Of a stretch of 64,000 nucleotides of DNA, positions 1-64,000 are shown piece by piece. The first letter of the stretch is position 1. Every line of letters starts with the position of its first letter. The notes beneath the pieces are model-generated. The model saw only the letters and a program-made list of their open reading frames with translations. It was not told the origin of the DNA and did no database searches. The translations under genes were made by a program, and so were the position numbers. This DNA is from Alphaproteobacteria bacterium (GTDB taxonomy: Bacteria > Pseudomonadota > Alphaproteobacteria > UBA828): the NCBI GenBank assembly GCA_965221125.1, contig CBDCRW010000003.1:64001-128000 (forward strand), in the 5' to 3' direction.

Positions 1-283
1 AACCGGCGAGGGAGCCTAGGAAGACCGCAAGCGCCGTGTTCGCCGAGGCGATCAGCAGCGTATCCAGCAGGGCGGCAACGTTGGTCTCGTCCGAAAAGAT
101 CAGATCGAGATTGCTCCACATGAATTCGTCCGGCCAGAAGGTCGGCTTGATACGGTTGACCTCCTCGATGCCCTTAAATCCGGTAATGAATTGGAAATAG
201 TACGGGAACAGGGAAATGATCGCCCATACTCCCAGGAATACGAACATAAGGATGGCGACGAGCTTGTAGTGACGATCGCTCAT
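1..283 (-). CDS. Carbohydrate ABC transporter permease (MalG-like), runs off window edge
   Basis: Manual translation from ATG at 283: MSDRHYKLVAILMFVFLGVWAIISLFPYYFQFITGFK...PTFWP...; hydrophobic; starts 3 nt after the upstream permease. Confidence 0.85.
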   Translation of the reverse strand, partial: MSDRHYKLVAILMFVFLGVWAIISLFPYYFQFITGFKGIEEVNRIKPTFWPDEFMWSNLDLIFSDETNVAALLDTLLIASANTALAVFLGSLAG

Positions 284-286
284 CGG

Positions 287-1261
287 TCAGGCGATCGCCT
301 GTGCTTTCAGAACCTTCTTGAGATATTTCAAGAAGAGAGTGATAAGAACTGCGGCAACGATAAAAATAACGATTGCGTATCCGGCCGCTTCACCAACCTG
401 AAAATCTCGAATGCCGCGCTGATAAGCGATGTAGACGGGCAGTTCCGACGATTCCGCAGGTCCACCGGACGTCATCACGTAAATCTTGTCGACATACTTG
501 TACGCGTCCATGAAGCGGATGATGAAGGCGATGGCGATCACCTCCTTCAGCATCGGCAACGTGATTCGCGTCAGCACCTTCCAGCGCGACGCGCCATCGA
601 CCCGCGCAGCCTCGTAGATCGATTGCGGCAGAGACGCGCGCCCTGCGTAGACGATCAGCAAGGGCAGAGAGGTCCATTGCCAGATGTCGGCGAACGTCAC
701 CGACCAGAGAGAAAGGCTGGTGTTGAACCACTCGACCTTTTCCGTGGAGATGCCGGTAACGATCAGGATTTCATTGATGATTCCGTTATGTGGCGTGAGC
801 ATCAGGAGCCACATGAGCCCGGTCATGGCAGGCGGCAGCATGAGCGGCACCACCATGCAAATCAGCAGCAATGTTCGCGCCCAGTTCCATTTCACGACCG
901 AGAACAGCATGAGCGCGAGCGCAGTGCCCAGGATCACCTCCAGCACGGCACCGAAAACGAGATACTGCACCAGGTTGACGACGCTGCTGACGAAGCGGTC
1001 GTTGGTGAAGACGTTGGCGAAATTATCGAACCAGATGAAGTTGTATCTGTCTCGCGTGAGCGACATCAATGTCGTGTCGTGGAACGCGTGGAAGAACATC
1101 CAGATCGTCGGATAGATGACGATCGCGAGGAGAACGAGGACCGGCAATCCGATGAGAGAAATCGGCACCCACCGCGAGACGATGAGCAGGCGCTCTCGCT
1201 TCTTGTTCTTGAACCACTCCGGGTATTCGGGCGATCCGGTTTTGGAACGGGCAGGCGTCAT
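287..1261 (-). CDS. Carbohydrate ABC transporter permease (MalF-like)
   Basis: Multiple TM segments; EAA motif YEAARVDGASRW. Confidence 0.93.
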   Translation of the reverse strand: MTPARSKTGSPEYPEWFKNKKRERLLIVSRWVPISLIGLPVLVLLAIVIYPTIWMFFHAFHDTTLMSLTRDRYNFIWFDNFANVFTNDRFVSSVVNLVQYLVFGAVLEVILGTALALMLFSVVKWNWARTLLLICMVVPLMLPPAMTGLMWLLMLTPHNGIINEILIVTGISTEKVEWFNTSLSLWSVTFADIWQWTSLPLLIVYAGRASLPQSIYEAARVDGASRWKVLTRITLPMLKEVIAIAFIIRFMDAYKYVDKIYVMTSGGPAESSELPVYIAYQRGIRDFQVGEAAGYAIVIFIVAAVLITLFLKYLKKVLKAQAIA

Positions 1262-1382
1262 CTAGCGCGACTGGGCATCATTGCGCTGGACGGCGAACCG
1301 AAACATTTATCGCGACACACCCCGCCAGCGAAGTGCCAGTCGTTCACCCTATTCCTCCAGACCCCGGGATTTAGGTCGCGGG

Positions 1383-1411
1383 AGCCTAGTGTCGCGCCCC
1401 AACCGAGTCAA
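1383..1411 (-). promoter_or_regulatory. Putative sigma70 promoter for the ABC permease operon
   Basis: Minus strand TTGACT-N17-TAGGCT about 120 nt upstream of the ATG at 1261. Confidence 0.5.
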
Positions 1412-1540
1412 GGGAACGGCCGGACAGGCGGCTGCGCGCCGCGCGGCAAAGGGGGTACACGCCGATGACGGCCAAGGGTCGCGGCCCACCGGCGCGCAAT
1501 CCTGTCTCCCGACCCAGCAAATCGGTTAGGGTCCGGCGCC

Positions 1541-2923
1541 ATGACGAAGAGAGTCGCAGCCGCGCCGGAGCGCCCGGTGAGCGCCGCCATGCCGTTCGGC
1601 CGCCATCTGACGCGGACGGCCCGCCTCGCCGGCCCGGTGATCCTCGCGCGCGCCGGCCTGCTGGTGATGGTCGCGGTCGATTCCGCAATGCTGGGGCACT
1701 ACGGCACCCTCTCGCTCGCCTACTACGCCGCGGCGAACGCGGCCCAGGTCGTCATGATCCTGATCGGCGTGGGCCTGCTCCAGGGCACGACGATCCTGGT
1801 TGCGCAAGCCCACGGCGCGCACGACCGCGCCGCCTGCGGCACATTCTGGCGCGTGAGCATGGTCCACGCGGCCGCCCTCGGCGTCCTCATGGGGCTGCTC
1901 TGCCTGCTCGGCCGCTGGATACTGGAAGCGACGGGGCAAGAGCCCGAGGTTGCCCTCGGCGGCGGCCGCGTGCTCGACATGATCGCGTGGGGCTCGCCGC
2001 CGCTGATGATGTGGGTGGTGTGCAGCCACTTCCTGGAGGGCATCAGCCGGCCGATCCCCGGCATGCTGGTGATGTTTGGCGCGGTGCTGCTCAACGTTCT
2101 GCTCAACTGGATCTTCATCTTTGGTCACTGGGGCGGGCCCGAGATGGGGGCGGAAGGCGCGGCCATCGCCACCTCGCTGGTGCGCTGGGTGATGTTCGGG
2201 GCTCTCCTTCTCTTCGTGCTGCGCCTGCCGGATGGCCGGGCGCTCGGCATCAGCCGGCGGGTCGCGGATTTCTGGGCGGTCTCGCGCCGGCTGCGCCGCC
2301 TGGGGTACCCGCTGGCCGCTGCGCGGGGCCTCGAGACGACGGCCTTCGCCGCCCTGGTGATGCTGGCCGGCAACCTCGGCACGGTGCCGCTCGCCGCCTA
2401 CCAGATCGGCTACAACCTGATCGGTCTCGTCTTCATGGTCGCGATCGGCACCGCTGCGGCGAGCATGATCCGGGTCGGCAATGCGGTGGGGCGGCGCAAC
2501 CCGACCGATATCTCGCGCGCCGGGTGGGCAGGCGTGCTGCTGATTGCCTGCCTGATGGCGTGCTTCGCCGGGCCGTTCCTCGGCCTCGGCATGCCGCTCG
2601 CGGGTCTCTACACGGACGATCCGGCCGTTCTGCCGTTGGCCGCGTCGCTCATCGGCATTTGCGGTATCATCCTGGTGTTCGACGGGATGCAGGCGGTGCT
2701 GATGGGCGCGCTGCGCGGCATCGCCGACGTCTGGGTGCCGCCGGGGCTTCAGCTCATCTCGTGGTGGTGCATCACGGTGCCCATCGGTTACGTGCTGGCC
2801 TTCGTGGTCGGGATCGGCGTCGACGGCCTGATGTGGGGCGTCCTGGCGGGCGCGCTGAGCGCCAGCATCCTGCTCTCGGGTCGCTTCCTCGCCATGGCCC
2901 GGCGGCCGATCGCCCGCTACTGA
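1541..2923 (+). CDS. MATE family efflux transporter (NorM-like)
   Basis: 460 aa, about 12 TM; LNVLLNWIFIFGHWGGPEMGAEGAAIAT; RVGNAVG; FDGMQAV. Confidence 0.93.
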   Translation: MTKRVAAAPERPVSAAMPFGRHLTRTARLAGPVILARAGLLVMVAVDSAMLGHYGTLSLAYYAAANAAQVVMILIGVGLLQGTTILVAQAHGAHDRAACGTFWRVSMVHAAALGVLMGLLCLLGRWILEATGQEPEVALGGGRVLDMIAWGSPPLMMWVVCSHFLEGISRPIPGMLVMFGAVLLNVLLNWIFIFGHWGGPEMGAEGAAIATSLVRWVMFGALLLFVLRLPDGRALGISRRVADFWAVSRRLRRLGYPLAAARGLETTAFAALVMLAGNLGTVPLAAYQIGYNLIGLVFMVAIGTAAASMIRVGNAVGRRNPTDISRAGWAGVLLIACLMACFAGPFLGLGMPLAGLYTDDPAVLPLAASLIGICGIILVFDGMQAVLMGALRGIADVWVPPGLQLISWWCITVPIGYVLAFVVGIGVDGLMWGVLAGALSASILLSGRFLAMARRPIARY

Positions 2924-3017
2924 GGGACCAGCATCGGGGCGAAGAGCCGCTCGGCGCCCCAAAATGGCCACAGTCGGCCCATAGTCGGGGCAGCTGCCGC
3001 AGAAGGAGTGAGAAACG

Positions 3018-3710
3018 GTGTCTTCGACCATCGCGCTCGTCGATGACGACCAGCACCTGCTCACCTCGGTCACCATGGCGCTGGAGGCGGAGGGGTTCGT
3101 CGTCCGCCCCCACAGCGACCCGGTAAAGGCATTGCAGGACCTGCTGAGCCGGCCGGTGGACCTTGCGGTGCTCGACATCAAGATGCCGCAGATGGACGGC
3201 CTGGAGCTGCTCGCCCAGTTGCGGAAGCACTCGACCGTACCGGTGGTGTTCCTGACCTCGAAGGATGCCGAGGACGATCAGCTCTACGGTCTCAGCCAGG
3301 GCGCGGACGACTACATCACCAAGCCCTTCTCGGTCCGCCTCCTGGTCGAGCGGATCCGGACGATCCTGCGGCGGGCCGAGCCAGCAATGAGCACCGATTC
3401 GGCGCGCGCCCTCATGGTGCGGGGCGCCCTGGTGCTGGACGAGGACCGTCACCTCTGCACCTGGCAGGGCGAGGCGCTCTCGCTGACGGTGACCGAGTTC
3501 CTGTTGCTGAAGGCGCTGGCCCAGCGCCCTGGCCACGTGAAGAGCCGGAACCAGCTGATGGATGCCGCCTACGGCGACCAGATCTACGTCGAGGACCGCA
3601 CCATCGACAGCCACGTGAAGCGCATCCGCAAGAAGTTCAGGGCCACCGATCCGACCTTCTCGCAGATAGAGACGCTCTACGGTGTCGGTTACCGATACAC
3701 CGCGCCGTGA
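3018..3710 (+). CDS. chvI: OmpR-family response regulator ChvI
   Basis: [58 protein letters not shown]. Confidence 0.92.
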
Positions 3711-5391
3711 TCCGATCGGGCACGATCTGAAGGCGGCGCCCTCCGCCTCGCAGGCGAGGGCAAGGCGTGGCCTGCGGCCGCGTATCGCCTTTCCGCTCAC
3801 TGCCCGCATCCTCGCCATCAACGTCATGGCGCTGGGCGTCCTGGTGGCGGGCTTCTTCTACCTCGATCACCTTCAGCGCGACCTGATGGACGCCAAGCTG
3901 GAGGCGCTCGCTCGCGAGGCGACCTTGCTGGCTGCGGCGCTCGGCGAAAGCGCGGTCGACACCGCCGGCGCATCGGAGGCGGGTCTCGACCGCACCGCGT
4001 CGGCGACGCTCGTGCACCGCCTGAACCTGCCGATCGACACCCGCGCGCTGCTCTTCGATGCCGACGGTACCCTCGCCGTCGACTCCTGGCGGCTGCCCAT
4101 GGCGCCCGTGCAGACGACGGAATTGCCGCCCCCGGACGAGGACAGAGGCGCCCTCGGCCGGGCGGCGGACGCCGCCTACGAGTGGATCACCGCGCGCCTG
4201 CCGCCGCGCACGACGGTCCCTCTCTATACCGAGCCGAGCGACCCGCGCGCGGCCGACCTGCCCAAGGTGATGAGCGCGCTGCAGGGCACCGCCGGCCAGG
4301 CCATGCACAGAACGCAGGACGCCCGGCTCGTCGCAGTCGTGGCCGCGCCGATCCAGCCCTTCCGCCGGGTTCAGGGCGCGCTGCTGCTGGTGGCGGACGC
4401 GGAGGACGTGCTGGACAGCGTGCGCAACGCCCGCTTCACGATCCTTCAGGCGTTCTGCATCGCGCTCGGCATTACCATCGTCCTCAGCCTCTTCTTCGCG
4501 GGCACGATCACCCGCCCGGTGCGCCGGCTCGCGCGGGCGGCGGAGCGGGTGCGCGCGGGCGGCGGGCGCAAGGTCGCGATCCCCGACTTCACGGCGCGGA
4601 ACGACGAGATCGGCCGCCTCTCCGCAGCGCTCCGCGACATGACCGAGGCCCTGTGGGTGCGCATGGACGCGATCGAGCGCTTCGTGGCCGACGTGGCGCA
4701 CGAGGTGAAGAACCCGCTCAGCTCCGTGCTCAGCGCCGTCGACACGGCCCGGCGGGTCGACGACGAAGAGAAGCGCGCGAAGCTGCTCGCGCTCGTCGGC
4801 GAGGACGTGAAGAGGCTGGACCGGCTGCTGAGCCAGATCGCCGATGCCTCCAAGATCGACACCGAGCTGGCCCGCGCCCAGATGGAGCCGGTCGACATTC
4901 GCGCCATGCTGACGACTCTCGCGGAGATGCACGGCGCCGCCACATCGGCGAGCGATGAGCCCGCGTCGACCACGCTTGAGATCGAAGGTGAGGGTCCGTT
5001 CGCGGTGCTCGGCGTCGAGGACCGCCTCGCCCAGGTGCTCCAGAACCTGGTGAGCAACGCCCGCTCGTTCAGCCCGCCGGGCGGCACGGTCGCGCTCGGG
5101 CTCCGCCGGGACGGGGCAGAAGTCGTGGTGAGCGTGGACGACGACGGCCCCGGCGTGCCGGCCGGGATGGAGGAGGCGATCTTTCGGCGGTTCTATACCT
5201 TCCGGCCCGGTGGCGAAACCTTCGGCACCCACTCGGGTCTCGGCCTCAGCATTTCACGCCAGATCGCCGAGGCCCACGGCGGCCGGCTCATTTGCACCAA
5301 CCGCTACGATTCGGCAGGCCGCGTGCTGGGCGCGAGCTTCCGCCTGGAGCTTCCTGTCGCGGCTCCCGCCCGCCCGTCCGAGGCTGGCTAA
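3682..5391 (+). CDS. chvG: Sensor histidine kinase ChvG/ExoS (start uncertain)
   Basis: Two TM, HAMP, H-box [13 protein letters not shown], HATPase DDDGPG/GLGLSIS; directly after chvI. Confidence 0.9.
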
Positions 5392-5407
5392 GCGCGAATC
5401 GTCCGGC

Positions 5408-5623
5408 TCAGTGAACGCTGAGCGGCTGGAGCTGATGCTGGCGGGCGGCGGCGAACGCGATCTCGCGGTCCGGTGCCACGCCGAGAAGGCGGCCGTCCGG
5501 CGCGTGAATGCCGAAGACCATGGCGCCATCCACGAGAACTTCGCGGATGTAGGCTTCGTTGCCGGCGAGGAAGTGGACGTGTTCCCGCTGCTCGCCGGCA
5601 GTCGTCCGTTCGACGTCATTCAT
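5408..5623 (-). CDS. DUF1150 family small protein
   Basis: AYIR...GIHAPDG..LG......AFAAARQH...PLSVH signature; GAAGGAGG RBS. Confidence 0.85.
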   Translation of the reverse strand: MNDVERTTAGEQREHVHFLAGNEAYIREVLVDGAMVFGIHAPDGRLLGVAPDREIAFAAARQHQLQPLSVH

Positions 5624-5793
5624 GACCTTCCTCCTTCACCCTCGGCACGGGGCCGCAGCCCCGCCAGCCGCGCCATTCACACAACCCGAGCATCCGTCAG
5701 GCCCCTGCCCCGCCTGCGCCCACGATCGGCGGTTCCGCCTCTGAGCGATGGCTGGCGGTGGCGGCCATGCCGCCGACCAAGCGCATGTCTTCC

Positions 5794-5822
5794 ATGTGGG
5801 AATGGCGGGGTCGTGAATCAAA
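5794..5822 (-). promoter_or_regulatory. Putative RpoH (sigma32)-type promoter upstream of DUF1150
   Basis: TTTGAT-N16-CCCACAT resembles the alphaproteobacterial RpoH consensus CTTGAA-N16-CCTATAT. Confidence 0.4.
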
Positions 5823-5877
5823 CCGTTTTGGTATCCAGATTGCTCCGCAATGCAGAGCTATCTGGATATGCTGTCCT

Positions 5878-6001
5878 CCGGTATCTGGACCGCATCATCG
5901 CCGAGCTGCCGGACTCCTCGTACGCGCTCATGGCTGAGCGGCAACTCGACGACCCGGAGACGCCTGCTCAACTCACCTGCCTCGGCTGCCACAAGTACTG
6001 A
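5878..6001 (+). pseudogene. 3' remnant of a gene ending in a CxxCH haem-c motif
   Basis: RYLDRIIAELPDSSYALMAERQLDDPETPAQLTCLGCHKY-stop with coding-like GC3; no convincing 5' part. Confidence 0.5.
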
Positions 6002-6189
6002 ACCGGCGGCGAATGGAACGCGCCCGCACATTCCTCGACGTCAATTCGGCAGGTATTCCGGACGTGGCTGTCCCCGCCCGGCGGATATGGCATGGTGGCG
6101 TGAGCGAACGATTCCGCCGCCTGCGCCCACGGGTACACACCCGCTGAAGGGGCGCCGGGCGGGCGGCGCAGGGGAGCAGGCCGCCCGCC

Positions 6190-7107
6190 ATGAGCACGCA
6201 ATCGACGCACGGGGCGGGCGGGCCCGCCATCGGGCGCACCTGGGAAGGCGTGCTCCTGATGATCTTCACCTGCGCCTGCTTCGCCGGCATGTCGGCGGCG
6301 ATCCGCCACATCTCGGCGGAAATCTCGGTGTTTCAGATCGCCTTCATCCGCAACGGCATCGGCACCCTGATCCTCGTGCCCTTCATGGTCAGGATCGGCT
6401 TCGGCTCGTTCAGCCCGCGCCGCTTCCGCCTCTTCGCGGTCCGCGCCGGCATCGGCGTCCTCGCCATGTGGGCCTGGTACTCGGCGCTGCAGATCACGCC
6501 GCTCGCGGAAGCCATCACGCTCAACTTCACGGTCTCGCTCTGGATGATCCCGGTCGCCATCCTGATGCTGGGCGAGCGGGTCGGCCCGCGCCGCTGGATC
6601 GCCACCGTGGTGGGCTTCGCCGGCGTGCTGATCGTGCTGCAGCCGGGCGCGGACACCGTTTCCGTCGGCGGCCTGCTCGCGATATCGGCGGCGCTGCTCT
6701 TCGCCATCTCGATGGCACTGGTCCGCCTGCTCGCACGCGCCGAATCGCCGCTCGCCATCGTCTTCTACATGAACCTGATCATGACGCCGCTCTCCCTCGG
6801 CCCCGCGCTCTGGTGGTGGCAGATGCCGACGATGGAGCAGCTCGGCTGGCTTCTCGGTATCGGCTGCGTCCTCACCATCGCCCACTTCTCCATGGCCCGC
6901 GCTCTCTCGATCATGGAGGCGACGGCCATCGTGCCGCTGGACTTCACCCGCCTCCCCTTCGCGGTGCTCATCGGCTGGTTCGCGTTCGGCGAGTTTCCCG
7001 GCGTCTGGACCTGGGTCGGCGCGGTCTTCATCGTGGCGAGCGCTGTCTACATCGCCCGCCGCGAAGCGCTGCTCGTGCGCCGCCGCCCCGCCGTGATCGA
7101 CCCGTAG
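6190..7107 (+). CDS. DMT/EamA family transporter
   Basis: About 10 TM, two EamA halves; LGERVGPRRW; FGEFPGVWTWVGA. Confidence 0.92.
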   Translation: MSTQSTHGAGGPAIGRTWEGVLLMIFTCACFAGMSAAIRHISAEISVFQIAFIRNGIGTLILVPFMVRIGFGSFSPRRFRLFAVRAGIGVLAMWAWYSALQITPLAEAITLNFTVSLWMIPVAILMLGERVGPRRWIATVVGFAGVLIVLQPGADTVSVGGLLAISAALLFAISMALVRLLARAESPLAIVFYMNLIMTPLSLGPALWWWQMPTMEQLGWLLGIGCVLTIAHFSMARALSIMEATAIVPLDFTRLPFAVLIGWFAFGEFPGVWTWVGAVFIVASAVYIARREALLVRRRPAVIDP

Positions 7108-7184
7108 TCGCCGGGCCGCCGAGCGACTTTTGCAGGCTCCTGCGGTTTGCTATGTAGGCGGCCGCATCACCTGGGGAGTGGGAC

Positions 7185-7949
7185 ATGAACATCAGCGGGC
7201 AAACGGCGATCGTGACCGGCGGCGCGTCGGGGCTGGGCGAGGCGACGGCGCGGGCGCTGGCTGCCGCCGGCGCCAAGGTCGGCATCCTCGACATGAACGA
7301 GGCGCTGGCGCAGAAGGTCGCGGCCGAGGTCGGCGGCGCGGCCGCAGTCTGCGATGTGGTCGACCCGGCCAGCCACGAGGCCGCCATGGCGGCGGTGCGC
7401 GACGCCCTCGGGCCTGCGCGCATCATGGTCGCCTGCGCCGGCATCGCGCCCGGCGCCAAGCTGGTCGGCCGCGACGGCAACGCGAGCCCGCTGGAAAAGC
7501 TCACCCGCGCGATCCACGTCAACCTGATCGGCACCATCAACTCGTGCCGGCTTGCCGCCGCCGACATGGCGGCGATGGAGCCGATGGAGGACAACGAGCG
7601 CGGCTGCATCGTCACCACCGCTTCCGTCGCGGCCTTCGAAGGCCAGATCGGGCAGCTCGACTACGCGGCGTCGAAGGGCGGCGTCGCGGCGATGACGATC
7701 CCGCTCGCGCGCGAGCTTGCCCGCGACGGCATCCGCGTGAACTGCATCGCGCCGGGGCTGATGGACACGCCGATGATGGCGGGCCTCTCCGAGCCCGTGA
7801 AGCAGTCGCTGCTGGAAACGACGGTCTACCCGAGGCGCCTCGGCAGCGCCGAGGAGTATGGCGCGCTCGCCGTGCACATCGCGGAGAACACCTTCATGAA
7901 CGGCTCGGTGATCCGCTTCGACGGCGCGCTCCGCATGGCGCCGAAGTAG
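7185..7949 (+). CDS. SDR family 3-hydroxyacyl-CoA dehydrogenase (HSD10/FabG-like)
   Basis: TGGASGLG, TASVAAFEGQIGQ, YAASKGG, DGALRM. Confidence 0.92.
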   Translation: MNISGQTAIVTGGASGLGEATARALAAAGAKVGILDMNEALAQKVAAEVGGAAAVCDVVDPASHEAAMAAVRDALGPARIMVACAGIAPGAKLVGRDGNASPLEKLTRAIHVNLIGTINSCRLAAADMAAMEPMEDNERGCIVTTASVAAFEGQIGQLDYAASKGGVAAMTIPLARELARDGIRVNCIAPGLMDTPMMAGLSEPVKQSLLETTVYPRRLGSAEEYGALAVHIAENTFMNGSVIRFDGALRMAPK

Positions 7950-7965
7950 CCGTACCGGCCTCCCC

Positions 7966-8457
7966 CTACTCGGGAGACCAAGGCGCGATCCGGGTCTCCC
8001 AGGCCGCGCTGTCGGCCGGGCTGAAGAGCTTCAGCGTGAGGTCGATGCGCGCGAACTTCCAGGCGCCGTCCTCCTTGCGCAACCGGGAGTCGTACCAGCC
8101 GCCGATCCAGGTGTCCCTCGTCGGCCCCCCACCCTCGGGCGTCACCTTGCCCAGCTCCCACAGGTAGTGGTTCGACGTGGCACTGCGCCCGTCCGCCGCC
8201 ACCTCGACGATGGGCTGGGTCATGTAGTGGATGGCCCAGGGCATGAAGGTGGTGCAGTTGGGGCGGATGTCGCGGACGATCCCCGCCCGCGTCTCCCAAT
8301 GGCCGATGCCTTCGCAGTGCCACACCGCATCCTCGGTGAAGAGCGGCGCGACGAGCGCGGGGTCGCCGTTGTGGTCCACGGCCTTGGCGTAGCGGGCGAT
8401 GAGCTGCTGGATCGCCTCGATATCCTCGAGACGCCGGAGCCGCGCTTCGATGCTCAC
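7966..8457 (-). CDS. NTF2/SnoaL-like protein (BaiE/LinA-like), paralogue 2
   Basis: GTG start at 8457; RLEDIEAIQQLIARY..AVD, FTEDAVW, HY, WKF. Confidence 0.88.
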   Translation of the reverse strand: MSIEARLRRLEDIEAIQQLIARYAKAVDHNGDPALVAPLFTEDAVWHCEGIGHWETRAGIVRDIRPNCTTFMPWAIHYMTQPIVEVAADGRSATSNHYLWELGKVTPEGGGPTRDTWIGGWYDSRLRKEDGAWKFARIDLTLKLFSPADSAAWETRIAPWSPE

Positions 8458-8485
8458 GGCCGCCTCCCTTCGTTGCGCCGGCGCG

Positions 8486-8974
8486 CTACCCCTTCCAGGG
8501 CGGGATCGGCGTCTCCCACGAGGTCGCATCGGCGGGGCTGAGCAGCTTCAGGATCAGCTCGATGTGGGTGAACTTCCAGTCGCCGCCTTCCTTGCGGAAG
8601 GTGGATTCGTACCAGCCGCCGATCCAGGTATCCTGGTCCGGGCTTCCATCTTCCTGCACCGCCTTGGCGAGCTCCCACAGGTAGTATTCGCCGGTAGCCG
8701 TCTGACCGTCGTCCGCGATCTCGATGATCGGCTGGGTGAAGTAGTGCAGCGCCCACGAGAGCTGCTTGGTGGAGACCTCGCGCAGGCCCGAGACGATGGC
8801 GTCGCGGCTCTCGTAACGCCCGATCCCCTCGCAGTTCCAGACCGCGTCCTCGGTGAAGCACGGCGCCATCTTCTCCGGGTCGGCGTTGTTGTCCGCCGCC
8901 GTCATGTAGCGGGCGATGAGCTGCTTGATGGCTTCGATATCCTCAAGGCGCTGAAGGCGTTGCTCCACGGACAT
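8486..8974 (-). CDS. NTF2/SnoaL-like protein (BaiE/LinA-like), paralogue 1
   Basis: RLEDIEAIKQLIARY...AD, FTEDAVW, LHYFTQP, GDWKF. Confidence 0.9.
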   Translation of the reverse strand: MSVEQRLQRLEDIEAIKQLIARYMTAADNNADPEKMAPCFTEDAVWNCEGIGRYESRDAIVSGLREVSTKQLSWALHYFTQPIIEIADDGQTATGEYYLWELAKAVQEDGSPDQDTWIGGWYESTFRKEGGDWKFTHIELILKLLSPADATSWETPIPPWKG

Positions 8975-9009
8975 GGTCTCTGTTCCCTATGGTTGTTCCA
9001 GGTGTTCGT

Positions 9010-10548
9010 TCAGTTTGCGACGCGTTTCGCCGGTGTCTCTTCCGGCTTGCAGCCCGTGGGGCAGCACCGCCCCGGCTGACGGTCGCGGCTTTCCGTGCCG
9101 CTTTCGTCCGCAAGCACGCCCCGGTCGAGCAGCTTCTCCACGAGCGCCACCTTGTCCTCCACCGGGTAGCTGCGGAAGATTTCGAGGCCCGTCGCCTGCG
9201 GCGAGCCGCCGCCGTGCAGGCTGATGACCGAGTACCAGCCGGCGGTGCCGGAGGCGGTCAGGTCCTCGATCAGGCGGGCGACCTCCATGCGCTCGCCATA
9301 GGGCAGGTCCTCCCGCCCCTTCAGCATCTCCGCGAGGGTGCCGGCGGTCGCCGGATTGTGGTCCTCGTCCGGCCCCGGCAGCGCGACCACCAAACCGCCC
9401 GAGACCTCGTGCGCGATGCGGTGCATGTCGTAGATCTGTGTCGACAGCAGCAGCTTGCCGATATTGGCGAAGACGCGGTCGGGCTCGACGCAGCCGGAGC
9501 CGTCCGCCACCGCGTAGACCGAACTCGCGACACCGCAGGCATAGAAGCCCTCGACGATCTTGATCAGCTCCACCATGCGGTCGCGCAGGTGCGACGTGCG
9601 CTCGACCTCCAGGCCGTTGGCCTCGGCCATCAGGACGCCGGCGCCGATCAGCAGGTCGCCGAAGCCCGCGCGCGCGCCGATGCAGGAATGCCGGTGGTGC
9701 GTCGCATAGGCCTGCGTGAGCGACTGCGAATATTCCCACTCGCCGGCGAGGAACACGCGCTCCCACGGCACGAACACGTCGTCGAAGATCACCACGCCGG
9801 TGGACTGGCCGTAGCGGGCGCTGAAGGTAGCCGCCTTCTCGCCCGGCCGGCCTGCGGGGCGGGCGACGACGGTGACGCCGTCGGCATCCACCGGCACCGC
9901 ACAGCAGAGCGCAAAGTCCTTGTCGTCTTCCGTCATGTTGCGGCAGGGCATGACCAGATACTCGTGGACGTAGGGCGCCGCCGTGACAATCGCCTTCGCG
10001 CCGCGAATCACGATGCCGTCGGGCCGGCGCCGCGCGATGTGCACGTAGGAATCGCGCACGGTCTGGGCATGGGGCCGGCGCGAGCGGTCGCCTTTGCCGT
10101 CGGTCATGGCGACGCCGAGGGTGAGGTCCTCGGCCTGCACCCGGTGGAGGTAGGCGAGGAAGCGCTCGTGCAGGGCGCTCCCGGTCTCCTGATCCATGCG
10201 CCACGCGGTCTGGTGGATGGCGTTGAGTCCGTCCTGAGTCAGGTAGCGCTGGGCGCAGCCGGTGTACTGGCAGACGAGCCGCACCGCCTCCAGCTTGTGG
10301 AGCTGGTCGGTGGTCGAGCGGTTGATGTGGAGGAAGCGGTGGACCTCGTCGCCGGTGCTCTCCTCCACCGCCGTCATCGTCTGGCGGTGCTGCTCGGCCT
10401 GCGCGAAATCGTAGACGAGCCCCAGCGCGGCAACGCCGGGCCCGAAGCGCGGCTCGTCGGCGACGGACGCGACCTCGTCGCCGTCGACATAGACGCGGGG
10501 CGAGAGCCGCCGCAGTGACTCCCGGTACTCCTCGCCGGACATCAACAT
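9010..10548 (-). CDS. 4-hydroxybutyryl-CoA dehydratase / HpaB-family flavoprotein, atypical
   Basis: YRESLR..PRVYVDG, AMTDGKGDRS, GIVIRGAK, VIFDDVFVPWERVF, SLHGGGSP. Confidence 0.85.
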   Translation of the reverse strand: MLMSGEEYRESLRRLSPRVYVDGDEVASVADEPRFGPGVAALGLVYDFAQAEQHRQTMTAVEESTGDEVHRFLHINRSTTDQLHKLEAVRLVCQYTGCAQRYLTQDGLNAIHQTAWRMDQETGSALHERFLAYLHRVQAEDLTLGVAMTDGKGDRSRRPHAQTVRDSYVHIARRRPDGIVIRGAKAIVTAAPYVHEYLVMPCRNMTEDDKDFALCCAVPVDADGVTVVARPAGRPGEKAATFSARYGQSTGVVIFDDVFVPWERVFLAGEWEYSQSLTQAYATHHRHSCIGARAGFGDLLIGAGVLMAEANGLEVERTSHLRDRMVELIKIVEGFYACGVASSVYAVADGSGCVEPDRVFANIGKLLLSTQIYDMHRIAHEVSGGLVVALPGPDEDHNPATAGTLAEMLKGREDLPYGERMEVARLIEDLTASGTAGWYSVISLHGGGSPQATGLEIFRSYPVEDKVALVEKLLDRGVLADESGTESRDRQPGRCCPTGCKPEETPAKRVAN

Positions 10549-10560
10549 CCTGTCCCCCGT

Positions 10561-11445
10561 TCAGCCGGCCTGCGCGTCCCGCTGGCGGATCGCCTCGGCA
10601 ATCCGCAGCACGCGCTCGGCCTTCTCGTAGATCGGGTAATCGATGAAGTAGCCGTCGACCTGGATGGAGGCCGAGCCCGCAGCCTCGGCTTCCCTGAAGG
10701 CGGCGACATGCTTCTCGGCCTGGACCACGGCATCGGCGCTCGGTGTGAACACGCGGTTGACCGGCTCCACCTGCTTGGGGTGGATGCAGAGCTTGCCCTG
10801 GAAGCCGAAGCTGAGCGCGGTGTGCGCCGAGCGCTCCAGGTTGTCTGCGTCCGCGAGATCGATGAAGACCGTGTCGATGGGGGGCTCCAGCCCGCCGACG
10901 CGGGAGGCGAGCACGATGGTCGCGCGCGCGTGCGCAAGCTCGGCTTCCGCCCCGGTCCAGACCATTCCCATGTCGCGCGTGTAGTCGCCCGCGCCGAAGG
11001 AGAGCCGGCGGACGCGCGTACCGGTAGCCGCGATCGCCTGGGCCGCAGCGACGCCCCGGCCGGTCTCGATGATCGGCACCAGGTCGATGGCGCCCCTCTC
11101 GAGCCCCCGCTCGCGCTCGAGCTGGCCGAGCAGCCAGTCCACCGTCTCCAGCTGGCCGGGCGCCTCGACCTTCGGCAGCATGACGCCGTCCACGCCTGCC
11201 GCCACGACGGCCTGGAGGTCGCCGTAGCAGTAGTCGGTGTCGAGCCCGTTCACGCGTACGTAGCCGAGGCAGGCGCGCGGCGCCTGCAGGGCATCCACGA
11301 CGACCGCCCGCGTCGCTTCCTTCTCCGCCGCGGCGACGGCGTCTTCGAGGTCGAGGATCACGGCGTCGGCGCCGGCGCCGAAGACCTTGGCGACCTTGCG
11401 CGGATGGTTACCCGGGGCAAACAGGTAGGTGCGGTGCAGCTTCAT
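10561..11445 (-). CDS. CitE/HpcH-HpaI family CoA-ester lyase
   Basis: RTYLFAPG, DAVILDLEDAV, MLPKVE, IIET, GKLCIHPKQ; ATG at 11445. Confidence 0.92.
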   Translation of the reverse strand: MKLHRTYLFAPGNHPRKVAKVFGAGADAVILDLEDAVAAAEKEATRAVVVDALQAPRACLGYVRVNGLDTDYCYGDLQAVVAAGVDGVMLPKVEAPGQLETVDWLLGQLERERGLERGAIDLVPIIETGRGVAAAQAIAATGTRVRRLSFGAGDYTRDMGMVWTGAEAELAHARATIVLASRVGGLEPPIDTVFIDLADADNLERSAHTALSFGFQGKLCIHPKQVEPVNRVFTPSADAVVQAEKHVAAFREAEAAGSASIQVDGYFIDYPIYEKAERVLRIAEAIRQRDAQAG

Positions 11446-11744
11446 GGGAACTCGCTGAAGGCTCGGGCCAAACAACCACAGCGCACCGCCCCGATCAAGG
11501 CGGCCGGTGCCGGCGGCGGGAACTTTAGCGGGGGAAGCGGGTCTGCGGCGTTATTTGGGTCTTTGTTATGGAAAAGCCAAGGAAAGCCCGTATGCTTCCC
11601 GAAATATACGCTTTGTTCTGGCAAGGTGGACCATCTTCTGGTCTTGTGCTCGACTTGCGAACGACGCTTGTGCCAGCCTGAGCGATGACCCGAACGGATT
11701 GAGACGCCACGTCTCGGGCCATCGATGACGAACGGAGGACGGCC

Positions 11745-12245
11745 ATGATCCGGAGCTGGAAACGACGCCTGGTCGGCGGACTCGCGCTTGGCGTTGCCAT
11801 CATGCTGGGATCGTCCCTGGCGGCAACCTCCCTGCGGGCCGATTCGGAATGGTCGTGGGAAGGCGCGATCGTCGGCGGGGTCATCGGCGGATTGATCGGC
11901 TCGACGCACGACGGCAGGACCGATCGCCGGGCCGCGCTCCGCGTCACCACGGCTCTGGCTCCCTTCTACGACGGGCCGTTCATCGTCCATCATCACCACG
12001 GGGGTTGGCATCGCCACCCGTGGAAGCACCGGCGCGGGTGGCACGTCTGGCTGGGACACTGGGAGCCCTGGCACGTGCGCTTGGATCGGTATCACCATCG
12101 CCAGTGGCGCGGCCCGTGGGTCCAGCTACGGTCGGTGCCCCCGCATCCGCAAGCGCACCAGCATCGCCACGGCCACCAGGCGCACCAGCAGACCCGGCAG
12201 ACGAATCCGCAGGTGCACCGGCACGGTCATGCCCACAGGTGGTAG
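11745..12245 (+). CDS. Hypothetical secreted His/Trp-rich protein with glycine-zipper-like segment
   Basis: GGAGG RBS; signal-peptide-like N-terminus; GAIVGGVIGGLIG; 23 His and 12 Trp in 166 aa. Confidence 0.6.
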   Translation: MIRSWKRRLVGGLALGVAIMLGSSLAATSLRADSEWSWEGAIVGGVIGGLIGSTHDGRTDRRAALRVTTALAPFYDGPFIVHHHHGGWHRHPWKHRRGWHVWLGHWEPWHVRLDRYHHRQWRGPWVQLRSVPPHPQAHQHRHGHQAHQQTRQTNPQVHRHGHAHRW

Positions 12246-12282
12246 CGGCCGCGCCGCCGCGCCCTGATCGAATCGGCGCCGC

Positions 12283-12924
12283 CTATTCCGGGTGAAAGGC
12301 GATCTCGCCGTACCAGGCGCGGGCGCTCTGCCCGCAGTTGTCCGAATCGGTCATGACGGCAACGCCTTCGAGCGCGTCGACCTCCATGCCGAAGAGGCGG
12401 CGGAAGTCGGCGCGAACGTTCCTCCTGTAGCTCTGCCACGTCCCGGCCTCTCCCTCGCCTGACTGGACGGCGACCATCATGACCTTGGAGGAGAACGGGT
12501 TGGGCCAGCTCTGGCCCACGTCCGCCTGGTTCGCCCACACGTAGTTGACCGCCCGCGGCATGTCGAACCATTCCTCGCCGGGCGCGACGACGTAGATCCG
12601 GGCCGCGAAGTCGTCGCCCTCCTTGATCCGCTCGTCGGCGACCGCGAGCGGCTTCTCGATGCGCCAGCTCCACTCGAGGATCGGCGTCTCCGTCAGGTCG
12701 ATCTCCCGCTCGAGGTAGAGGCTCGATGCCGTGGCGGCACTGTCCGCCTCGACGACGCGCCGCCCGTCGACCTCGACGACGCGGTATCGGGTCTCGCCCT
12801 CGAACTCCTCGATCTCCCAGCCGCCGCGGTCCCCCGACGACGGCCACTCCAGCACGAGCGGCGCGGCGTACGCCGGCAGCGCAATCATCGACAAGGCGAG
12901 AAAGGCGGGCGCGAAGGGGTGCAT
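12283..12924 (-). CDS. DUF3047 family periplasmic protein
   Basis: Signal peptide; TPILEWSW, KEGDDFAARIYV, NYVW, AVMTDSDN, YGEI. Confidence 0.88.
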   Translation of the reverse strand: MHPFAPAFLALSMIALPAYAAPLVLEWPSSGDRGGWEIEEFEGETRYRVVEVDGRRVVEADSAATASSLYLEREIDLTETPILEWSWRIEKPLAVADERIKEGDDFAARIYVVAPGEEWFDMPRAVNYVWANQADVGQSWPNPFSSKVMMVAVQSGEGEAGTWQSYRRNVRADFRRLFGMEVDALEGVAVMTDSDNCGQSARAWYGEIAFHPE

Positions 12925-13022
12925 CGGGCGAGTCTGTCCCACCGCGGCACCGCGGGCAACGGCGCGGGACGGCCAACCCGCATTGCCGTTTTGCTCGGAA
13001 GGGCATTAAAGCGGTCCATTCC

Positions 13023-13087
13023 GGCATACGCCGGCACAAAGTGGGACAAAGTGGCACAAAGTGGCTCATGATGGCCCAAGCTGGCCC
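13023..13087. repeat. 10-bp-period tandem repeat array
   Basis: GGCACAAAGT GGGACAAAGT GGCACAAAGT GGCTCATGAT GGCCCAAGCT, with degenerate flanking units. Confidence 0.8.
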
Positions 13088-13117
13088 GTCCCGGCGGCGG
13101 CAGGCGCCCGCTGGAGC

Positions 13118-13385
13118 AGCCCGCAATTCTCACCAGGGTCATGGTCTGCGCGGCGCTGTCCGGCCGACAGGCAAGGAGAGGCGCGCAGCGCGATGCAGGG
13201 ACATCGGGCAAGCGCATCGACGCAGCATGTCTGCCGGAGAGCGCCGCCCTTCGGGTCGCGCCCAGGCGCCCGCCCGCGGCGTCGCGGGCCTCAACCGTAT
13301 TCCCCGATACGCTTTTCGGCCCGCTCCTGGCGGATCGAACGCCTGGGCACGACGCAGGCCGTGACCCTGGTGAGAAATGCGGGCT
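13118..13385. mobile_element. MITE-like element with 33-bp terminal inverted repeats
   Basis: 13118-13150 and the reverse complement of 13353-13385 match at 30/33; no credible internal ORF. Confidence 0.7.
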
Positions 13386-13520
13386 AGCGCCCGGCGACGA
13401 GCCGGCTCCCCGGAGCCGCTCCGGCCCGACTCCCCCGGACGTGCGACGGTCTGCGCGCTGCATCGGCAGAGCCTGCCCCTACCCGCCCGCCGGCCCCGTG
13501 CACCGCACCATGGTGCGGGC

Positions 13521-14972
13521 CTAACCGGCGGCATCGTCCGCGCCTCTGCCCAGCAGCCGCACCCGCGCGCCGGCGAGCAGGTCGCGAAGCTTCGCGCGGA
13601 TCGCCCAGAGGCACACGAGGGAGGGGATCACCATGAGCGTCGTAATCACGAAGAAGGTGCCCCAATCGCCTTCCAGCCAGTCCACCAGCTCGCCGGAGGA
13701 CGCGGCGAGCAGCGTGCGGCCCGCCGTGCCGAGCGAGGCCAGCAGCGCGTACTGGGTGGCTGTATAGGTCCGGTCCACCAGCATCGAGATGAAGGCGACG
13801 AAGGTGACGGTCGCGAACGCGCTGGTGAGGTCGTCGATCACGACGGCCGCGGCGAACAGCACCTCCGACTTTCCGGACCACGCCAGCAGCGCGAACATGA
13901 GATTGGTCGTGGCCATCGCGATGCCGGAGACGAACATCGCGCGGACGAGGCCGATGCGGATCGCGACGAGGCCGCCGAGCACCGTGAACCCCACGGTGAC
14001 GATCCAGCCGAGGCCCTTGGAGTAGAGCGCGATGTCCGACTTGGTGAAGCCGATCTCCGTATAGAAGACCAGCGACATGCGCCCCATGAAGGCTTCGCCG
14101 ATCTTGAACAGGAAGACGAAGCCCAGGACCGCGAGCGCGATGGCGACCCCGTTCTTGGCGAAGAAGCGCATCAGGGGGCCGGCGACCGTGCCGCCGAGCC
14201 AGGCGGCGGCGCGCCCGAGCGGGCCGGTCATGCGCAGGCGCGACGCGATGCGCTCTTCGTCCTCGGCCTGGGCGGCGAGGCGTTCCGCCGCCGCAGCCTC
14301 CCGCACGAACAGGAGGCCGACATTGCAGAGCACGACCACGATGCCGAGCACGAGGAATGTCGCCTGCCAGTAGTTCTCGACGCCTGCGGACTGGAGCCCG
14401 CCGGCGGTCTCCAGCGCGACGATGCCGCCGAGCTTGAAGCCGCTCCACCAGCCGACGACCGCGACGGCCGCGCCGGCGGCCATGGCCTCGCCTTCCGACT
14501 TGCCCATCTGCTCGATCCTGAGCGCGTCGATGGCGATGTCCTGAGTCGCCGACGCCACGGCGATGGCGAGGCCGACTGCGATGACGGAACCGAGGCTTTC
14601 GGAGGGATCGAGCGCGCTCCACAGCACGAGACACAGCAAGACCGCGACTTGCAGGACGAGGATCCAGGCGCGCCGCTGGCCGATCCGGCTAGACAGCCAC
14701 GGCAGCCGCACGCGGTCGATGAGCGGGGCCCAGAGAAAGTTGAACGCATAGACGCCGAAGATGAGGCCGGCCCAGCCGATGGTGCTGCGGCTCAGCCCGT
14801 CTTCCGTCAGCCAGAGGGTGAGGCTGGTCCCGATGAGCACCCACGGAAAGCCGCTGATGATCCCGAGAAGGAGGATGCGGGCCATCCGCCGCTCGAAATA
14901 GACGGCGAGCGATTGCGCCAGTCCTTGCACGACGACCCCCGGGCGACTCGGTGCGCGATCGGCCCAGACCAT
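13521..14972 (-). CDS. ampG: AmpG family muropeptide MFS transporter (start uncertain)
   Basis: LGIISGFP, FLWAPLIDR, SATQDIAIDALRIE, YTATQYALLAS. Confidence 0.88.
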   Translation of the reverse strand: MVWADRAPSRPGVVVQGLAQSLAVYFERRMARILLLGIISGFPWVLIGTSLTLWLTEDGLSRSTIGWAGLIFGVYAFNFLWAPLIDRVRLPWLSSRIGQRRAWILVLQVAVLLCLVLWSALDPSESLGSVIAVGLAIAVASATQDIAIDALRIEQMGKSEGEAMAAGAAVAVVGWWSGFKLGGIVALETAGGLQSAGVENYWQATFLVLGIVVVLCNVGLLFVREAAAAERLAAQAEDEERIASRLRMTGPLGRAAAWLGGTVAGPLMRFFAKNGVAIALAVLGFVFLFKIGEAFMGRMSLVFYTEIGFTKSDIALYSKGLGWIVTVGFTVLGGLVAIRIGLVRAMFVSGIAMATTNLMFALLAWSGKSEVLFAAAVVIDDLTSAFATVTFVAFISMLVDRTYTATQYALLASLGTAGRTLLAASSGELVDWLEGDWGTFFVITTLMVIPSLVCLWAIRAKLRDLLAGARVRLLGRGADDAAG

Positions 14973-15100
14973 AGCGAGACGTTTGGCGTGCCGTCACCTT
15001 TTCATGTGTGAGCGGGACGGAGCACCGGCGCTATGGCGCACGCGGCGGCCACGGGCTATGTCGGCGCAGGGCGGAGCGAACCCGCGCACGGAGGCGACCC

Positions 15101-16273
15101 ATGAAGCTCGAAGGGATCAGGGTGCTGGATCTCTCCCGGTTCCTGCCGGGCCCGCACCTGGCGATGATGATGGCCGATCACGGTGCGGACGTGATCAAGG
15201 TCGAGGACCCGAAGAGCGGCGATCCCGCGCGCGCGATCGGACCCGCCGAGGCCGGCCACACGGTCTATTTCCGCAACGCGAACCGGGGCAAGCGGAACCT
15301 CGCCGTCGATCTCAAGAGCGAAGCCGGGCGCGAGGCCTTCATGCGGCTCGCCGAGACCGCCGACGTGATCCTCGAGACCTTCCGCCCCGGCGTCGTCGAA
15401 CGCCTCGGCATCGGCTACGACGCCGTGCAGGCGCGGGCGCCGCAGGTCGTCTACGCCTCCATCTCCGCCTTCGGCCAGTCGGGCCCCTACCGCGACCGCC
15501 CGGCCCACGACCTCAGCGTCAACGCGCTCGCCGGCGTCGCGAGCCTCAGCGTCGACGGCGACGGCAAGCCGGCCATGGCGTGCCTGCCGCCCTCCGACAT
15601 GGGCGGCTCGCTGATGGCGCTCGCCGGCATCCTCATGGCCCTGCTGCGCCGCCAGAGCACCGGGCGCGGCGACTACCTGGACCTCTCCATGTTCGACACG
15701 GTGGTATCGTGGACGCCGCACGTCGCCGGCCGCGTCTTCGCCGAGGGCAGCGCGCCGGACCCCTCATCCCAGCGCACGCAGGGCGGGGCCGCGTTCTACC
15801 GCCCCTACCGCACCAGGGACGGCCGCTACATCACCCTCGGCGGCGGCGAGATGAAGTTCGTCGTCAACTTCCTGGAGGCGGTGGAACGCCCCGACCTGAT
15901 CCCCCTCGGCCGCGAGCCCGCCGGCCCGGCGCAGGCGCAGCTCCATGCCTTCCTCGAAGAGACCTTCGCCCGGCGCACGCAGGCCGAGTGGGTCGAGTGG
16001 TTCGCCGGTCGCGACATCTGCTTCGCCCCGGTGCTCGACCTCAAGGAAGCCTTCGACGACCCACACCTAGCCGCGCGTGACATGCTCGTGCGGGACGGCG
16101 ACGGCGCCTCCCACCTCGGCATCCCGATCAAGTTCCGGGAGGAGCCGGGGCGGATCGACCCGGCGGTGCCCACCCTCGGCCAGCACAGCGCCGCGATCCT
16201 GCGCGAGATCGGCTACGGCGAGGCGGAATGCGCGGCGCTCGCCCAGGGCGGCGTCATCCGACAGGCGGAGTAG
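15101..16273 (+). CDS. CaiB/BaiF class III CoA-transferase
   Basis: LEGIRVLDLS, GADVIKVE, NRGKR, FRPGVVERLGIGY, HD motif; GGAGG RBS before ATG 15101. Confidence 0.92.
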   Translation: MKLEGIRVLDLSRFLPGPHLAMMMADHGADVIKVEDPKSGDPARAIGPAEAGHTVYFRNANRGKRNLAVDLKSEAGREAFMRLAETADVILETFRPGVVERLGIGYDAVQARAPQVVYASISAFGQSGPYRDRPAHDLSVNALAGVASLSVDGDGKPAMACLPPSDMGGSLMALAGILMALLRRQSTGRGDYLDLSMFDTVVSWTPHVAGRVFAEGSAPDPSSQRTQGGAAFYRPYRTRDGRYITLGGGEMKFVVNFLEAVERPDLIPLGREPAGPAQAQLHAFLEETFARRTQAEWVEWFAGRDICFAPVLDLKEAFDDPHLAARDMLVRDGDGASHLGIPIKFREEPGRIDPAVPTLGQHSAAILREIGYGEAECAALAQGGVIRQAE

Positions 16274-16284
16274 CCAAACGCGGG

Positions 16285-17256
16285 TCAGGCGCCCTTTGCG
16301 ATTCGCTCGGTGAAGAAGGCCGTGAAGCGGTCCGCGTCCACGTCCACGCAGGTGTCCATGTTGGGCTCCAGCTTGCGCGGGATGGTGCGCAGGATGTCGT
16401 TGCGGACGATGAGGTCGCGATCGATGGGCGTCGGCGCGAACTCGGCCGAGATGTGCAGCCGGGTCATCTCGCAATAGGACTTGTCGTGGGCGAGCGTCAC
16501 CGCCAGCGGGTCGTGCAGCCAGAGGCCGGTATGTTCGGTGGGGATGCCGACCGAAAGGTAGATCTGGCGCTCCTGCGGCGGCCAGACCGCGAGGATGCGG
16601 CTCACCATCTGCGCGACCGGGCGGTCCGAAGCGTTGATCACCTTGAGCTGGTCGTCGCGCAGCGGCACCTTCAGGGTCACGTCGATGGGGCAGAGCACCA
16701 TCGGCAGGCCCGAATTGCAGACGATCTGGGCCGCCACGGGGTCGTTGTTGAAGTTGTACTCCTCGACAGGCGATCGACGGATCCCCTTCTCGTCCACGAT
16801 GGGCACGATCACGCCGGCCATCATGATCAGCTCCTTGATGTTCTCCCTGATCGCCGGCTCCAGGACATAGGCGACCGCCATGTTGCTGACGGCGCCGAGG
16901 GTGACCACCGTGACCTCGCCCGGGTTCTCCATGATGTTGCGGATGATGAAGTTGGGCGCCGGCTCGTCGAGATAGGCGAGGTTCTCGTCTCCCTCCTCCA
17001 GGATGCCCTCGCCCTCGAAGCCGAACATCAGGTAGTTGCCGCCGAGCGGCTGGCCGACGCCGCGTGCTACTGGCACGTCGGGCCGGCCGTTCACGTCGAG
17101 CACCTTGCGTGCGATTCGCGAGCGCAGGTGGGTGTCGCCGTAGACGGTGGTGACGCCCAGCAGGTCCAGCTCCGGCGACTGGCAGCCGACGGAGACCGCG
17201 AGCGCGTCGTCGTAGTAGGTCCCGATGTCGGTGTCGATAACGATCTTCTGTGCCAT
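16285..17256 (-). CDS. Nucleoside hydrolase (IUNH family)
   Basis: DTDIGTYYDDALA, LGAVSN, EYNFNNDP, LHDPLA. Confidence 0.9.
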   Translation of the reverse strand: MAQKIVIDTDIGTYYDDALAVSVGCQSPELDLLGVTTVYGDTHLRSRIARKVLDVNGRPDVPVARGVGQPLGGNYLMFGFEGEGILEEGDENLAYLDEPAPNFIIRNIMENPGEVTVVTLGAVSNMAVAYVLEPAIRENIKELIMMAGVIVPIVDEKGIRRSPVEEYNFNNDPVAAQIVCNSGLPMVLCPIDVTLKVPLRDDQLKVINASDRPVAQMVSRILAVWPPQERQIYLSVGIPTEHTGLWLHDPLAVTLAHDKSYCEMTRLHISAEFAPTPIDRDLIVRNDILRTIPRKLEPNMDTCVDVDADRFTAFFTERIAKGA

Positions 17257-17280
17257 TGAGATGTCCCTTCTCTTCGTTGT

Positions 17281-18510
17281 TCAGTCGGCGCCGGTGCCTG
17301 CCGATTGCCCGACCGCCACGCCCGTGGCCGCATCGAAGAAGTGGATGCGATCCGCCCTCGGGTGCAGCCGGACGCGCTCGCCTTCCCGCGCGCTCAACCC
17401 GCCTCCGGATCGGAGCCGCAGACGGTCGCCTTCCGTATCCACCGCCAACAGCGTCGTGTCGCCCAGTGCCTCGCGGATGCGAATGTGCCCGGCGATTCCC
17501 GGCGCGCCCAGACCGCCTAGACGAATATCGTCCGGCCGCACGCCCACATCGACGGCACCGCCGGCCGCGTCCGCCGATGCCTCGATGGCGGCCATCATCG
17601 CCGTCGGGAGTCCCTCAAGCGCATAGTCACCGATGGCGACGCGTCCGCCGCTTACTCTGGCTCGAACGATGTTCATCGGCGGCTCGCCGACGAAGGTGGC
17701 GACGAAGCGGTTGGCCGGACGGCGATAGACGTCCTCCGGCGTTCCCACCTGTTGCAGGAGGCCCTGGTGCATGATCGCGACGCGGTCGGCCATGGTCAGG
17801 GCTTCGAGCTGGTCGTGAGTGACATAGGTGGTCGTCGACTCATTGGCCCCGTGGACGCGCTTCAGCTCGATGCGCATCTCGTTGCGAAGCTCGGCCTCAA
17901 GGTGGGAGATCGGCTCGTCGAGCAGGAATACCGATGGCCGCCGGACCAGGGCGCGCGCCAGCGAAACGCGCTGCCGCACGCCGCCGCGCAGCGCGTTGCA
18001 CAGGCGCGCGTCGAGATGGGCAATGGGCTCGTCCAGCAGCGTCGCGTTGGCGTCGCGCACGAGCGCCCGGCCGAGCGAGACACGCTGGCGCTGCCCGCCG
18101 CTGAGCTGGTTGGGATGCCGCTCCAGCAGCTCGGTGATATCGAGCAACGCAGCGACCTCGCGGATGCGCTCGGCGCGTACGTTGGCGTCGAGGCCCCGCC
18201 CCGGCGCGCGCAGAGGGAACTCCAGATTGCGCCACACGGAGAGATGCGGATAGAGCGCGTAGGATTCGAAGGCCATCGCGATGTCGCGGCGCTGCGGCGG
18301 CTCGGCGGTGACGTCGTGCCCCGCGATCCAGACCCGGCCCTCGCTCGGATCCTCGATCCCCGCCACCAGCTTGAGCAGCGTCGACTTGCCGGCGCCAGAC
18401 GGCCCGAAGACCACGAGCAGCGCGCCGTCCGCGCAATGGAGGTCGACCGACGAGAGGGCGGTGTCGTCGCCATAGCTCTTGGTCACAGCGGCGAGGCGAA
18501 GGTCGCTCAT
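17281..18510 (-). CDS. MalK-like ABC ATPase, chimeric (two signature/Walker B segments), possibly non-functional
   Basis: GPSGAGKST; LSGGQRQR..LLDEPIAHLD followed by GGVRQR..LLDEPISHLE; YVTHDQ; TOBE-like tail. Confidence 0.85.
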   Translation of the reverse strand: MSDLRLAAVTKSYGDDTALSSVDLHCADGALLVVFGPSGAGKSTLLKLVAGIEDPSEGRVWIAGHDVTAEPPQRRDIAMAFESYALYPHLSVWRNLEFPLRAPGRGLDANVRAERIREVAALLDITELLERHPNQLSGGQRQRVSLGRALVRDANATLLDEPIAHLDARLCNALRGGVRQRVSLARALVRRPSVFLLDEPISHLEAELRNEMRIELKRVHGANESTTTYVTHDQLEALTMADRVAIMHQGLLQQVGTPEDVYRRPANRFVATFVGEPPMNIVRARVSGGRVAIGDYALEGLPTAMMAAIEASADAAGGAVDVGVRPDDIRLGGLGAPGIAGHIRIREALGDTTLLAVDTEGDRLRLRSGGGLSAREGERVRLHPRADRIHFFDAATGVAVGQSAGTGAD

Positions 18511-18511
18511 G

Positions 18512-19372
18512 TCAGCGGGCGCCTCCGCTGAAGACTTGCCGCTCCATGTAGCGATCAAGGATGGTCGCCGCGACGATGGGCAGGATGATGGCGACGAGCC
18601 CGGTCGCCGCGAGCAGCCACCAGCACGGCTCCATCTTCGCGCTCCACGCCGTGATGACGATGGGGAGCGTCTGCGCCTCGCGGAAGGTCAGCATCAGCGC
18701 CAGCAGAAAATCGTTCCAGGCGAAGATGAAGGCCAGCAGATAGGTGGCCGCGAGACCGGGCATCGCCAAGGGAAACATCACCTTCCAGATTTGCCCGAAC
18801 TTGCCGTAGCCGTCGACGGCGGCTGCGTGCTCGATGTCGGGCGGAATGCGGCGCATGAAGTCGGTGAGCAGATAGACGGTGAGCGGCAGGTTGTACCAGG
18901 TGTAGACGATGATCATGCCGAGGTGGCTGTCGAGCAGGCCGACCCAGCGGAACATCATGAAGAGCGCGATCACGGCTACGATCGGCGGCATCATGCGCTG
19001 CGAGACGATGAGGAACGAGAGATCGTTGTTCTTCATCCAGGCGTACTTGTACTCGTAGCGCGCCAACCCGTAGGCCGCGAAGGCGCCGATCACGACAGCG
19101 AGGAAAGCGCTCACCGAAGCAAAGAGGACGCTGTTGCCAAGCCCGCGCAGGAAGGCGTCCTGCCCCTCGCCGCCGAGGAATTTCCATGCCTTGAAGGTCG
19201 GCTCGCAATCCACCTCCGGCACGTAGAACGGCCCCTGGTAGATGTCCTTGGGCTTCTTGAAGGCGGTGACGGCCATCCAATAGACCGGGAAGAGCGCAAA
19301 CAGCCCCCAGATCGAGAGCATGAGGTAGCGCACGCCGGTGGCTCTTCGGCGGTCTCCGACGCCCGCACTCAT
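18512..19372 (-). CDS. Carbohydrate ABC transporter permease (MalG-like)
   Basis: EAA-like IEHAAAVDG; FIFAWNDF; multiple TM. Confidence 0.92.
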   Translation of the reverse strand: MSAGVGDRRRATGVRYLMLSIWGLFALFPVYWMAVTAFKKPKDIYQGPFYVPEVDCEPTFKAWKFLGGEGQDAFLRGLGNSVLFASVSAFLAVVIGAFAAYGLARYEYKYAWMKNNDLSFLIVSQRMMPPIVAVIALFMMFRWVGLLDSHLGMIIVYTWYNLPLTVYLLTDFMRRIPPDIEHAAAVDGYGKFGQIWKVMFPLAMPGLAATYLLAFIFAWNDFLLALMLTFREAQTLPIVITAWSAKMEPCWWLLAATGLVAIILPIVAATILDRYMERQVFSGGAR

Positions 19373-19480
19373 GCCGCAGCTCCGCGCACGGCGCCGGGCC
19401 GCATGGCGCCGGCGGGAGCATCGTCGACCAGCTCCAGCGCGCGCCGGAGCGCCCGGTTTCGCCTGTTCGTCAGCAGGCCT
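19369..19480 (-). pseudogene. C-terminal remnant of the upstream gene (probably a MalF-like permease)
   Basis: LLTNRRNRALRRALELVDD...GAAA-stop, with ATGA overlap onto the next permease; abuts the IS relic. Confidence 0.5.
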
Positions 19481-19792
19481 GCGCCGGGGTCGGGCGGCGC
19501 AGAGTGTGGGGTCGCGACGAGCGGTCCTTGAGGTCTTCGCTACCCTTGGCCCGGAAGCGCGCGGCCCACTTGCGCACGGTGCGCTCGCAGACCCTTAGGT
19601 CCGTGGCCACGGACTTAGAGGTCTACCCCTGCTCGACGACGCGGCGCACGATCTCGGCTCGACCGCGGGGCGCGAGTCTTGCATTCTTATGGACGTTCAT
19701 CCGGGGCTCGCTTCTCGGCTTGTTGACAGGCATTCAGCACCCATCAGCTTCCGAGATTCAGCCCCGGATGGATAACCCATTGAGAGTTCACA
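19481..19792 (-). mobile_element. Truncated IS481-family element (left end plus transposase N-terminus, pseudogene)
   Basis: End TGTGAACTCTCAATGGGTT next to CTAG; ATG 19700 MNVHKNARLAPRGRAEIVRRV, in-frame TAG at 19623-19625, then RTVRKWAARFR...DRSSRPH. Confidence 0.88.
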
Positions 19793-19793
19793 G

Positions 19794-20120
19794 CTAGTGG
19801 CGCCCTCTCGACCAGAGTTGAACGCCTGAGCCGCGTGCCTCGCCTTGCGTGAGCCGCCCGGCCGCGACCATGGTGGCCAGGGCGGCGCGGAGCGAGCGGC
19901 TGGACACCAGGTACTTGCTGATCTTGCCGGCGGGAAGCGTCGTGTCGGATCCCTTCAGCGCACCGGAAACGTATGCGCGCATCTCGGCGAACGAGCGGGG
20001 CTCGACCAGGATCGGCGCGAGCAGCGCGTCGAACTCGTCGAGACAAAGTGGCCTCTCCCACTCCACCGTGACCTTCTGCTCGAAGCTGTAGCTGCCCGCG
20101 AGCAGCACCGCGTCCGGGCC
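19794..20120 (-). pseudogene. Orphan 3' gene fragment of unknown family
   Basis: About 105 open codons with coding-like GC3 but no good start or RBS; lies between the LysR stop and the IS end. Confidence 0.4.
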
Positions 20121-20136
20121 CGGCCGGCCGGCCCGC

Positions 20137-21057
20137 CTAGCGCGGCGCGCTTGCGCCATGGGCCGGAACCTTCGGACTCAGTATCTCCGAGCGGGAGAGC
20201 TCCCGGTCCAGCACCTCGACGATGGCGGCTGCCAGCGCCCGGATGGCCCCGGTCGCACCGCCCGGCCTCCAGAAGAGCCCGATGTCGAAGTCGTCGAGCG
20301 CGGGCAGCTCCGCGCAAGGCGGCAGAGCGTGCAGGCTCGGCGGCACGGTGCTCGTCGAGATCGCCGTGAGACCGAGCCCGCTCTCGATCGCGGCCTGGTT
20401 GCCGGCGAGGTTGGAGCTGGAATAGACGATCCTGTAGGGGATGTCGCGCCGCTGCAGCGCGCTCAACACGCGCAGGCGGTACTGGCAGCCGTCCGGGAAC
20501 AGGACCAGGGGCAGCGGGCGTCGCGTCCGCAGATCGTGGTCCTGGCTACCGACCCAGGCCATAGGCTCGCGCCACTGATCGGTCATGTGCGCGGTGGATC
20601 GGTCGTCGTGCACCGCGAGGACGATGTCGAACTCGTTCTGGATCAGCCCGCTAATGAGGTCGCGGCTCAGCTCGCAGGTCACGTCGAGCGCGACATCCGG
20701 GTGGGACTCGGAGAACCGGCCAAGGAGCTGCGGCAGGAACGAGAGCGCGTAGTCGCTGGGTATGCCGACACGGATCGTCCCGGTCAGGATGCCGCCGTCC
20801 AGCCGCCCGACGCACTCGTCGTTCAGCGCCACGATCTGCTTGGCGTATTCGAGGACGATCTCGCCCTGCGGCGTCAGCCCGAAGGCCTTGCCGGAATTGG
20901 TGAGGATCGGCGAGCCGACGACGTGCTGAAGGCGCTGCATCTGCAGGCTCACAGCCGACTGCGAGCGGCCGATTTCCTCCCCCGTCCGCGAGAAGCTCTG
21001 CGTTCGGGCCAGCACCAGCAGGGTCCGCAAGAGGTCGATCGGGAGGATGCGTTCCAT
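20137..21057 (-). CDS. LysR family transcriptional regulator
   Basis: DLLRT...SFSRTGEEIGRSQSAVSLQMQRL; IRVGIPSDY. Confidence 0.93.
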   Translation of the reverse strand: MERILPIDLLRTLLVLARTQSFSRTGEEIGRSQSAVSLQMQRLQHVVGSPILTNSGKAFGLTPQGEIVLEYAKQIVALNDECVGRLDGGILTGTIRVGIPSDYALSFLPQLLGRFSESHPDVALDVTCELSRDLISGLIQNEFDIVLAVHDDRSTAHMTDQWREPMAWVGSQDHDLRTRRPLPLVLFPDGCQYRLRVLSALQRRDIPYRIVYSSSNLAGNQAAIESGLGLTAISTSTVPPSLHALPPCAELPALDDFDIGLFWRPGGATGAIRALAAAIVEVLDRELSRSEILSPKVPAHGASAPR

Positions 21058-21103
21058 TCTGTCGTCCCTGCCCTCCTTCGTTCGCGACTCGCACGGCGAC
21101 GAT

Positions 21104-21118
21104 ATGAGACTTTCTCAT
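21104..21118. promoter_or_regulatory. LysR-type binding site (T-N11-A dyad)
   Basis: ATGAGActtTCTCAT in an AT-rich divergent promoter region. Confidence 0.65.
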
Positions 21119-21237
21119 GAAAGTATATTTACTATTCATGAAGATAATCAATCGCTTGGTGTTATTGGTGGCCGGTGTCCCCTCGCAACCGGACGGTATC
21201 CATTGCCGACGGTGACGCACACGGAGACGAAGGCGCC

Positions 21238-22476
21238 GTGACCGACCCGGAAAGGATCGCCACACAAAAGCTCTGGAGCGTCGGCGAGATGCAGCGCCGC
21301 CTCGGCAATCTGCACGCGCTGATGGACGAGCGCTCGCTCGACGCCGTGATCCTGACGAGCCTGCACAACGTCCTCTACTACACCGGCTTCTTCTGTCCGC
21401 CCTTCGGCCGGCTGCACTCCGCGGTCATCCCGAGGAAGGGCGAGCCCGCGCTGATCGTCTCGCTGATTGAGGACGAGCGCCCCCAACACTGCTGCTACTA
21501 CGAGGACATCCGCCCGTTCCACGACTGGGAGATGAGCCCGCTTGAGAACAGCGTGCGGCTCTTCGGCGAGGTGCTGCACGACAACGGCATCCGAAGCGGC
21601 CGCCTCGGCTACGAGGAGGATTCCGTGTCGGTCGGCTTCAAGGCGCTGATCGACAGCGCGCTCGGCGGCTTCGCGTTCGCCGACGTGGCCTACGACACCA
21701 TGCGCCAGCGCCTGGTCAAGTCGGAGGAGGAGATCGCCCTCATCCGTCAGGGCGTCGAGATCTGCGAGGTCGGCGGCTACGCCGCTCTGGAGGCTCTGAA
21801 GCCCGGCGTCACCGAGATCGAGATGGCGCGGGCCGCCAACATCGCCATCGAGAACGAGCTCCGCCGGCGCTTCCCCGACATCGAGGTCGACAACCTCAAC
21901 ATGTGCTGGGTTCAGACCGGCCCCTACCGGAGCCGCGTCGGCCACATCATGAACGCGCACCGGGTCGTGCAGCAGGGCGAGATGATCAGCGTCAATCCCT
22001 ACGCGATCATCGGCGGCTACTACCACGTCCTGGAGCGAAGCCTCTACTGGGGGCATATCCCCGACGACGCGCTCGCGGTCTTCAAGACCAACGTCGAGGC
22101 GCATCACGCCGGGCTCCGGACGCTCCGCGCAGGCATCAGGTGCTCCGACGTCGACAAGGCGGTCAACCCCGTCTACCGGAAGGCGGGCCTGCTGGAGGGG
22201 CGTTCCTTCGGCACCGGCCACTCGGTCGGGATCATGTCGATCTGGTACGGACGCGAGGAAGGGGGCGAACTGCGCCAGTACAACGACACCGTGCTGGAAG
22301 AGAACATGGTCGTGACCATGGAGCCGATGGTGAACGTGGACGGCCTCGGCGGCTTCCGCCATCACGACATCTGCCGCATCACCGCCGACGGTATCGAGAA
22401 CCTCAACACCTTCCCGCGCGGCGTCCTGCTGGCCGGCGACGACGGGAGCCTGGAAGAGCTTTGGCTGCCCGCCTGA
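21238..22476 (+). CDS. Creatinase-like amidinohydrolase (M24 fold)
   Basis: LTSLHNVLY, FGR, GYYHVLER, GHSVG, YGREEGGELR, TMEP; GTG start with GGAG upstream. Confidence 0.82.
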   Translation: MTDPERIATQKLWSVGEMQRRLGNLHALMDERSLDAVILTSLHNVLYYTGFFCPPFGRLHSAVIPRKGEPALIVSLIEDERPQHCCYYEDIRPFHDWEMSPLENSVRLFGEVLHDNGIRSGRLGYEEDSVSVGFKALIDSALGGFAFADVAYDTMRQRLVKSEEEIALIRQGVEICEVGGYAALEALKPGVTEIEMARAANIAIENELRRRFPDIEVDNLNMCWVQTGPYRSRVGHIMNAHRVVQQGEMISVNPYAIIGGYYHVLERSLYWGHIPDDALAVFKTNVEAHHAGLRTLRAGIRCSDVDKAVNPVYRKAGLLEGRSFGTGHSVGIMSIWYGREEGGELRQYNDTVLEENMVVTMEPMVNVDGLGGFRHHDICRITADGIENLNTFPRGVLLAGDDGSLEELWLPA

Positions 22477-22510
22477 ACAGGGCCATCGGCCCGGCGCACC
22501 GAGCGGTGCG

Positions 22511-24571
22511 ATGACCGCCCGGCTCGCCGCCGACATCGGCGGCACCTTCACCGACCTCGTGCTGCTGGACCGGGGCGGCGGCGTGCATGTCGCGAAGACG
22601 CTTTCGACGCCGGGCGACTTCAAGGAGGGCGTGCTGGGCGGCGTCGAGCGGATTCTGTCGGATGCCGGGCCGGCGGCGGGGCAGGACATCGCGCTCGCCG
22701 ATGTCGACTACTTCGTGCACGGCGCGACCGTGGTGCTCAATGCCCTGCTGGAGCGGAAGCTGCCGCAGGCCGCGCTGGTCACCACGGCCGGGTTTCGCGA
22801 CGTGCTCGAGATCATGCGCACCAACAACCCGCGCATGTACGACCTCAAGTGGATCAAGCCGAAGCCGATCATCCCGCGCCACTTGCGCTTCGAGGTCGGC
22901 GAGCGCGTCCGCCACACCGGCGAGGTGCTGCGCCCGCTGGACGAGGCGGAGACTCGCGAGGTGGCGCTTCGGATCAAGGCGCGCGGCATCCGCTCGGTGG
23001 CGCTCTGCTTCCTCCACGCCTACGCCAACCCCGACCACGAGCGCCGCGCCCGCGAGATCATCCTGGAGGAGCACCCGAAGGCGCACGTCACGGTCTCCTC
23101 CGACGTGGCCAGCGAGCTGAGGGAGTTCGAGCGCACGTCGACGGTGGCGATCAACGCCAGCACCATCCCCATCATCTCGGCCTATCTCGACGGCTTGTCG
23201 CAGGCGCTGAGCGAGCGCGGCCTGGAGCGCGAGCTCTTCGTGATGCAGTCGAACGGCGGCGTCATCACCAGCCGCACCGCCCGATCGCTGCCGGTCCGCA
23301 CCGTGATGTCGGGGCCGGCCGGCGGCGTCGTCGGCGCCCAGTTCATCGCGAACCGCATGGGCTTGCGCGACGTGGCGACCATCGACATCGGCGGCACCAG
23401 CAGCGACATGGGCGTGATCGCCGACGGCCTCGCGCGGACGGTCGACCAGAGCGCCGTCGAGGGCTGGCCGATCATGGCGCCGACCATCGAAATCCTGGCC
23501 ATCGGCGCCGGCGGCGGCAGCATCGCCTGGGTCGACGCCGGCGGCGCGCTGCGCGTGGGGCCGCAGAGCGCCGGCGCCCGGCCCGGCCCCGCGTGCTACG
23601 GCCTCGGCGGGGCGGAGCCCACCGTCTCCGACGCCTGCGTCGCGCTCAACCGGCTGAACCCGGACTATTTTCTCGCGGGCGAAATGACGCTCGACCGCGA
23701 TGCCGCCGAGCGCGCCATCGGCGAGCACATCGCCGGGCCGCTCGGGATGGAGGTCGCGGACGCCGCCGAGGGCATCCTCCGGGTCGTCACCGCCAACATG
23801 AACAAGGCGATCCGCTCGATCCTGATTGCGCGGGGCTTCGACATCCGCAGCTTCACTCTCATGGCGTTCGGCGGCGCGGGCGGCATGGTGGCCGGCGAGC
23901 TGCTCGACATCGGCGACGTGCAGCGCCTCGTCGTGCCCAGCAATCCCGGCGCCGTCTCGGCCATCGGGATGCTCGCCACCGACCTGCGGCACGATCTCGC
24001 GCAGTCCTCCGTCCAGTCCTTCGCGGACGTCGAGTGGAGCGAGATCGGGGGCGCCCTGCAGCAGCTTCGCATTCTCGGCACGGAACGGCTCAAGCGGGAA
24101 GGCGTGGACGGCGCGGCCATGCGCTTCGACGACGCGCTCGACCTGCGCTACGTCGGCCAGGACTACTACCTGCGCGTCTACGTCGATTGCGACGACCTCG
24201 ACGGCGCGCGCATACGCGCCGATTTCGACCGGCTGCACGAGCACACCTACGGCTTCGCCAACCCCGAGTTCGAGGTCGAGATGGTCAACGCGCGGGTCTT
24301 CGCCATCGGCGCGTTCGAGCGACCGCAGCTCCCCGAGATCGCCGCCCGCGTCTCGTCCGACGGGCCGCTCCCGACGAAGGCCCGGCGCCGGGTGTTCTTC
24401 GGCGGCGCGTTCGTCGAGACGGACATCTACGACGTGACTGCGCTCCGCGCCGGCGACGAAATCGAAGGACCCTGCGTCATCGAGGATCCGCGTTCGACGA
24501 TCGTCGTCATGCCGGGCCAGACCGCGGCGGTGGATCGTTTCCGCAACCTCACCATCGAGGCTGCGGCGTGA
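22511..24571 (+). CDS. Hydantoinase/oxoprolinase subunit A (ATP-binding)
   Basis: DIGGTFTD, SGPAGG, DIGGTSSD, IGAGGGS, GPACYG, FGGAG. Confidence 0.93.
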   Translation: MTARLAADIGGTFTDLVLLDRGGGVHVAKTLSTPGDFKEGVLGGVERILSDAGPAAGQDIALADVDYFVHGATVVLNALLERKLPQAALVTTAGFRDVLEIMRTNNPRMYDLKWIKPKPIIPRHLRFEVGERVRHTGEVLRPLDEAETREVALRIKARGIRSVALCFLHAYANPDHERRAREIILEEHPKAHVTVSSDVASELREFERTSTVAINASTIPIISAYLDGLSQALSERGLERELFVMQSNGGVITSRTARSLPVRTVMSGPAGGVVGAQFIANRMGLRDVATIDIGGTSSDMGVIADGLARTVDQSAVEGWPIMAPTIEILAIGAGGGSIAWVDAGGALRVGPQSAGARPGPACYGLGGAEPTVSDACVALNRLNPDYFLAGEMTLDRDAAERAIGEHIAGPLGMEVADAAEGILRVVTANMNKAIRSILIARGFDIRSFTLMAFGGAGGMVAGELLDIGDVQRLVVPSNPGAVSAIGMLATDLRHDLAQSSVQSFADVEWSEIGGALQQLRILGTERLKREGVDGAAMRFDDALDLRYVGQDYYLRVYVDCDDLDGARIRADFDRLHEHTYGFANPEFEVEMVNARVFAIGAFERPQLPEIAARVSSDGPLPTKARRRVFFGGAFVETDIYDVTALRAGDEIEGPCVIEDPRSTIVVMPGQTAAVDRFRNLTIEAAA

Positions 24572-24603
24572 CGGCGCGCGGCCGGCCGGGATAGAGGCAC
24601 AGC

Positions 24604-26427
24604 ATGGCCAAGGCAGTGAGCTTCGCAGCGACGGACCGGGAGGCGGCGGTCGATCCGGTCACGCTGGAAGTCGTCCGTGCCGGCCTGCACTCGATCATCA
24701 GCGAGATGTCGATCACGCTGAACCGGACCTCCTATTCGACCATCCTGCGCGAGATCAACGACTACAGCTGCGTGCTCTTCGACAGCCGGGGCCGGCTGCT
24801 GGCCCAGGCCGAGGGCATCCCGATCTTCAACGGCAGCATGAACTTCGTCGTCGATGCGGTGATGGAGAAGTTCCCGCTCTCCGAAATGCGGCAGGGAGAC
24901 ATCTTCCTCTCCAACGATCCCTACACCGCCGGCGGCACGCACAAGAACGACATCAACGTCGTCATGCCGATCTTCTGGCAGGGCGCGCTGGTGATGCTGG
25001 CGGCGAACAAGGCGCACCACCTCGATATCGGCGGCAAGGACCCCGGCAGCTGGTCGGCGGACGCGCGCAACACGTACCAGGAGGGCCTTTGCCTTCCTCC
25101 GTTGCAGCTCGCGCGCGGCGGCACGATGAACGAGGAGGTCATCGAGATCCTGATGGCCAACCTGCGCACGCCGACACTTTCCCGCGGCGATTTCTCGGCC
25201 CAGATCGCGGCCCTCAAGACGGCAGAACTGCGCACCCACGAGTGGCTGGAGAAGAACGGCGCAGACGTACTGACGCAGTCGGTCGACGCGTTGCTCGACC
25301 ACGGCGAGCGCGTCGTCCGCGCGGCGATCGAGCGGATTCCCGACGGCGTCTACAGGGCATCGGGCTTCGCCGACGGCGACGGCGTCACAGACGAGCCGAT
25401 CCCCATCGCCGTGACCGTCACGGTGGACGGCGGCGACATCCACATCGACTACACCGGCAGCGGCGCCCAGCGCGAGGGCTCGGCGGGGAACGCCCACTGG
25501 GTCGTGACCGTCTCCATGACGCGCCAGGCGATGATGTTCTTCACCGACACCGCGCTCGGCGGCAACGAGGGCTCGTACCGGCCGATCCACGTCTCGGCGC
25601 CCGCCGGCTGCGTCTTCAACCCCGAGTACCCCGCGCCGGTGACGACCGGCATGGGGAACATGGGCACGCGGCTGATCGAGCTGATCTTCCAGGCGCTGGC
25701 CGAGGTCATTCCCGAAGAGGTGATCGGCGGCACCTTCGGCTGCTTCAGCTGCATGACACTGGGCGGCAAGGACCCGGAGAGCGACGGCGAGTTCGTGCAC
25801 TTCGAGTGCTACTCCGGCGGCTGGGGCGGGCGCCACCACGCGGACGGCAACAGCGCCACCGTCTCGCTCGGCAGCGGCGATGCCTACAACATCCCCGTGG
25901 AGGTGATGGAGACCACCACGCCGATCCTGCTCTGCGAGAAGTTCGCGCTGCAGGAGCGCTCAGCCGGCGCCGGCCGGCATCGCGGCGGCTTCGGCACCGA
26001 GATCGACTACCGGATGATGGGCGAGGCCGAGCTCGCCATCGCCTTGGATCGCGAGACCTTCAAGCCCTACGGCCTCTTCGGCGGGCTGGAGGGGCAGGGC
26101 AGCGAGCTGCTGGTCGAGCCCGGCACGCCTTCGGAAGCGCGCCACGTCCGCGCGAGCGGCGTGAAGGTGGCGGAAGGCGCGCTCGTCCGCCACCGGACGG
26201 CAGGCGGGGGCGGCTATGGCCCGCCCATCGAGCGCGATCCGGCGCTCGTCGCCGAGGACTGCCTGAACGGACTGATCACGCTGAACGACGCCCGCGACCT
26301 CTATGGCGTGGCGATCGACCCCGAGACGCTTGAGGCGAACGGCGACGCCACGGCGGCGCTGCGGAAGGCCCGGCGAGGACCCGAGGACTCTTCACCACCG
26401 GCGCCCGGAAACGACCGGACGCGGTGA
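24604..26427 (+). CDS. Hydantoinase B/oxoprolinase family subunit
   Basis: DPVTLEV, NDPY.AGGTHKND, HHLDIGG, YQEG, PVEVME, GGGGYG. Confidence 0.93.
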   Translation: MAKAVSFAATDREAAVDPVTLEVVRAGLHSIISEMSITLNRTSYSTILREINDYSCVLFDSRGRLLAQAEGIPIFNGSMNFVVDAVMEKFPLSEMRQGDIFLSNDPYTAGGTHKNDINVVMPIFWQGALVMLAANKAHHLDIGGKDPGSWSADARNTYQEGLCLPPLQLARGGTMNEEVIEILMANLRTPTLSRGDFSAQIAALKTAELRTHEWLEKNGADVLTQSVDALLDHGERVVRAAIERIPDGVYRASGFADGDGVTDEPIPIAVTVTVDGGDIHIDYTGSGAQREGSAGNAHWVVTVSMTRQAMMFFTDTALGGNEGSYRPIHVSAPAGCVFNPEYPAPVTTGMGNMGTRLIELIFQALAEVIPEEVIGGTFGCFSCMTLGGKDPESDGEFVHFECYSGGWGGRHHADGNSATVSLGSGDAYNIPVEVMETTTPILLCEKFALQERSAGAGRHRGGFGTEIDYRMMGEAELAIALDRETFKPYGLFGGLEGQGSELLVEPGTPSEARHVRASGVKVAEGALVRHRTAGGGGYGPPIERDPALVAEDCLNGLITLNDARDLYGVAIDPETLEANGDATAALRKARRGPEDSSPPAPGNDRTR

Positions 26428-26460
26428 GTTGGCGACACGAAGAAGGATGAAAGGGAGGGC

Positions 26461-27564
26461 ATGATCATGTGGAAATGGATTGCTGGTGCCGTTGCGGCCG
26501 TCGCGGTGAGCGTGCTCGCCGTCCCGGGCGCGCAGGCGGCCTTCAAGCTGGATGGAGACCCCAAGATCGCGATGCTCCAGCTCGGCACCGTCAACGACGG
26601 CGGCTGGTCCGAGGCTCTCGAGTACGCGCGGGTCAAGACCGAGGAGGCTCTCGGCGTCGAGATCGCCTACACGGAGAACATCCCGGAGGACAATTCGGAG
26701 ATCCTCAGGGCCATCGACCTCTACGTGAGCCGGGGCCACAACATCATCATCGGCACCTCGTGGGGCTATGGTGACGCCTTTCTCGAGGCGGCCACCAAGT
26801 ACCCCGACGTGGCCTTCGTGAACTGCGCCGGCGAGACCAACAACGCCACGAACCTGGAGAGCTTCTACGCGCGCAGCTACCAAGGCTGGTATCTGGCCGG
26901 GATCGTGGCCGGCCACGTGACGCAGTCCAAGAAGATCGGCGCCATCGGCGGCTATCCGCTCAGCGTGGTGAACTGGGACCTCAACGGCTTCCTGCGCGGC
27001 GCCCAGTCCGTGAATCCCGACATCGAGATGGTCGGCGTCTTCGTCAACACCTGGTACGACCCGGTGAAGGAAACGCAGGCGGCGGAGGCCCTGCTGGAGC
27101 AGGGCGTCGACGTGCTGGGCTCCAACCTGAGCACGCCGGGCCCGCACCTCGCCTTCCAGGACCAGGGCAAGTGGTCGGTCGGCTTCCAGATCGACGTGTC
27201 GGACCAGGCGCCGGACGCGGTGGCGACCTCGATGGTCTACAAGTGGGAGGCCTATCTGATCCCGACCATCTCGGCGATCATCGAAGGCACCTGGGAGCCC
27301 GGCGAATGGGGCTGGTGGGAAGGCATCGACACGGGCCTCTTCGACGTCGACCCCATCGCGTCGTGGGTGCCGGCAGCGGCGGTGGCGGACGTGGACGCGG
27401 CGCGCGCGGCGATGGTCGCGGGCACGCTCGATCCCTTCCAGGGGCCGCTGCATCGGCAGGACGGCACGCTGGAGGTGGCGGAGGGCGAGGTTCTCTCCGA
27501 CGACGGCCTCTGGGGCATGACCTACTTCGTGCAGGGCGCCATCGGCACCATGCCGGCGGAGTAG
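26461..27564 (+). CDS. BMP family ABC transporter substrate-binding protein
   Basis: Signal peptide ending AQA; DGGWS, GTSWGY, YLAGIVAG, WYDP.KE. Confidence 0.9.
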   Translation: MIMWKWIAGAVAAVAVSVLAVPGAQAAFKLDGDPKIAMLQLGTVNDGGWSEALEYARVKTEEALGVEIAYTENIPEDNSEILRAIDLYVSRGHNIIIGTSWGYGDAFLEAATKYPDVAFVNCAGETNNATNLESFYARSYQGWYLAGIVAGHVTQSKKIGAIGGYPLSVVNWDLNGFLRGAQSVNPDIEMVGVFVNTWYDPVKETQAAEALLEQGVDVLGSNLSTPGPHLAFQDQGKWSVGFQIDVSDQAPDAVATSMVYKWEAYLIPTISAIIEGTWEPGEWGWWEGIDTGLFDVDPIASWVPAAAVADVDAARAAMVAGTLDPFQGPLHRQDGTLEVAEGEVLSDDGLWGMTYFVQGAIGTMPAE

Positions 27565-27610
27565 GCCCGACCCGGTAGGTCCCTTCCCCGGACCATGCCA
27601 TTGTAGCGGG

Positions 27611-29110
27611 GTGAGCCGTGCCCTAGAAATCGTCGGCGCAAGCAAGGCGTTCGATGCCCGGCCGGCGCTCAGGCGGGCATCGTTCGCCTGCGACTGGGGC
27701 GAGGTCCACGCGCTCCTCGGGGAGAACGGGGCCGGCAAGTCGACCCTGATGAACGTCGCCTGTGGGCTCTACGCGCCCGACGAAGGCACCATCGCGGTCG
27801 ACGGCGAGCCCGCCACGATCACCGCGCCGGCCGATGCCGCCCGTCTCGGCATCGGGATGGTTCATCAGCACTACAAGCTGGTGCAGCGCTTCACCGTCGC
27901 CGAGAACATCGTCCTCGCCTGCCGAGGCGCACTGGGCGTGCGCCGCCCGCGCGAGGCGGCCGAGGCGGTGGCGGCGAAGGCGGCTGACGTGGGCTTCGAG
28001 ATCGACCCCGGCGCCGTGGTCGGCGAACTCTCCATCGCCGAGCAGCAGCGCGTCGAGATCCTCAAGGTGCTGTTGCTGGGCGCCCGCATCCTCATCCTGG
28101 ACGAGCCCACCTCGGTGCTGACCGACCAGGAGTCGGTCCAGGCGCTCACCTTCATGCGCCGCCTCGCGGAAGACGGCCACGCGGTGGTGCTGATCACCCA
28201 CAAGCTGCGCGAGGTGATCGGCTACGCGTCGCGGGTCACGGTGATGCGCGGCGGCGAGACGGTGCTCGCCGGTGCGGAGACCGCAGGGCTGGATGCCGAG
28301 ACGCTCGCCCGGACCATGGTGGGCGAGGAGAGCGCGGCGCAGGAACGCCGCACCCGGCCGCTGGCTCAGGTGAGGCTCAAGGTCGAGGATCTGAGCGTCC
28401 GCCGGGCCGCCGGCATCGGCGTAGACGGCATCGGCTTCGCCGTGCGCGGCGGCGAGATCTACGGCATCGCCGGTGTCGGCGGCAACGGGCAGCAGGAGCT
28501 GGCCGACGCGCTGACCGGGCTGCGCCCGCCCGCCCGCGGGTCCATCGCCATCGACGGCGCGGAGCTCGCGGGCCGGGACGTGCCGGCCTTCCGCCGCCGG
28601 GGGATGCGCGCCGTGCCCGCCGACCGCTTCCGCACCGGCCTCCTGGCGGAGCTAGCGGTCTACGAGAACCACGGCGTGACGGGCGTGCCGGCCGGCGAGT
28701 ACGGCAGTCCGGCGCTGGTCCGACGCCGCGCCATGCGGGCGGCGGCGGCGCAGGCGATCGAGGCATACAGCATCCACGGCGCGGCACCCGGCACCGCCGC
28801 CCGGCTCCTCTCCGGCGGCAACGCCCAGAAGCTCCTGCTCGCGCGCGAGCTCAGGGGCGGGGCCAGCGTGCTGATCGCCCATTCGCCGACCCGCGGCCTC
28901 GACGTGAGCGCCTGCCGCACGGTCCACGACCTGCTGCAGGGCGCGGCGGACGCGGGCACCGCCTGCGTGCTGATCAGCGAGGACCTGGAGGAGGTGCTGG
29001 CGCTGTCCACCACCATCGCGGTGATCAGCCGGGGCCGCCTGGTCCGCGAGTTCGCCGCAGGCCAGGTGAGCCGCGCCGAGATCGGCCGCCTGATGCTGGG
29101 CCACGCCTGA
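27611..29110 (+). CDS. ABC transporter ATP-binding protein (CUT2/nucleoside type, two domains)
   Basis: GENGAGKST, LILDEPT, LSGGNAQK, PTRGLDV. Confidence 0.93.
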   Translation: MSRALEIVGASKAFDARPALRRASFACDWGEVHALLGENGAGKSTLMNVACGLYAPDEGTIAVDGEPATITAPADAARLGIGMVHQHYKLVQRFTVAENIVLACRGALGVRRPREAAEAVAAKAADVGFEIDPGAVVGELSIAEQQRVEILKVLLLGARILILDEPTSVLTDQESVQALTFMRRLAEDGHAVVLITHKLREVIGYASRVTVMRGGETVLAGAETAGLDAETLARTMVGEESAAQERRTRPLAQVRLKVEDLSVRRAAGIGVDGIGFAVRGGEIYGIAGVGGNGQQELADALTGLRPPARGSIAIDGAELAGRDVPAFRRRGMRAVPADRFRTGLLAELAVYENHGVTGVPAGEYGSPALVRRRAMRAAAAQAIEAYSIHGAAPGTAARLLSGGNAQKLLLARELRGGASVLIAHSPTRGLDVSACRTVHDLLQGAADAGTACVLISEDLEEVLALSTTIAVISRGRLVREFAAGQVSRAEIGRLMLGHA

Positions 29111-30180
29111 TGCTCGGCCCTGTCTATCTCGTACCCCGCCAGCAGGCGCCGCTCTGGCTGCGCGCGGCGACCTTCGTCGGCGGCATCGCGCTGGGCCTGC
29201 TCATCGCCTTCGGCATCCTCATTGCCTACGGCGTCGGCGCCGGGGAGATCGTCAACGAGTTCATCGTCTACGTGTTCCTCGACCTGAATGGCCTCGCCCA
29301 GGTGGTGACCGCCTCGACGCCGCTGGTCCTCGTCGGCCTGGCGTCGGCGGTGGCGCTCAAGCTCCGCTTCTGGAACATCGGCGTCGAGGGTCAGATGTGG
29401 CTCGGCTGCATTGCCGCGACCGGCGTTGCCATCTTCGACATCGGCCCGGAGGCCGCGCGCCTGCCGCTCATGTTCGTCGCCGCCGCCGTCGCCGGCGCCT
29501 GCTGGATCGGCATTCCCGCCGTTCTCAAGCTCCGCTTCCGGGTCAACGAGATCATCACCACGCTGCTGCTCACCTACGTCGCCTACCAGCTGGTGCAGCA
29601 CCTCCTCTTCGGGCCCTGGCACGATCCGGGCAGCGCCTTTCCCAACTCGCGGCACTACGACGAAGGGGCTGAGCGGCTGGCCCGGCTCGGCTGGGGTTCG
29701 TCGCACACCGGCATCTGGATCGCGCTCGGGGCGGGCGTCCTGCTCTGGTTCGTGATGACCCGCTCTCGGATCGGCTTCTACATGGACGCCATCGGCGCCA
29801 ACGCGGACGCGGCGCGGGCGGCGGGCGTCCCGGTCGTGCTCACGACGGCGCTGGCCGCGGTCATGTCCGGCGGGCTCGCGGGTGCAGCGGGCGCCAGCCT
29901 CGCCGCCGGGCAGGAATACCGCATGACCCTCTTCATCGCCGGCGGCTACACCTTCAGCGGCATCGTCATCGCCTTCATCGGGCGCTTCCGGCCGATCCCC
30001 GTCATCGTCACGGCGTTCGTGGTCGGCGGCGTCTACACGGCGGGCGACACGCTCAAGGTCTTCTATCAACTGCCTGCCGCGATCACGACGCTGATCGAGG
30101 CGGTCATTCTTCTCACCTTCGTCACGGTCGAGTTCTTCAGCCGCTACCACGTCACCTTCGGACTGAGGGAGCGCGCCTGA
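29110..30180 (+). CDS. ABC transporter permease (nucleoside type)
   Basis: WNIGVEGQ, NEIITTLLL; coupled to the ATPase. Confidence 0.92.
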   Translation: MLGPVYLVPRQQAPLWLRAATFVGGIALGLLIAFGILIAYGVGAGEIVNEFIVYVFLDLNGLAQVVTASTPLVLVGLASAVALKLRFWNIGVEGQMWLGCIAATGVAIFDIGPEAARLPLMFVAAAVAGACWIGIPAVLKLRFRVNEIITTLLLTYVAYQLVQHLLFGPWHDPGSAFPNSRHYDEGAERLARLGWGSSHTGIWIALGAGVLLWFVMTRSRIGFYMDAIGANADAARAAGVPVVLTTALAAVMSGGLAGAAGASLAAGQEYRMTLFIAGGYTFSGIVIAFIGRFRPIPVIVTAFVVGGVYTAGDTLKVFYQLPAAITTLIEAVILLTFVTVEFFSRYHVTFGLRERA

Positions 30181-31109
30181 TGGCAGCCGACTTCGTCCAG
30201 AACTGGCTCGCCACCACGCCCGGCTTCGCCACGCCCTACCTGCTCGCCGCCCTCGGGCTGATGATCAACGAGCGCGCCGGCGTGCTCAATCTCGGCTGCG
30301 AAGGCATGATGCTGGTGGGCGCGATGACCGGCGCGGTCGTGAGCTTCCACACCGGCCTCGCCGGCGCCGGCGTGCCCGTCGCCATGCTGGCCGGCGCGCT
30401 GGTCGCCCTCGTGTTCGGCATCGCCGTGGTGGTCTTCCGCACCGATCAGGTGCTGACCGGGCTCATCGTCGTCGCTCTCGGCGACGGGCTGACAGGGGTC
30501 GTGGGCCGCCCCTACATGTTCGAGAAGGTGGCGGGATTCCGCGACCTCGACCTGGGCGCACTCAGCGACATTCCCTGGCTGGGCCCTATCCTCTTCCAGC
30601 AGGACATCCTGGTCTATGCCGCCGCGGCGCTGGCCGTGGCCGTCTGGTGGGGCCTCGACAGATCGGACGTGGGGCTCAGGCTCCGCGCCGTCGGCGAGGA
30701 CCCGGCGACCGCCGACATCGCCGGCGTGAACGTCCAGCTCTTCCGCCTCGCCGCCGTGGTGCTGGGCGGCGCGTTCTGCGGGCTCGCGGGCGCCTACCTG
30801 TCGCTCGCTTCCAGCTTCGTCTGGACCGAGCACATGGTCGCCGGCCGCGGCTGGATCGTCATCGCGCTTGTGATCTTTTCGGGCTGGCGGCCGGGGCGCG
30901 CGGTGATCGGCGCGCTGATCTTCGGCGGCGCCGAGGCGCTGATCCCGCGCATTCAGGCGATCGGCCTCGACGTGCCCATCTACATCGTCGGCATGCTGCC
31001 CTACGTGCTGACGCTGGCGGTGCTGATCGTCCCCACGATCCTGCGGGGCGAGCGCTCGCCTGCGCCGAGCGGGCTTCTGCTCAACTACCTGCGGCAGGAT
31101 CGGCGCTGA
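30180..31109 (+). CDS. ABC transporter permease (nucleoside type)
   Basis: ERAGVLNLGCEG, RAVGEDP, GRGWI, LPYVLT. Confidence 0.92.
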   Translation: MAADFVQNWLATTPGFATPYLLAALGLMINERAGVLNLGCEGMMLVGAMTGAVVSFHTGLAGAGVPVAMLAGALVALVFGIAVVVFRTDQVLTGLIVVALGDGLTGVVGRPYMFEKVAGFRDLDLGALSDIPWLGPILFQQDILVYAAAALAVAVWWGLDRSDVGLRLRAVGEDPATADIAGVNVQLFRLAAVVLGGAFCGLAGAYLSLASSFVWTEHMVAGRGWIVIALVIFSGWRPGRAVIGALIFGGAEALIPRIQAIGLDVPIYIVGMLPYVLTLAVLIVPTILRGERSPAPSGLLLNYLRQDRR

Positions 31110-31230
31110 GGTATGCTCGATAGCGAGGGCAGCGCCGATCGCCGGCGACCTTCGAGGGGAGGAATCCGATGAGCAGCATGATAACACTCATGCTGAGACG
31201 GTCAGCTGTGCTTGAGGGTTGACCGATAGA

Positions 31231-31425
31231 TCAGGTCGAGTGGGCGACTTCACCGGTCGCGCGCGGGCGCTCGGCGAGCCACTTCTCTAGCTCGTGCTCG
31301 GCCCAGGGCCCCACCTTGACCGGCTCAGGAAACTGGCCGGCGCGCATCAATCTATAGATCGTGGAACGGGTAACCCCGCAGCGGGTCTCAACCTCTTCGC
31401 GGCGGAGTAGGCGGTCGTCGTTCAT
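31231..31425 (-). CDS. AlpA family regulator/excisionase (short internal deletion)
   Basis: RLLRREEVETRCGVTRSTIYRLM..GQFPEPV; GGAGG RBS. Confidence 0.88.
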   Translation of the reverse strand: MNDDRLLRREEVETRCGVTRSTIYRLMRAGQFPEPVKVGPWAEHELEKWLAERPRATGEVAHST

Positions 31426-31488
31426 GGCGTCCTCCGGGTCTTTGTCGTCCCGGATATTGCCGCAAGTGACCGCGAGGCCTGAATGGAA

Positions 31489-32016
31489 TCATATGGGGGT
31501 GATTTGATTCCGATATTTCTCGATTGGGCCGTACCTCTTGATGATGCGCCCAATGTAGTCGGCGGTGAGTTTCCCGCCTCCCGCGCGCGGAACAACCTCT
31601 CGAATAAAATCGACAGCGTCCGCTTTGGTCTTGCCTTCGCTGAAGACAAGCCAAGCGACTAACCGGACGATCCGTTCATCGCGCGTCCGGTTCTCATCTG
31701 GACTACGCCCTCTGCCTCGCTTGGGTCGGGTGACCTCGCCCGTAAAAACGGCAATGGCAAGCTCCAGAATTGCGTCGTGGGCGCTGTCCTCCAGGCCATG
31801 CCCGCGAATATCCTTGCGGGCAACGTCCTCCAATGTGTCGAAGGCCCACGCCCGCTGCCCGTAGGACAGCGCCTCATCGCCCACCATGTACGCCAGTCTT
31901 CGGATTGCTCGCGCCTGCTCTTTGCTATCGCCCGGCCAGTCCAACACGTTGTTCGACGGGCGCGGCAACTCCTCAAAAGCGGAGCGCAGGAATAGCCGGT
32001 TCGTCAAATTATCCAT
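31489..32016 (-). CDS. Hypothetical protein of the integrative element
   Basis: 175 aa ORF overlapping the integrase stop; lower GC; basic PKRGRGRSP then possible HTH. Confidence 0.65.
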   Translation of the reverse strand: MDNLTNRLFLRSAFEELPRPSNNVLDWPGDSKEQARAIRRLAYMVGDEALSYGQRAWAFDTLEDVARKDIRGHGLEDSAHDAILELAIAVFTGEVTRPKRGRGRSPDENRTRDERIVRLVAWLVFSEGKTKADAVDFIREVVPRAGGGKLTADYIGRIIKRYGPIEKYRNQITPI

Positions 32017-33184
32017 GCAACCTCACTATGGCGCCGGTACCGCCGTTTACGAAGTCCGCCCATGCTTGCATGAGAACGCGGCGTCGTTCGAACACGTCGC
32101 TTCGGAAGTAGGCTCCTTCAACGCCACCCACGGTGTGCGCCAGCGCCGCCTCGGCAAGCTCACGCGGCTTGCCCATGTCCGCACACCAGTCTCTGAAACC
32201 TGACCGGAGACCATGCACCACCGTCTTCTCGGCGAGGCCAGTCGTTCGCAAGACCTTGGTGAGGGACATGTCCGACAGGGGACGGTTCGTCGAGCGTGGC
32301 GAGGGAAAGACGAGACCCTGCCCACCGCTCAGCGGGCGCGCCTGTTCCAGCACCTCGAGAGCCGCGTCGCTCAGCGGCACGCGGTGTTCGGCACCACTCT
32401 TCATGCGCGATGCCGGTATGGTCCACGTCGCCGACGCCACGTCTACCTCGCTCCACTCGGCAAGGCGGACCTCGCCGCTGCGGCAGGCGGTCAGCACAAC
32501 GAACTTCAGCGACAGTTTGGCTGCCAGGGATGCCCTTGACGCTTCCACGGTATCGAGCGCCGCGGCGACCTCGCGATAGGGCAGAGCCCGAAAGTGTGCC
32601 TTCACGGCCGGCTGGCGCGGCAACGCGCCGTCGATGGCCTCGCCCGCGACGTTGGTCTGGACGTGCCCATGAGCTTCAGCCCAACGGAGGGTCGCGCGGA
32701 CTCGCTGGCGCACCTTGCGACCGACCTCCGGCTTGCTGGTCCAAATCTGAGTCAGCACCCGCAGCACGTCTTCGCGCCCGATGCGGTCAACCGCCATGTC
32801 GCCGATGACCGGGAATGCGTGCCGCTCCAATTGCTGAAGCCAGTTCGTCGTGACCTTGGCGTTGCGCCAACGCGGCCGATTCGCCTCGAACGTCGCCTCG
32901 GCCGCCGCCCGAAAGGTCGGCACCCGGGCCTTGCGCTTCGCCGCCAGCGGGTCGCCTCCCCGCCGTGCCAGCCGTCGGTTCTCGAATGCCGCCTCGCGTG
33001 CTTCGGTGAGTGTCGTGAGCGGCCAGCCGCCCAACCCAATGTCGCGGCGCTTGCCGTCGATGGCGAGCCGCTGAATCCACGATTTCGAACCACCGCGCGC
33101 CACGCGCAGAAAAAGTGTGCCGCCGTCGCCGTACATGCCGGGCTTGGTGAGCACCCGAATCTTCGCGACTGTCAGCTTCGCCAT
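32009..33184 (-). CDS. Tyrosine integrase (P4-like, Arm-binding domain)
   Basis: KPGMYGDGGTLFLRV, TACRSGE, MK, HGLRSGFRDW, LAH, AY..SD..ERRR.LMQAW; ATG 33184. Confidence 0.94.
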   Translation of the reverse strand: MAKLTVAKIRVLTKPGMYGDGGTLFLRVARGGSKSWIQRLAIDGKRRDIGLGGWPLTTLTEAREAAFENRRLARRGGDPLAAKRKARVPTFRAAAEATFEANRPRWRNAKVTTNWLQQLERHAFPVIGDMAVDRIGREDVLRVLTQIWTSKPEVGRKVRQRVRATLRWAEAHGHVQTNVAGEAIDGALPRQPAVKAHFRALPYREVAAALDTVEASRASLAAKLSLKFVVLTACRSGEVRLAEWSEVDVASATWTIPASRMKSGAEHRVPLSDAALEVLEQARPLSGGQGLVFPSPRSTNRPLSDMSLTKVLRTTGLAEKTVVHGLRSGFRDWCADMGKPRELAEAALAHTVGGVEGAYFRSDVFERRRVLMQAWADFVNGGTGAIVRLHG

Positions 33185-33369
33185 GCCTCGAATTCCCACC
33201 CGGATTGGACGCCGGGCAAGAGGGATTTGCCCCCACCCCACGTCTTACCCAACGTGATGCGTAGGACAGCGCGAGAATCGCACGGAATGCTCAAGCACAG
33301 GATATCGGCCAATTGACTGATTTATAATGGATATTGGAATATACGGGAACGTATGAAACTGGCAGGCGG

Positions 33370-33442
33370 TGCCGCAGGAGAGATTCGAACTCCCGACCCA
33401 TGCATTACGAATGCATTGCTCTACCGACTGAGCTACTGCGGC
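33370..33442 (-). tRNA. tRNA-Thr(CGT)
   Basis: GCCGCAG/CTGCGGC acceptor stem, ATGCA-TTCGTAA-TGCAT anticodon arm, TTCGAAT T-loop; followed by CCG, not CCA. Confidence 0.95.
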
Positions 33443-33527
33443 CCGGTCCCGTGCCGGACTATCGTCAAGCCGGCCTGCGTTGTAAAGGCGCCAGTGGCGC
33501 GCCCTCCGGTCAGCACCCTGCCTGCGC

Positions 33528-34916
33528 TCAGCCGGCAGCGGAGCGGGCGGCGGCGGGCGGCGCGGGCGCTTCGACGCCGGCGTCATCCTCGGCCACGGGG
33601 GTGTCCAGCGGGAGAGCGCTCGCCTCGGCCTGGGGCGGTGTGCGCCACTCGATCGAATCGAAGGCGCCGCAGCGGTCGCAGACGATGGACCATGCGGGGC
33701 TCGCGCTGGCGCAGCGTGCGCAGATCCAGCCCGGATCGGGTGGCGCCTCGCTCGCTTGCCGAAGGTGCCGGCGGACAGCCTCGCCGTCCCCGGTCTCGGC
33801 TTCCTCCAGGCGCGCCAGCAGGCGATAGACGCCGGCGGTGGGGCGCGCGGCGACGGCGCGCTCCAGGTGCCGGCGCGCCGTTCCCCACTGCTTCGCGTCA
33901 AGCGCCTGGTTCGCAAGCAGCAGCAGACTCTCCGGCTCGTCGCGGTTGTCGGCCACCAGCGTCTCGACCCGCTTCAGCCGCTCCGCGGCGCTCCGGTCCA
34001 CTTGTAAAGCGAGGAAGAGCCGGCCGAGCGCCGGGTGCGGGCAATGGCGCCACGCCTCCGTGACCGCACGCTGCGCCGCGCCGTCGCGGCCCGCTTCCTT
34101 GGCGAGGCCGGAACTCAGCAGCGCCGCCGGCAGGAAGGACACGTCCGCCGCCCGCGCCTCGTCGGCGACGCGGAGCGCATCCTTGACCTCGCCCTGCTCG
34201 CGCAGCGCACGCGCACGCTCGAAGAGCAGCCCCGCCTCGCGGCGGCGGCCCACCTCCTCGCTCACCGCGCCGTGGCGGCGCGCCCGCTTCACCGTGGCGA
34301 GCGCGTCGGACCAGCGGCCTGCCCGCGTCTGCATCTCCAGCAGCGCCGTCAGCACCCAGGGCGTCTCCGGCCTGAGCGCGAAGGCGCGCTCCGCCAGCTC
34401 GAGCGCCCTGGCAGTATCGCCGGTCCGCTCGGCCTGAACGAGCAGGCCGCGCAGCCCGAGAAACGCCGTCGCCGGCTGATCGAGCATGGCCTCGAAGTAG
34501 CCGCGCGCGGCCTGATCGTCGCCCTCCAGCTGCGCCGCCTGCGCCGAGAGCAGCAGCGTGAGTGGCGGCTCGTCCAGCATCAGATTGGCGCGGCGCGCGA
34601 GCCTGCGCGCGCGCTTGGGATCGCCCGCCGCGGCGGCGACCAGGCCCTGCGTGAGCGCACGGTAGCCGAGCCGCTCGCGGCGGCGGCGGCGTGCCAGGGC
34701 GACGCGGCGGGGGCCGATCCAGACGAAGCGCACGACGGCGGCGATCACCAGGACAACAGCAGCAGCCACGGCGATCGCCGCCGCGAGCACCCCCGGCGAG
34801 GTCTCGACCACGTAGTCGCCCCAGGCGATCACGACGCTGCCGGGCGGCTCCGAGATCCAGGTGGCGGCCGCGGCGACGACGATCACCGCGACGACGAAGG
34901 CGACGATCCGAATCAT
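33528..34916 (-). CDS. hemY: HemY-domain TPR membrane protein
   Basis: N-terminal TM plus PG.V.I.W, ALTQGLVAAAAGD, TPR-like helices, C-terminal W.C..C...C..C. Confidence 0.85.
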   Translation of the reverse strand: MIRIVAFVVAVIVVAAAATWISEPPGSVVIAWGDYVVETSPGVLAAAIAVAAAVVLVIAAVVRFVWIGPRRVALARRRRRERLGYRALTQGLVAAAAGDPKRARRLARRANLMLDEPPLTLLLSAQAAQLEGDDQAARGYFEAMLDQPATAFLGLRGLLVQAERTGDTARALELAERAFALRPETPWVLTALLEMQTRAGRWSDALATVKRARRHGAVSEEVGRRREAGLLFERARALREQGEVKDALRVADEARAADVSFLPAALLSSGLAKEAGRDGAAQRAVTEAWRHCPHPALGRLFLALQVDRSAAERLKRVETLVADNRDEPESLLLLANQALDAKQWGTARRHLERAVAARPTAGVYRLLARLEEAETGDGEAVRRHLRQASEAPPDPGWICARCASASPAWSIVCDRCGAFDSIEWRTPPQAEASALPLDTPVAEDDAGVEAPAPPAAARSAAG

Positions 34917-36415
34917 TGCGCCCCGCCAGCGGATGCCCAGCGGGCGCCAATGCGCGCGTGAACGATGGCGACGAGGCCAGAAAGAGCGTCGTCCGCCTCG
35001 GCGCGCGAGCGGGCGTCGCGCAGCCAGGCGTCCGCACGTTCGGCACCGTCGGCCTCGGGCATCAGCGCCTCGACGATGCCGACGGCCCGCGCGAGATCGC
35101 CGTCCACGAGCGCCGATTCGGCCTCGACGAGGCGGCCGTCGAGGCTGGCGGGATCGATGGCGCCGCCGGTGCGGCGGATCGTCACGAGCTGGCTCAACCT
35201 GGTGACGGTCTCGTCGATCCAGTCGGAGTCTTCGGCCGCCGGGGCGGCCCGGACGATGGCGTTGGCGGCCGCAGGAAAGCGCGCCTTCAGCCCGTCGAGC
35301 GTCGGCACGCCCGTGGCGGCGAAGGGCGCGAGCCGCGCCAGCGCGCTCTCGATCTCCGCATCCGCGCCGGCGACGCCGCGAACCGCGTCGAGCACGGGCG
35401 CGAAGGGCCGGGCCGAGCCGAGCGCCGCCGTAAGGTCGCCGGTGGCCAGCACCAGGCCGACCAGATGCCCGTCGGCGGCGGACTGCAGGGTCGCGTCCTC
35501 CTCGAAGCGCGCGAGCCGCGCGGTGACCTCGGCGAGCGCGGCCTCCAGCGCGGCCCGCTGCTCCTCCCAGGCGGCCAGCGCGCGGTCGAACGCCTCCCGC
35601 GCCGGGTTCTGCTCGAGAGCCTGAACCCGCCGCTCCAGGGCCGTCAGCGCGGCGCCCGCGCCCGAGGCATCGGCGGCGCCGGCCTCCAGCGCATCCAGCC
35701 GGGCGTCGAGCGTGCCGAGCGCGTCGGCCTCACCGTCGTTCGGAGTAGGCGGTGGCGCGAGAGGTTCGGCGTCGGCAGCGGTTGCCGCATCGGCAGCCAC
35801 ATCTGCAACGTGAGCGGCCGGGGCTTGTGCGTCGTCTTGCTCTGACGCCGCCAGCGCGGTTACCTCCGGACTCTGGTCGGCGAGTGCCGAGGATGGCGAC
35901 GGAGGATCGGGAGCGGGCGCGGTCGGTTCAGCTTCAGTAACGACCGGCGGGTCGGACTCGTCCGCCTGCGGTGCGGCAGCGGGTGCCGAATTCTCCAGGG
36001 GCTCGGCCCTGGCCCCGCCCCCGGCTTCGTCCTCCGCCACGACGAGCGGCGTGTCCTCTCCGTCGACAGGCGGGGGACCGGACGCTCCCTCGTCCGTCGA
36101 ACCGCCGCCGGCCTGCTCGGCAATGGGTGCTCCCGTGGCTGTGGCTCCTGCAACCTCCGGGGCTTCGCCCGTGCCCAGGATTTCGTCTCCGACCGTGGCC
36201 CACGCGGCGTAGAGGCCGACGCAGACCAGAGCCGCCGCCAACCCCCAGACGACCGCCTGCGGGACGCGGCGGGGCGGCGGGCGCTCCGGCTGCCCCGCGG
36301 GAGCCTCGGCCGAGCCCGAGTCGTCCGTGCTCTCTGCCGCGGGCAACCGCCATATCGGTGTCGGCCGGCTGCCGCCCCGGGGCGGCTCCTTGCCATCGTC
36401 CTTTCGCGCCGCCAT
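34913..36415 (-). CDS. COG4223 / mitofilin-like (alphaproteobacterial Mic60) membrane protein
   Basis: Single TM, acidic Pro/Ala linker, coiled coil, GVPTL...F, LVTIRR, GDL..A; between hemD and hemY. Confidence 0.8.
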
Positions 36416-36430
36416 CCGTCTCTCGCCGCG

Positions 36431-37174
36431 CTATTCGCGCCCCGGCGCGCATGCGTCGACCACGCACGCGACGAGGGCCTCCTGTCGCGGCCGAGCGGCC
36501 ACGCAGACTCGCTTCCAGGACAGGGTTTCTACCGCCACGGCCACCGCCTGGCTCAGGCAGAACGCGGTGAGCGCCCGCGCCGTCGTTTCAAGCCTCGACT
36601 CGCGCAGGAGCTTAGCAAAGAGCCGCGCCGTACGGGGAGAGAAAAAGGCAACGCCGGCGAGGGTTTGCGCCTGCAAGGCTTGGCGGGCCGGCGGCGAAAG
36701 CGCGCCCACGGCAACCGCGTCGTAGAGCGGCACGCGCTCAGCCTCGAAGCCGGCGGCGCTGAGCCGGGCCGCGAGATCGCCCGTGCTGACCCGGCCGGCC
36801 ACGTGGACGAGGCGGCCTGCGTCGGGGCGGAGCCGGGCCGCAGCCAGCGCCGCGAGCCCGTCCACGTCGCCGTGGGCTGCCGCTACCGTGTCGAAGCCGG
36901 CGTCGCGGGCGGCCTGGGCCGTCGCGCAGCCAACCGAGAAAACCGGCACGCGCCGCGCCGCCTCTGCGGGGGTCGCCGCCGCGAGCGCCCGTGCGCCGTT
37001 CGCGCTGGTGAGCAGAATCGCCTGCACGCCGGACAGATCGAGCCGCGCCGCTCTATCGAATCGGATCGTCATCATGGGCTCGATCAGCGCCGATACGCCG
37101 TGATGAGCCAGGACCTCCGCGAGGGCGAGCGAGTCCTCGCGCGGACGGGTGAGCAGCAGGCGGGGGCCGCTCAC
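36431..37174 (-). CDS. hemD: Uroporphyrinogen-III synthase
   Basis: [23 protein letters not shown]; GTG overlapping the hemC stop. Confidence 0.9.
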
Positions 37175-38115
37175 GGCTCGAACCAGCCGGGCCCGCAGGC
37201 CGCACGCAGCGCGGCGCCCGCGTCGCGGCCGATGGCCAGCGCATCCGCCACAGCGCCGGTGCGCTCGATGCGGTGGCAGACGCTGCCGTCGGGCTTCGCG
37301 ATCAGGGCATCGAGGCGAAGCTGCCCCGCGCCGTCCGGCACGGCGAGGCCGGCGATCGGCATGCGGCAGGAGCCGTCCAGAACCTCCAGCAACGCCCGCT
37401 CGCACTGGACCGCGGCGGTCGTCGCCGGATCGACGATGGGCTGCAGCATCGCCTTCACGCTGTCGTCGCCGGTCCGGCATTCGATGCCGAGCGCGCCCTG
37501 GCCGACCGCCGGCAGCATGTCGTCCGGCGCGAGCACCGCCATCCCTGCGACGTCCTCGCCGAGCCGCTTGAGGCCCGCGAGGGCCAGCAGCGTCGCGTCG
37601 GCCTCGCCATCGGCCACCTTGCGCATCCGGGTGCCGACGTTGCCCCGCATCGGCACGATGGCGATGTCGGGACGGCGCGCGAGAACTTGCGCCTGGCGGC
37701 GGAGCGACCCGGTGCCGACCCGCGCGCCCTGCGGCAGGTCGGCGAGGCTGGCTGCGCCCGGCAGGCCGCGCGCGATCAGCACGTCGCGCGGGTCCTCCCG
37801 CGCTGGCATCGCGGCGATCTCCAGCCCCCCCGGCAGCCACGTCGGCACGTCCTTCATCGAGTGCACGGCGAGATCGATGCGCCGGTCCAGCAGCGCCTCC
37901 TCGATCTCCTTCGTGAAGAGCCCCTTGCCGCCGATCTCGGCAAGCGGGCGGTCGACGATGCGATCGCCCGAGGTGGTGATGACGGTGGTGCGCAGCGCGC
38001 CGTCCTCGGCCAGCGCGGGATGGGCCGCCACGAGCTGGGCGCAGACGTGGCGGGTCTGGGCGATGGCGAGCGGGCTGCCCCGCGTCCCGACGACTATTGG
38101 CAGGCGCACGTCCAA
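37171..38115 (-). CDS. hemC: Hydroxymethylbilane synthase (start approximate)
   Basis: [35 protein letters not shown]. Confidence 0.95.
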
Positions 38116-38239
38116 TACACCGAGTCGGTGTGGCCCGCCCCTTCTACACAGGGCGCTGCGGCGATGCGAGCGCTTTTCCTCCTGTCGTTGCGCTATGGGC
38201 CGTTGCGATCGCCGCCGCCGCCCGCTATGTGCTCGGCCC

Positions 38240-39313
38240 ATGATCGTCCTCGGCATCGAGACGAGCTGCGACGAAACGGCGGCCGCTGTGGTGACCGGCG
38301 AGCGCGCCATGCTGGCCAACCTCGTGCTCTCCCAGTGCGCCGACCACGCGCCCTACGGCGGCGTGGTGCCGGAGATCGCGGCGCGCAGCCACGTCGAGCA
38401 CCTGGACGGGCTCATCGCCCGCGCCATGGACGAGGCCGGCGTGGAATTTGCCGACCTGGACGGCGTGGCGGCGACCGCCGGCCCCGGCCTGATCGGCGCG
38501 GTCATGGTCGGGCTGATGACGGGCAAGGCGATCGCCGCCGTCCACGACAAGCCGCTGCTCGCCGTCAATCACCTGGAGGGGCACGCGCTCAGCCCGAGGC
38601 TGGTTGCCGAGGATCTGGACTTCCCCTACCTGCTTCTCCTGGTCTCGGGCGGGCACTGCCAGCTGCTGCTCGTGGACGAGGTGAGCAGCTACAGGCGGCT
38701 CGGCACCACCATCGACGACGCGGTGGGCGAAGCCTTCGACAAGGCGGCGATGCTGCTTGGACTCGGCTATCCGGGGGGGCCGGCGATCGAGCGCGCGGCG
38801 CGGGACGGCGACCCGGCGCGCATCGCCCTGCCCCGCCCGCTGGCCGGCCGGCCGGGCTGCGATTTCTCGTTCTCGGGCCTGAAGACCGCCGTGCTCCACG
38901 CCATCCAGGCGCTGGGCGCGCCCACGGACCGCGACCGCGCCGACATTGCCGCGTCGTTTCAGCGGGCGGTCACCGACGTGCTGGCGGACCGCACGGCAAA
39001 CGCCATCGCCATGCTGCGCGAGTCGAACGTGGAGCCGACGGCCCTGGTGGTGGCAGGGGGCGTCGCGGCCAACGGCGAGATCCGGCGGCGCATCGAGTCG
39101 CTGGCGGAAAACCGGGGCCTCGCCCTCGACATCCCGCCGCCCAGGCTGTGCACCGACAATGCGGCCATGATCGCCTGGGCCGGGATCGAGCGCCTGACGC
39201 GCGGCCTGGTCGACCCGCTTGACGCATCGCCCCGCGCGCGCTGGCCCCTCGACGAGGACGCCGGGCTCGCCGAGGGCGCCGGCGTGCCGGGACGGCTGGG
39301 GCGGCGGGCCTGA
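38240..39313 (+). CDS. tsaD: tRNA threonylcarbamoyltransferase TsaD
   Basis: [45 protein letters not shown]. Confidence 0.96.
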
Positions 39314-39323
39314 CCCCTGAGGT

Positions 39324-40151
39324 TTACAAGTCGCCGGCGCAGCGGAAGCCCACCATGTCGAGGCCGATGTCCGGCGGGTTCTTGTGGCGGTAGCTGACGC
39401 GAAGGCAGAACGGATTGTTGCCCCAGCCGCCGCCACGAATGACGTACTTGCCGCTGTCGCCGTCGGGGCTCGACGTCCATTCCCAGACGTTGCCGGCCAT
39501 GTCGTGAAGGCCGAAGGGCGAGACGCCGGCGGGATAGGAGCCGACCGGCGCGGTCTCGTGGTAGCCGTCGGTCATGTCCGCCGCGCAGCACTTGTTGGCG
39601 CCGTAGTTCGCGCGCCTCGTGCCGCCCTCGTCCGGCGCCGCCCCGCCCCAGGGGAAGATGCGCCCGTCCGTGCCGCGCGCGGCGAACTCCCACTCCTCCT
39701 CGCTCGGCAAGCGAAGGCCGTAGTAGCGGCAGAAGGCGCGGGCGTCGTTCCAGCTCACCTGCACGACCGGGTGATCGCCCAGGCCGATCAGGTCCGACGC
39801 CGGCCCGCTGCGATGGCGCCAGTCGGCGCCCGGCACCCTGGTCCAGCGGCCGGGCCAGACGTAGCCGAAGCCGCGCCGCTCGGGATCGGTGACGTGGCCG
39901 GTCTCGGCGGCGAAGGCGGCGAACTGGGCGTTGGTCACCTCGAAGCGCATGAGCTGGAACGGCGCCACCGTGACAGGTCGGGGCGCCTCGTCGGGCCGGC
40001 CGTCGGGATCGCCCGCCTCGAAGCTGCCGGCCGGGATCGCGACCATCTCGAAGGCGGTCTCGGCCTGACCCGCCGATACGGGCAGCGCAGCAAGTGGGAG
40101 CACGGCCGCCACGACGAGCACCGCTCCGAGTCGCGCCGCTCCCTGGATCAC
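39324..40151 (-). CDS. FGE-sulfatase (SUMF1-like) domain protein, exported
   Basis: EVTNAQF, HPVVQVSWNDA, RLPSEEEWE, DMAGNVWEW, GFRC; GTG with GGAGG RBS. Confidence 0.88.
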   Translation of the reverse strand: MIQGAARLGAVLVVAAVLPLAALPVSAGQAETAFEMVAIPAGSFEAGDPDGRPDEAPRPVTVAPFQLMRFEVTNAQFAAFAAETGHVTDPERRGFGYVWPGRWTRVPGADWRHRSGPASDLIGLGDHPVVQVSWNDARAFCRYYGLRLPSEEEWEFAARGTDGRIFPWGGAAPDEGGTRRANYGANKCCAADMTDGYHETAPVGSYPAGVSPFGLHDMAGNVWEWTSSPDGDSGKYVIRGGGWGNNPFCLRVSYRHKNPPDIGLDMVGFRCAGDL

Positions 40152-40274
40152 GCCCCCTCCTCCCGCCGCCGCCGGGCGGTCGGCAGCCGGCCGTCGTTCC
40201 GGCATAGTGTCGTTCCGGCATAGTATCGGTAGCCGCCAGTGGAGTCGGAAGAAACTGCCGGCAGGGAGAGACGC

Positions 40275-41141
40275 ATGGTGAGTGTTCCGATCGTCGACGC
40301 CCACGTTCATCTCTACGACACGCGACAGTTCCCCTACGCGTGGATGAAGGACGTGCCGAAGCTCGACAAGCCCCATCTGCCGGCCGACTACCGTGCCGCC
40401 ATCGGCAAGGCCCCGGTCGAGCAGGTCGTGTTCGTGGAGGTCTGGATCGACACGCCGCATCAGATGGCCGAGGCCGAGTGGGTCTCGGGGCTGTTCGAGT
40501 CGGTGCCGGAGCTGCGGGGAATCGTCGCGGCCGTGCCGCTAGAAGACGGCGCCGGGGCGGAAGGCGCAGTGGCCCGGCTCGCGGAGATGGAGCACGTGAA
40601 GGCGGTGCGCCGGCTGATCGAGTTCGAGCCGGACGTCGATTTCTGCCTGCAGCCGGGCTTCGTCGAAGGCGTCAAGCTGCTGGCCAAGTACGACCTCAGC
40701 TTCGACATCTGCGTGAAGCACTTTCAGCTCGCCAACGCCGTGGAGCTGGTGCGGCGCTGCCCCGAGGTCCGCTTCGTGCTCGACCACATCGGCAAGCCGC
40801 CGATCCGGGCGGGGGAGTTCGACCCGTGGCGCGAAAATATTCGCGCCATGGCGGCGCTGCCCAACGTCTGCTGCAAGATTTCGGGCGTCATCACCGAGGC
40901 GGATCACGACAACTGGACGCGCGAGCACGTGCGGCCTTACCTGGATCACGCCATCGAGGCGTTCGGGATCGATCGCGTGATGTTCGGCAGCGACTGGTCG
41001 GTGTCCGAGCTCACGCACGCTTACGAGGAGTGGGTGGATATCGTCGAGTGGACGATGAGCGGCAGCTCCGAGGGCGAAATGAGGAAGCTGTTCCGCGACA
41101 ACGCGATTTCGTTCTACCGCTTGCCGCAGACCGGAGACTGA
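40275..41141 (+). CDS. Amidohydrolase_2 family (L-fuconolactonase-like)
   Basis: VDAHVH, LDHIGKP, CKISG, MFGSDW. Confidence 0.88.
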   Translation: MVSVPIVDAHVHLYDTRQFPYAWMKDVPKLDKPHLPADYRAAIGKAPVEQVVFVEVWIDTPHQMAEAEWVSGLFESVPELRGIVAAVPLEDGAGAEGAVARLAEMEHVKAVRRLIEFEPDVDFCLQPGFVEGVKLLAKYDLSFDICVKHFQLANAVELVRRCPEVRFVLDHIGKPPIRAGEFDPWRENIRAMAALPNVCCKISGVITEADHDNWTREHVRPYLDHAIEAFGIDRVMFGSDWSVSELTHAYEEWVDIVEWTMSGSSEGEMRKLFRDNAISFYRLPQTGD

Positions 41142-41181
41142 GCGTCATGAGGCTGGGACTCCTCAAGTTCGGGGCGGCGCG

Positions 41182-42195
41182 ATGAAGCGCATCGGCGTAA
41201 TTGGCGGCGGCGCGTGGGGCACGGCGCTCGCGACAGTCGCGGCGCGCGCCGGCCGCGCGGTGACGCTCTGGGCGCGCGAGACGGACGTGGTCGAGTCCAT
41301 CGACGCGCGTCACGAGAACCGGCGCTTTCTGCCCGGCATCGGCCTGGACCCGGCCATGCGCGCGACCGACGATCTGCGCGAGGCGGCGCGCGCCGATCTC
41401 CTGCTCCTGGTCACGCCGGCGCAGAACCTCGCGGCCATCGTGGACGAGCTTGCCCAGGCTGCGGAGGACCTGCCGCCCTGCGTGGTCTGCGCCAAGGGGA
41501 TCGAGCGCCAGACCGGCGCGCTCATGAGCGAGGCCGTGCGCCGGGCCGCGCCGGGGCTGCCGCTCGCCGTGCTCTCCGGCCCCACCTTCGCGCGCGAGGT
41601 GGCGACGGGCCTCCCCGCCGCAGTCTCGCTCGCCTGCGAGGACGCCCGCCTGGGCAGGGCCGTGGTCGATGCGCTGGGCGGCCCGGCCTTCCGCCCCTAT
41701 CTCACGGACGATCTGATCGGCGTGCAGATCGGCGGCGCGGTCAAGAACGTGATCGCCATCGCCGCCGGCATCGCCGTGGGCCGGGGTCTGGGGGACAACG
41801 CGCGCGCCGCCATCGTCGCGCGGGGCTTCGCCGAGCTTACGCGCCTCGCCGCCGCCAAGGGCGCGCGGCCGGAGACCCTGGCCGGGCTCTCCGGGCTCGG
41901 CGACCTCGTGCTGACCTGCACCAGCGATCAGTCGCGCAACTACACCTTCGGCATCGCGCTCGGACGGGGTGAGTCGCCCGCAACGGTTCTCGATGCCCGC
42001 GAGGCGGTCACCGAAGGCGTGACGAGCGCGCCGGCCATCGTGACGCTGGCATCGACGCTCGGGGTCGAGATGCCGATCGCCGGCGCGGTGCACGCGGTGC
42101 TTCACCGGGGCGCATCGGTCGACGACGCCATCGGCGGGCTGCTCGCACGCCCCTTCAAGCCCGAAGCCGGCGCCGGCCGCGGCGACGGCCGCTAG
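41182..42195 (+). CDS. gpsA: NAD(P)H-dependent glycerol-3-phosphate dehydrogenase
   Basis: GGGAWGTALA, KGIE, SGPTFAREVA, KNVIAIAAG, GLGDLVLTC, SRN. Confidence 0.96.
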   Translation: MKRIGVIGGGAWGTALATVAARAGRAVTLWARETDVVESIDARHENRRFLPGIGLDPAMRATDDLREAARADLLLLVTPAQNLAAIVDELAQAAEDLPPCVVCAKGIERQTGALMSEAVRRAAPGLPLAVLSGPTFAREVATGLPAAVSLACEDARLGRAVVDALGGPAFRPYLTDDLIGVQIGGAVKNVIAIAAGIAVGRGLGDNARAAIVARGFAELTRLAAAKGARPETLAGLSGLGDLVLTCTSDQSRNYTFGIALGRGESPATVLDAREAVTEGVTSAPAIVTLASTLGVEMPIAGAVHAVLHRGASVDDAIGGLLARPFKPEAGAGRGDGR

Positions 42196-42427
42196 AGCGA
42201 ATCCGACCTTGCGAGATCATTGCGGCCGAACGTTCCCACCTCCCCCTGTCCCCCTCCCCCCAATGGGCGGAGGGGGGACGCAAGCCGCGCCGGTCTTTTC
42301 TCCCTCTCCGCCCCTGGGGGCGGAGAGGGCCGGGGAGAGGTGGGGGTTTCTTTTCTGGCCGCGCGGCATGTGAAACCGTGACCCTGCGACAACCGCGAAC
42401 GATTCCATCCGGTCGGATAGTGCTCTA
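42193..42427. mobile_element. MITE-like element enclosing a REP-like palindrome doublet
   Basis: Ends TAGAGCGAATCCGACC and GGTCGGATAGTGCTCTA; internal CCCTCTCCGCCC/GGGCGGAGAGGG hairpin inside CCCACC...GGTGGG. Confidence 0.7.
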
Positions 42428-42509
42428 ACGGCTCACCGATGGTGGCTTGACAAGACAAGGCCTTACCCTGTTTTCTCCGCACCGCCCGCTCGTCACGTGC
42501 GGGCATCCT

Positions 42510-42596
42510 GCGGCTGTGGCGGAACTGGTAGACGCGCAGCGTTGAGGGCGCTGTGGGGGCGACCCCGTGGAGGTTCGAGTCCTCTCAGCCGCACCA
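42510..42596 (+). tRNA. tRNA-Leu(GAG)
   Basis: 87 nt, long variable arm, CAGCG-TTGAGGG-CGCTG, CCA end; TTGACA at 42447. Confidence 0.96.
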
Positions 42597-42605
42597 TCTG
42601 GCCTG

Positions 42606-42692
<87 letters not shown>

Positions 42693-42715
42693 GGTGGATG
42701 GGCGACGGCGGGCGG

Positions 42716-42934
42716 TCAGCGCTTCGGCCGCTGCTCTCCCGAGATGAACGAGCCGAGCATCTTGCCCGCCTCGCGCACGGGGTCCCTCGCGGTAGCGACA
42801 TCGGCGACCTTGTCCGCCGCCTTATCCATCTTCCCGTCGACCGCCCGGAAAGCCTGCCCCGCCTTCTTCTGCACGCGCGGGTCGGCAGCGGCGCGCTTCG
42901 CCAGCGACCAGAGAACTGTACGCAGAATGGCCAT
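42716..42934 (-). CDS. Small hypothetical protein (72 aa, basic, amphipathic)
   Basis: Coding-like codon usage; fills the gap between the tRNA and the hydantoinase gene. Confidence 0.6.
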   Translation of the reverse strand: MAILRTVLWSLAKRAAADPRVQKKAGQAFRAVDGKMDKAADKVADVATARDPVREAGKMLGSFISGEQRPKR

Positions 42935-43032
42935 GGCGCCATTCTAGCGCGTCTGGCCGCCGCGGCCTCAAGATTCTCTCCCTCGACTCCGGCGCACCGC
43001 TTGGGCACAAGAAGCGGCATGGAAGAGCACCC

Positions 43033-45156
43033 ATGAGCACCTATCTCTGCGGCATCGACATCGGCGGCACGTTCACCGACTGCGTGGTGGTGGACGAGGC
43101 GGGCCAGGTGACCACGGGCAAGGCGCCGTCCACACCGGCCGACTTCGGCGAAGGGCTGATCGCGGCCCTCGACATCGTCGCCGGCAAGCTGGGCACGCCA
43201 CTCGACGCGCTCTGCACCGAGCTCGCGGTGCTGGCCCACGGTACCACGGTCGGCACCAACGCGATCATTCAGAAGAAGGGCGTGAAGGTCGGCCTCATCA
43301 CCACCAAGGGCCACAACGACGTCATCCACATCATGCGGGGCTCGCGCGGGCTGACCGGCCGCGACATCCGCCTCGTCGTGCACATCCCTGAGAGCAGCAA
43401 GCCCGACCCCATCGTGCCCAAGTACCTGATCGAGGGCGTGTCGGAGCGCGTGGACTGCTTCGGCAAGGTCGTGGTCGAGCTGAACGAGGAGGAGGCGGAG
43501 CAGGCGATCCGCCGGCTGGTCGCCGACGGCGTCGAGGCGCTCGCGATCTGCTTCCTCTGGTCGTTCCTCGCGCCCGCGCACGAGCAGCGGGTCAAGGCGA
43601 TGGTCGAGCGCATCGCGCCCGGCCTCTTCGTCACGTGTTCGTCGGAGCTGGTGCCGAAGTGGGGCGAGTACGAGCGCACCGCCGCGGTCGCGCTCAACGC
43701 CTACATCGGCCCGCTGGTGACTGGCTATCTCGCGCGGATGGACCGGCGCACGACCGACCTCGGCTACGACCATCCGCTGCAGATCACGCAGTGCGCGGGC
43801 GGCACGATCCCCGTCGCCAAGGCGATGGCGGCGCCGCTGCTGACGCTCGATTCCGGCCCGGTCGCGGGCGTCACCGGCTCGCGCTACGCGGGCGGCATCA
43901 TGGGCTACGAGAACGTCATCACCACGGACATGGGCGGCACCTCCTTCGACGTCGGCATCATCCACGGCGGCGAGCCGGCGTTCTCCTACCGGAGCCTGGT
44001 GCACCAGTACGAGTACTACCTCTCCAAGGTGGACATCCAGGTGATCGGCGCGGGCGGCGGCAGCATGGCGCGGATCGACGAGGCGACCGGCGCCTTCCGC
44101 GTAGGGCCAGAGAGCGCAGGCGCGGACCCCGGCCCGGTGTGCTACGGGCGGGGCGGCACCGTGCCGACGGTGACGGACGCCGACCTGGTGCTGGGCTACC
44201 TCGACCCCGACAACTTCGCGGGCGGCGCCATCGCCCTCGACCGCGAGGCTTCGGCGCGGGCGCTCGCGCCGATGGGCGAGCGGCTCGGAATGGGGCTCGA
44301 CGAGACGGCGAGCGGGATCGCACGCATCGTCGAGTTCCAGATGGCCGACCTGATCCGCAAGGTGACGATCCAGAAGGGCCACGACCCGCGCGACTTCGTG
44401 ATCTTCGCCTTCGGCGGCGCGGGCCCCACGCACGCCGGCGTCTTCGCGCAGGAGTTGGGGGTCTCGAAGGTGATCGTGCCGCAGCGCGAGACCGCCTCGG
44501 TCTGGTGCGCCTTCGGCGCGGCGGCGGCGGACCTGCTGCACGTCCACGAGCAGGTCAACATCATGCGCTCGCCCTTCGACGCCGGGGCCATCAACGCGGT
44601 GCTTGCGGAGCTGAAGACGCGGGGCGCCGCGGACCTTGCGGCCGACGATGTCGCGCCGGCGGACTGGCACTACCGCTTCACCCTCGACATGCGGCACAAG
44701 GGCCAGATCAACGAGGTGGAGATCGAGCTGGCGGGCGAGACCGTCGCCGCCGATCAGATCGGCGCGCTGCACGAAGAATTCCGCCAGCGCTACGAGGCGC
44801 TCTACGGGCGGGGCGCGGCGTTGCCCAACGCGCAGCTCGAGATCGTGACCTTCCGCTGCCGCGCGTCCGGCGTCACCCGCAAGCCCCGGCTCACCGCCGC
44901 CGACGCGCTGCCGCCGGATCCTGCGCTCGAGGCGCGCCGGCCGCCGCGCTCGGTCTACTGGGCGGAGTGGAAGCGCCGCGCCGAGACCCCCATCTACGAC
45001 GGCGCCCGCCTCGTGCCGGGCAACCGCATCGAGGGCCCGGCGGTGATCGACACCGAGGTCACGACGGTGGTGGTGCATCCAGGCCAGACGCTTGCCGTCG
45101 ACGTGTACGGCAACTTCGAGATCACGCTCGCCGCCGGCACGGACGGTGCGGGATGA
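43033..45156 (+). CDS. Hydantoinase/oxoprolinase subunit A (no adjacent B subunit)
   Basis: DIGGTFTD, HGTT, SGPVAG, DMGGTSFD, GPVCYG, FGGAGP. Confidence 0.93.
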   Translation: MSTYLCGIDIGGTFTDCVVVDEAGQVTTGKAPSTPADFGEGLIAALDIVAGKLGTPLDALCTELAVLAHGTTVGTNAIIQKKGVKVGLITTKGHNDVIHIMRGSRGLTGRDIRLVVHIPESSKPDPIVPKYLIEGVSERVDCFGKVVVELNEEEAEQAIRRLVADGVEALAICFLWSFLAPAHEQRVKAMVERIAPGLFVTCSSELVPKWGEYERTAAVALNAYIGPLVTGYLARMDRRTTDLGYDHPLQITQCAGGTIPVAKAMAAPLLTLDSGPVAGVTGSRYAGGIMGYENVITTDMGGTSFDVGIIHGGEPAFSYRSLVHQYEYYLSKVDIQVIGAGGGSMARIDEATGAFRVGPESAGADPGPVCYGRGGTVPTVTDADLVLGYLDPDNFAGGAIALDREASARALAPMGERLGMGLDETASGIARIVEFQMADLIRKVTIQKGHDPRDFVIFAFGGAGPTHAGVFAQELGVSKVIVPQRETASVWCAFGAAAADLLHVHEQVNIMRSPFDAGAINAVLAELKTRGAADLAADDVAPADWHYRFTLDMRHKGQINEVEIELAGETVAADQIGALHEEFRQRYEALYGRGAALPNAQLEIVTFRCRASGVTRKPRLTAADALPPDPALEARRPPRSVYWAEWKRRAETPIYDGARLVPGNRIEGPAVIDTEVTTVVVHPGQTLAVDVYGNFEITLAAGTDGAG

Positions 45157-45187
45157 GCGCAAGGCAGCGACGGACGGGAGACGCGCC

Positions 45188-45481
45188 ATGGACCTGACGG
45201 CCTTCGAACGCTCGCTGGACGACGCCGCGCCGCCGGAGGGCCTGAGCAAGGCGCTCCAGGCGCTCTGGCAGGAGGCGAAGGGCGCGTGGCACGAGGCCCA
45301 CGACCTCGCCCAGGCCGACAAGGGACCGGAAGGCGCCTGGGTCCACGCCTATCTCCACCGGGTCGAGGGCGACCTCCGCAACGCGGGCTACTGGTATCGG
45401 CGCGCCGGGCATCCCGAGTCGAAGGATGCGCTGCGCGACGAGTGGCGGGCCATCGCGACGGCGCTGCTCGCCCAGAAGTAG
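45188..45481 (+). CDS. Conserved hypothetical helical protein
   Basis: W..AH..AQ, AWVHAYLHRVEGD..NA.YWY.RAG; GGGAGA RBS. Confidence 0.8.
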   Translation: MDLTAFERSLDDAAPPEGLSKALQALWQEAKGAWHEAHDLAQADKGPEGAWVHAYLHRVEGDLRNAGYWYRRAGHPESKDALRDEWRAIATALLAQK

Positions 45482-45654
45482 GGAGACCGCTGCCGCTACG
45501 CGCTGTCCACCTGCAGGGACTTGGCAAAGTGACTCGGGGGGGTATTGCGCTCAACAATGGGACCGGTGGTGACTCCGCCACTGACCACTGCGGTGAGTGG
45601 CGATCCAAAAGGACGCGTGATACGTTTCGACCAAAATGGAAACGGAGTTCTGCA

Positions 45655-45978
45655 ATGTCTCGTGCTATCGTCCTTGGCTTCCTTACCCTCTGTCTACTGT
45701 TTCCTGCGACAATTCGCGCTCAAGACTACGACGCTGAAATTACTACCCACGTTATTGATCCCTGCATCTTGGCCGCCGTCAGACACAACGATCTCGACGA
45801 GCTGATGGATGAGTACGAGGCATTGGCGACCATGAAGCTCCTCATGGCGAATAACATCAGCGAGATCGCTGACAGCGTTAAGAGTTTGGTCAGTGGAAGG
45901 GACCGTGAAACGCGCATGCAACTTTACCCGGTACTGCGCGGACTCTGTATCGAGAGTATGCTCAGCGCCGGAAACTAA
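45655..45978 (+). CDS. Hypothetical secreted protein (lower GC)
   Basis: GGAG RBS; signal peptide MSRAIVLGFLTLCLLFPATIRA; two Cys in the mature part. Confidence 0.65.
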   Translation: MSRAIVLGFLTLCLLFPATIRAQDYDAEITTHVIDPCILAAVRHNDLDELMDEYEALATMKLLMANNISEIADSVKSLVSGRDRETRMQLYPVLRGLCIESMLSAGN

Positions 45979-46161
45979 ATCAGAATATTAGTTGAGGAGC
46001 CGCTCAAGAGTTTGTAAGAATTTGAGCGTACATTTGGGGTGCGGTTCCGTCAGGCGCATAAGCTCCAAGAATAGCTGCGACGGGAACACGCGCACGGGTG
46101 CCGTTGACGGGCCCCGGAGCGCTCCCTACATTCCACCCATCGCCGCCTCGGAGGAGCATCC

Positions 46162-46482
46162 ATGAGCGTTACCCACGTCACCGACGCCGAGTTCGAAGAG
46201 AAGGTCCTGAATGCGGACGGCCCCGTGCTGGTCGACTTCTGGGCCGACTGGTGCGGCCCGTGCAAGGCGATCGCGCCTGCGCTGGAGGAAATCGCCGGCG
46301 AGATGAGCGACTCGCTCTCGGTGGCCAAGCTGGACGTGGATTCGAACCCGTCGACGCCGGCGAAGTACGGCATCCGGGGCATTCCGACGCTGATCCTCTT
46401 CAAGGGCGGCGAGGTCGCCGATACCAAGGTGGGCGCGCTGCCCAAGGCCAAGCTCTCCGAGTGGCTGCGCGGCGCGGTCTGA
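46162..46482 (+). CDS. trxA: Thioredoxin
   Basis: [16 protein letters not shown]. Confidence 0.96.
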
Positions 46483-46565
46483 GCGTCGGAAAACAGGAAA
46501 TTACAAAACGAAGCCAATTCCGCGTAATTTGTTGTTATAAAACGAAAATTTATGAATAACGCCGG

Positions 46566-47924
46566 CTACGCGGCGGGCGCGCTTGCGGCCGCGAGCACGT
46601 CGCCGACCAGATAGAGCGAGCCGCACACCAGGATGCGGCCGGGCCGCTCCACCCCTTCCGTGAGGCGTGCAACTGCGGCGTCGACGCCGGCGTCCGTCTC
46701 GCAGGCAATGCCGAGGGCGTGCGCTGCAGCGCGGATATCCTCGGGCGCCGCGCTTGCGGCCTGACCGGGGATCGGCACAGCCGCCACGCGCCGCGCGAAG
46801 GGCGCGAGAGGACGCAAAAAATCCGTGGGCGGCCGCGTGTTCAGCATGCCGACGACGAGGTCGAGAGGCCGATCCGCCCAGTCTTCGGCGACGCGGGCGA
46901 GCGCGAGCGCCGCCGCCGCGTTGTGGCCGCCGTCGACCCAGAATTCCCAGCCCCCGGCGAGGCCGGGCCAGGGGACGTGCTGAAGCCTGCCCGGCCAGCG
47001 CGCCTCCCGGAGTCCCTCGGCAACGGCCGCATCGCCGATGTCGAAGCCGGGCACGAGCCGCGCGCAGACGGCGGCGAGCGCCGCATTCTCGACCTGGTGA
47101 TCGCCGGCGAGCGCCGGCAGCGGGTAGCGGCCCTCGCCCAGGGCGTCCTGCACCGTCAGGTGCGATGCGGAGCGCTCGAACGTCCACTCGCGCCCGAGTC
47201 GCGCAAGCGGGGCGCCTGCACCGCCGGCGACCCGCTCGATGGCCGCATCGGCCTCCGCCTCCTGGCGTCCGATCACGCCGGTGACGCCCTGCTTCAGGAT
47301 CCCCGCCTTCTCGGCGGCGATGAGGGGGAGCGTCTCGCCCAGGTAGTGGGTGTGGTCGATGGAGACAGGAGTAATCACGGTGAGCGCGGGCCGGGCGATC
47401 ACGTTGGTGGCGTCGAGCCGGCCGCCGAGCCCGACCTCCAGCACCAGGATGTCGGCGGGTGTCTGCCTGAAGGCATGGAACGCCGCCGCCGTGGTGATCT
47501 CGAAGTAGGTGATGGGCGCGCCGTCGTTGACCGCCTCGCAGTGGGCGAGGCACGCGCGCAGCGCGTCCTCGGCGATGGGCACGCCGCCCAGCCTGATGCG
47601 CTCGGCGAAGCGGACGAGGTGCGGCGAGACGTAGCTGTTCACCCGGTAGCCGGCGGCGCGCAGCATGGCGTCGAGAAAGGCGACGACGCTGCCCTTGCCG
47701 TTGGTGCCGGCGACGTGGATCACCGGCGGCATGGCGCGCTCCGGGTTGCCGAGCGCGTCGAGCAGCCGCGTCATGCGGCCGAGCGAGAGGTCGATGGCCT
47801 TGGGATGGAGGTCGAGCAGCCGCGCGAGGATCGCGTCGCTCTCGCGCGGTGCCACCCGGTCCGGCACGCCGCTCACGTCACCCTGCAGGAAGAGATTTTT
47901 CGGGTGCGATGGAGCGTCCGTCAC
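46566..47924 (-). CDS. folC: Folylpolyglutamate synthase/dihydrofolate synthase
   Basis: HVAGTNGKGS, SPHLVRF.ERI, EVGLGGRLDATN, WPGRLQ, DGGHN, GSLYL. Confidence 0.95.
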   Translation of the reverse strand: MTDAPSHPKNLFLQGDVSGVPDRVAPRESDAILARLLDLHPKAIDLSLGRMTRLLDALGNPERAMPPVIHVAGTNGKGSVVAFLDAMLRAAGYRVNSYVSPHLVRFAERIRLGGVPIAEDALRACLAHCEAVNDGAPITYFEITTAAAFHAFRQTPADILVLEVGLGGRLDATNVIARPALTVITPVSIDHTHYLGETLPLIAAEKAGILKQGVTGVIGRQEAEADAAIERVAGGAGAPLARLGREWTFERSASHLTVQDALGEGRYPLPALAGDHQVENAALAAVCARLVPGFDIGDAAVAEGLREARWPGRLQHVPWPGLAGGWEFWVDGGHNAAAALALARVAEDWADRPLDLVVGMLNTRPPTDFLRPLAPFARRVAAVPIPGQAASAAPEDIRAAAHALGIACETDAGVDAAVARLTEGVERPGRILVCGSLYLVGDVLAAASAPAA

Positions 47925-48856
47925 TTGGCGCCGGCGGATGCTGCCTCGTTCGTGCGCCGGCCCGCGCCGGGAGCCTTCCCGTGCAGGGCGATCACCTCCG
48001 CCGGGGGCGTCTTGTCGCGCAGCAGCGAGAGCAGCAGCGAGAGGGTCTGGCGCAGCTTGCGGCGATGCACGACCATGTCGACCATGCCGTGATCGCGCAG
48101 GTACTCGGCACGCTGGAAGCCCTCGGGCAGCCGCTCCCGAATCGTCTCCTCGATCACGCGCGGGCCGGCGAAGCCGATGACGGCGCCGGGCTCCGCGATG
48201 GCGATGTCGCCGAGCATGGCGAAGGACGCCGTCACGCCGCCGGTCGTGGGGTTCGTGAGCAGGACGATGTAGGGCACGCCCGCTTCCTTCAGCTCGTCCA
48301 CGGCGATGGTGGTGCGCGCCATCTGCATCAGCGAGAGCACGCCCTCCTGCATCCGCGCGCCGCCCGAGGACGGAATGACGATCAGGGGGGCCTCCTGCAG
48401 CACGGCGAGCCGCGCGGCCGCCAGCAGGCTCTCGCCGACGGCGGTGCCCATGGAGCCGCCGAGAAAGCCGAAGTCGAACGCCGCAACGACCGCCGGCGCG
48501 GTCCCGATGGTGCCGTGCGCGACCACCATGGCGTCGTCGTGGCCGGTCTTGCTGCGCGCCTCGCGGAGGCGGTCCGCGTAGCGCTTGCGATCGCGAAACC
48601 GCAGCGGGTCCTCGGCCACCGCCGGCAGCTCGATGGTCTTGTAATCCTCGTTGTCGAAGAGCAGCGCGAGGCGCTTGTCGGCGCCGAGCCGCATGTGGTG
48701 ATCGCAGCGCGGGCAGACCCGGAGATTGTTCTCGAGCTCGCGGTGAAAGATCATCTGCTCGCACGCGTCGCACTTCTCCCACAGGTCGTGCGGAATGTCG
48801 GGCTTGCGAAACAGGCCGCTCACCTTGGGGCGCGAGAATCGATCGAGCCAGCTCAC
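47921..48856 (-). CDS. accD: Acetyl-CoA carboxylase carboxyltransferase beta subunit
   Basis: LWEKC..C zinc ribbon, [23 protein letters not shown]. Confidence 0.96.
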
Positions 48857-49688
48857 GATGCAGCCTCCCGGCGTGCCGCGCGCACGCCTTCGCCGAGCGC
48901 ACGCACCAGCGCGAGCGCGTTGTCGCGGCAGGCCGGCGTGGCCGTGCCGGCCGCGTCCAACCCCTCTTCGATCGCCGTGATAAGCGCGGAGCCGACGACC
49001 GCAGCGTCCGCCACCCGCGCAACCTCTGCCGCTTGCTCCGGCGTCTTGATGCCGAAGCCGACGGCGATGGGGAGCGCCGTGTGGCGCCGCAGCCGCTCCA
49101 CGGCCTGCTGCGTCGCCGCGGCGGCAGCGCCGGCCGCGCCGGTGATCCCGGTGATCGAGATGTAGTAGACGAAGCCGCTGGTGTTGGTGAGAACGGCCGG
49201 CAGGCGGGCATCGTCGGTGGTCGGCGCCGCCAGCCGAATGAAGGAGAGCCCGGCGTCGAGCGCCGGGCGGCACAGCTCGGAGTCTTCCTCGGGCGGCAGG
49301 TCGACCACGATCATGCCGTCGAGGCCTGCTTCCAGCGCATCCGCAAGGAAGCGCTCCACGCCGTAGATGTAGATCGGGTTGTAGTAGCCCATGAGGACCA
49401 GGGGCGTCTCGTCGTCATGCGCGCGGAAGCGCCGCACCAGGCCGAGTGTCTTGCCGAGCGTGATGCCGGCAGCCAGCGCCCGCTGGCCCGCGCGCTGGAT
49501 GACCGGCCCGTCGGCCATCGGATCGGTGAAGGGCGAGCCGATCTCGATCACGTCGGCGCCCGCGTCCGCGAGCCCTTCGAGGATGGCGTAGGAGGTCTCG
49601 ATGTCCGGGTCGCCCATCATCGTGAAGGTGACGAGCCCGGCGCGGCCCTCCCCCTCAAGCGCGGCGAAGCGCCGCTCGATGCGCCCGC

Positions 49689-49692
<4 letters not shown>
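48853..49692 (-). CDS. trpA: Tryptophan synthase alpha chain
   Basis: [30 protein letters not shown]. Confidence 0.96.
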
Positions 49693-50896
<1,204 letters not shown>

Positions 50897-50900
<4 letters not shown>

Positions 50901-51571
50901 GCCGTGGCCTCTCGTGCGACTGGCCTATCCGCCGCCGCAACCGCGGCGAGGAAGGCGCCGATCTTCTCCGGGTCCTTGCGTCCCGGCGCCGCCTCGATGC
51001 CGGACGAGACATCGACGGCGCCGGCGCCGGTGATCCTGATCGCCTCGCCGACGTTCCCGGCATCCAGCCCGCCGGAGAGAATCCAGCCGGTGGACGGCGG
51101 CGGCGCGGCCTGGAACAGCCGCCAGTCGAAGGTCCGCGCGTTGCCGCCGGGCCGGGTGTCGTCCGCCGTCGCCTTGGCGTCGAACAGGATCAGGTCGGCG
51201 CCCTCGCCGTAGTCTTGGGCACGTTCGATGTCAGACGCCTGGGACACGCTGATCGCCTTGATGATGCGGCAGCCGGTGCGCGCGCGAATGGCCGCTGCCC
51301 GCGCCGGGCTCTCGTTTCCGTGGAGCTGGATATAGTCGAGTCGCACCGCGGAGAGAATACCGTCGAGGAACGCGTCCTCCGGATTGACGACGACGCCGAC
51401 GCTCGCAATGTCTTCGGGCAGGCCCGCGCCAAGCGCCGCAGCCCGGCCAGGTGCCACGTTGCGCGGCGAGGGCGGAAAGAACACGAAGCCCAGGAACCGC
51501 GCGCCGCCGGCCAGCGCCGCTTCGACGGCGGCGCGGTCGCTCAATCCACATGTTTTCACGGCGACGGGCAT
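50897..51571 (-). CDS. trpF: Phosphoribosylanthranilate isomerase
   Basis: VKTCGL, QLHGNE, FDW, DVSSGIE. Confidence 0.95.
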
Positions 51572-51655
51572 GGCCCCTACCCTTACCCGGATTTCGCACC
51601 GCGGTCACGGGCCGCGGTCGCGGCCCGTCGCGGGTCCGTCGAAGACGGACGCGCT

Positions 51656-52012
51656 CTACGCCAGATCCTTGGGCGTCAGCGATGCGGGCGACGCTGCGGG
51701 GACCGCCGCCCGCTGCCCGCGCACGGCCTCGTCGAGCTGCTTGCGCGTGCCCGCCAGCTCCTGCTCGAGCGCGCGCGCACGCCGCCGGCCGCGGCGCGCC
51801 ATGCGGCGCACCTTGTGGTCGAGCAGCCAGCGAACCAGCGCGCCGGAGAGGAACCCCACCACCAGGGCGCCGACGACCAGAGCCCAGATCGGGATATCGA
51901 GCCTGTAGGGGAACGGCGCGACGCTGATCTCGACCGGGCCGCGATTGGCCACGGCGAAGGCGATGACGACGACCGCCACCGCCGCCGCGATTGCCCAGGC
52001 GAGTAGTCTCAT
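51656..52012 (-). CDS. lapA: LapA family membrane protein
   Basis: FAVANR, two TM, coiled-coil tail; downstream of ihfB. Confidence 0.8.
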   Translation of the reverse strand: MRLLAWAIAAAVAVVVIAFAVANRGPVEISVAPFPYRLDIPIWALVVGALVVGFLSGALVRWLLDHKVRRMARRGRRRARALEQELAGTRKQLDEAVRGQRAAVPAASPASLTPKDLA

Positions 52013-52107
52013 GGATAGGCTCTCGTGCGCCGCGTCGTGCGGCCCGTCACCTGCGCGATCCGGCGATCATGCTCCCGGACCGCCGCGCGCCCCGCCAGCC
52101 GGGCCGC

Positions 52108-52395
52108 CTATTCGCTGTTGAGCCGCTCGCGCAGCTCCTTGCCGGTCTTGAAGAACGGCAGGAATTTCCGGTCCACCCGGACCGCAGCGCCGGTGCGCGG
52201 ATTGCGGCCGACCCGCGCCGCACGCGGACGGACCGAGAACGCGCCGAAGCCGCGAAGCTCGACCCGGTCGCCTTGCGCGAGCGCATCGCTGATCTCGGTG
52301 AAGACCCGGTTCACCACGCGCTGATAGTCGCGGTGGTAGAGGTGCTGATCGGCGTGCTTTTCCGCCAGTAGCTGAATGAGCTCGGACTTGGTCAT
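52108..52395 (-). CDS. ihfB: Integration host factor beta subunit
   Basis: [38 protein letters not shown]. Confidence 0.96.
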
Positions 52396-52461
52396 GCTGG
52401 AGATACTCCGCCGGCCAGAGGCTCCCGGCTCGCGTGCTCGAACGCCAAGAGCGTCATCGTT

Positions 52462-53373
52462 TCAGTCCGTTACCTGAGGGTGCCAAACGGCGATGAGACC
52501 GTCAAGGGCGAGCGTCCGCGCCGGCAGGGTGCTCTCGAGCGCTGCATCGATGACGTCGAGCAGGCCGTCCTCGCCGCCGCTCACCACGTCGGTGGCCGGA
52601 ATGGTCTCCGATACGCCGTGCTCGACTGCGAGCCACGCGCGTGCCTCCTCCTCGCCGCCGATGGCATCGACGAGGCCGGCGTCTACCGCCTGTGAGCCGG
52701 TGAACACGCGCCCGTCGGCCAGCGTCAGCGCCGTCTCGCGGTCGAGGGAGCGGCGCTCCATCACCAGGCGCAGGAAGGACTCGTAGATGTCCGTCACCAC
52801 GGTCCGCATGGCACGGCGGGTGGGATTGTCCAGCTCCTCGAAGGGCGTGGGCTTCGCCTTCAGCGGCCCGCTGCGGATCGCTTCCGCGCGCACGCCGATC
52901 TCTTCCAGCAGCGCGGTGAACTCGGCGGTCTGGAACAGGACGCCGATGGAGCCCGTCAGCGTCGCCTCGCGGGCGACGATGCGGTCCGCAGCGAGCGCCG
53001 CCATGTACGCCGCCGAGGTCGCGGTGGTGCCGAGAACGGCGACGACGGGCTTGGCCCCGGCCAAGGAACGCAGGCTGAGATAGAGCGCCTCGCCACCGAC
53101 CGCCGTGCCGCCGGCGGAGTCAAGCCGCAGCACGACCGCCCTGACGGCATCGTCCTCCCGGAGATCGGCAATGAGGCGGTCGCGGGCGGGATCGTCCTCG
53201 ATCAGCCCGGTCACCCAGAGCCGGGCCACGCGCTCGCCGCCCTCAAGAGCAAATGGGGCGGCCGCCACCAGCGCCAGAGCGACGAGTGCTGCGACGGCGA
53301 GGGCACGCCAGACGGCGACGCCCCGCTTGAGGCGGCGGCGGTCGAGCAACCTGTCGGGATCCAGGCTCGCCAT
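52462..53373 (-). CDS. sppA: Signal peptide peptidase SppA (S49)
   Basis: DSAGG, SAAY, TGSIGV, DGRVFTG. Confidence 0.92.
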   Translation of the reverse strand: MASLDPDRLLDRRRLKRGVAVWRALAVAALVALALVAAAPFALEGGERVARLWVTGLIEDDPARDRLIADLREDDAVRAVVLRLDSAGGTAVGGEALYLSLRSLAGAKPVVAVLGTTATSAAYMAALAADRIVAREATLTGSIGVLFQTAEFTALLEEIGVRAEAIRSGPLKAKPTPFEELDNPTRRAMRTVVTDIYESFLRLVMERRSLDRETALTLADGRVFTGSQAVDAGLVDAIGGEEEARAWLAVEHGVSETIPATDVVSGGEDGLLDVIDAALESTLPARTLALDGLIAVWHPQVTD

Positions 53374-53434
53374 CTCCTCCCGGACCGTGGCCTAGACGCC
53401 GAGCGTCATGGCGCGGAGCACCTCGGTGCCCGCC

Positions 53435-55192
53435 CTAACTCTCCTCGGGCGCGTCCTTCTCTTCTTCTGCCGTACGCGCCGCCTCTTCCTGAGTCTTGCG
53501 GTCGAGCGCGGCGCCCAGGATATCGCCAAGGCTGGCGCCGCTGTCGGTCGAGCCGTACTCCGCCATCGCCTGCTTCTCCTCCTGGACCTCCAGGGCCTTG
53601 ATGGAGAGCGAGACACGGCGGTTGTTGCGGTCGATCTGCAGCACCTTGGCATCCACCTTGTCGCCCGGCGCGAAGCGCGAGGGGCGCTGCTCGTCGCGGT
53701 CGCGCGCAAGCTCCGAGCGCTTGATGTCGCCGGGGAGCGAGCCGAAGATCTCGACCTCGACGCTGTGGTCGTGCACCGCGGTGACGGTGCAGGTCACGGT
53801 CTTGCCGCGACGGCCTTCCGCACCCTGGAAGGGATCGTCGTCGAGCTGCTTCAGGCCGAGGCCGATGCGCTCCTTCTCGACGTCGACGGTCAGCACCTTG
53901 GCCTTGACCTCGTCGCCCTTGCGGAACTTCTTCAGGGCCTCCTCGCCGGGCGTCAGCCAATCCAGGTCGGAGAGGTGCGCCATGCCGTAGATCTCGCCGG
54001 GCAGCTCGATGAAGAGGCCGAACTCGGTGATGTTCTTGATCTCGCCCTCGACGACCGTGCCCTCGGGGTGGGTCTCGGCGAAGACGATCCAGGGGTTGTC
54101 CAGGCACTGCTTGAGGCCCAGGCTCACGCGGCGCTTCTCGGGATCGACGTCGAGCACCATCACCTCGACCTCCTGGCTGGTCGAGATGATCTTGCCGGGG
54201 TGCACGTTCTTCTTGGTCCAGCTCATCTCGGAGACGTGGACCAGGCCCTCCACGCCCGGCTCGAGCTCCACGAAGGCGCCGTAATCGGTGATGTTCGTCA
54301 CCCGCCCGGTGAACTTCGTCCTGACCGGGTACTTGGCCTCGACGCCCTCCCACGGGTCGGCCTCGAGCTGCTTCATGCCGAGCGAGATGCGTTGTGTCTC
54401 CGGGTTGAAGCGGATGACCTGGACGTTGACCGTCTGCCCGATCTGGAGCGCGTCCGCCGGGTGGTTGACGCGCCGCCACGAAATGTCGGTCACGTGCAGC
54501 AGGCCGTCGACACCGCCGAGATCGACGAAGGCGCCGTAGTCGGTGATGTTCTTGACCACGCCTTCGAGCACCTGCCCCTCGTGCAGGTTCGCGATCAGCT
54601 CGTTGCGCTGCTCGGCGCGGGTGTCTTCGAGGACCGCGCGGCGGGAGACGACGATGTTGCCGCGGCGGCGGTCCATCTTGAGGATCTGGAAGGGCTGATC
54701 CGTGCCGACCAGCGGCGCGATGTCGCGCACCGGACGGATGTCGACCTGGCTGCCGGGCAGGAACGCGACGGCGCCGTCGAGGTCGACCGTGAAGCCGCCC
54801 TTGACCCGGCCGAAGATGACGCCGGTGACCCGCTCGCCGTCCTTGTAGGCCTGCTCGAGCTTCTCCCACGCCTCTTCGCGGCGTGCGCGCTCGCGGCTGA
54901 GCGAAGCCTCGCCGCGCGCGGTCTCGAAGCGCTCGATGTAGACCTCGACCTCGTCGCCGACCTTCACCTCGGCCGCCTGTCCGGGCGCCGCGAATTCCTT
55001 GAGCGGCACGCGGCCCTCGACCTTGAGCCCGACGTCGATCAGGGCCGCGTCGTTCTCGATCGCGAGAATGGTGCCCTTGACGACGCCGCCCTCGAAGCGG
55101 GGCGTGTCGTCCAGGAACTCGTCGAGCATGTCGGAGAAGGTCTCCTTGGCGGCGGTCGCCTGCTCGGTCGCTTGTGTGGTCTCGGCCGTCAT
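53435..55192 (-). CDS. rpsA: 30S ribosomal protein S1
   Basis: Repeated S1 domains; AFLPGSQVD, NITDYGAFVDLGG. Confidence 0.97.
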   Translation of the reverse strand: MTAETTQATEQATAAKETFSDMLDEFLDDTPRFEGGVVKGTILAIENDAALIDVGLKVEGRVPLKEFAAPGQAAEVKVGDEVEVYIERFETARGEASLSRERARREEAWEKLEQAYKDGERVTGVIFGRVKGGFTVDLDGAVAFLPGSQVDIRPVRDIAPLVGTDQPFQILKMDRRRGNIVVSRRAVLEDTRAEQRNELIANLHEGQVLEGVVKNITDYGAFVDLGGVDGLLHVTDISWRRVNHPADALQIGQTVNVQVIRFNPETQRISLGMKQLEADPWEGVEAKYPVRTKFTGRVTNITDYGAFVELEPGVEGLVHVSEMSWTKKNVHPGKIISTSQEVEVMVLDVDPEKRRVSLGLKQCLDNPWIVFAETHPEGTVVEGEIKNITEFGLFIELPGEIYGMAHLSDLDWLTPGEEALKKFRKGDEVKAKVLTVDVEKERIGLGLKQLDDDPFQGAEGRRGKTVTCTVTAVHDHSVEVEIFGSLPGDIKRSELARDRDEQRPSRFAPGDKVDAKVLQIDRNNRRVSLSIKALEVQEEKQAMAEYGSTDSGASLGDILGAALDRKTQEEAARTAEEEKDAPEES

Positions 55193-55300
55193 ATGATCTC
55201 CAGCATTGGCGGCGGGCGCCTTCGCGCTAGGCTTGTCGGGCGCGCGCCGCGGTCGTTGATGGGTGAACGCGTCCCGCGGGGCGGGTCTCGATACCCGTCG

Positions 55301-55957
55301 CTACAGGTGAGAAAGACGCGCATCGACGATGGCCACCGCCTGCTCGAACACGTCGTCGGGTCCGAGCGCAGTGGTATCGATCCGACATGCGTCTGCCGCC
55401 GGCTTCATCGGTGCGGCGCTGCGCCGACGGTCGCGGGCGTCGCGGGCGATTATTTCATCCAAGACGCGAGATTCTATACTCTCCACGCCGCGTGACCGCA
55501 ACTCACAAAGGCGGCGGGCAGCGCGGACTTCGGCGGTGGCCTCGAGGTAGAACTTCACCTGCGCATCGGGGCAGACGACCGTGCCGATGTCGCGGCCGTC
55601 GAGCACGGCGCCCGGCGGACGGGCCGCGAACGCGCGCTGATAGCCGAGCAGGGCCCGGCGCACGGCGCCATGCGCGGCCACGACCGAGGCGGCCTGGCCG
55701 ACATCCTCGTTGCGGAGCGCCGGGTCGCCCAAATCATCGTCGGTGATCCCGTTCGCCGCGGCTTCTGCCTCCGCCTCCGCCGCCGGGTCGCCGCCCGACC
55801 GCAGGACCCGCAGCGCCGTGGCGCGGTAGAGCGCGCCGGTGTCGAGGTGGTGCAGCCCATAATGCGCTGCCAGGCGGCGCGCGAGGGTGCCCTTGCCCAC
55901 CGCCGCCGGCCCGTCGACCGCGATCACCAGCGGCGGCGCAGGATCACCCGGCGGCAA
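55301..55957 (-). CDS. cmk: Cytidylate kinase
   Basis: DGPAAVGKGT, DTGALYR, DGRDIGTVV. Confidence 0.95.
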   Translation of the reverse strand: MPPGDPAPPLVIAVDGPAAVGKGTLARRLAAHYGLHHLDTGALYRATALRVLRSGGDPAAEAEAEAAANGITDDDLGDPALRNEDVGQAASVVAAHGAVRRALLGYQRAFAARPPGAVLDGRDIGTVVCPDAQVKFYLEATAEVRAARRLCELRSRGVESIESRVLDEIIARDARDRRRSAAPMKPAADACRIDTTALGPDDVFEQAVAIVDARLSHL

Positions 55958-57269
55958 TCGCGGCTCCCAGGGCGTTCATGTCGACGACGAAGCCCGGATA
56001 GCTCGTGCCGATCATGGTGCCGTCATCCACGGTCATCGGCTTCTCGCTCGCCATGCCGAGGACGAGGAACGCCATGGCGATGCGGTGATCGAGGTGGGTC
56101 GCGACGAGGCCGCCGCCGGGCGGCGGGCCGCCGCAGCCGACGATGTCGAGCCCGTCGTCGCGCTCCGTCACGCTCACGCCCGCCGCGCGAAGGCCGGAAG
56201 CGGTCGCGCCCAGCCTGTCGCTCTCCTTGACCCGGAGCTCGGCGAGGCCGTTGAGCCGCGTGGTGCCCGAAGCGCAGGCGGCGACGACGCTCAGGATGGG
56301 GTACTCGTCGATCATGCGGGGCGCCCGCTCGGCCGGCACGTCGACCGCGCGCAAGCGGCCGGCGCGCACCGCGATATCGGCGACCGGCTCGCCCGCCTGC
56401 TCGCGCAGGGAGCCCATCTCGACCTGCGCGCCCATCTCGCGCAGCGTCTCCAGCAGGCCGATCCGGGCCGGATTGATTCCCACGTTCGGGATCACGAGGT
56501 CGGAGCCCGGCACGATCAGCGCGGCGGCGAGCGGAAAGGCCGCAGCGCTCGGGTCGCCCGGCACGGTGAGCGTGCACGGCGCAAGCTCCGGATAGCCGGC
56601 AACCGATATCACGGTGCTGCCGTCCGTCTCGGTCTCGACGCCGACCCGCGCGCCGAAGAGACGCAGCAAGCGCTCGGTGTGATCGCGGCTCGCTGCGGAC
56701 TCGACCACCCGCGTCTCGCCGGGCGCGTTGAGGCCGGCGAGCAGCACCGCCGACTTCACCTGCGCGGACGGCATGGGCAGCCGGTACTCGATCGGCAGCG
56801 GATGCCGGGCGCCGATCAGCGCAAGCGGCAGTCGGCCGCCACCGCTCGCCACGAACTGCGCGCCCATCCGCTCCAGCGGCTCGATGATCCGCCCCATGGG
56901 CCGCCGCCGGAGCGAGCGGTCGCCGGTCATGAAGGTCGTGAACCCGTGGCTCGCGCAGATGCCCGCAAGCAGGCGCACGGCGGTCCCGGAATTGCCGAGG
57001 TCGAGCACGGTGCCGGGCTCGGCCAGCCCGCCGACGCCGACGCCCTGTACGCGCCAGAGGCCGTCGTCGGTCCGCTCGATGGCCGCCCCGAGAGCGCGAA
57101 GCGCAAGCGCCGTCGCCAGCACGTCTTCGCCTTCGAGCAGGCCGCTGGCACGGGTCTCGCCCACCGCGAGCGCGCCCAGCATCAGCACGCGGTGGGAGAT
57201 GGACTTGTCGCCGGGCACGGCGCAGGTCCCCGTCAACGGGCCGGCAGCGGACGAAATCAGGGGATTCAC
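55944..57269 (-). CDS. aroA: EPSP synthase (class II)
   Basis: PGDKSISHR, GNSGT, SAQVKS, RDHTE, KESDR, DHRIAM; GTG at 57269. Confidence 0.96.
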   Translation of the reverse strand: MNPLISSAAGPLTGTCAVPGDKSISHRVLMLGALAVGETRASGLLEGEDVLATALALRALGAAIERTDDGLWRVQGVGVGGLAEPGTVLDLGNSGTAVRLLAGICASHGFTTFMTGDRSLRRRPMGRIIEPLERMGAQFVASGGGRLPLALIGARHPLPIEYRLPMPSAQVKSAVLLAGLNAPGETRVVESAASRDHTERLLRLFGARVGVETETDGSTVISVAGYPELAPCTLTVPGDPSAAAFPLAAALIVPGSDLVIPNVGINPARIGLLETLREMGAQVEMGSLREQAGEPVADIAVRAGRLRAVDVPAERAPRMIDEYPILSVVAACASGTTRLNGLAELRVKESDRLGATASGLRAAGVSVTERDDGLDIVGCGGPPPGGGLVATHLDHRIAMAFLVLGMASEKPMTVDDGTMIGTSYPGFVVDMNALGAAIAAG

Positions 57270-57446
57270 TTCGGACTCTCCGGCGCAATCCTCGCGGCGC
57301 GCGCGTGCCATGAGCATGGCGTCTCTAGCACAGCGCGCCTACGCGTCAAGCAGCGCAATTTCAATCGAAAAATCGCTTTGACAGAAAAGTGTCAAACTGG
57401 CATTGGCGACGGCCAAGACTGGAACAATAAGAACGGAGGCGGGGGC

Positions 57447-57770
57447 GTGGCAAAGCGGGAATGGGGCGCCAAGCACACCTGTGTGAACTGCGGCGCGAAA
57501 TTCTACGACTTGCAGCGAAATCCGATCGCCTGTCCGAAGTGCGGCACCGAGGTCGTGGTGGAGACGGCGCGGCCGAGCCGCCGCCGTGCGCCGGCGCAGC
57601 CGGAAGTAGCGCCACCCGCCGCACCGGAAGCCACTGTCGCGGAGACCGCCGACGAAGCCTCCGATGACGACGACACCGATGAGCTGATCGACGACATCGA
57701 CAGGGACGACGATGACGACGATCTGGTCGAGGACGTCGACACCGCCAAGACCGCGCAGCCCGAACCTTGA
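57447..57770 (+). CDS. TIGR02300 (FYDLN-acid) family protein
   Basis: WG.K..C..C..KFYDL....CPKCG plus acidic tail; divergent from aroA. Confidence 0.9.
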   Translation: MAKREWGAKHTCVNCGAKFYDLQRNPIACPKCGTEVVVETARPSRRRAPAQPEVAPPAAPEATVAETADEASDDDDTDELIDDIDRDDDDDDLVEDVDTAKTAQPEP

Positions 57771-57866
57771 CCCGCGGCCGACCCTGGCTAATTGTTGTTT
57801 GATCTTGCGTCTCGAACGGCGGAACGCCTAGGGTCCATTCCGCCGCGCGGCGGAATCGGAATTGCG

Positions 57867-57942
<76 letters not shown>

Positions 57943-57967
57943 TTCCGGCCGCAGGGGTAGCGCTACC

Positions 57968-58657
57968 GTGAGCGCGCAGAAGACCATCCTGATCGTCGAC
58001 GACGACCAGGCCCTGCGGCAGTCCCTCGCCGAACAGCTGCAGATGTACGAGGAGTTCGTGGCCAGCGAGTCGGCGACCGGGCGCGCGGCGCTCCAGGCCG
58101 TGAAGGAAGAGCGCTTCGATCTCATTCTGCTGGACATCGGCCTGCCCGACATGGACGGCCGGGAGATCTGCAAGCTCATGCGCCGCAGCGGCGTCGCCGT
58201 GCCGATCATCATGCTGACGGCCGCCGACAGCGAGGCGGACACCATCCTCGGCCTCGATTCCGGCGCGAACGACTACGTCACCAAGCCCTTCCGGCTCGGC
58301 GCGCTGCTCGCGCGCATTCGCGCCCATCTGCGCCAGCACGAGCACAGCGAGGACGCGACCTTCACGATCGGCGAGTACAGCTTCAAGCCCGCGTCGAAGC
58401 TGCTGGTCCGGCCGGACGGCACAGGCAAGATCCGCCTGACGGAGAAGGAAGCAGCGATCCTCAAGTACCTCTACCGGGCGCGCGACCGGGTGATTTCCCG
58501 CGAGGTGCTGCTGAGCGAGGTGTGGGGCTACAACGCCAACGTCGCGACCCACACGCTTGAGACGCACATCTATCGCCTGCGGCAGAAGATCGAGCCCGAG
58601 CCGTCGGCGCCCAAGCTGCTGCTCACCGAGGGCGGCGGCTACCGACTGGCCTCCTGA
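57968..58657 (+). CDS. OmpR-family response regulator (CenR-like)
   Basis: VDDD..LR..LAEQL...EEF, GANDYVTKPF, LTEKE, VWGYN...THTLETHIYRLRQKIE. Confidence 0.88.
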   Translation: MSAQKTILIVDDDQALRQSLAEQLQMYEEFVASESATGRAALQAVKEERFDLILLDIGLPDMDGREICKLMRRSGVAVPIIMLTAADSEADTILGLDSGANDYVTKPFRLGALLARIRAHLRQHEHSEDATFTIGEYSFKPASKLLVRPDGTGKIRLTEKEAAILKYLYRARDRVISREVLLSEVWGYNANVATHTLETHIYRLRQKIEPEPSAPKLLLTEGGGYRLAS

Positions 58658-58696
58658 TCGAGAAGTTCCCACAATCGGGCACCACGTTCCCCTTCC

Positions 58697-58792
58697 CCGT
58701 CATGGCCGGGCTTGTTCCGGCCATCCACGCGTCCGCCAACCCCCGGCGGAACTGGCAGAGGGGGATGCCCGGATCAAGTCCGGGCATGACGG
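58697..58792. repeat. REP-like palindromic doublet
   Basis: CCGTCATGGCCGGGCTTGTTCCGGCCATCC ... GGATGCCCGGATCAAGTCCGGGCATGACGG between convergent genes. Confidence 0.8.
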
Positions 58793-58808
58793 CGCTTTGG
58801 GTAGAATT

Positions 58809-60536
58809 CTACTCCGCCGCTTCCGCCGCGCCGTCGAGGCCGTAGTTCTCCCGCGCCGAGTCGGCTGAGATGTAGCCCTCGGCGACGTCTTCGATCACCT
58901 GCTCGCGCGGGCGCTCGCGCGGGTCGCCCCAGCCGCCGCCGCCGGGAGTCTGGAAGCGGATCGAATCGCCCGGCCGGATGCGGACGTTGCTCCACTTGCT
59001 GGGGCTGGCCTTGCCGAAGGCCTCGTCGATCATGTGCCAGCTGGTGGTGTTGGCCTGCTGGTGCCACGTGCCGGCGAGCCCGCCGGGCTGGCCGCCGTAC
59101 AGCCCCCACGGCCGGTTGCGGTGGCGATCCGACATCTGGCTGCCCATGATCTCGGTGTCCAGGCTCTTGAGCGTGCGCTGCGTGCTGAGACCGCCGCGGT
59201 TCAGGCCGGCGCCGCCGGAATCCTGCACCAGGATGTAGGACTCGGTGCGGAAGGGGAAGCGGGTCTCGAACACCTCCACCGGCACCACGCGGCAGTTGCC
59301 GTTGATGGAATCGGTGGCGTCGTTGCCGTCCGCGAAGCTCCGCCCGCCCCAGCCCGAAAGCTCGATGGCGTAGCAGACGAAGGCCTCACCGCTCTCCTCG
59401 TCGGTGCCGCCGAAGACGAAGTTGGTGTGCGTCGCCCCCTCGGCCGCCATGGTGCGGTCGGGGATCGCCGGCGCGAGCGCGCCGATGACCGCGCCCGCGA
59501 TCTTGCAGTGGGTCTCGGTGTTGCCGCCGACCTCGGGCCCCGGATAGTCGACGTTGAGCAGGGTGCCGGGCGGCGAGACCACGCGGATCGGGCGGAAGCA
59601 GCCCGAGTTCTTCGGAATCGTCTCGTCGGTGACCTGCAGGATGCCGTTGTAGGCGGCAGAATAGGAGACGCCGAGGGTGGCGTTGATCGGCCCCAGCGCC
59701 TGCGGCGAGGTGCCGGAATAGTCGATCACCACCTCGTCGCCCTGGATGTGGACCGCCACCTTGATGTCGTAGGGCTTGCTCTCGATGCCGTCGTCCTCGA
59801 CCTGGTCCTGGAAGCGGTAGACGCCGTCCTCGATGGCGCCGATCTCCGCGCGCATGCGGCTCTCGGAGTAATCCATCAGGTCGAGCACGTTGCGGCGGAA
59901 CTGCCCCTTGCCGTACTTGCGGATCAGCTTGGCCAGCCCGCGCTCGCCCACGTCCACGCCCGCGATGAGCGCGCGCAGGTCGCCGTAGTTGTAGCGGGGG
60001 GTGCGGACGTTCGCGAGGAGCAGCTTCCACACCTCCTCCACGTCCTCGCCTCTGCTCTTGATCTTGACCGGGGGTACGCGGATGCCCTCGTGGAAGATCT
60101 CGGTCGCCTCGCCGGCGAAGGCGCCGGGCACCATGCCGCCGATCTCCTGCAGATGGCCGATGGTCATGGCGAAGCCCATGAGCTCGTCATCGACGAAGAC
60201 CGGCTTGATGAGCGTGTGCTCGGGGCAGTGCAGGCCGCCGCGGTAGGGATCGTTGTGGCAGATCACGTCGCCGGGCTCGAGGGTCTCGAGCGGGATCTCC
60301 TTCACGCAGCTGCGCACCAGCAGCGGCACGCCGCCGATCATCGACGGGCAGTACTCGGCCTGCGCGATCATCTCGCCTTGGGGGCTCGCGAGGGCGCAGG
60401 TGAAGTCCAGCGCCTCGTTGAAGATCGTCGAGTACGACGTCTTCATCAGCACGATGCCCATCTCGCGGCAGACCGCGGTCATGGTGGAATCGATGATCGA
60501 CATGGCGACCATGTCGACGTCGTGCTTCTGGGTCAT
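58809..60536 (-). CDS. Hydantoinase B/oxoprolinase family subunit
   Basis: NDPYRGGLHCPE, GHLQEIGG, FHEG, PVEVFE, GGGGWGDP. Confidence 0.93.
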   Translation of the reverse strand: MTQKHDVDMVAMSIIDSTMTAVCREMGIVLMKTSYSTIFNEALDFTCALASPQGEMIAQAEYCPSMIGGVPLLVRSCVKEIPLETLEPGDVICHNDPYRGGLHCPEHTLIKPVFVDDELMGFAMTIGHLQEIGGMVPGAFAGEATEIFHEGIRVPPVKIKSRGEDVEEVWKLLLANVRTPRYNYGDLRALIAGVDVGERGLAKLIRKYGKGQFRRNVLDLMDYSESRMRAEIGAIEDGVYRFQDQVEDDGIESKPYDIKVAVHIQGDEVVIDYSGTSPQALGPINATLGVSYSAAYNGILQVTDETIPKNSGCFRPIRVVSPPGTLLNVDYPGPEVGGNTETHCKIAGAVIGALAPAIPDRTMAAEGATHTNFVFGGTDEESGEAFVCYAIELSGWGGRSFADGNDATDSINGNCRVVPVEVFETRFPFRTESYILVQDSGGAGLNRGGLSTQRTLKSLDTEIMGSQMSDRHRNRPWGLYGGQPGGLAGTWHQQANTTSWHMIDEAFGKASPSKWSNVRIRPGDSIRFQTPGGGGWGDPRERPREQVIEDVAEGYISADSARENYGLDGAAEAAE

Positions 60537-60538
60537 GA

Positions 60539-62581
60539 TCAGGACTCCTCGGCGATGCGGCCGATCAGAAGATTGCCGTACTGATCCACCTTCATGGGTT
60601 GGCCGGGGCGCAGCACGGTCACCGAGACGGGCTCCTCGATGACCGCCGGCCCGGTGATCGCGTGGCCGTCGCGTAAGGCCGCGCGGTCGTAGATCGGCGT
60701 GTCGTGGCGGCCGTCGTCGAACACGACCGAGCGCGTGGTGACGAGCTCAGGCTTAGCCTCCGCCTTGCCGATGGTGGCGAGATCGGGCTTCTCGGTGAGC
60801 GAGACGACGGTCGCCTTGACGGTGATGACCTCGATCACCTCGCGCGGGATATTGAAGCCGAAACGCGCGAGGTGCATGTCGTGGAACGCCTGCCAGACCT
60901 TGGGCGTCGTCTCGTCGGTGAAGGAATCGAAGGCGATCGGGATCTCCAGCTCGTAGTTCTGGCCGAGGTAGCGCATCTCCAGCGAGCGGTAGATCTCGAT
61001 GTTCTTCACGTAGCCCTGCGCCTTCAGCTCGGCGATGCCGGTCTCGATCAGCGCGCTCATGACCTCGGACGCGCGCGCCTGGTCGAAGCGCTTCGACGTC
61101 ATCTGCACCGTGCGCTGCACGTCGACGCGGGCGTCGGTGAGGATGAAGCCGAAGGCCGAGAACTGGCCGGGGTAGTTGGGGATGACGCCCGACGGGATGC
61201 CGGCGTCGTTCATCAGGTCGGCCGCGTGCAGCGGGCCGGCGCCGCCGAAGGCCAGCAGCGCGAAGTCGCGCGGGTCGAGGCCGCGCTCGATCAGCACCGA
61301 GCGGAGCGCGCCCACCATGTTGTTGTTGGCGATCTGCACGACGGCGAGCGCCGTCTCCTCCACGGTGCGCCCGAGCGAGCCCGCGACGCTCGCGATCGCC
61401 TTCTCCGCCGCGGCCATGTCGAGGGCCATCTCGCCGCCGAGGAAGTTCTCAGGATTGATGCGGCCGAGCAGCAGGTTGGCGTCGGTGACCGCCGGCCGCT
61501 CGCCGCCGCTGCCGTAGCAGGCCGGGCCGGGGTTCGCGCCCGCGCTCTCTGGTCCCACGCGCAGCATGCCGCCCTTGTCGATCCAGGCGATGGAGCCGCC
61601 GCCCGCGCCGATGGTGCGGATGTCGATCATGGGGATCTGGATGGGGACGCCGAACTCCACCTCGTAGTCGGTGGTAAAATTCTCCTGCCCGCCCACGATC
61701 GTCGACGTGTCGGTGGACGTGCCGCCCATGTCGAGGGTGACGAGATGGCTGATGCCGCTCAGCTTGGCGACGTGCTTGCCCGCGATCACCCCGCCGGTGG
61801 GGCCGGAGACCGTCATCTGGATCGGCGTGCGCTGCGCCGCCTCGAAGGTCATCTCGCCGCCGTTGGACTTGATGACGACGGCCTGGTCGGTGATGCCGCT
61901 CTCGCCGAACCGCTCGCGCAGGTTGGCGACCTGCCGGTTGACCACCGGCTTCACGTAGGCGTCCGCGATGGTGGTCGACGCGCGCTCGTACTCCTTCCAC
62001 TTCGGCAGCACGTCGTAGGAGATGGAGATGGGGATGTCCGGCAGCTCCTCCTCCAGGATCTCCTTGGCGCGCCGCTCGTGGTCCGGCGTCACGTACGAGA
62101 ACAGGAAGTTCAGCGCCACCGCCTCGATGGAGCCGTCCTCCCTGATCGCCCGCGCGATGGCGCGGACCCCGTCCTCGTCCAGCGGCACGTGGACCGTGCC
62201 GTCGGACATGATCCGCTCGTTGACCTCGTAGCAGTGGCGGCGCTTGACCAGCGGCTTCGGCTTGATCCATGTGATGTCGTAGTGGCTGCGCCGGTTGCCG
62301 CGCTGGATGAAGGGGATGTCGCGGAAGCCCTCGGTCGTGACATAGGCCACCCTGGCGCCCTTGCGCTCGAGGATCGCGTTGGTGGCAACCGTGGTGCCGA
62401 GCCTGATGTTGCGGATGTCCGACGGCGCATCGAAGCGGCCCAGGCCGCCCAGGATGCCTTCGTTGGGATCGTGGGGCGTCGACAGGATCTTCCACACGTC
62501 GACCGCCCTGGTCTCCGAATTGTAGCTCACGAAGTCCGTGAACGTCCCTCCAACATCGATACCGACCAGATAGTCTGCCAA
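60539..62581 (-). CDS. Hydantoinase/oxoprolinase subunit A
   Basis: DVGGTFTD, GTTVATNA, SGPTGG, DMGGTSTD, GPACYG; TTG start after GGGAGAG. Confidence 0.93.
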   Translation of the reverse strand: MADYLVGIDVGGTFTDFVSYNSETRAVDVWKILSTPHDPNEGILGGLGRFDAPSDIRNIRLGTTVATNAILERKGARVAYVTTEGFRDIPFIQRGNRRSHYDITWIKPKPLVKRRHCYEVNERIMSDGTVHVPLDEDGVRAIARAIREDGSIEAVALNFLFSYVTPDHERRAKEILEEELPDIPISISYDVLPKWKEYERASTTIADAYVKPVVNRQVANLRERFGESGITDQAVVIKSNGGEMTFEAAQRTPIQMTVSGPTGGVIAGKHVAKLSGISHLVTLDMGGTSTDTSTIVGGQENFTTDYEVEFGVPIQIPMIDIRTIGAGGGSIAWIDKGGMLRVGPESAGANPGPACYGSGGERPAVTDANLLLGRINPENFLGGEMALDMAAAEKAIASVAGSLGRTVEETALAVVQIANNNMVGALRSVLIERGLDPRDFALLAFGGAGPLHAADLMNDAGIPSGVIPNYPGQFSAFGFILTDARVDVQRTVQMTSKRFDQARASEVMSALIETGIAELKAQGYVKNIEIYRSLEMRYLGQNYELEIPIAFDSFTDETTPKVWQAFHDMHLARFGFNIPREVIEVITVKATVVSLTEKPDLATIGKAEAKPELVTTRSVVFDDGRHDTPIYDRAALRDGHAITGPAVIEEPVSVTVLRPGQPMKVDQYGNLLIGRIAEES

Positions 62582-62851
62582 CGCCACTCTCCCACGCGTT
62601 AGGGCGCACACCGGCCCTCCGGGCCCGGCGGTACGCCCACTCGATTGCGGCCCGGCCTCCCAGTGACTCCGGGCGGCAGGATGTTATGGGGAGAGCCGCC
62701 TTGAGGCAACCGCGAGTCCCCTGCTTGCGGACCTGGTTTGGAGGGCCTCTCCGTCGCCTGCCCTCCGCCTCGCCCGCATCGCCATGCCTTGACTCCGGGG
62801 TGCGCATCAAAGATGGACGCGCCTCAATGGTTATCCGTCCGGAGTCGCGCC

Positions 62852-63175
62852 ATGCACTGGGTCTATCTCGCGCTCGCCATCGTCTTCGAGGTCGGCGGCA
62901 CCACCTCCATGAAGCTGAGCGAAGGGCTGACCAAGCCCGTCTTCACTGTCCTGATCTTCTTCCTCTACGGGGTCAGCTTCGTGCTGTTCGCGCTTGCGCT
63001 GAAGAAGCTCGACCTCGGCCTCTCCTACGCGATCTGGGCCGGCATCGGGACGGCGGCGATCGCCGTGATCGGCTACATCTGGTTCAAGGAGCCGATGGGG
63101 CCGCTGAGAATCGGCTCCATCCTGCTCATCATCATTGGCGTGGTCGGTCTCAACCTGTCGCGCGGCGCTCACTAG
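62852..63175 (+). CDS. SMR family small multidrug transporter
   Basis: LAIVFEV (conserved Glu), [13 protein letters not shown]; four TM. Confidence 0.92.
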
Positions 63176-63851
63176 CTGCATCGCCGAACACCGCATCGAA
63201 ATTGCGCCGCAACGCGCGGTCGACGTCGTCCATCGTGGCCTCGACCCCCAGCGCCGCGAGCGAAGTGACGCCGTGCTCGCGAATGCCGCAGGCGACGATG
63301 CCCCGGTAGTGGGCGAGGTCGGGCGCGACGTTGAGCGAGACGCCGTGGAAGGTCACCCAGCGGCGGACACGCACCCCGATGGCCGCGATCTTGGCCTCGC
63401 CGGCATCCGTCTCGACCCAGATGCCGACGCGGCCCTCGCGGCATGCGCCGACGACGCCGAACTCGGCAAGCGTGCCGATCAGCCATTGCTCCAGGTCGCG
63501 GACGAAGCAGCGGAGGTCCATGCGCCCGCGCGCCGCGAGGTCGAGCATGACGTAGGCCACCCGCTGGCCGGGGCCGTGGTAGGTGTACTGGCCGCCCCGG
63601 CCCGACTTGAAGACCGGGAGGCTCAGCGAGTCGAGCAGGTCGTCCGATTGCGCGCTGGTGCCGGCGGTATAGAGCGGCGGGTGCTCCAGCAGCCACACCT
63701 GCTCCGACGTCGCGCGCGCGAGGATCGCGGCGACGCGCGCCTCCATGGCGGCGACGGCATCGGGGTAGGCGACGGGCGCAGGCGCAACCGTCCACTCGAC
63801 CCCCTGGTTGGCGGCTGCGGTGCCGCTGCGCACGGCCTCAGCCGGCGTCAT
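63150..63851 (-). CDS. lipB: Octanoyltransferase LipB
   Basis: [36 protein letters not shown]. Confidence 0.95.
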
Positions 63852-64000
63852 CGCTCCCCTCGTCGTCGCCGGCCTCCGCAGCAGGCGGCGGCGCCTCGCC
63901 TGACGCGACCGCAAGCCAGGCGTCCTCGCTCAGCACGTGTACGCCCAGCGTCTGCGCCTTCTTCAGCTTGGAGCCCGCGTCCTCGCCCGCCACCACGTAG
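63838..64000 (-). CDS. ligA: NAD-dependent DNA ligase, C-terminal BRCT end (partial)
   Basis: Manual translation [28 protein letters not shown]. Confidence 0.88.

Follow-up and report, generated by a model that had tools for sequence, protein, structure and literature searches.

A divergent LysR-type regulator gene and a seven-gene operon, located at positions 20137-31109 of the 64,000-nucleotide stretch of alphaproteobacterial DNA analysed here (the window), probably convert creatinine, or a ring compound closely related to it, into sarcosine along a previously undescribed route. The operon may represent a LysR-induced, self-contained system for the uptake and breakdown of a small N-heterocyclic lactam with sarcosine as the end product, and creatinine is the substrate that we tentatively rank first.

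Layout of the operon and its divergent promoter

Profile searches identified eight genes. The LysR-type regulator (20137-21057, minus strand; HTH_1 PF00126, 2.8e-13; LysR_substrate PF03466, 2.4e-32) is divergent from the operon, which lies on the plus strand and begins with a 412-residue creatinase-type M24 hydrolase (21238-22476; Creatinase_N PF01321, 5.5e-16; Peptidase_M24 PF00557, 1.6e-26). It is followed by HyuA (22511-24571) with all three Hydantoinase_A domains (PF05378, PF01968 and PF19278) and by HyuB (24604-26427; Hydantoinase_B PF02538, 3e-164, positions 1-519 of 519). The remaining genes form a complete importer set, comprising a BMP/PnrA-family periplasmic binding protein with a signal peptide (26461-27564; PF02608, 2.9e-45), a double ABC ATPase with two nucleotide-binding domains (27611-29110; two PF00005 stretches) and the BPD_transp_2 permeases 1 (29110-30180; PF02653, 4.4e-33) and 2 (30180-31109; PF02653, 4.3e-39), the latter being the last gene. 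Intergenic gaps in the operon are 32-46 bp (32-34 bp between the M24, HyuA and HyuB genes) or 1-bp overlaps, as the start of permease 1 overlaps the ATPase stop by 1 nt and that of permease 2 overlaps the stop of permease 1. The M24 gene has a GTG start at 21238, 9-10 nt 3' of a GGAG that is kept in orthologues. The tight operon of a creatinase-like gene, HyuA, HyuB and a four-gene BMP importer, described in a first-pass annotation of this DNA, was thus recovered with every gene in place. The same annotation had listed no creatininase, deiminase or amidase in the cluster, and our profile searches of the window likewise detected no creatininase, deaminase or isochorismatase-type amidase within it.

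The 180-bp divergent promoter region contains the dyad ATGAGACTTTCTCAT (21104-21118) with a T-N11-A motif at 21105-21117. Its 6-nt arms were found by a script and were not reported by the repeat search. Aligned with 14 orthologous intergenic regions, the window sequence gave the consensus ATGAG-N5-CTCAT, the arms being exact in the window and five orthologues and changed at 1-4 bases in the other nine. The 5-nt spacer is variable among these regions, and a conserved AT-rich block lies 3' of the dyad. Arms that are largely kept around a variable spacer are typical of a LysR box, so that the dyad, already pointed out in the first-pass annotation, is predicted to be a box of the T-N11-A type. LysR orthologues with 77-90% identity adjoin the operon in 15 related loci (14 plus L216), and a LysR homologue with 52% identity lies near the M24-HyuA-HyuB trio in G028. 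One promoter-like sequence was detected in the divergent region, at 21151-21122 (minus strand).

Downstream of permease 2 are unrelated genes and an integrase; the tyrosine integrase (32009-33241) and a tRNA-Thr (33368-33442) abut the operon. A search of the window and of the contig for direct repeats of the tRNA-Thr end was negative, and the borders of an island therefore cannot be delimited. A terminator scan returned two terminator-like sites against 3.1 expected, none of them convincing.

A separate clade of creatinase-type M24 proteins

Compared with structures in the PDB, the M24 protein is far closer to the solved creatinases (E-values of 8.5e-73 to 1e-65; 8.5e-73 for 7YTO and 5.3e-67 for 1CHM) than to prolidases (1.5e-22). 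It shares with creatinase (EC 3.5.3.3; P. putida 1CHM, Actinobacillus 1KP0, 7YTO) the Creatinase_N plus pita-bread M24 architecture at 38-40% identity over the full length. The creatinase motifs reported earlier, with VGHIM in place of GAHN, were all located: FGR at 56-58, YYHVLER (YYxxLER) at 261-267, WYGRE (YGRE) at 336-340 and MEP at 361-363, together with H236, which sits in RVGHIMN where creatinase has DGAHNPV. R58, H236, E266, R339 and E362 are invariant in 25 aligned M24 sequences and align with the His, two Glu and two Arg of creatinase, whose roles in catalysis and in holding creatine were reportedly assigned by Coll et al. 1990. M24 metallopeptidases use five metal ligands, Asp, Asp, His, Glu and Glu. 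At positions 253 and 264, which we take to be the two Asp positions, the window protein has N253 and V264 and creatinases have Asn and Ala; with H375 in place of the last Glu, it is without the five-ligand peptidase set, and the absence of the two Asp ligands is a further likeness to creatinase.

In a quick maximum-likelihood tree (IQ-TREE), however, the creatinases (9 rows, support 100) were separated from a clade containing the window protein, termed tier 1 (15 rows, support 100), which is equally distant from the creatinases and from a second group of relatives, the tier-2 proteins. A YRSR motif N-terminal of the catalytic His is specific to tier 1 and was present in 31 of 31 sequences; the resulting loop, YRSRVGH, is one residue longer than the creatinase NTDGAH, and the window protein does not have the four-residue IPEG-type insert of creatinases. 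Just N-terminal of the catalytic His, tier 1 has Arg231 and Arg233 where creatinase has Asn and Asp. It also has His375 (FRHHD) where creatinase has Glu (YREHD), and the creatinase Thr and Tyr at positions 263 and 326 are replaced by His and Thr, respectively. Moreover, the M24 protein coexists with a true creatinase encoded elsewhere in the same genome (G000:C6:11547-12680, 631 bits to 1CHM). Judged by its sequence, the M24 protein is a member of the separate and rare tier-1 clade and not a creatinase orthologue. The earlier creatinase-like reading thus stands for the overall relationship and the kept residues, but not for orthology. The protein would be an amidino- or carbamoyl-acid hydrolase.

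Conserved coupling of the M24 protein to HyuA and HyuB

The M24, HyuA and HyuB genes are contiguous in 19 of 20 loci, namely 17 of 18 related loci, L216 and the window. Five genera from two families are represented, with M24 identities of 74-92% and differing flanks, and among 49 genomes of the order 20 carry a tier-1 M24 gene. HyuA and HyuB share 62-90% and 68-91% identity, respectively, with the orthologues in related loci, as against at most 41% and 38% with paralogues in the same genome. In G012, G026, G027 and G028 the trio stands without the BMP importer. Three further M24 relatives with 67-70% identity (P0018, P0026 and P0031) have a HyuB orthologue with 74-77% identity on contigs of equal size (31110, 147492 and 16762 bp), suggesting that the two genes share a contig in each case. 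L099, the sole tier-1 locus from outside the order (69% identity), has no HyuAB 3' of the M24 gene, its upstream side being lost at the contig end. In class-wide samples of 400 genomes the one additional M24 match at E<=1e-100 was a tier-2 protein (G126), and the HyuB search, with three candidates scored per genome, gave no orthologue at E<=1e-170. A plasmid collection yielded only canonical creatinases (421 records) and only distant HyuB proteins (28 records), all below 60% identity.

The genome encodes 38 HyuB paralogues, so that adjacency to one of them is not rare, and the M24 protein might merely travel with one HyuAB pair without a shared pathway and have a substrate of its own, perhaps with the activity of a peptidase or ectoine-type hydrolase. 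Its best NCBIfam match is indeed ectoine hydrolase, but at 108 bits against a cut-off of 575. We consider this explanation very unlikely: the gene order is kept in five genera while the flanks differ, the short gaps within the trio are consistent with coupling, and the metal-ligand positions, as mapped above, are creatinase-like and not peptidase-like. In addition, HyuA/B was found within ~10 kb of a canonical creatinase in none of 80 loci, which sets the tier-1 proteins apart from creatinases. Given its recurrence, the adjacency goes beyond chance despite the many paralogues, and the conserved gene order supports a functional tie between M24 and HyuAB. The first-pass annotation had called for a survey of whether the gene set recurs without creatininase or deiminase; besides the recurrence of the trio, the G027 operon proved to have neither deaminase nor amidase. 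A literature search, supplements aside, revealed neither a creatinase-like gene linked to HyuAB nor an enzyme that opens creatinine with ATP. The earlier premise of different branches, taken to mean that creatinase and hydantoinase never go together, overstates the case: according to a figure legend in PMC8864220, creatinase, heterodimeric hydantoinase and sarcosine oxidase genes are drawn together in clusters for creatine/creatinine degradation from strains of Pseudomonas, Arthrobacter and Roseobacter, where double slashes separate genes that are not contiguous; yet our own count of canonical loci gave no such case.

HyuA (N, A and C domains) and HyuB are both complete, and the pair thus has the domain set of an ATP-dependent hydantoinase/oxoprolinase. 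Its best solved match is N-methylhydantoinase 7HK5 (459 bits for HyuA, 294 for HyuB), followed by caprolactamase 6YRA (402 and 233 bits). Caprolactamase is also the best NCBIfam match, at 529 and 284 bits, far below the equivalog cut-off of 1000 for each. Like N-methylhydantoinase (EC 3.5.2.14), whose pathway also ends in sarcosine, the window enzyme has the HyuA/HyuB domain set, but at moderate identity and as two separate subunits, whereas the solved enzyme is a fused protein of 1288 residues. Its partner is an M24 enzyme, in a cluster without creatinine deaminase or isochorismatase-type N-carbamoylsarcosine amidase. It would share with caprolactamase CapAB, 5-oxoprolinase and valerolactamase ATP-dependent lactam hydrolysis by a HyuA/HyuB-type pair, but those known enzymes have no amidinohydrolase partner. 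Two HyuA paralogues in the genome score 446 bits (C3, near a CodA gene) and 353 bits (C7) to N-methylhydantoinase, so the PDB match does not single out the window pair; picking a real N-methylhydantoinase among the three was abandoned, as none stands out. The C7 pair adjoins an isochorismatase-family gene. A HyuB fused to an M20 domain (P0225) was set aside as uninformative, its M20 domain being of the ArgE/DapE type and not a carbamoylase and its HyuB part truncated.

Substrate and product of the proposed route

In G027, soxB, soxA, soxG and sdaA lie directly 3' of the trio on the same strand after a 115-bp gap (soxB, 731 bits, cut-off 529; soxA, 1456 bits, cut-off 1164; soxG, PF04268; L-serine ammonia-lyase sdaA, 666 bits, cut-off 345). 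This run of the trio into sarcosine oxidase and serine dehydratase genes, which would be expected of a creatinine-type pathway, points to sarcosine as the product. It occurs in only one of 20 loci, and an IS1595 transposase is nearby. We propose that the BMP-type ABC system would import a ring compound, and that HyuA/HyuB would open its lactam bond using ATP, as N-methylhydantoinase, 5-oxoprolinase and caprolactamase do. The metal-free creatinase-type M24 enzyme would then cleave the C-N bond that links the amidino carbon to the freed nitrogen of N-methylglycine, with the conserved His as proton shuttle, the two Arg holding the carboxylate and the two Glu holding the amidino group. With creatinine as the substrate, HyuAB would be an ATP-driven, irreversible 'creatininase' that yields creatine, M24 would release sarcosine and urea from it, and sarcosine oxidase and urease encoded elsewhere would follow. 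That HyuAB is the first ATP-driven creatinine opener, substituting irreversibly for creatininase beside a dedicated creatinase paralogue, is a suggestion that we make with reserve.

For creatinine, the five invariant M24 residues suggest amidinohydrolase character. The genome encodes a true creatinase but only one creatininase-family (PF02633) gene, which lies on another contig and is remote (46 bits, 7e-11 to 1J2T); a convincing creatininase thus appears to be absent from this 92%-complete genome, and a ring-opener would be needed. Creatininase (creatinine amidohydrolase) would catalyse the same net opening of creatinine to creatine, but its fold and mechanism are unrelated to those of HyuAB, as it is metal-dependent, ATP-independent and reversible, and it is absent from the window cluster. 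Neither the window operon nor the G027 operon has a deaminase or an amidase, in keeping with a self-contained design, and two urease alpha genes could use the urea. The nearest solved relatives of the BMP protein are AtzT 6PI5 (2.5e-64) and Brucella 3S99 (5.2e-57), which bind planar N-heterocycles (purine or triazine). The importer resembles these BMP/PnrA purine-base systems in its binding-protein fold family, double-domain ATPase and two BPD_transp_2 permeases, but its BMP protein is only 32% identical to that of the genome's purine-cluster type. The BMP protein has the N-terminus ...AVPGAQA/AF and no lipobox Cys, and the best NCBIfam match of the ATPase is a BMP-type importer ATPase, below cut-off.

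Several points speak against creatinine. Conversion of creatinine to creatine is near equilibrium and does not need ATP. As the M24 protein is not a creatinase orthologue and a true creatinase is already present, a second creatinase looks redundant. The loss of acidic and gain of basic groups near the catalytic His argues against a cationic guanidinium substrate, and the best solved match of HyuAB is N-methylhydantoinase and not a creatinine-opening enzyme. The single sox adjacency, the L099 locus and four CodA-like deaminases elsewhere in the genome (32-46% identity to E. coli CodA; one above the NCBIfam cytosine deaminase cut-off, 485 against 438) point the same way.

HyuAB might instead be an ordinary N-methylhydantoinase that yields N-carbamoylsarcosine, with M24 replacing the isochorismatase-type amidase and releasing sarcosine and carbamate (CO2 and NH3) in place of urea; creatinine would be deaminated by a CodA-like enzyme elsewhere, or N-methylhydantoin imported directly. 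The four deaminases make this an equally live reading, and the best HyuAB match agrees with it. With two acidic residues lost and two Arg gained, a neutral N-carbamoyl substrate would fit at least as well as creatine, and Arg231, Arg233 and His375 suit a neutral ureido carbonyl better than guanidinium. Creatine is already covered by the true creatinase, purine (ureide) catabolic clusters harbour some of the tier-2 relatives, sarcosine fits the G027 fusion equally well, and Coll et al. 1990 are said to have found that carbamoylsarcosine binds the creatinase site as an inhibitor. We nevertheless regard it as somewhat doubtful. Both guanidinium-holding Glu of creatinase are invariant in tier 1, one tier-2 relative adjoins an agmatinase-family gene, a guanidino context, and we know of no N-carbamoyl hydrolase with a metal-free, Cys-free M24 site. 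The deaminase needed from creatinine is missing from both operons, and the paralogous HyuA proteins score near or below that of the window.

The same logic could apply to a ring compound that is not a sarcosine precursor. Candidates are glycocyamidine, which would give guanidinoacetate, hydantoin itself or a 5-substituted derivative, and purine-derived rings such as allantoin and guanidinohydantoin; M24 would then free urea or carbamate from the acid formed on ring opening. The purine- or triazine-binding relatives of the BMP protein would suit such a ring. In five of 19 metagenome-contig tier-2 loci (L085, L086, L088, L091 and L097) the M24 gene lies between 8-oxoguanine deaminase (646 bits, cut-off 532) and PuuD-type urate oxidase genes, with xanthine dehydrogenase genes and a BMP importer alongside, and tier 1 is as distant from creatinases as from these purine-cluster proteins. 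Searches of the genome revealed neither allantoicase nor ureidoglycolate lyase, but the allantoicase search was blank in all control genomes too, so that its null proves nothing. This reading is unlikely, as the purine cluster of this genome, on C6, comes with a separate BMP importer and lacks an M24 gene, and the sole informative fusion joins the trio to sarcosine oxidase. Allantoin as the substrate is not supported: with a PuuE allantoinase scoring 483 against a cut-off of 425, HyuAB is not needed for allantoin, and all AllB-type matches are below cut-off.

Taken together, the hybrid pathway suggested in the first-pass annotation, in which HyuAB opens the creatinine ring directly with ATP and feeds an amidinohydrolase, gains from the conserved M24-HyuAB coupling, the sox fusion and the remote creatininase, but is weakened by the CodA deaminases and the non-orthologous M24 protein. 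Under either the creatinine or the N-methylhydantoin reading, one enzyme would have an activity not described for its family, either HyuAB by opening creatinine with ATP or M24 by hydrolysing N-carbamoylsarcosine. HyuA/HyuB genes are greatly expanded in this genome (38 copies), and as almost none of them has a known substrate, a pair with a defined partner and product would be a foothold. Clinical creatinine assays rely on creatinase, creatininase and N-methylhydantoinase, so that a new creatinase clade, or a new ring-opener that acts irreversibly, could have practical value.

Creatinine and creatine are major animal nitrogen wastes, for which only two bacterial routes are established to our knowledge, and HyuA/HyuB genes are reportedly enriched in sponge symbionts. 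Between 0.20 and 0.38 of the words of this stretch were present in sponge metagenome-labelled runs from three studies; no RNA runs were listed among the sequencing runs containing its words. According to a passage of PMC6742649, creatine and creatinine are produced by sponges and degraded by their symbionts. If our first-ranked reading is true, the operon would provide sponge-associated Alphaproteobacteria with a third, energy-coupled way of converting host creatinine into sarcosine and urea.

Layout, predicted promoter and flanks of the operon

Domain searches verified all eight genes that the first-pass annotation had assigned to the cluster in the window, whose G+C content is ~69%. The LysR gene (20137-21057, minus strand) is divergent from seven plus-strand genes that are spaced by 32-46 bp or overlap by 1 base. 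The first of these encodes a Creatinase_N/M24 protein (21238-22476; hereafter the M24 protein), followed by HyuA (22511-24571), HyuB (24604-26427), a BMP-family binding protein with a signal peptide and without a lipobox (26461-27564), a double-domain ABC ATPase (27611-29110) and two BPD_transp_2 permeases (29110-30180 and 30180-31109). A predicted LysR box, ATGAGACTTTCTCAT (21104-21118), lies in the 180-bp divergent region and matches the T-N11-A dyad reported previously. When the window was aligned with 14 intergenic regions of orthologous loci, the consensus was ATGAG-N5-CTCAT; the arms are exact in the window and five orthologues and carry 1-4 changed bases in the other nine, and the spacer is variable. 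Such largely kept arms around a variable spacer are as would be expected of a LysR T-N11-A box. The box is followed by a conserved AT-rich block and then by GGAG ahead of the GTG start.

Upstream of the cluster are genes for a nucleoside hydrolase and for components of a further ABC system. Congeners do not share the flanks of the eight-gene cluster, which therefore seems to move as a unit. Downstream of the operon, a short unassigned ORF precedes a tyrosine integrase (32009-33241; domains Arm-DNA-bind_3, Phage_int_M and Phage_integrase) directly beside tRNA-Thr(CGT) (33368-33442). The integrase and tRNA stand 900 bp past the operon end, and no attachment-site repeat was found. Elsewhere in the window, two adjacent short minus-strand genes (7966-8986) are tandem duplicates whose direct repeats, 72-73% identical, measure 261 and 193 nt and are spaced by 517 nt, and tandem tRNA-Leu genes with anticodons GAG and CAG stand 9 bp apart (42510-42692).

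A creatinase-related clade and its HyuAB partner

Among solved structures, the M24 protein is closest to creatinases (7YTO, 8.5e-73; 1CHM, 5.3e-67; 1KP0, 1e-65), followed by prolidases (1.5e-22) and the ectoine hydrolase DoeA (6e-11). NCBIfam holds no creatinase model, and the true creatinase of this genome is likewise unassigned there. Database relatives comprise the protein's own clade, tier 1 (31 clusters, 67-90% identity), more distant tier-2 sequences (~20 clusters, 45-53%) and canonical creatinases (35-40%). A quick maximum-likelihood tree (42 rows) resolved two separate clades with support of 100 each, tier 1 with 15 rows and the canonical creatinases with 9, both emerging from a grade of tier-2 sequences, and an orthology test placed the M24 protein outside the clade of characterised creatinases. 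We take H236 to be the creatinase catalytic His, E266 and E362 the guanidinium-binding Glu residues, and R58 and R339 the carboxylate-binding Arg residues. None of the five varies among 25 aligned relatives, and they are kept in 31 tier-1, 19 tier-2 and 9 creatinase sequences, the sole exception being a tier-2 sequence with His at position 58. The earlier description of the protein as creatinase-like thus holds for similarity and for these residues but not for orthology, and its mechanism is probably creatinase-like nonetheless.

Several positions set tier 1 apart from creatinases. All 31 tier-1 sequences have YRSR before the catalytic His, whereas all nine creatinases have a gap and then NTD, so that this stretch puts Arg for Asn and Arg for Asp. 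Furthermore, His263 replaces Thr/Ala, Thr326 replaces Tyr, His375 replaces Glu (FRHHD versus YREHD), His60 replaces Tyr/Phe, and CPP replaces YCS ahead of the FGR motif. Judged from the alignment, the region around the predicted active site has on balance lost acidic side chains and gained basic ones.

A single M24-HyuAB adjacency means little, because the 4.58-Mb genome holds 38 Hydantoinase_B matches above cut-off, along with 31 HyuA-like matches. The first-pass annotation had proposed surveying whether the gene set recurs without creatininase or deiminase. The orthologous M24-HyuA-HyuB trio is contiguous in 17 of 18 loci from 17 related genomes, in a locus of a further genus (L216) and in the window. 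The lone exception is a decayed second copy in genome G004. Orthology of the trio is clear, since within the window's own genome no paralogue exceeds 41% (HyuA) or 38% (HyuB) identity to the window pair. All eight genes occur together in 11 of the 18 loci and in L216; one incomplete set, L177, is interrupted by a contig end, another, L178, keeps the binding protein without ATPase and permeases, and the more distant loci of G012, G026, G027 and G028 retain the trio only (M24 74-81%, HyuA 62-70% and HyuB 68-80% identity). Tier-1 M24 occurs in 20 of 49 genomes of the order and 5 of 14 genera, and a class-wide sample of 400 genomes yielded one other genome with an M24 match at E<=1e-100, a tier-2 protein. 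Within the 67-70% group, three tier-1 proteins are matched by HyuB orthologues (74-77%) recorded on contigs of equal length (31110, 147492 and 16762 bp), from which we infer that M24 and HyuB share a contig. Locus L099, on the other hand, speaks against universal coupling: its contig begins with a 69% M24 fragment, the next genes are unrelated, and the sequence covers the downstream side. That the M24 protein and HyuAB share no pathway at all seems quite improbable to us.

In G004, the decayed copy (L175, also L001; G004:C1:192649-209649) accompanies a second copy, L176; its HyuA breaks off after ~421 residues and runs into the final 293 ABC ATPase residues and part of the first permease, and HyuB and the binding protein are missing. 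L178 (G019:C1:450967-467967) has LysR, M24, HyuA, HyuB and the BMP binding protein, and the 7.6 kb beyond the cluster yielded no genes for an ATPase or permease.

Other HyuA/HyuB arrangements were also seen. The window carries a second HyuA/HyuB pair, on the minus strand (58920-62557; HyuB ~58920-60515, HyuA ~60563-62557), whose HyuA is 41% identical to that of the operon. In G012 (L186 14285-17001) and G027 (L187 14305-17000), the tier-1 M24 gene is divergent from a further HyuA, 37% identical, and from the beginning of a HyuB. Beside its trio, G012 also encodes another M24 protein, a class-III aminotransferase and a HyuB with a fused acetone-carboxylase-gamma-like domain. In the database protein P0225 (1030 aa), about the first 425 residues of a HyuB, 61% identical to the window HyuB, are joined to an ArgE/DapE-type M20 deacylase, which may reflect either a genuine fusion or an error in gene calling. 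At G000:C7:861286-866489 of the window's own genome (L219 6286-11489), a 91-aa ORF separates a HyuA/HyuB pair from an isochorismatase-family gene, whose product weakly matches N-carbamoylsarcosine amidase 1NBA (5.7e-13); the best match of this HyuA is acetophenone carboxylase gamma (377 bits). PMC5649159 describes HyuA/HyuB COGs as enriched in sponge symbionts.

Candidate product and substrate

The strongest pointer to sarcosine as the predicted product of the trio comes from G027 (L187). There, on the same strand and after a 115-bp gap, the trio is followed by soxB (TIGR01373, 731 bits, cut-off 529), soxA (TIGR01372, 1456 bits, cut-off 1164), a SoxG-family gene (PF04268; TIGR model below cut-off) and L-serine ammonia-lyase (TIGR00720, 666 bits). 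Together, such genes constitute the standard route from sarcosine through glycine and serine to pyruvate. This adjacency was seen in 1 of 20 loci, with an IS1595 transposase close by. The window's genome has its sox orthologues on another contig (C6:832415-837557), beside a xanthine/uracil-permease-family gene, and carries two urease alpha genes.

We tentatively favour, at less than even confidence, a reading in which HyuAB opens creatinine with ATP and yields creatine. It is supported by the self-contained operons, from which deaminase and amidase are absent, as the first-pass annotation noted for the window cluster, and by the retention of all five creatine-holding residues. It is also supported by the gene content of the genome, which has a true creatinase (C6:11547-12680; 631 bits, E 6.8e-189 to 1CHM), adjoining propionyl-CoA carboxylase genes, and no convincing creatininase as judged by homology, the one PF02633 gene scoring 46 bits to a solved creatininase. 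A second M24 match of 37-41% identity occurs in 21 of 41 related genomes searched, the copy in the window's genome being the one compared with solved creatinases. The trio carriers G012 (100% complete) and G026 have no canonical creatinase match at E<=1e-20, which again favours the creatinine reading. Finally, runs labelled sponge metagenome (studies P2, P5 and P7) hold 0.20-0.38 of the sampled words, so the lineage appears sponge-associated, and sponges are reported to supply creatine and creatinine to symbionts (PMC6742649).

Alternatively, HyuAB may open N-methylhydantoin to N-carbamoylsarcosine and the M24 enzyme may act as an amidase of a new type, a reading that we rank only slightly below the first. 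N-methylhydantoinase is the best solved match of both HyuA (459 bits) and HyuB (294 bits); caprolactamase is little behind (402 and 233 bits), and two other HyuA paralogues score 446 and 353 bits to N-methylhydantoinase. The less acidic active-site region of tier 1 would fit this branch, as would the redundancy of a second creatinase and the four CodA homologues elsewhere in the genome, one of them above the cytosine deaminase cut-off.

The window binding protein is closest to AtzT (2.5e-64) and then to Brucella 3S99 (5.2e-57), binders of purine bases or hydroxyatrazine, and shares only 32% identity with the BMP protein type found in the genome's purine cluster on C6. The tier-2 contexts offer mixed hints on substrate. 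In 5 of 19 tier-2 loci from metagenome contigs (L081-L098 and L100), namely L085, L086, L088, L091 and L097, 8-oxoguanine deaminase (646 bits, cut-off 532) and PuuD-type urate oxidase flank the M24 gene, with xanthine dehydrogenase genes and a BMP importer alongside; M24 enzymes are not known to take part in purine breakdown. In L081, the neighbours of the tier-2 M24 gene are an agmatinase-family gene and one for a polyamine-type binding protein. We consider it rather unlikely that the trio acts on some other cyclic ureide or guanidine. Allantoin is itself unlikely, because a PuuE allantoinase above cut-off is present in the genome. The purine cluster of L086 (171-13829, marine metagenome), and likewise of the other four loci, comprises the xanthine dehydrogenase Mo subunit, XdhC, a small CDA-type deaminase, the BMP ABC importer, 8-oxoguanine deaminase, the tier-2 M24 gene, a glycosyltransferase and PuuD urate oxidase.

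Relation to known creatinine routes

Two established creatinine routes are restated in PMC12623156 and PMC8864220: creatininase with creatinase, and creatinine deaminase with N-methylhydantoinase and an isochorismatase-type amidase. The first-pass annotation had assigned creatinase and hydantoinase to separate branches. Canonical creatinase loci differ from those of tier 1: HyuA/B was found in none of 80 such loci of at least 12 kb (139 were examined and 59 shorter ones dropped), and sarcosine oxidase genes were found in 8 of the 80. However, a figure legend in PMC8864220 groups genes for creatinase, a heterodimeric hydantoinase and sarcosine oxidase into clusters for the degradation of creatine/creatinine in strains of Pseudomonas, Arthrobacter and Roseobacter, where double slashes denote breaks in contiguity. 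Creatinase-hydantoinase co-occurrence as such is therefore not new. A literature search of main articles found no description of a creatinase-related clade coupled to HyuAB. Taken together, the observation behind the first-pass annotation was confirmed and its interpretation is partly supported; the novelty lies in a distinct creatinase-related clade whose gene consistently shares an operon with one particular group of HyuAB orthologues and lacks the usual partner enzymes there.
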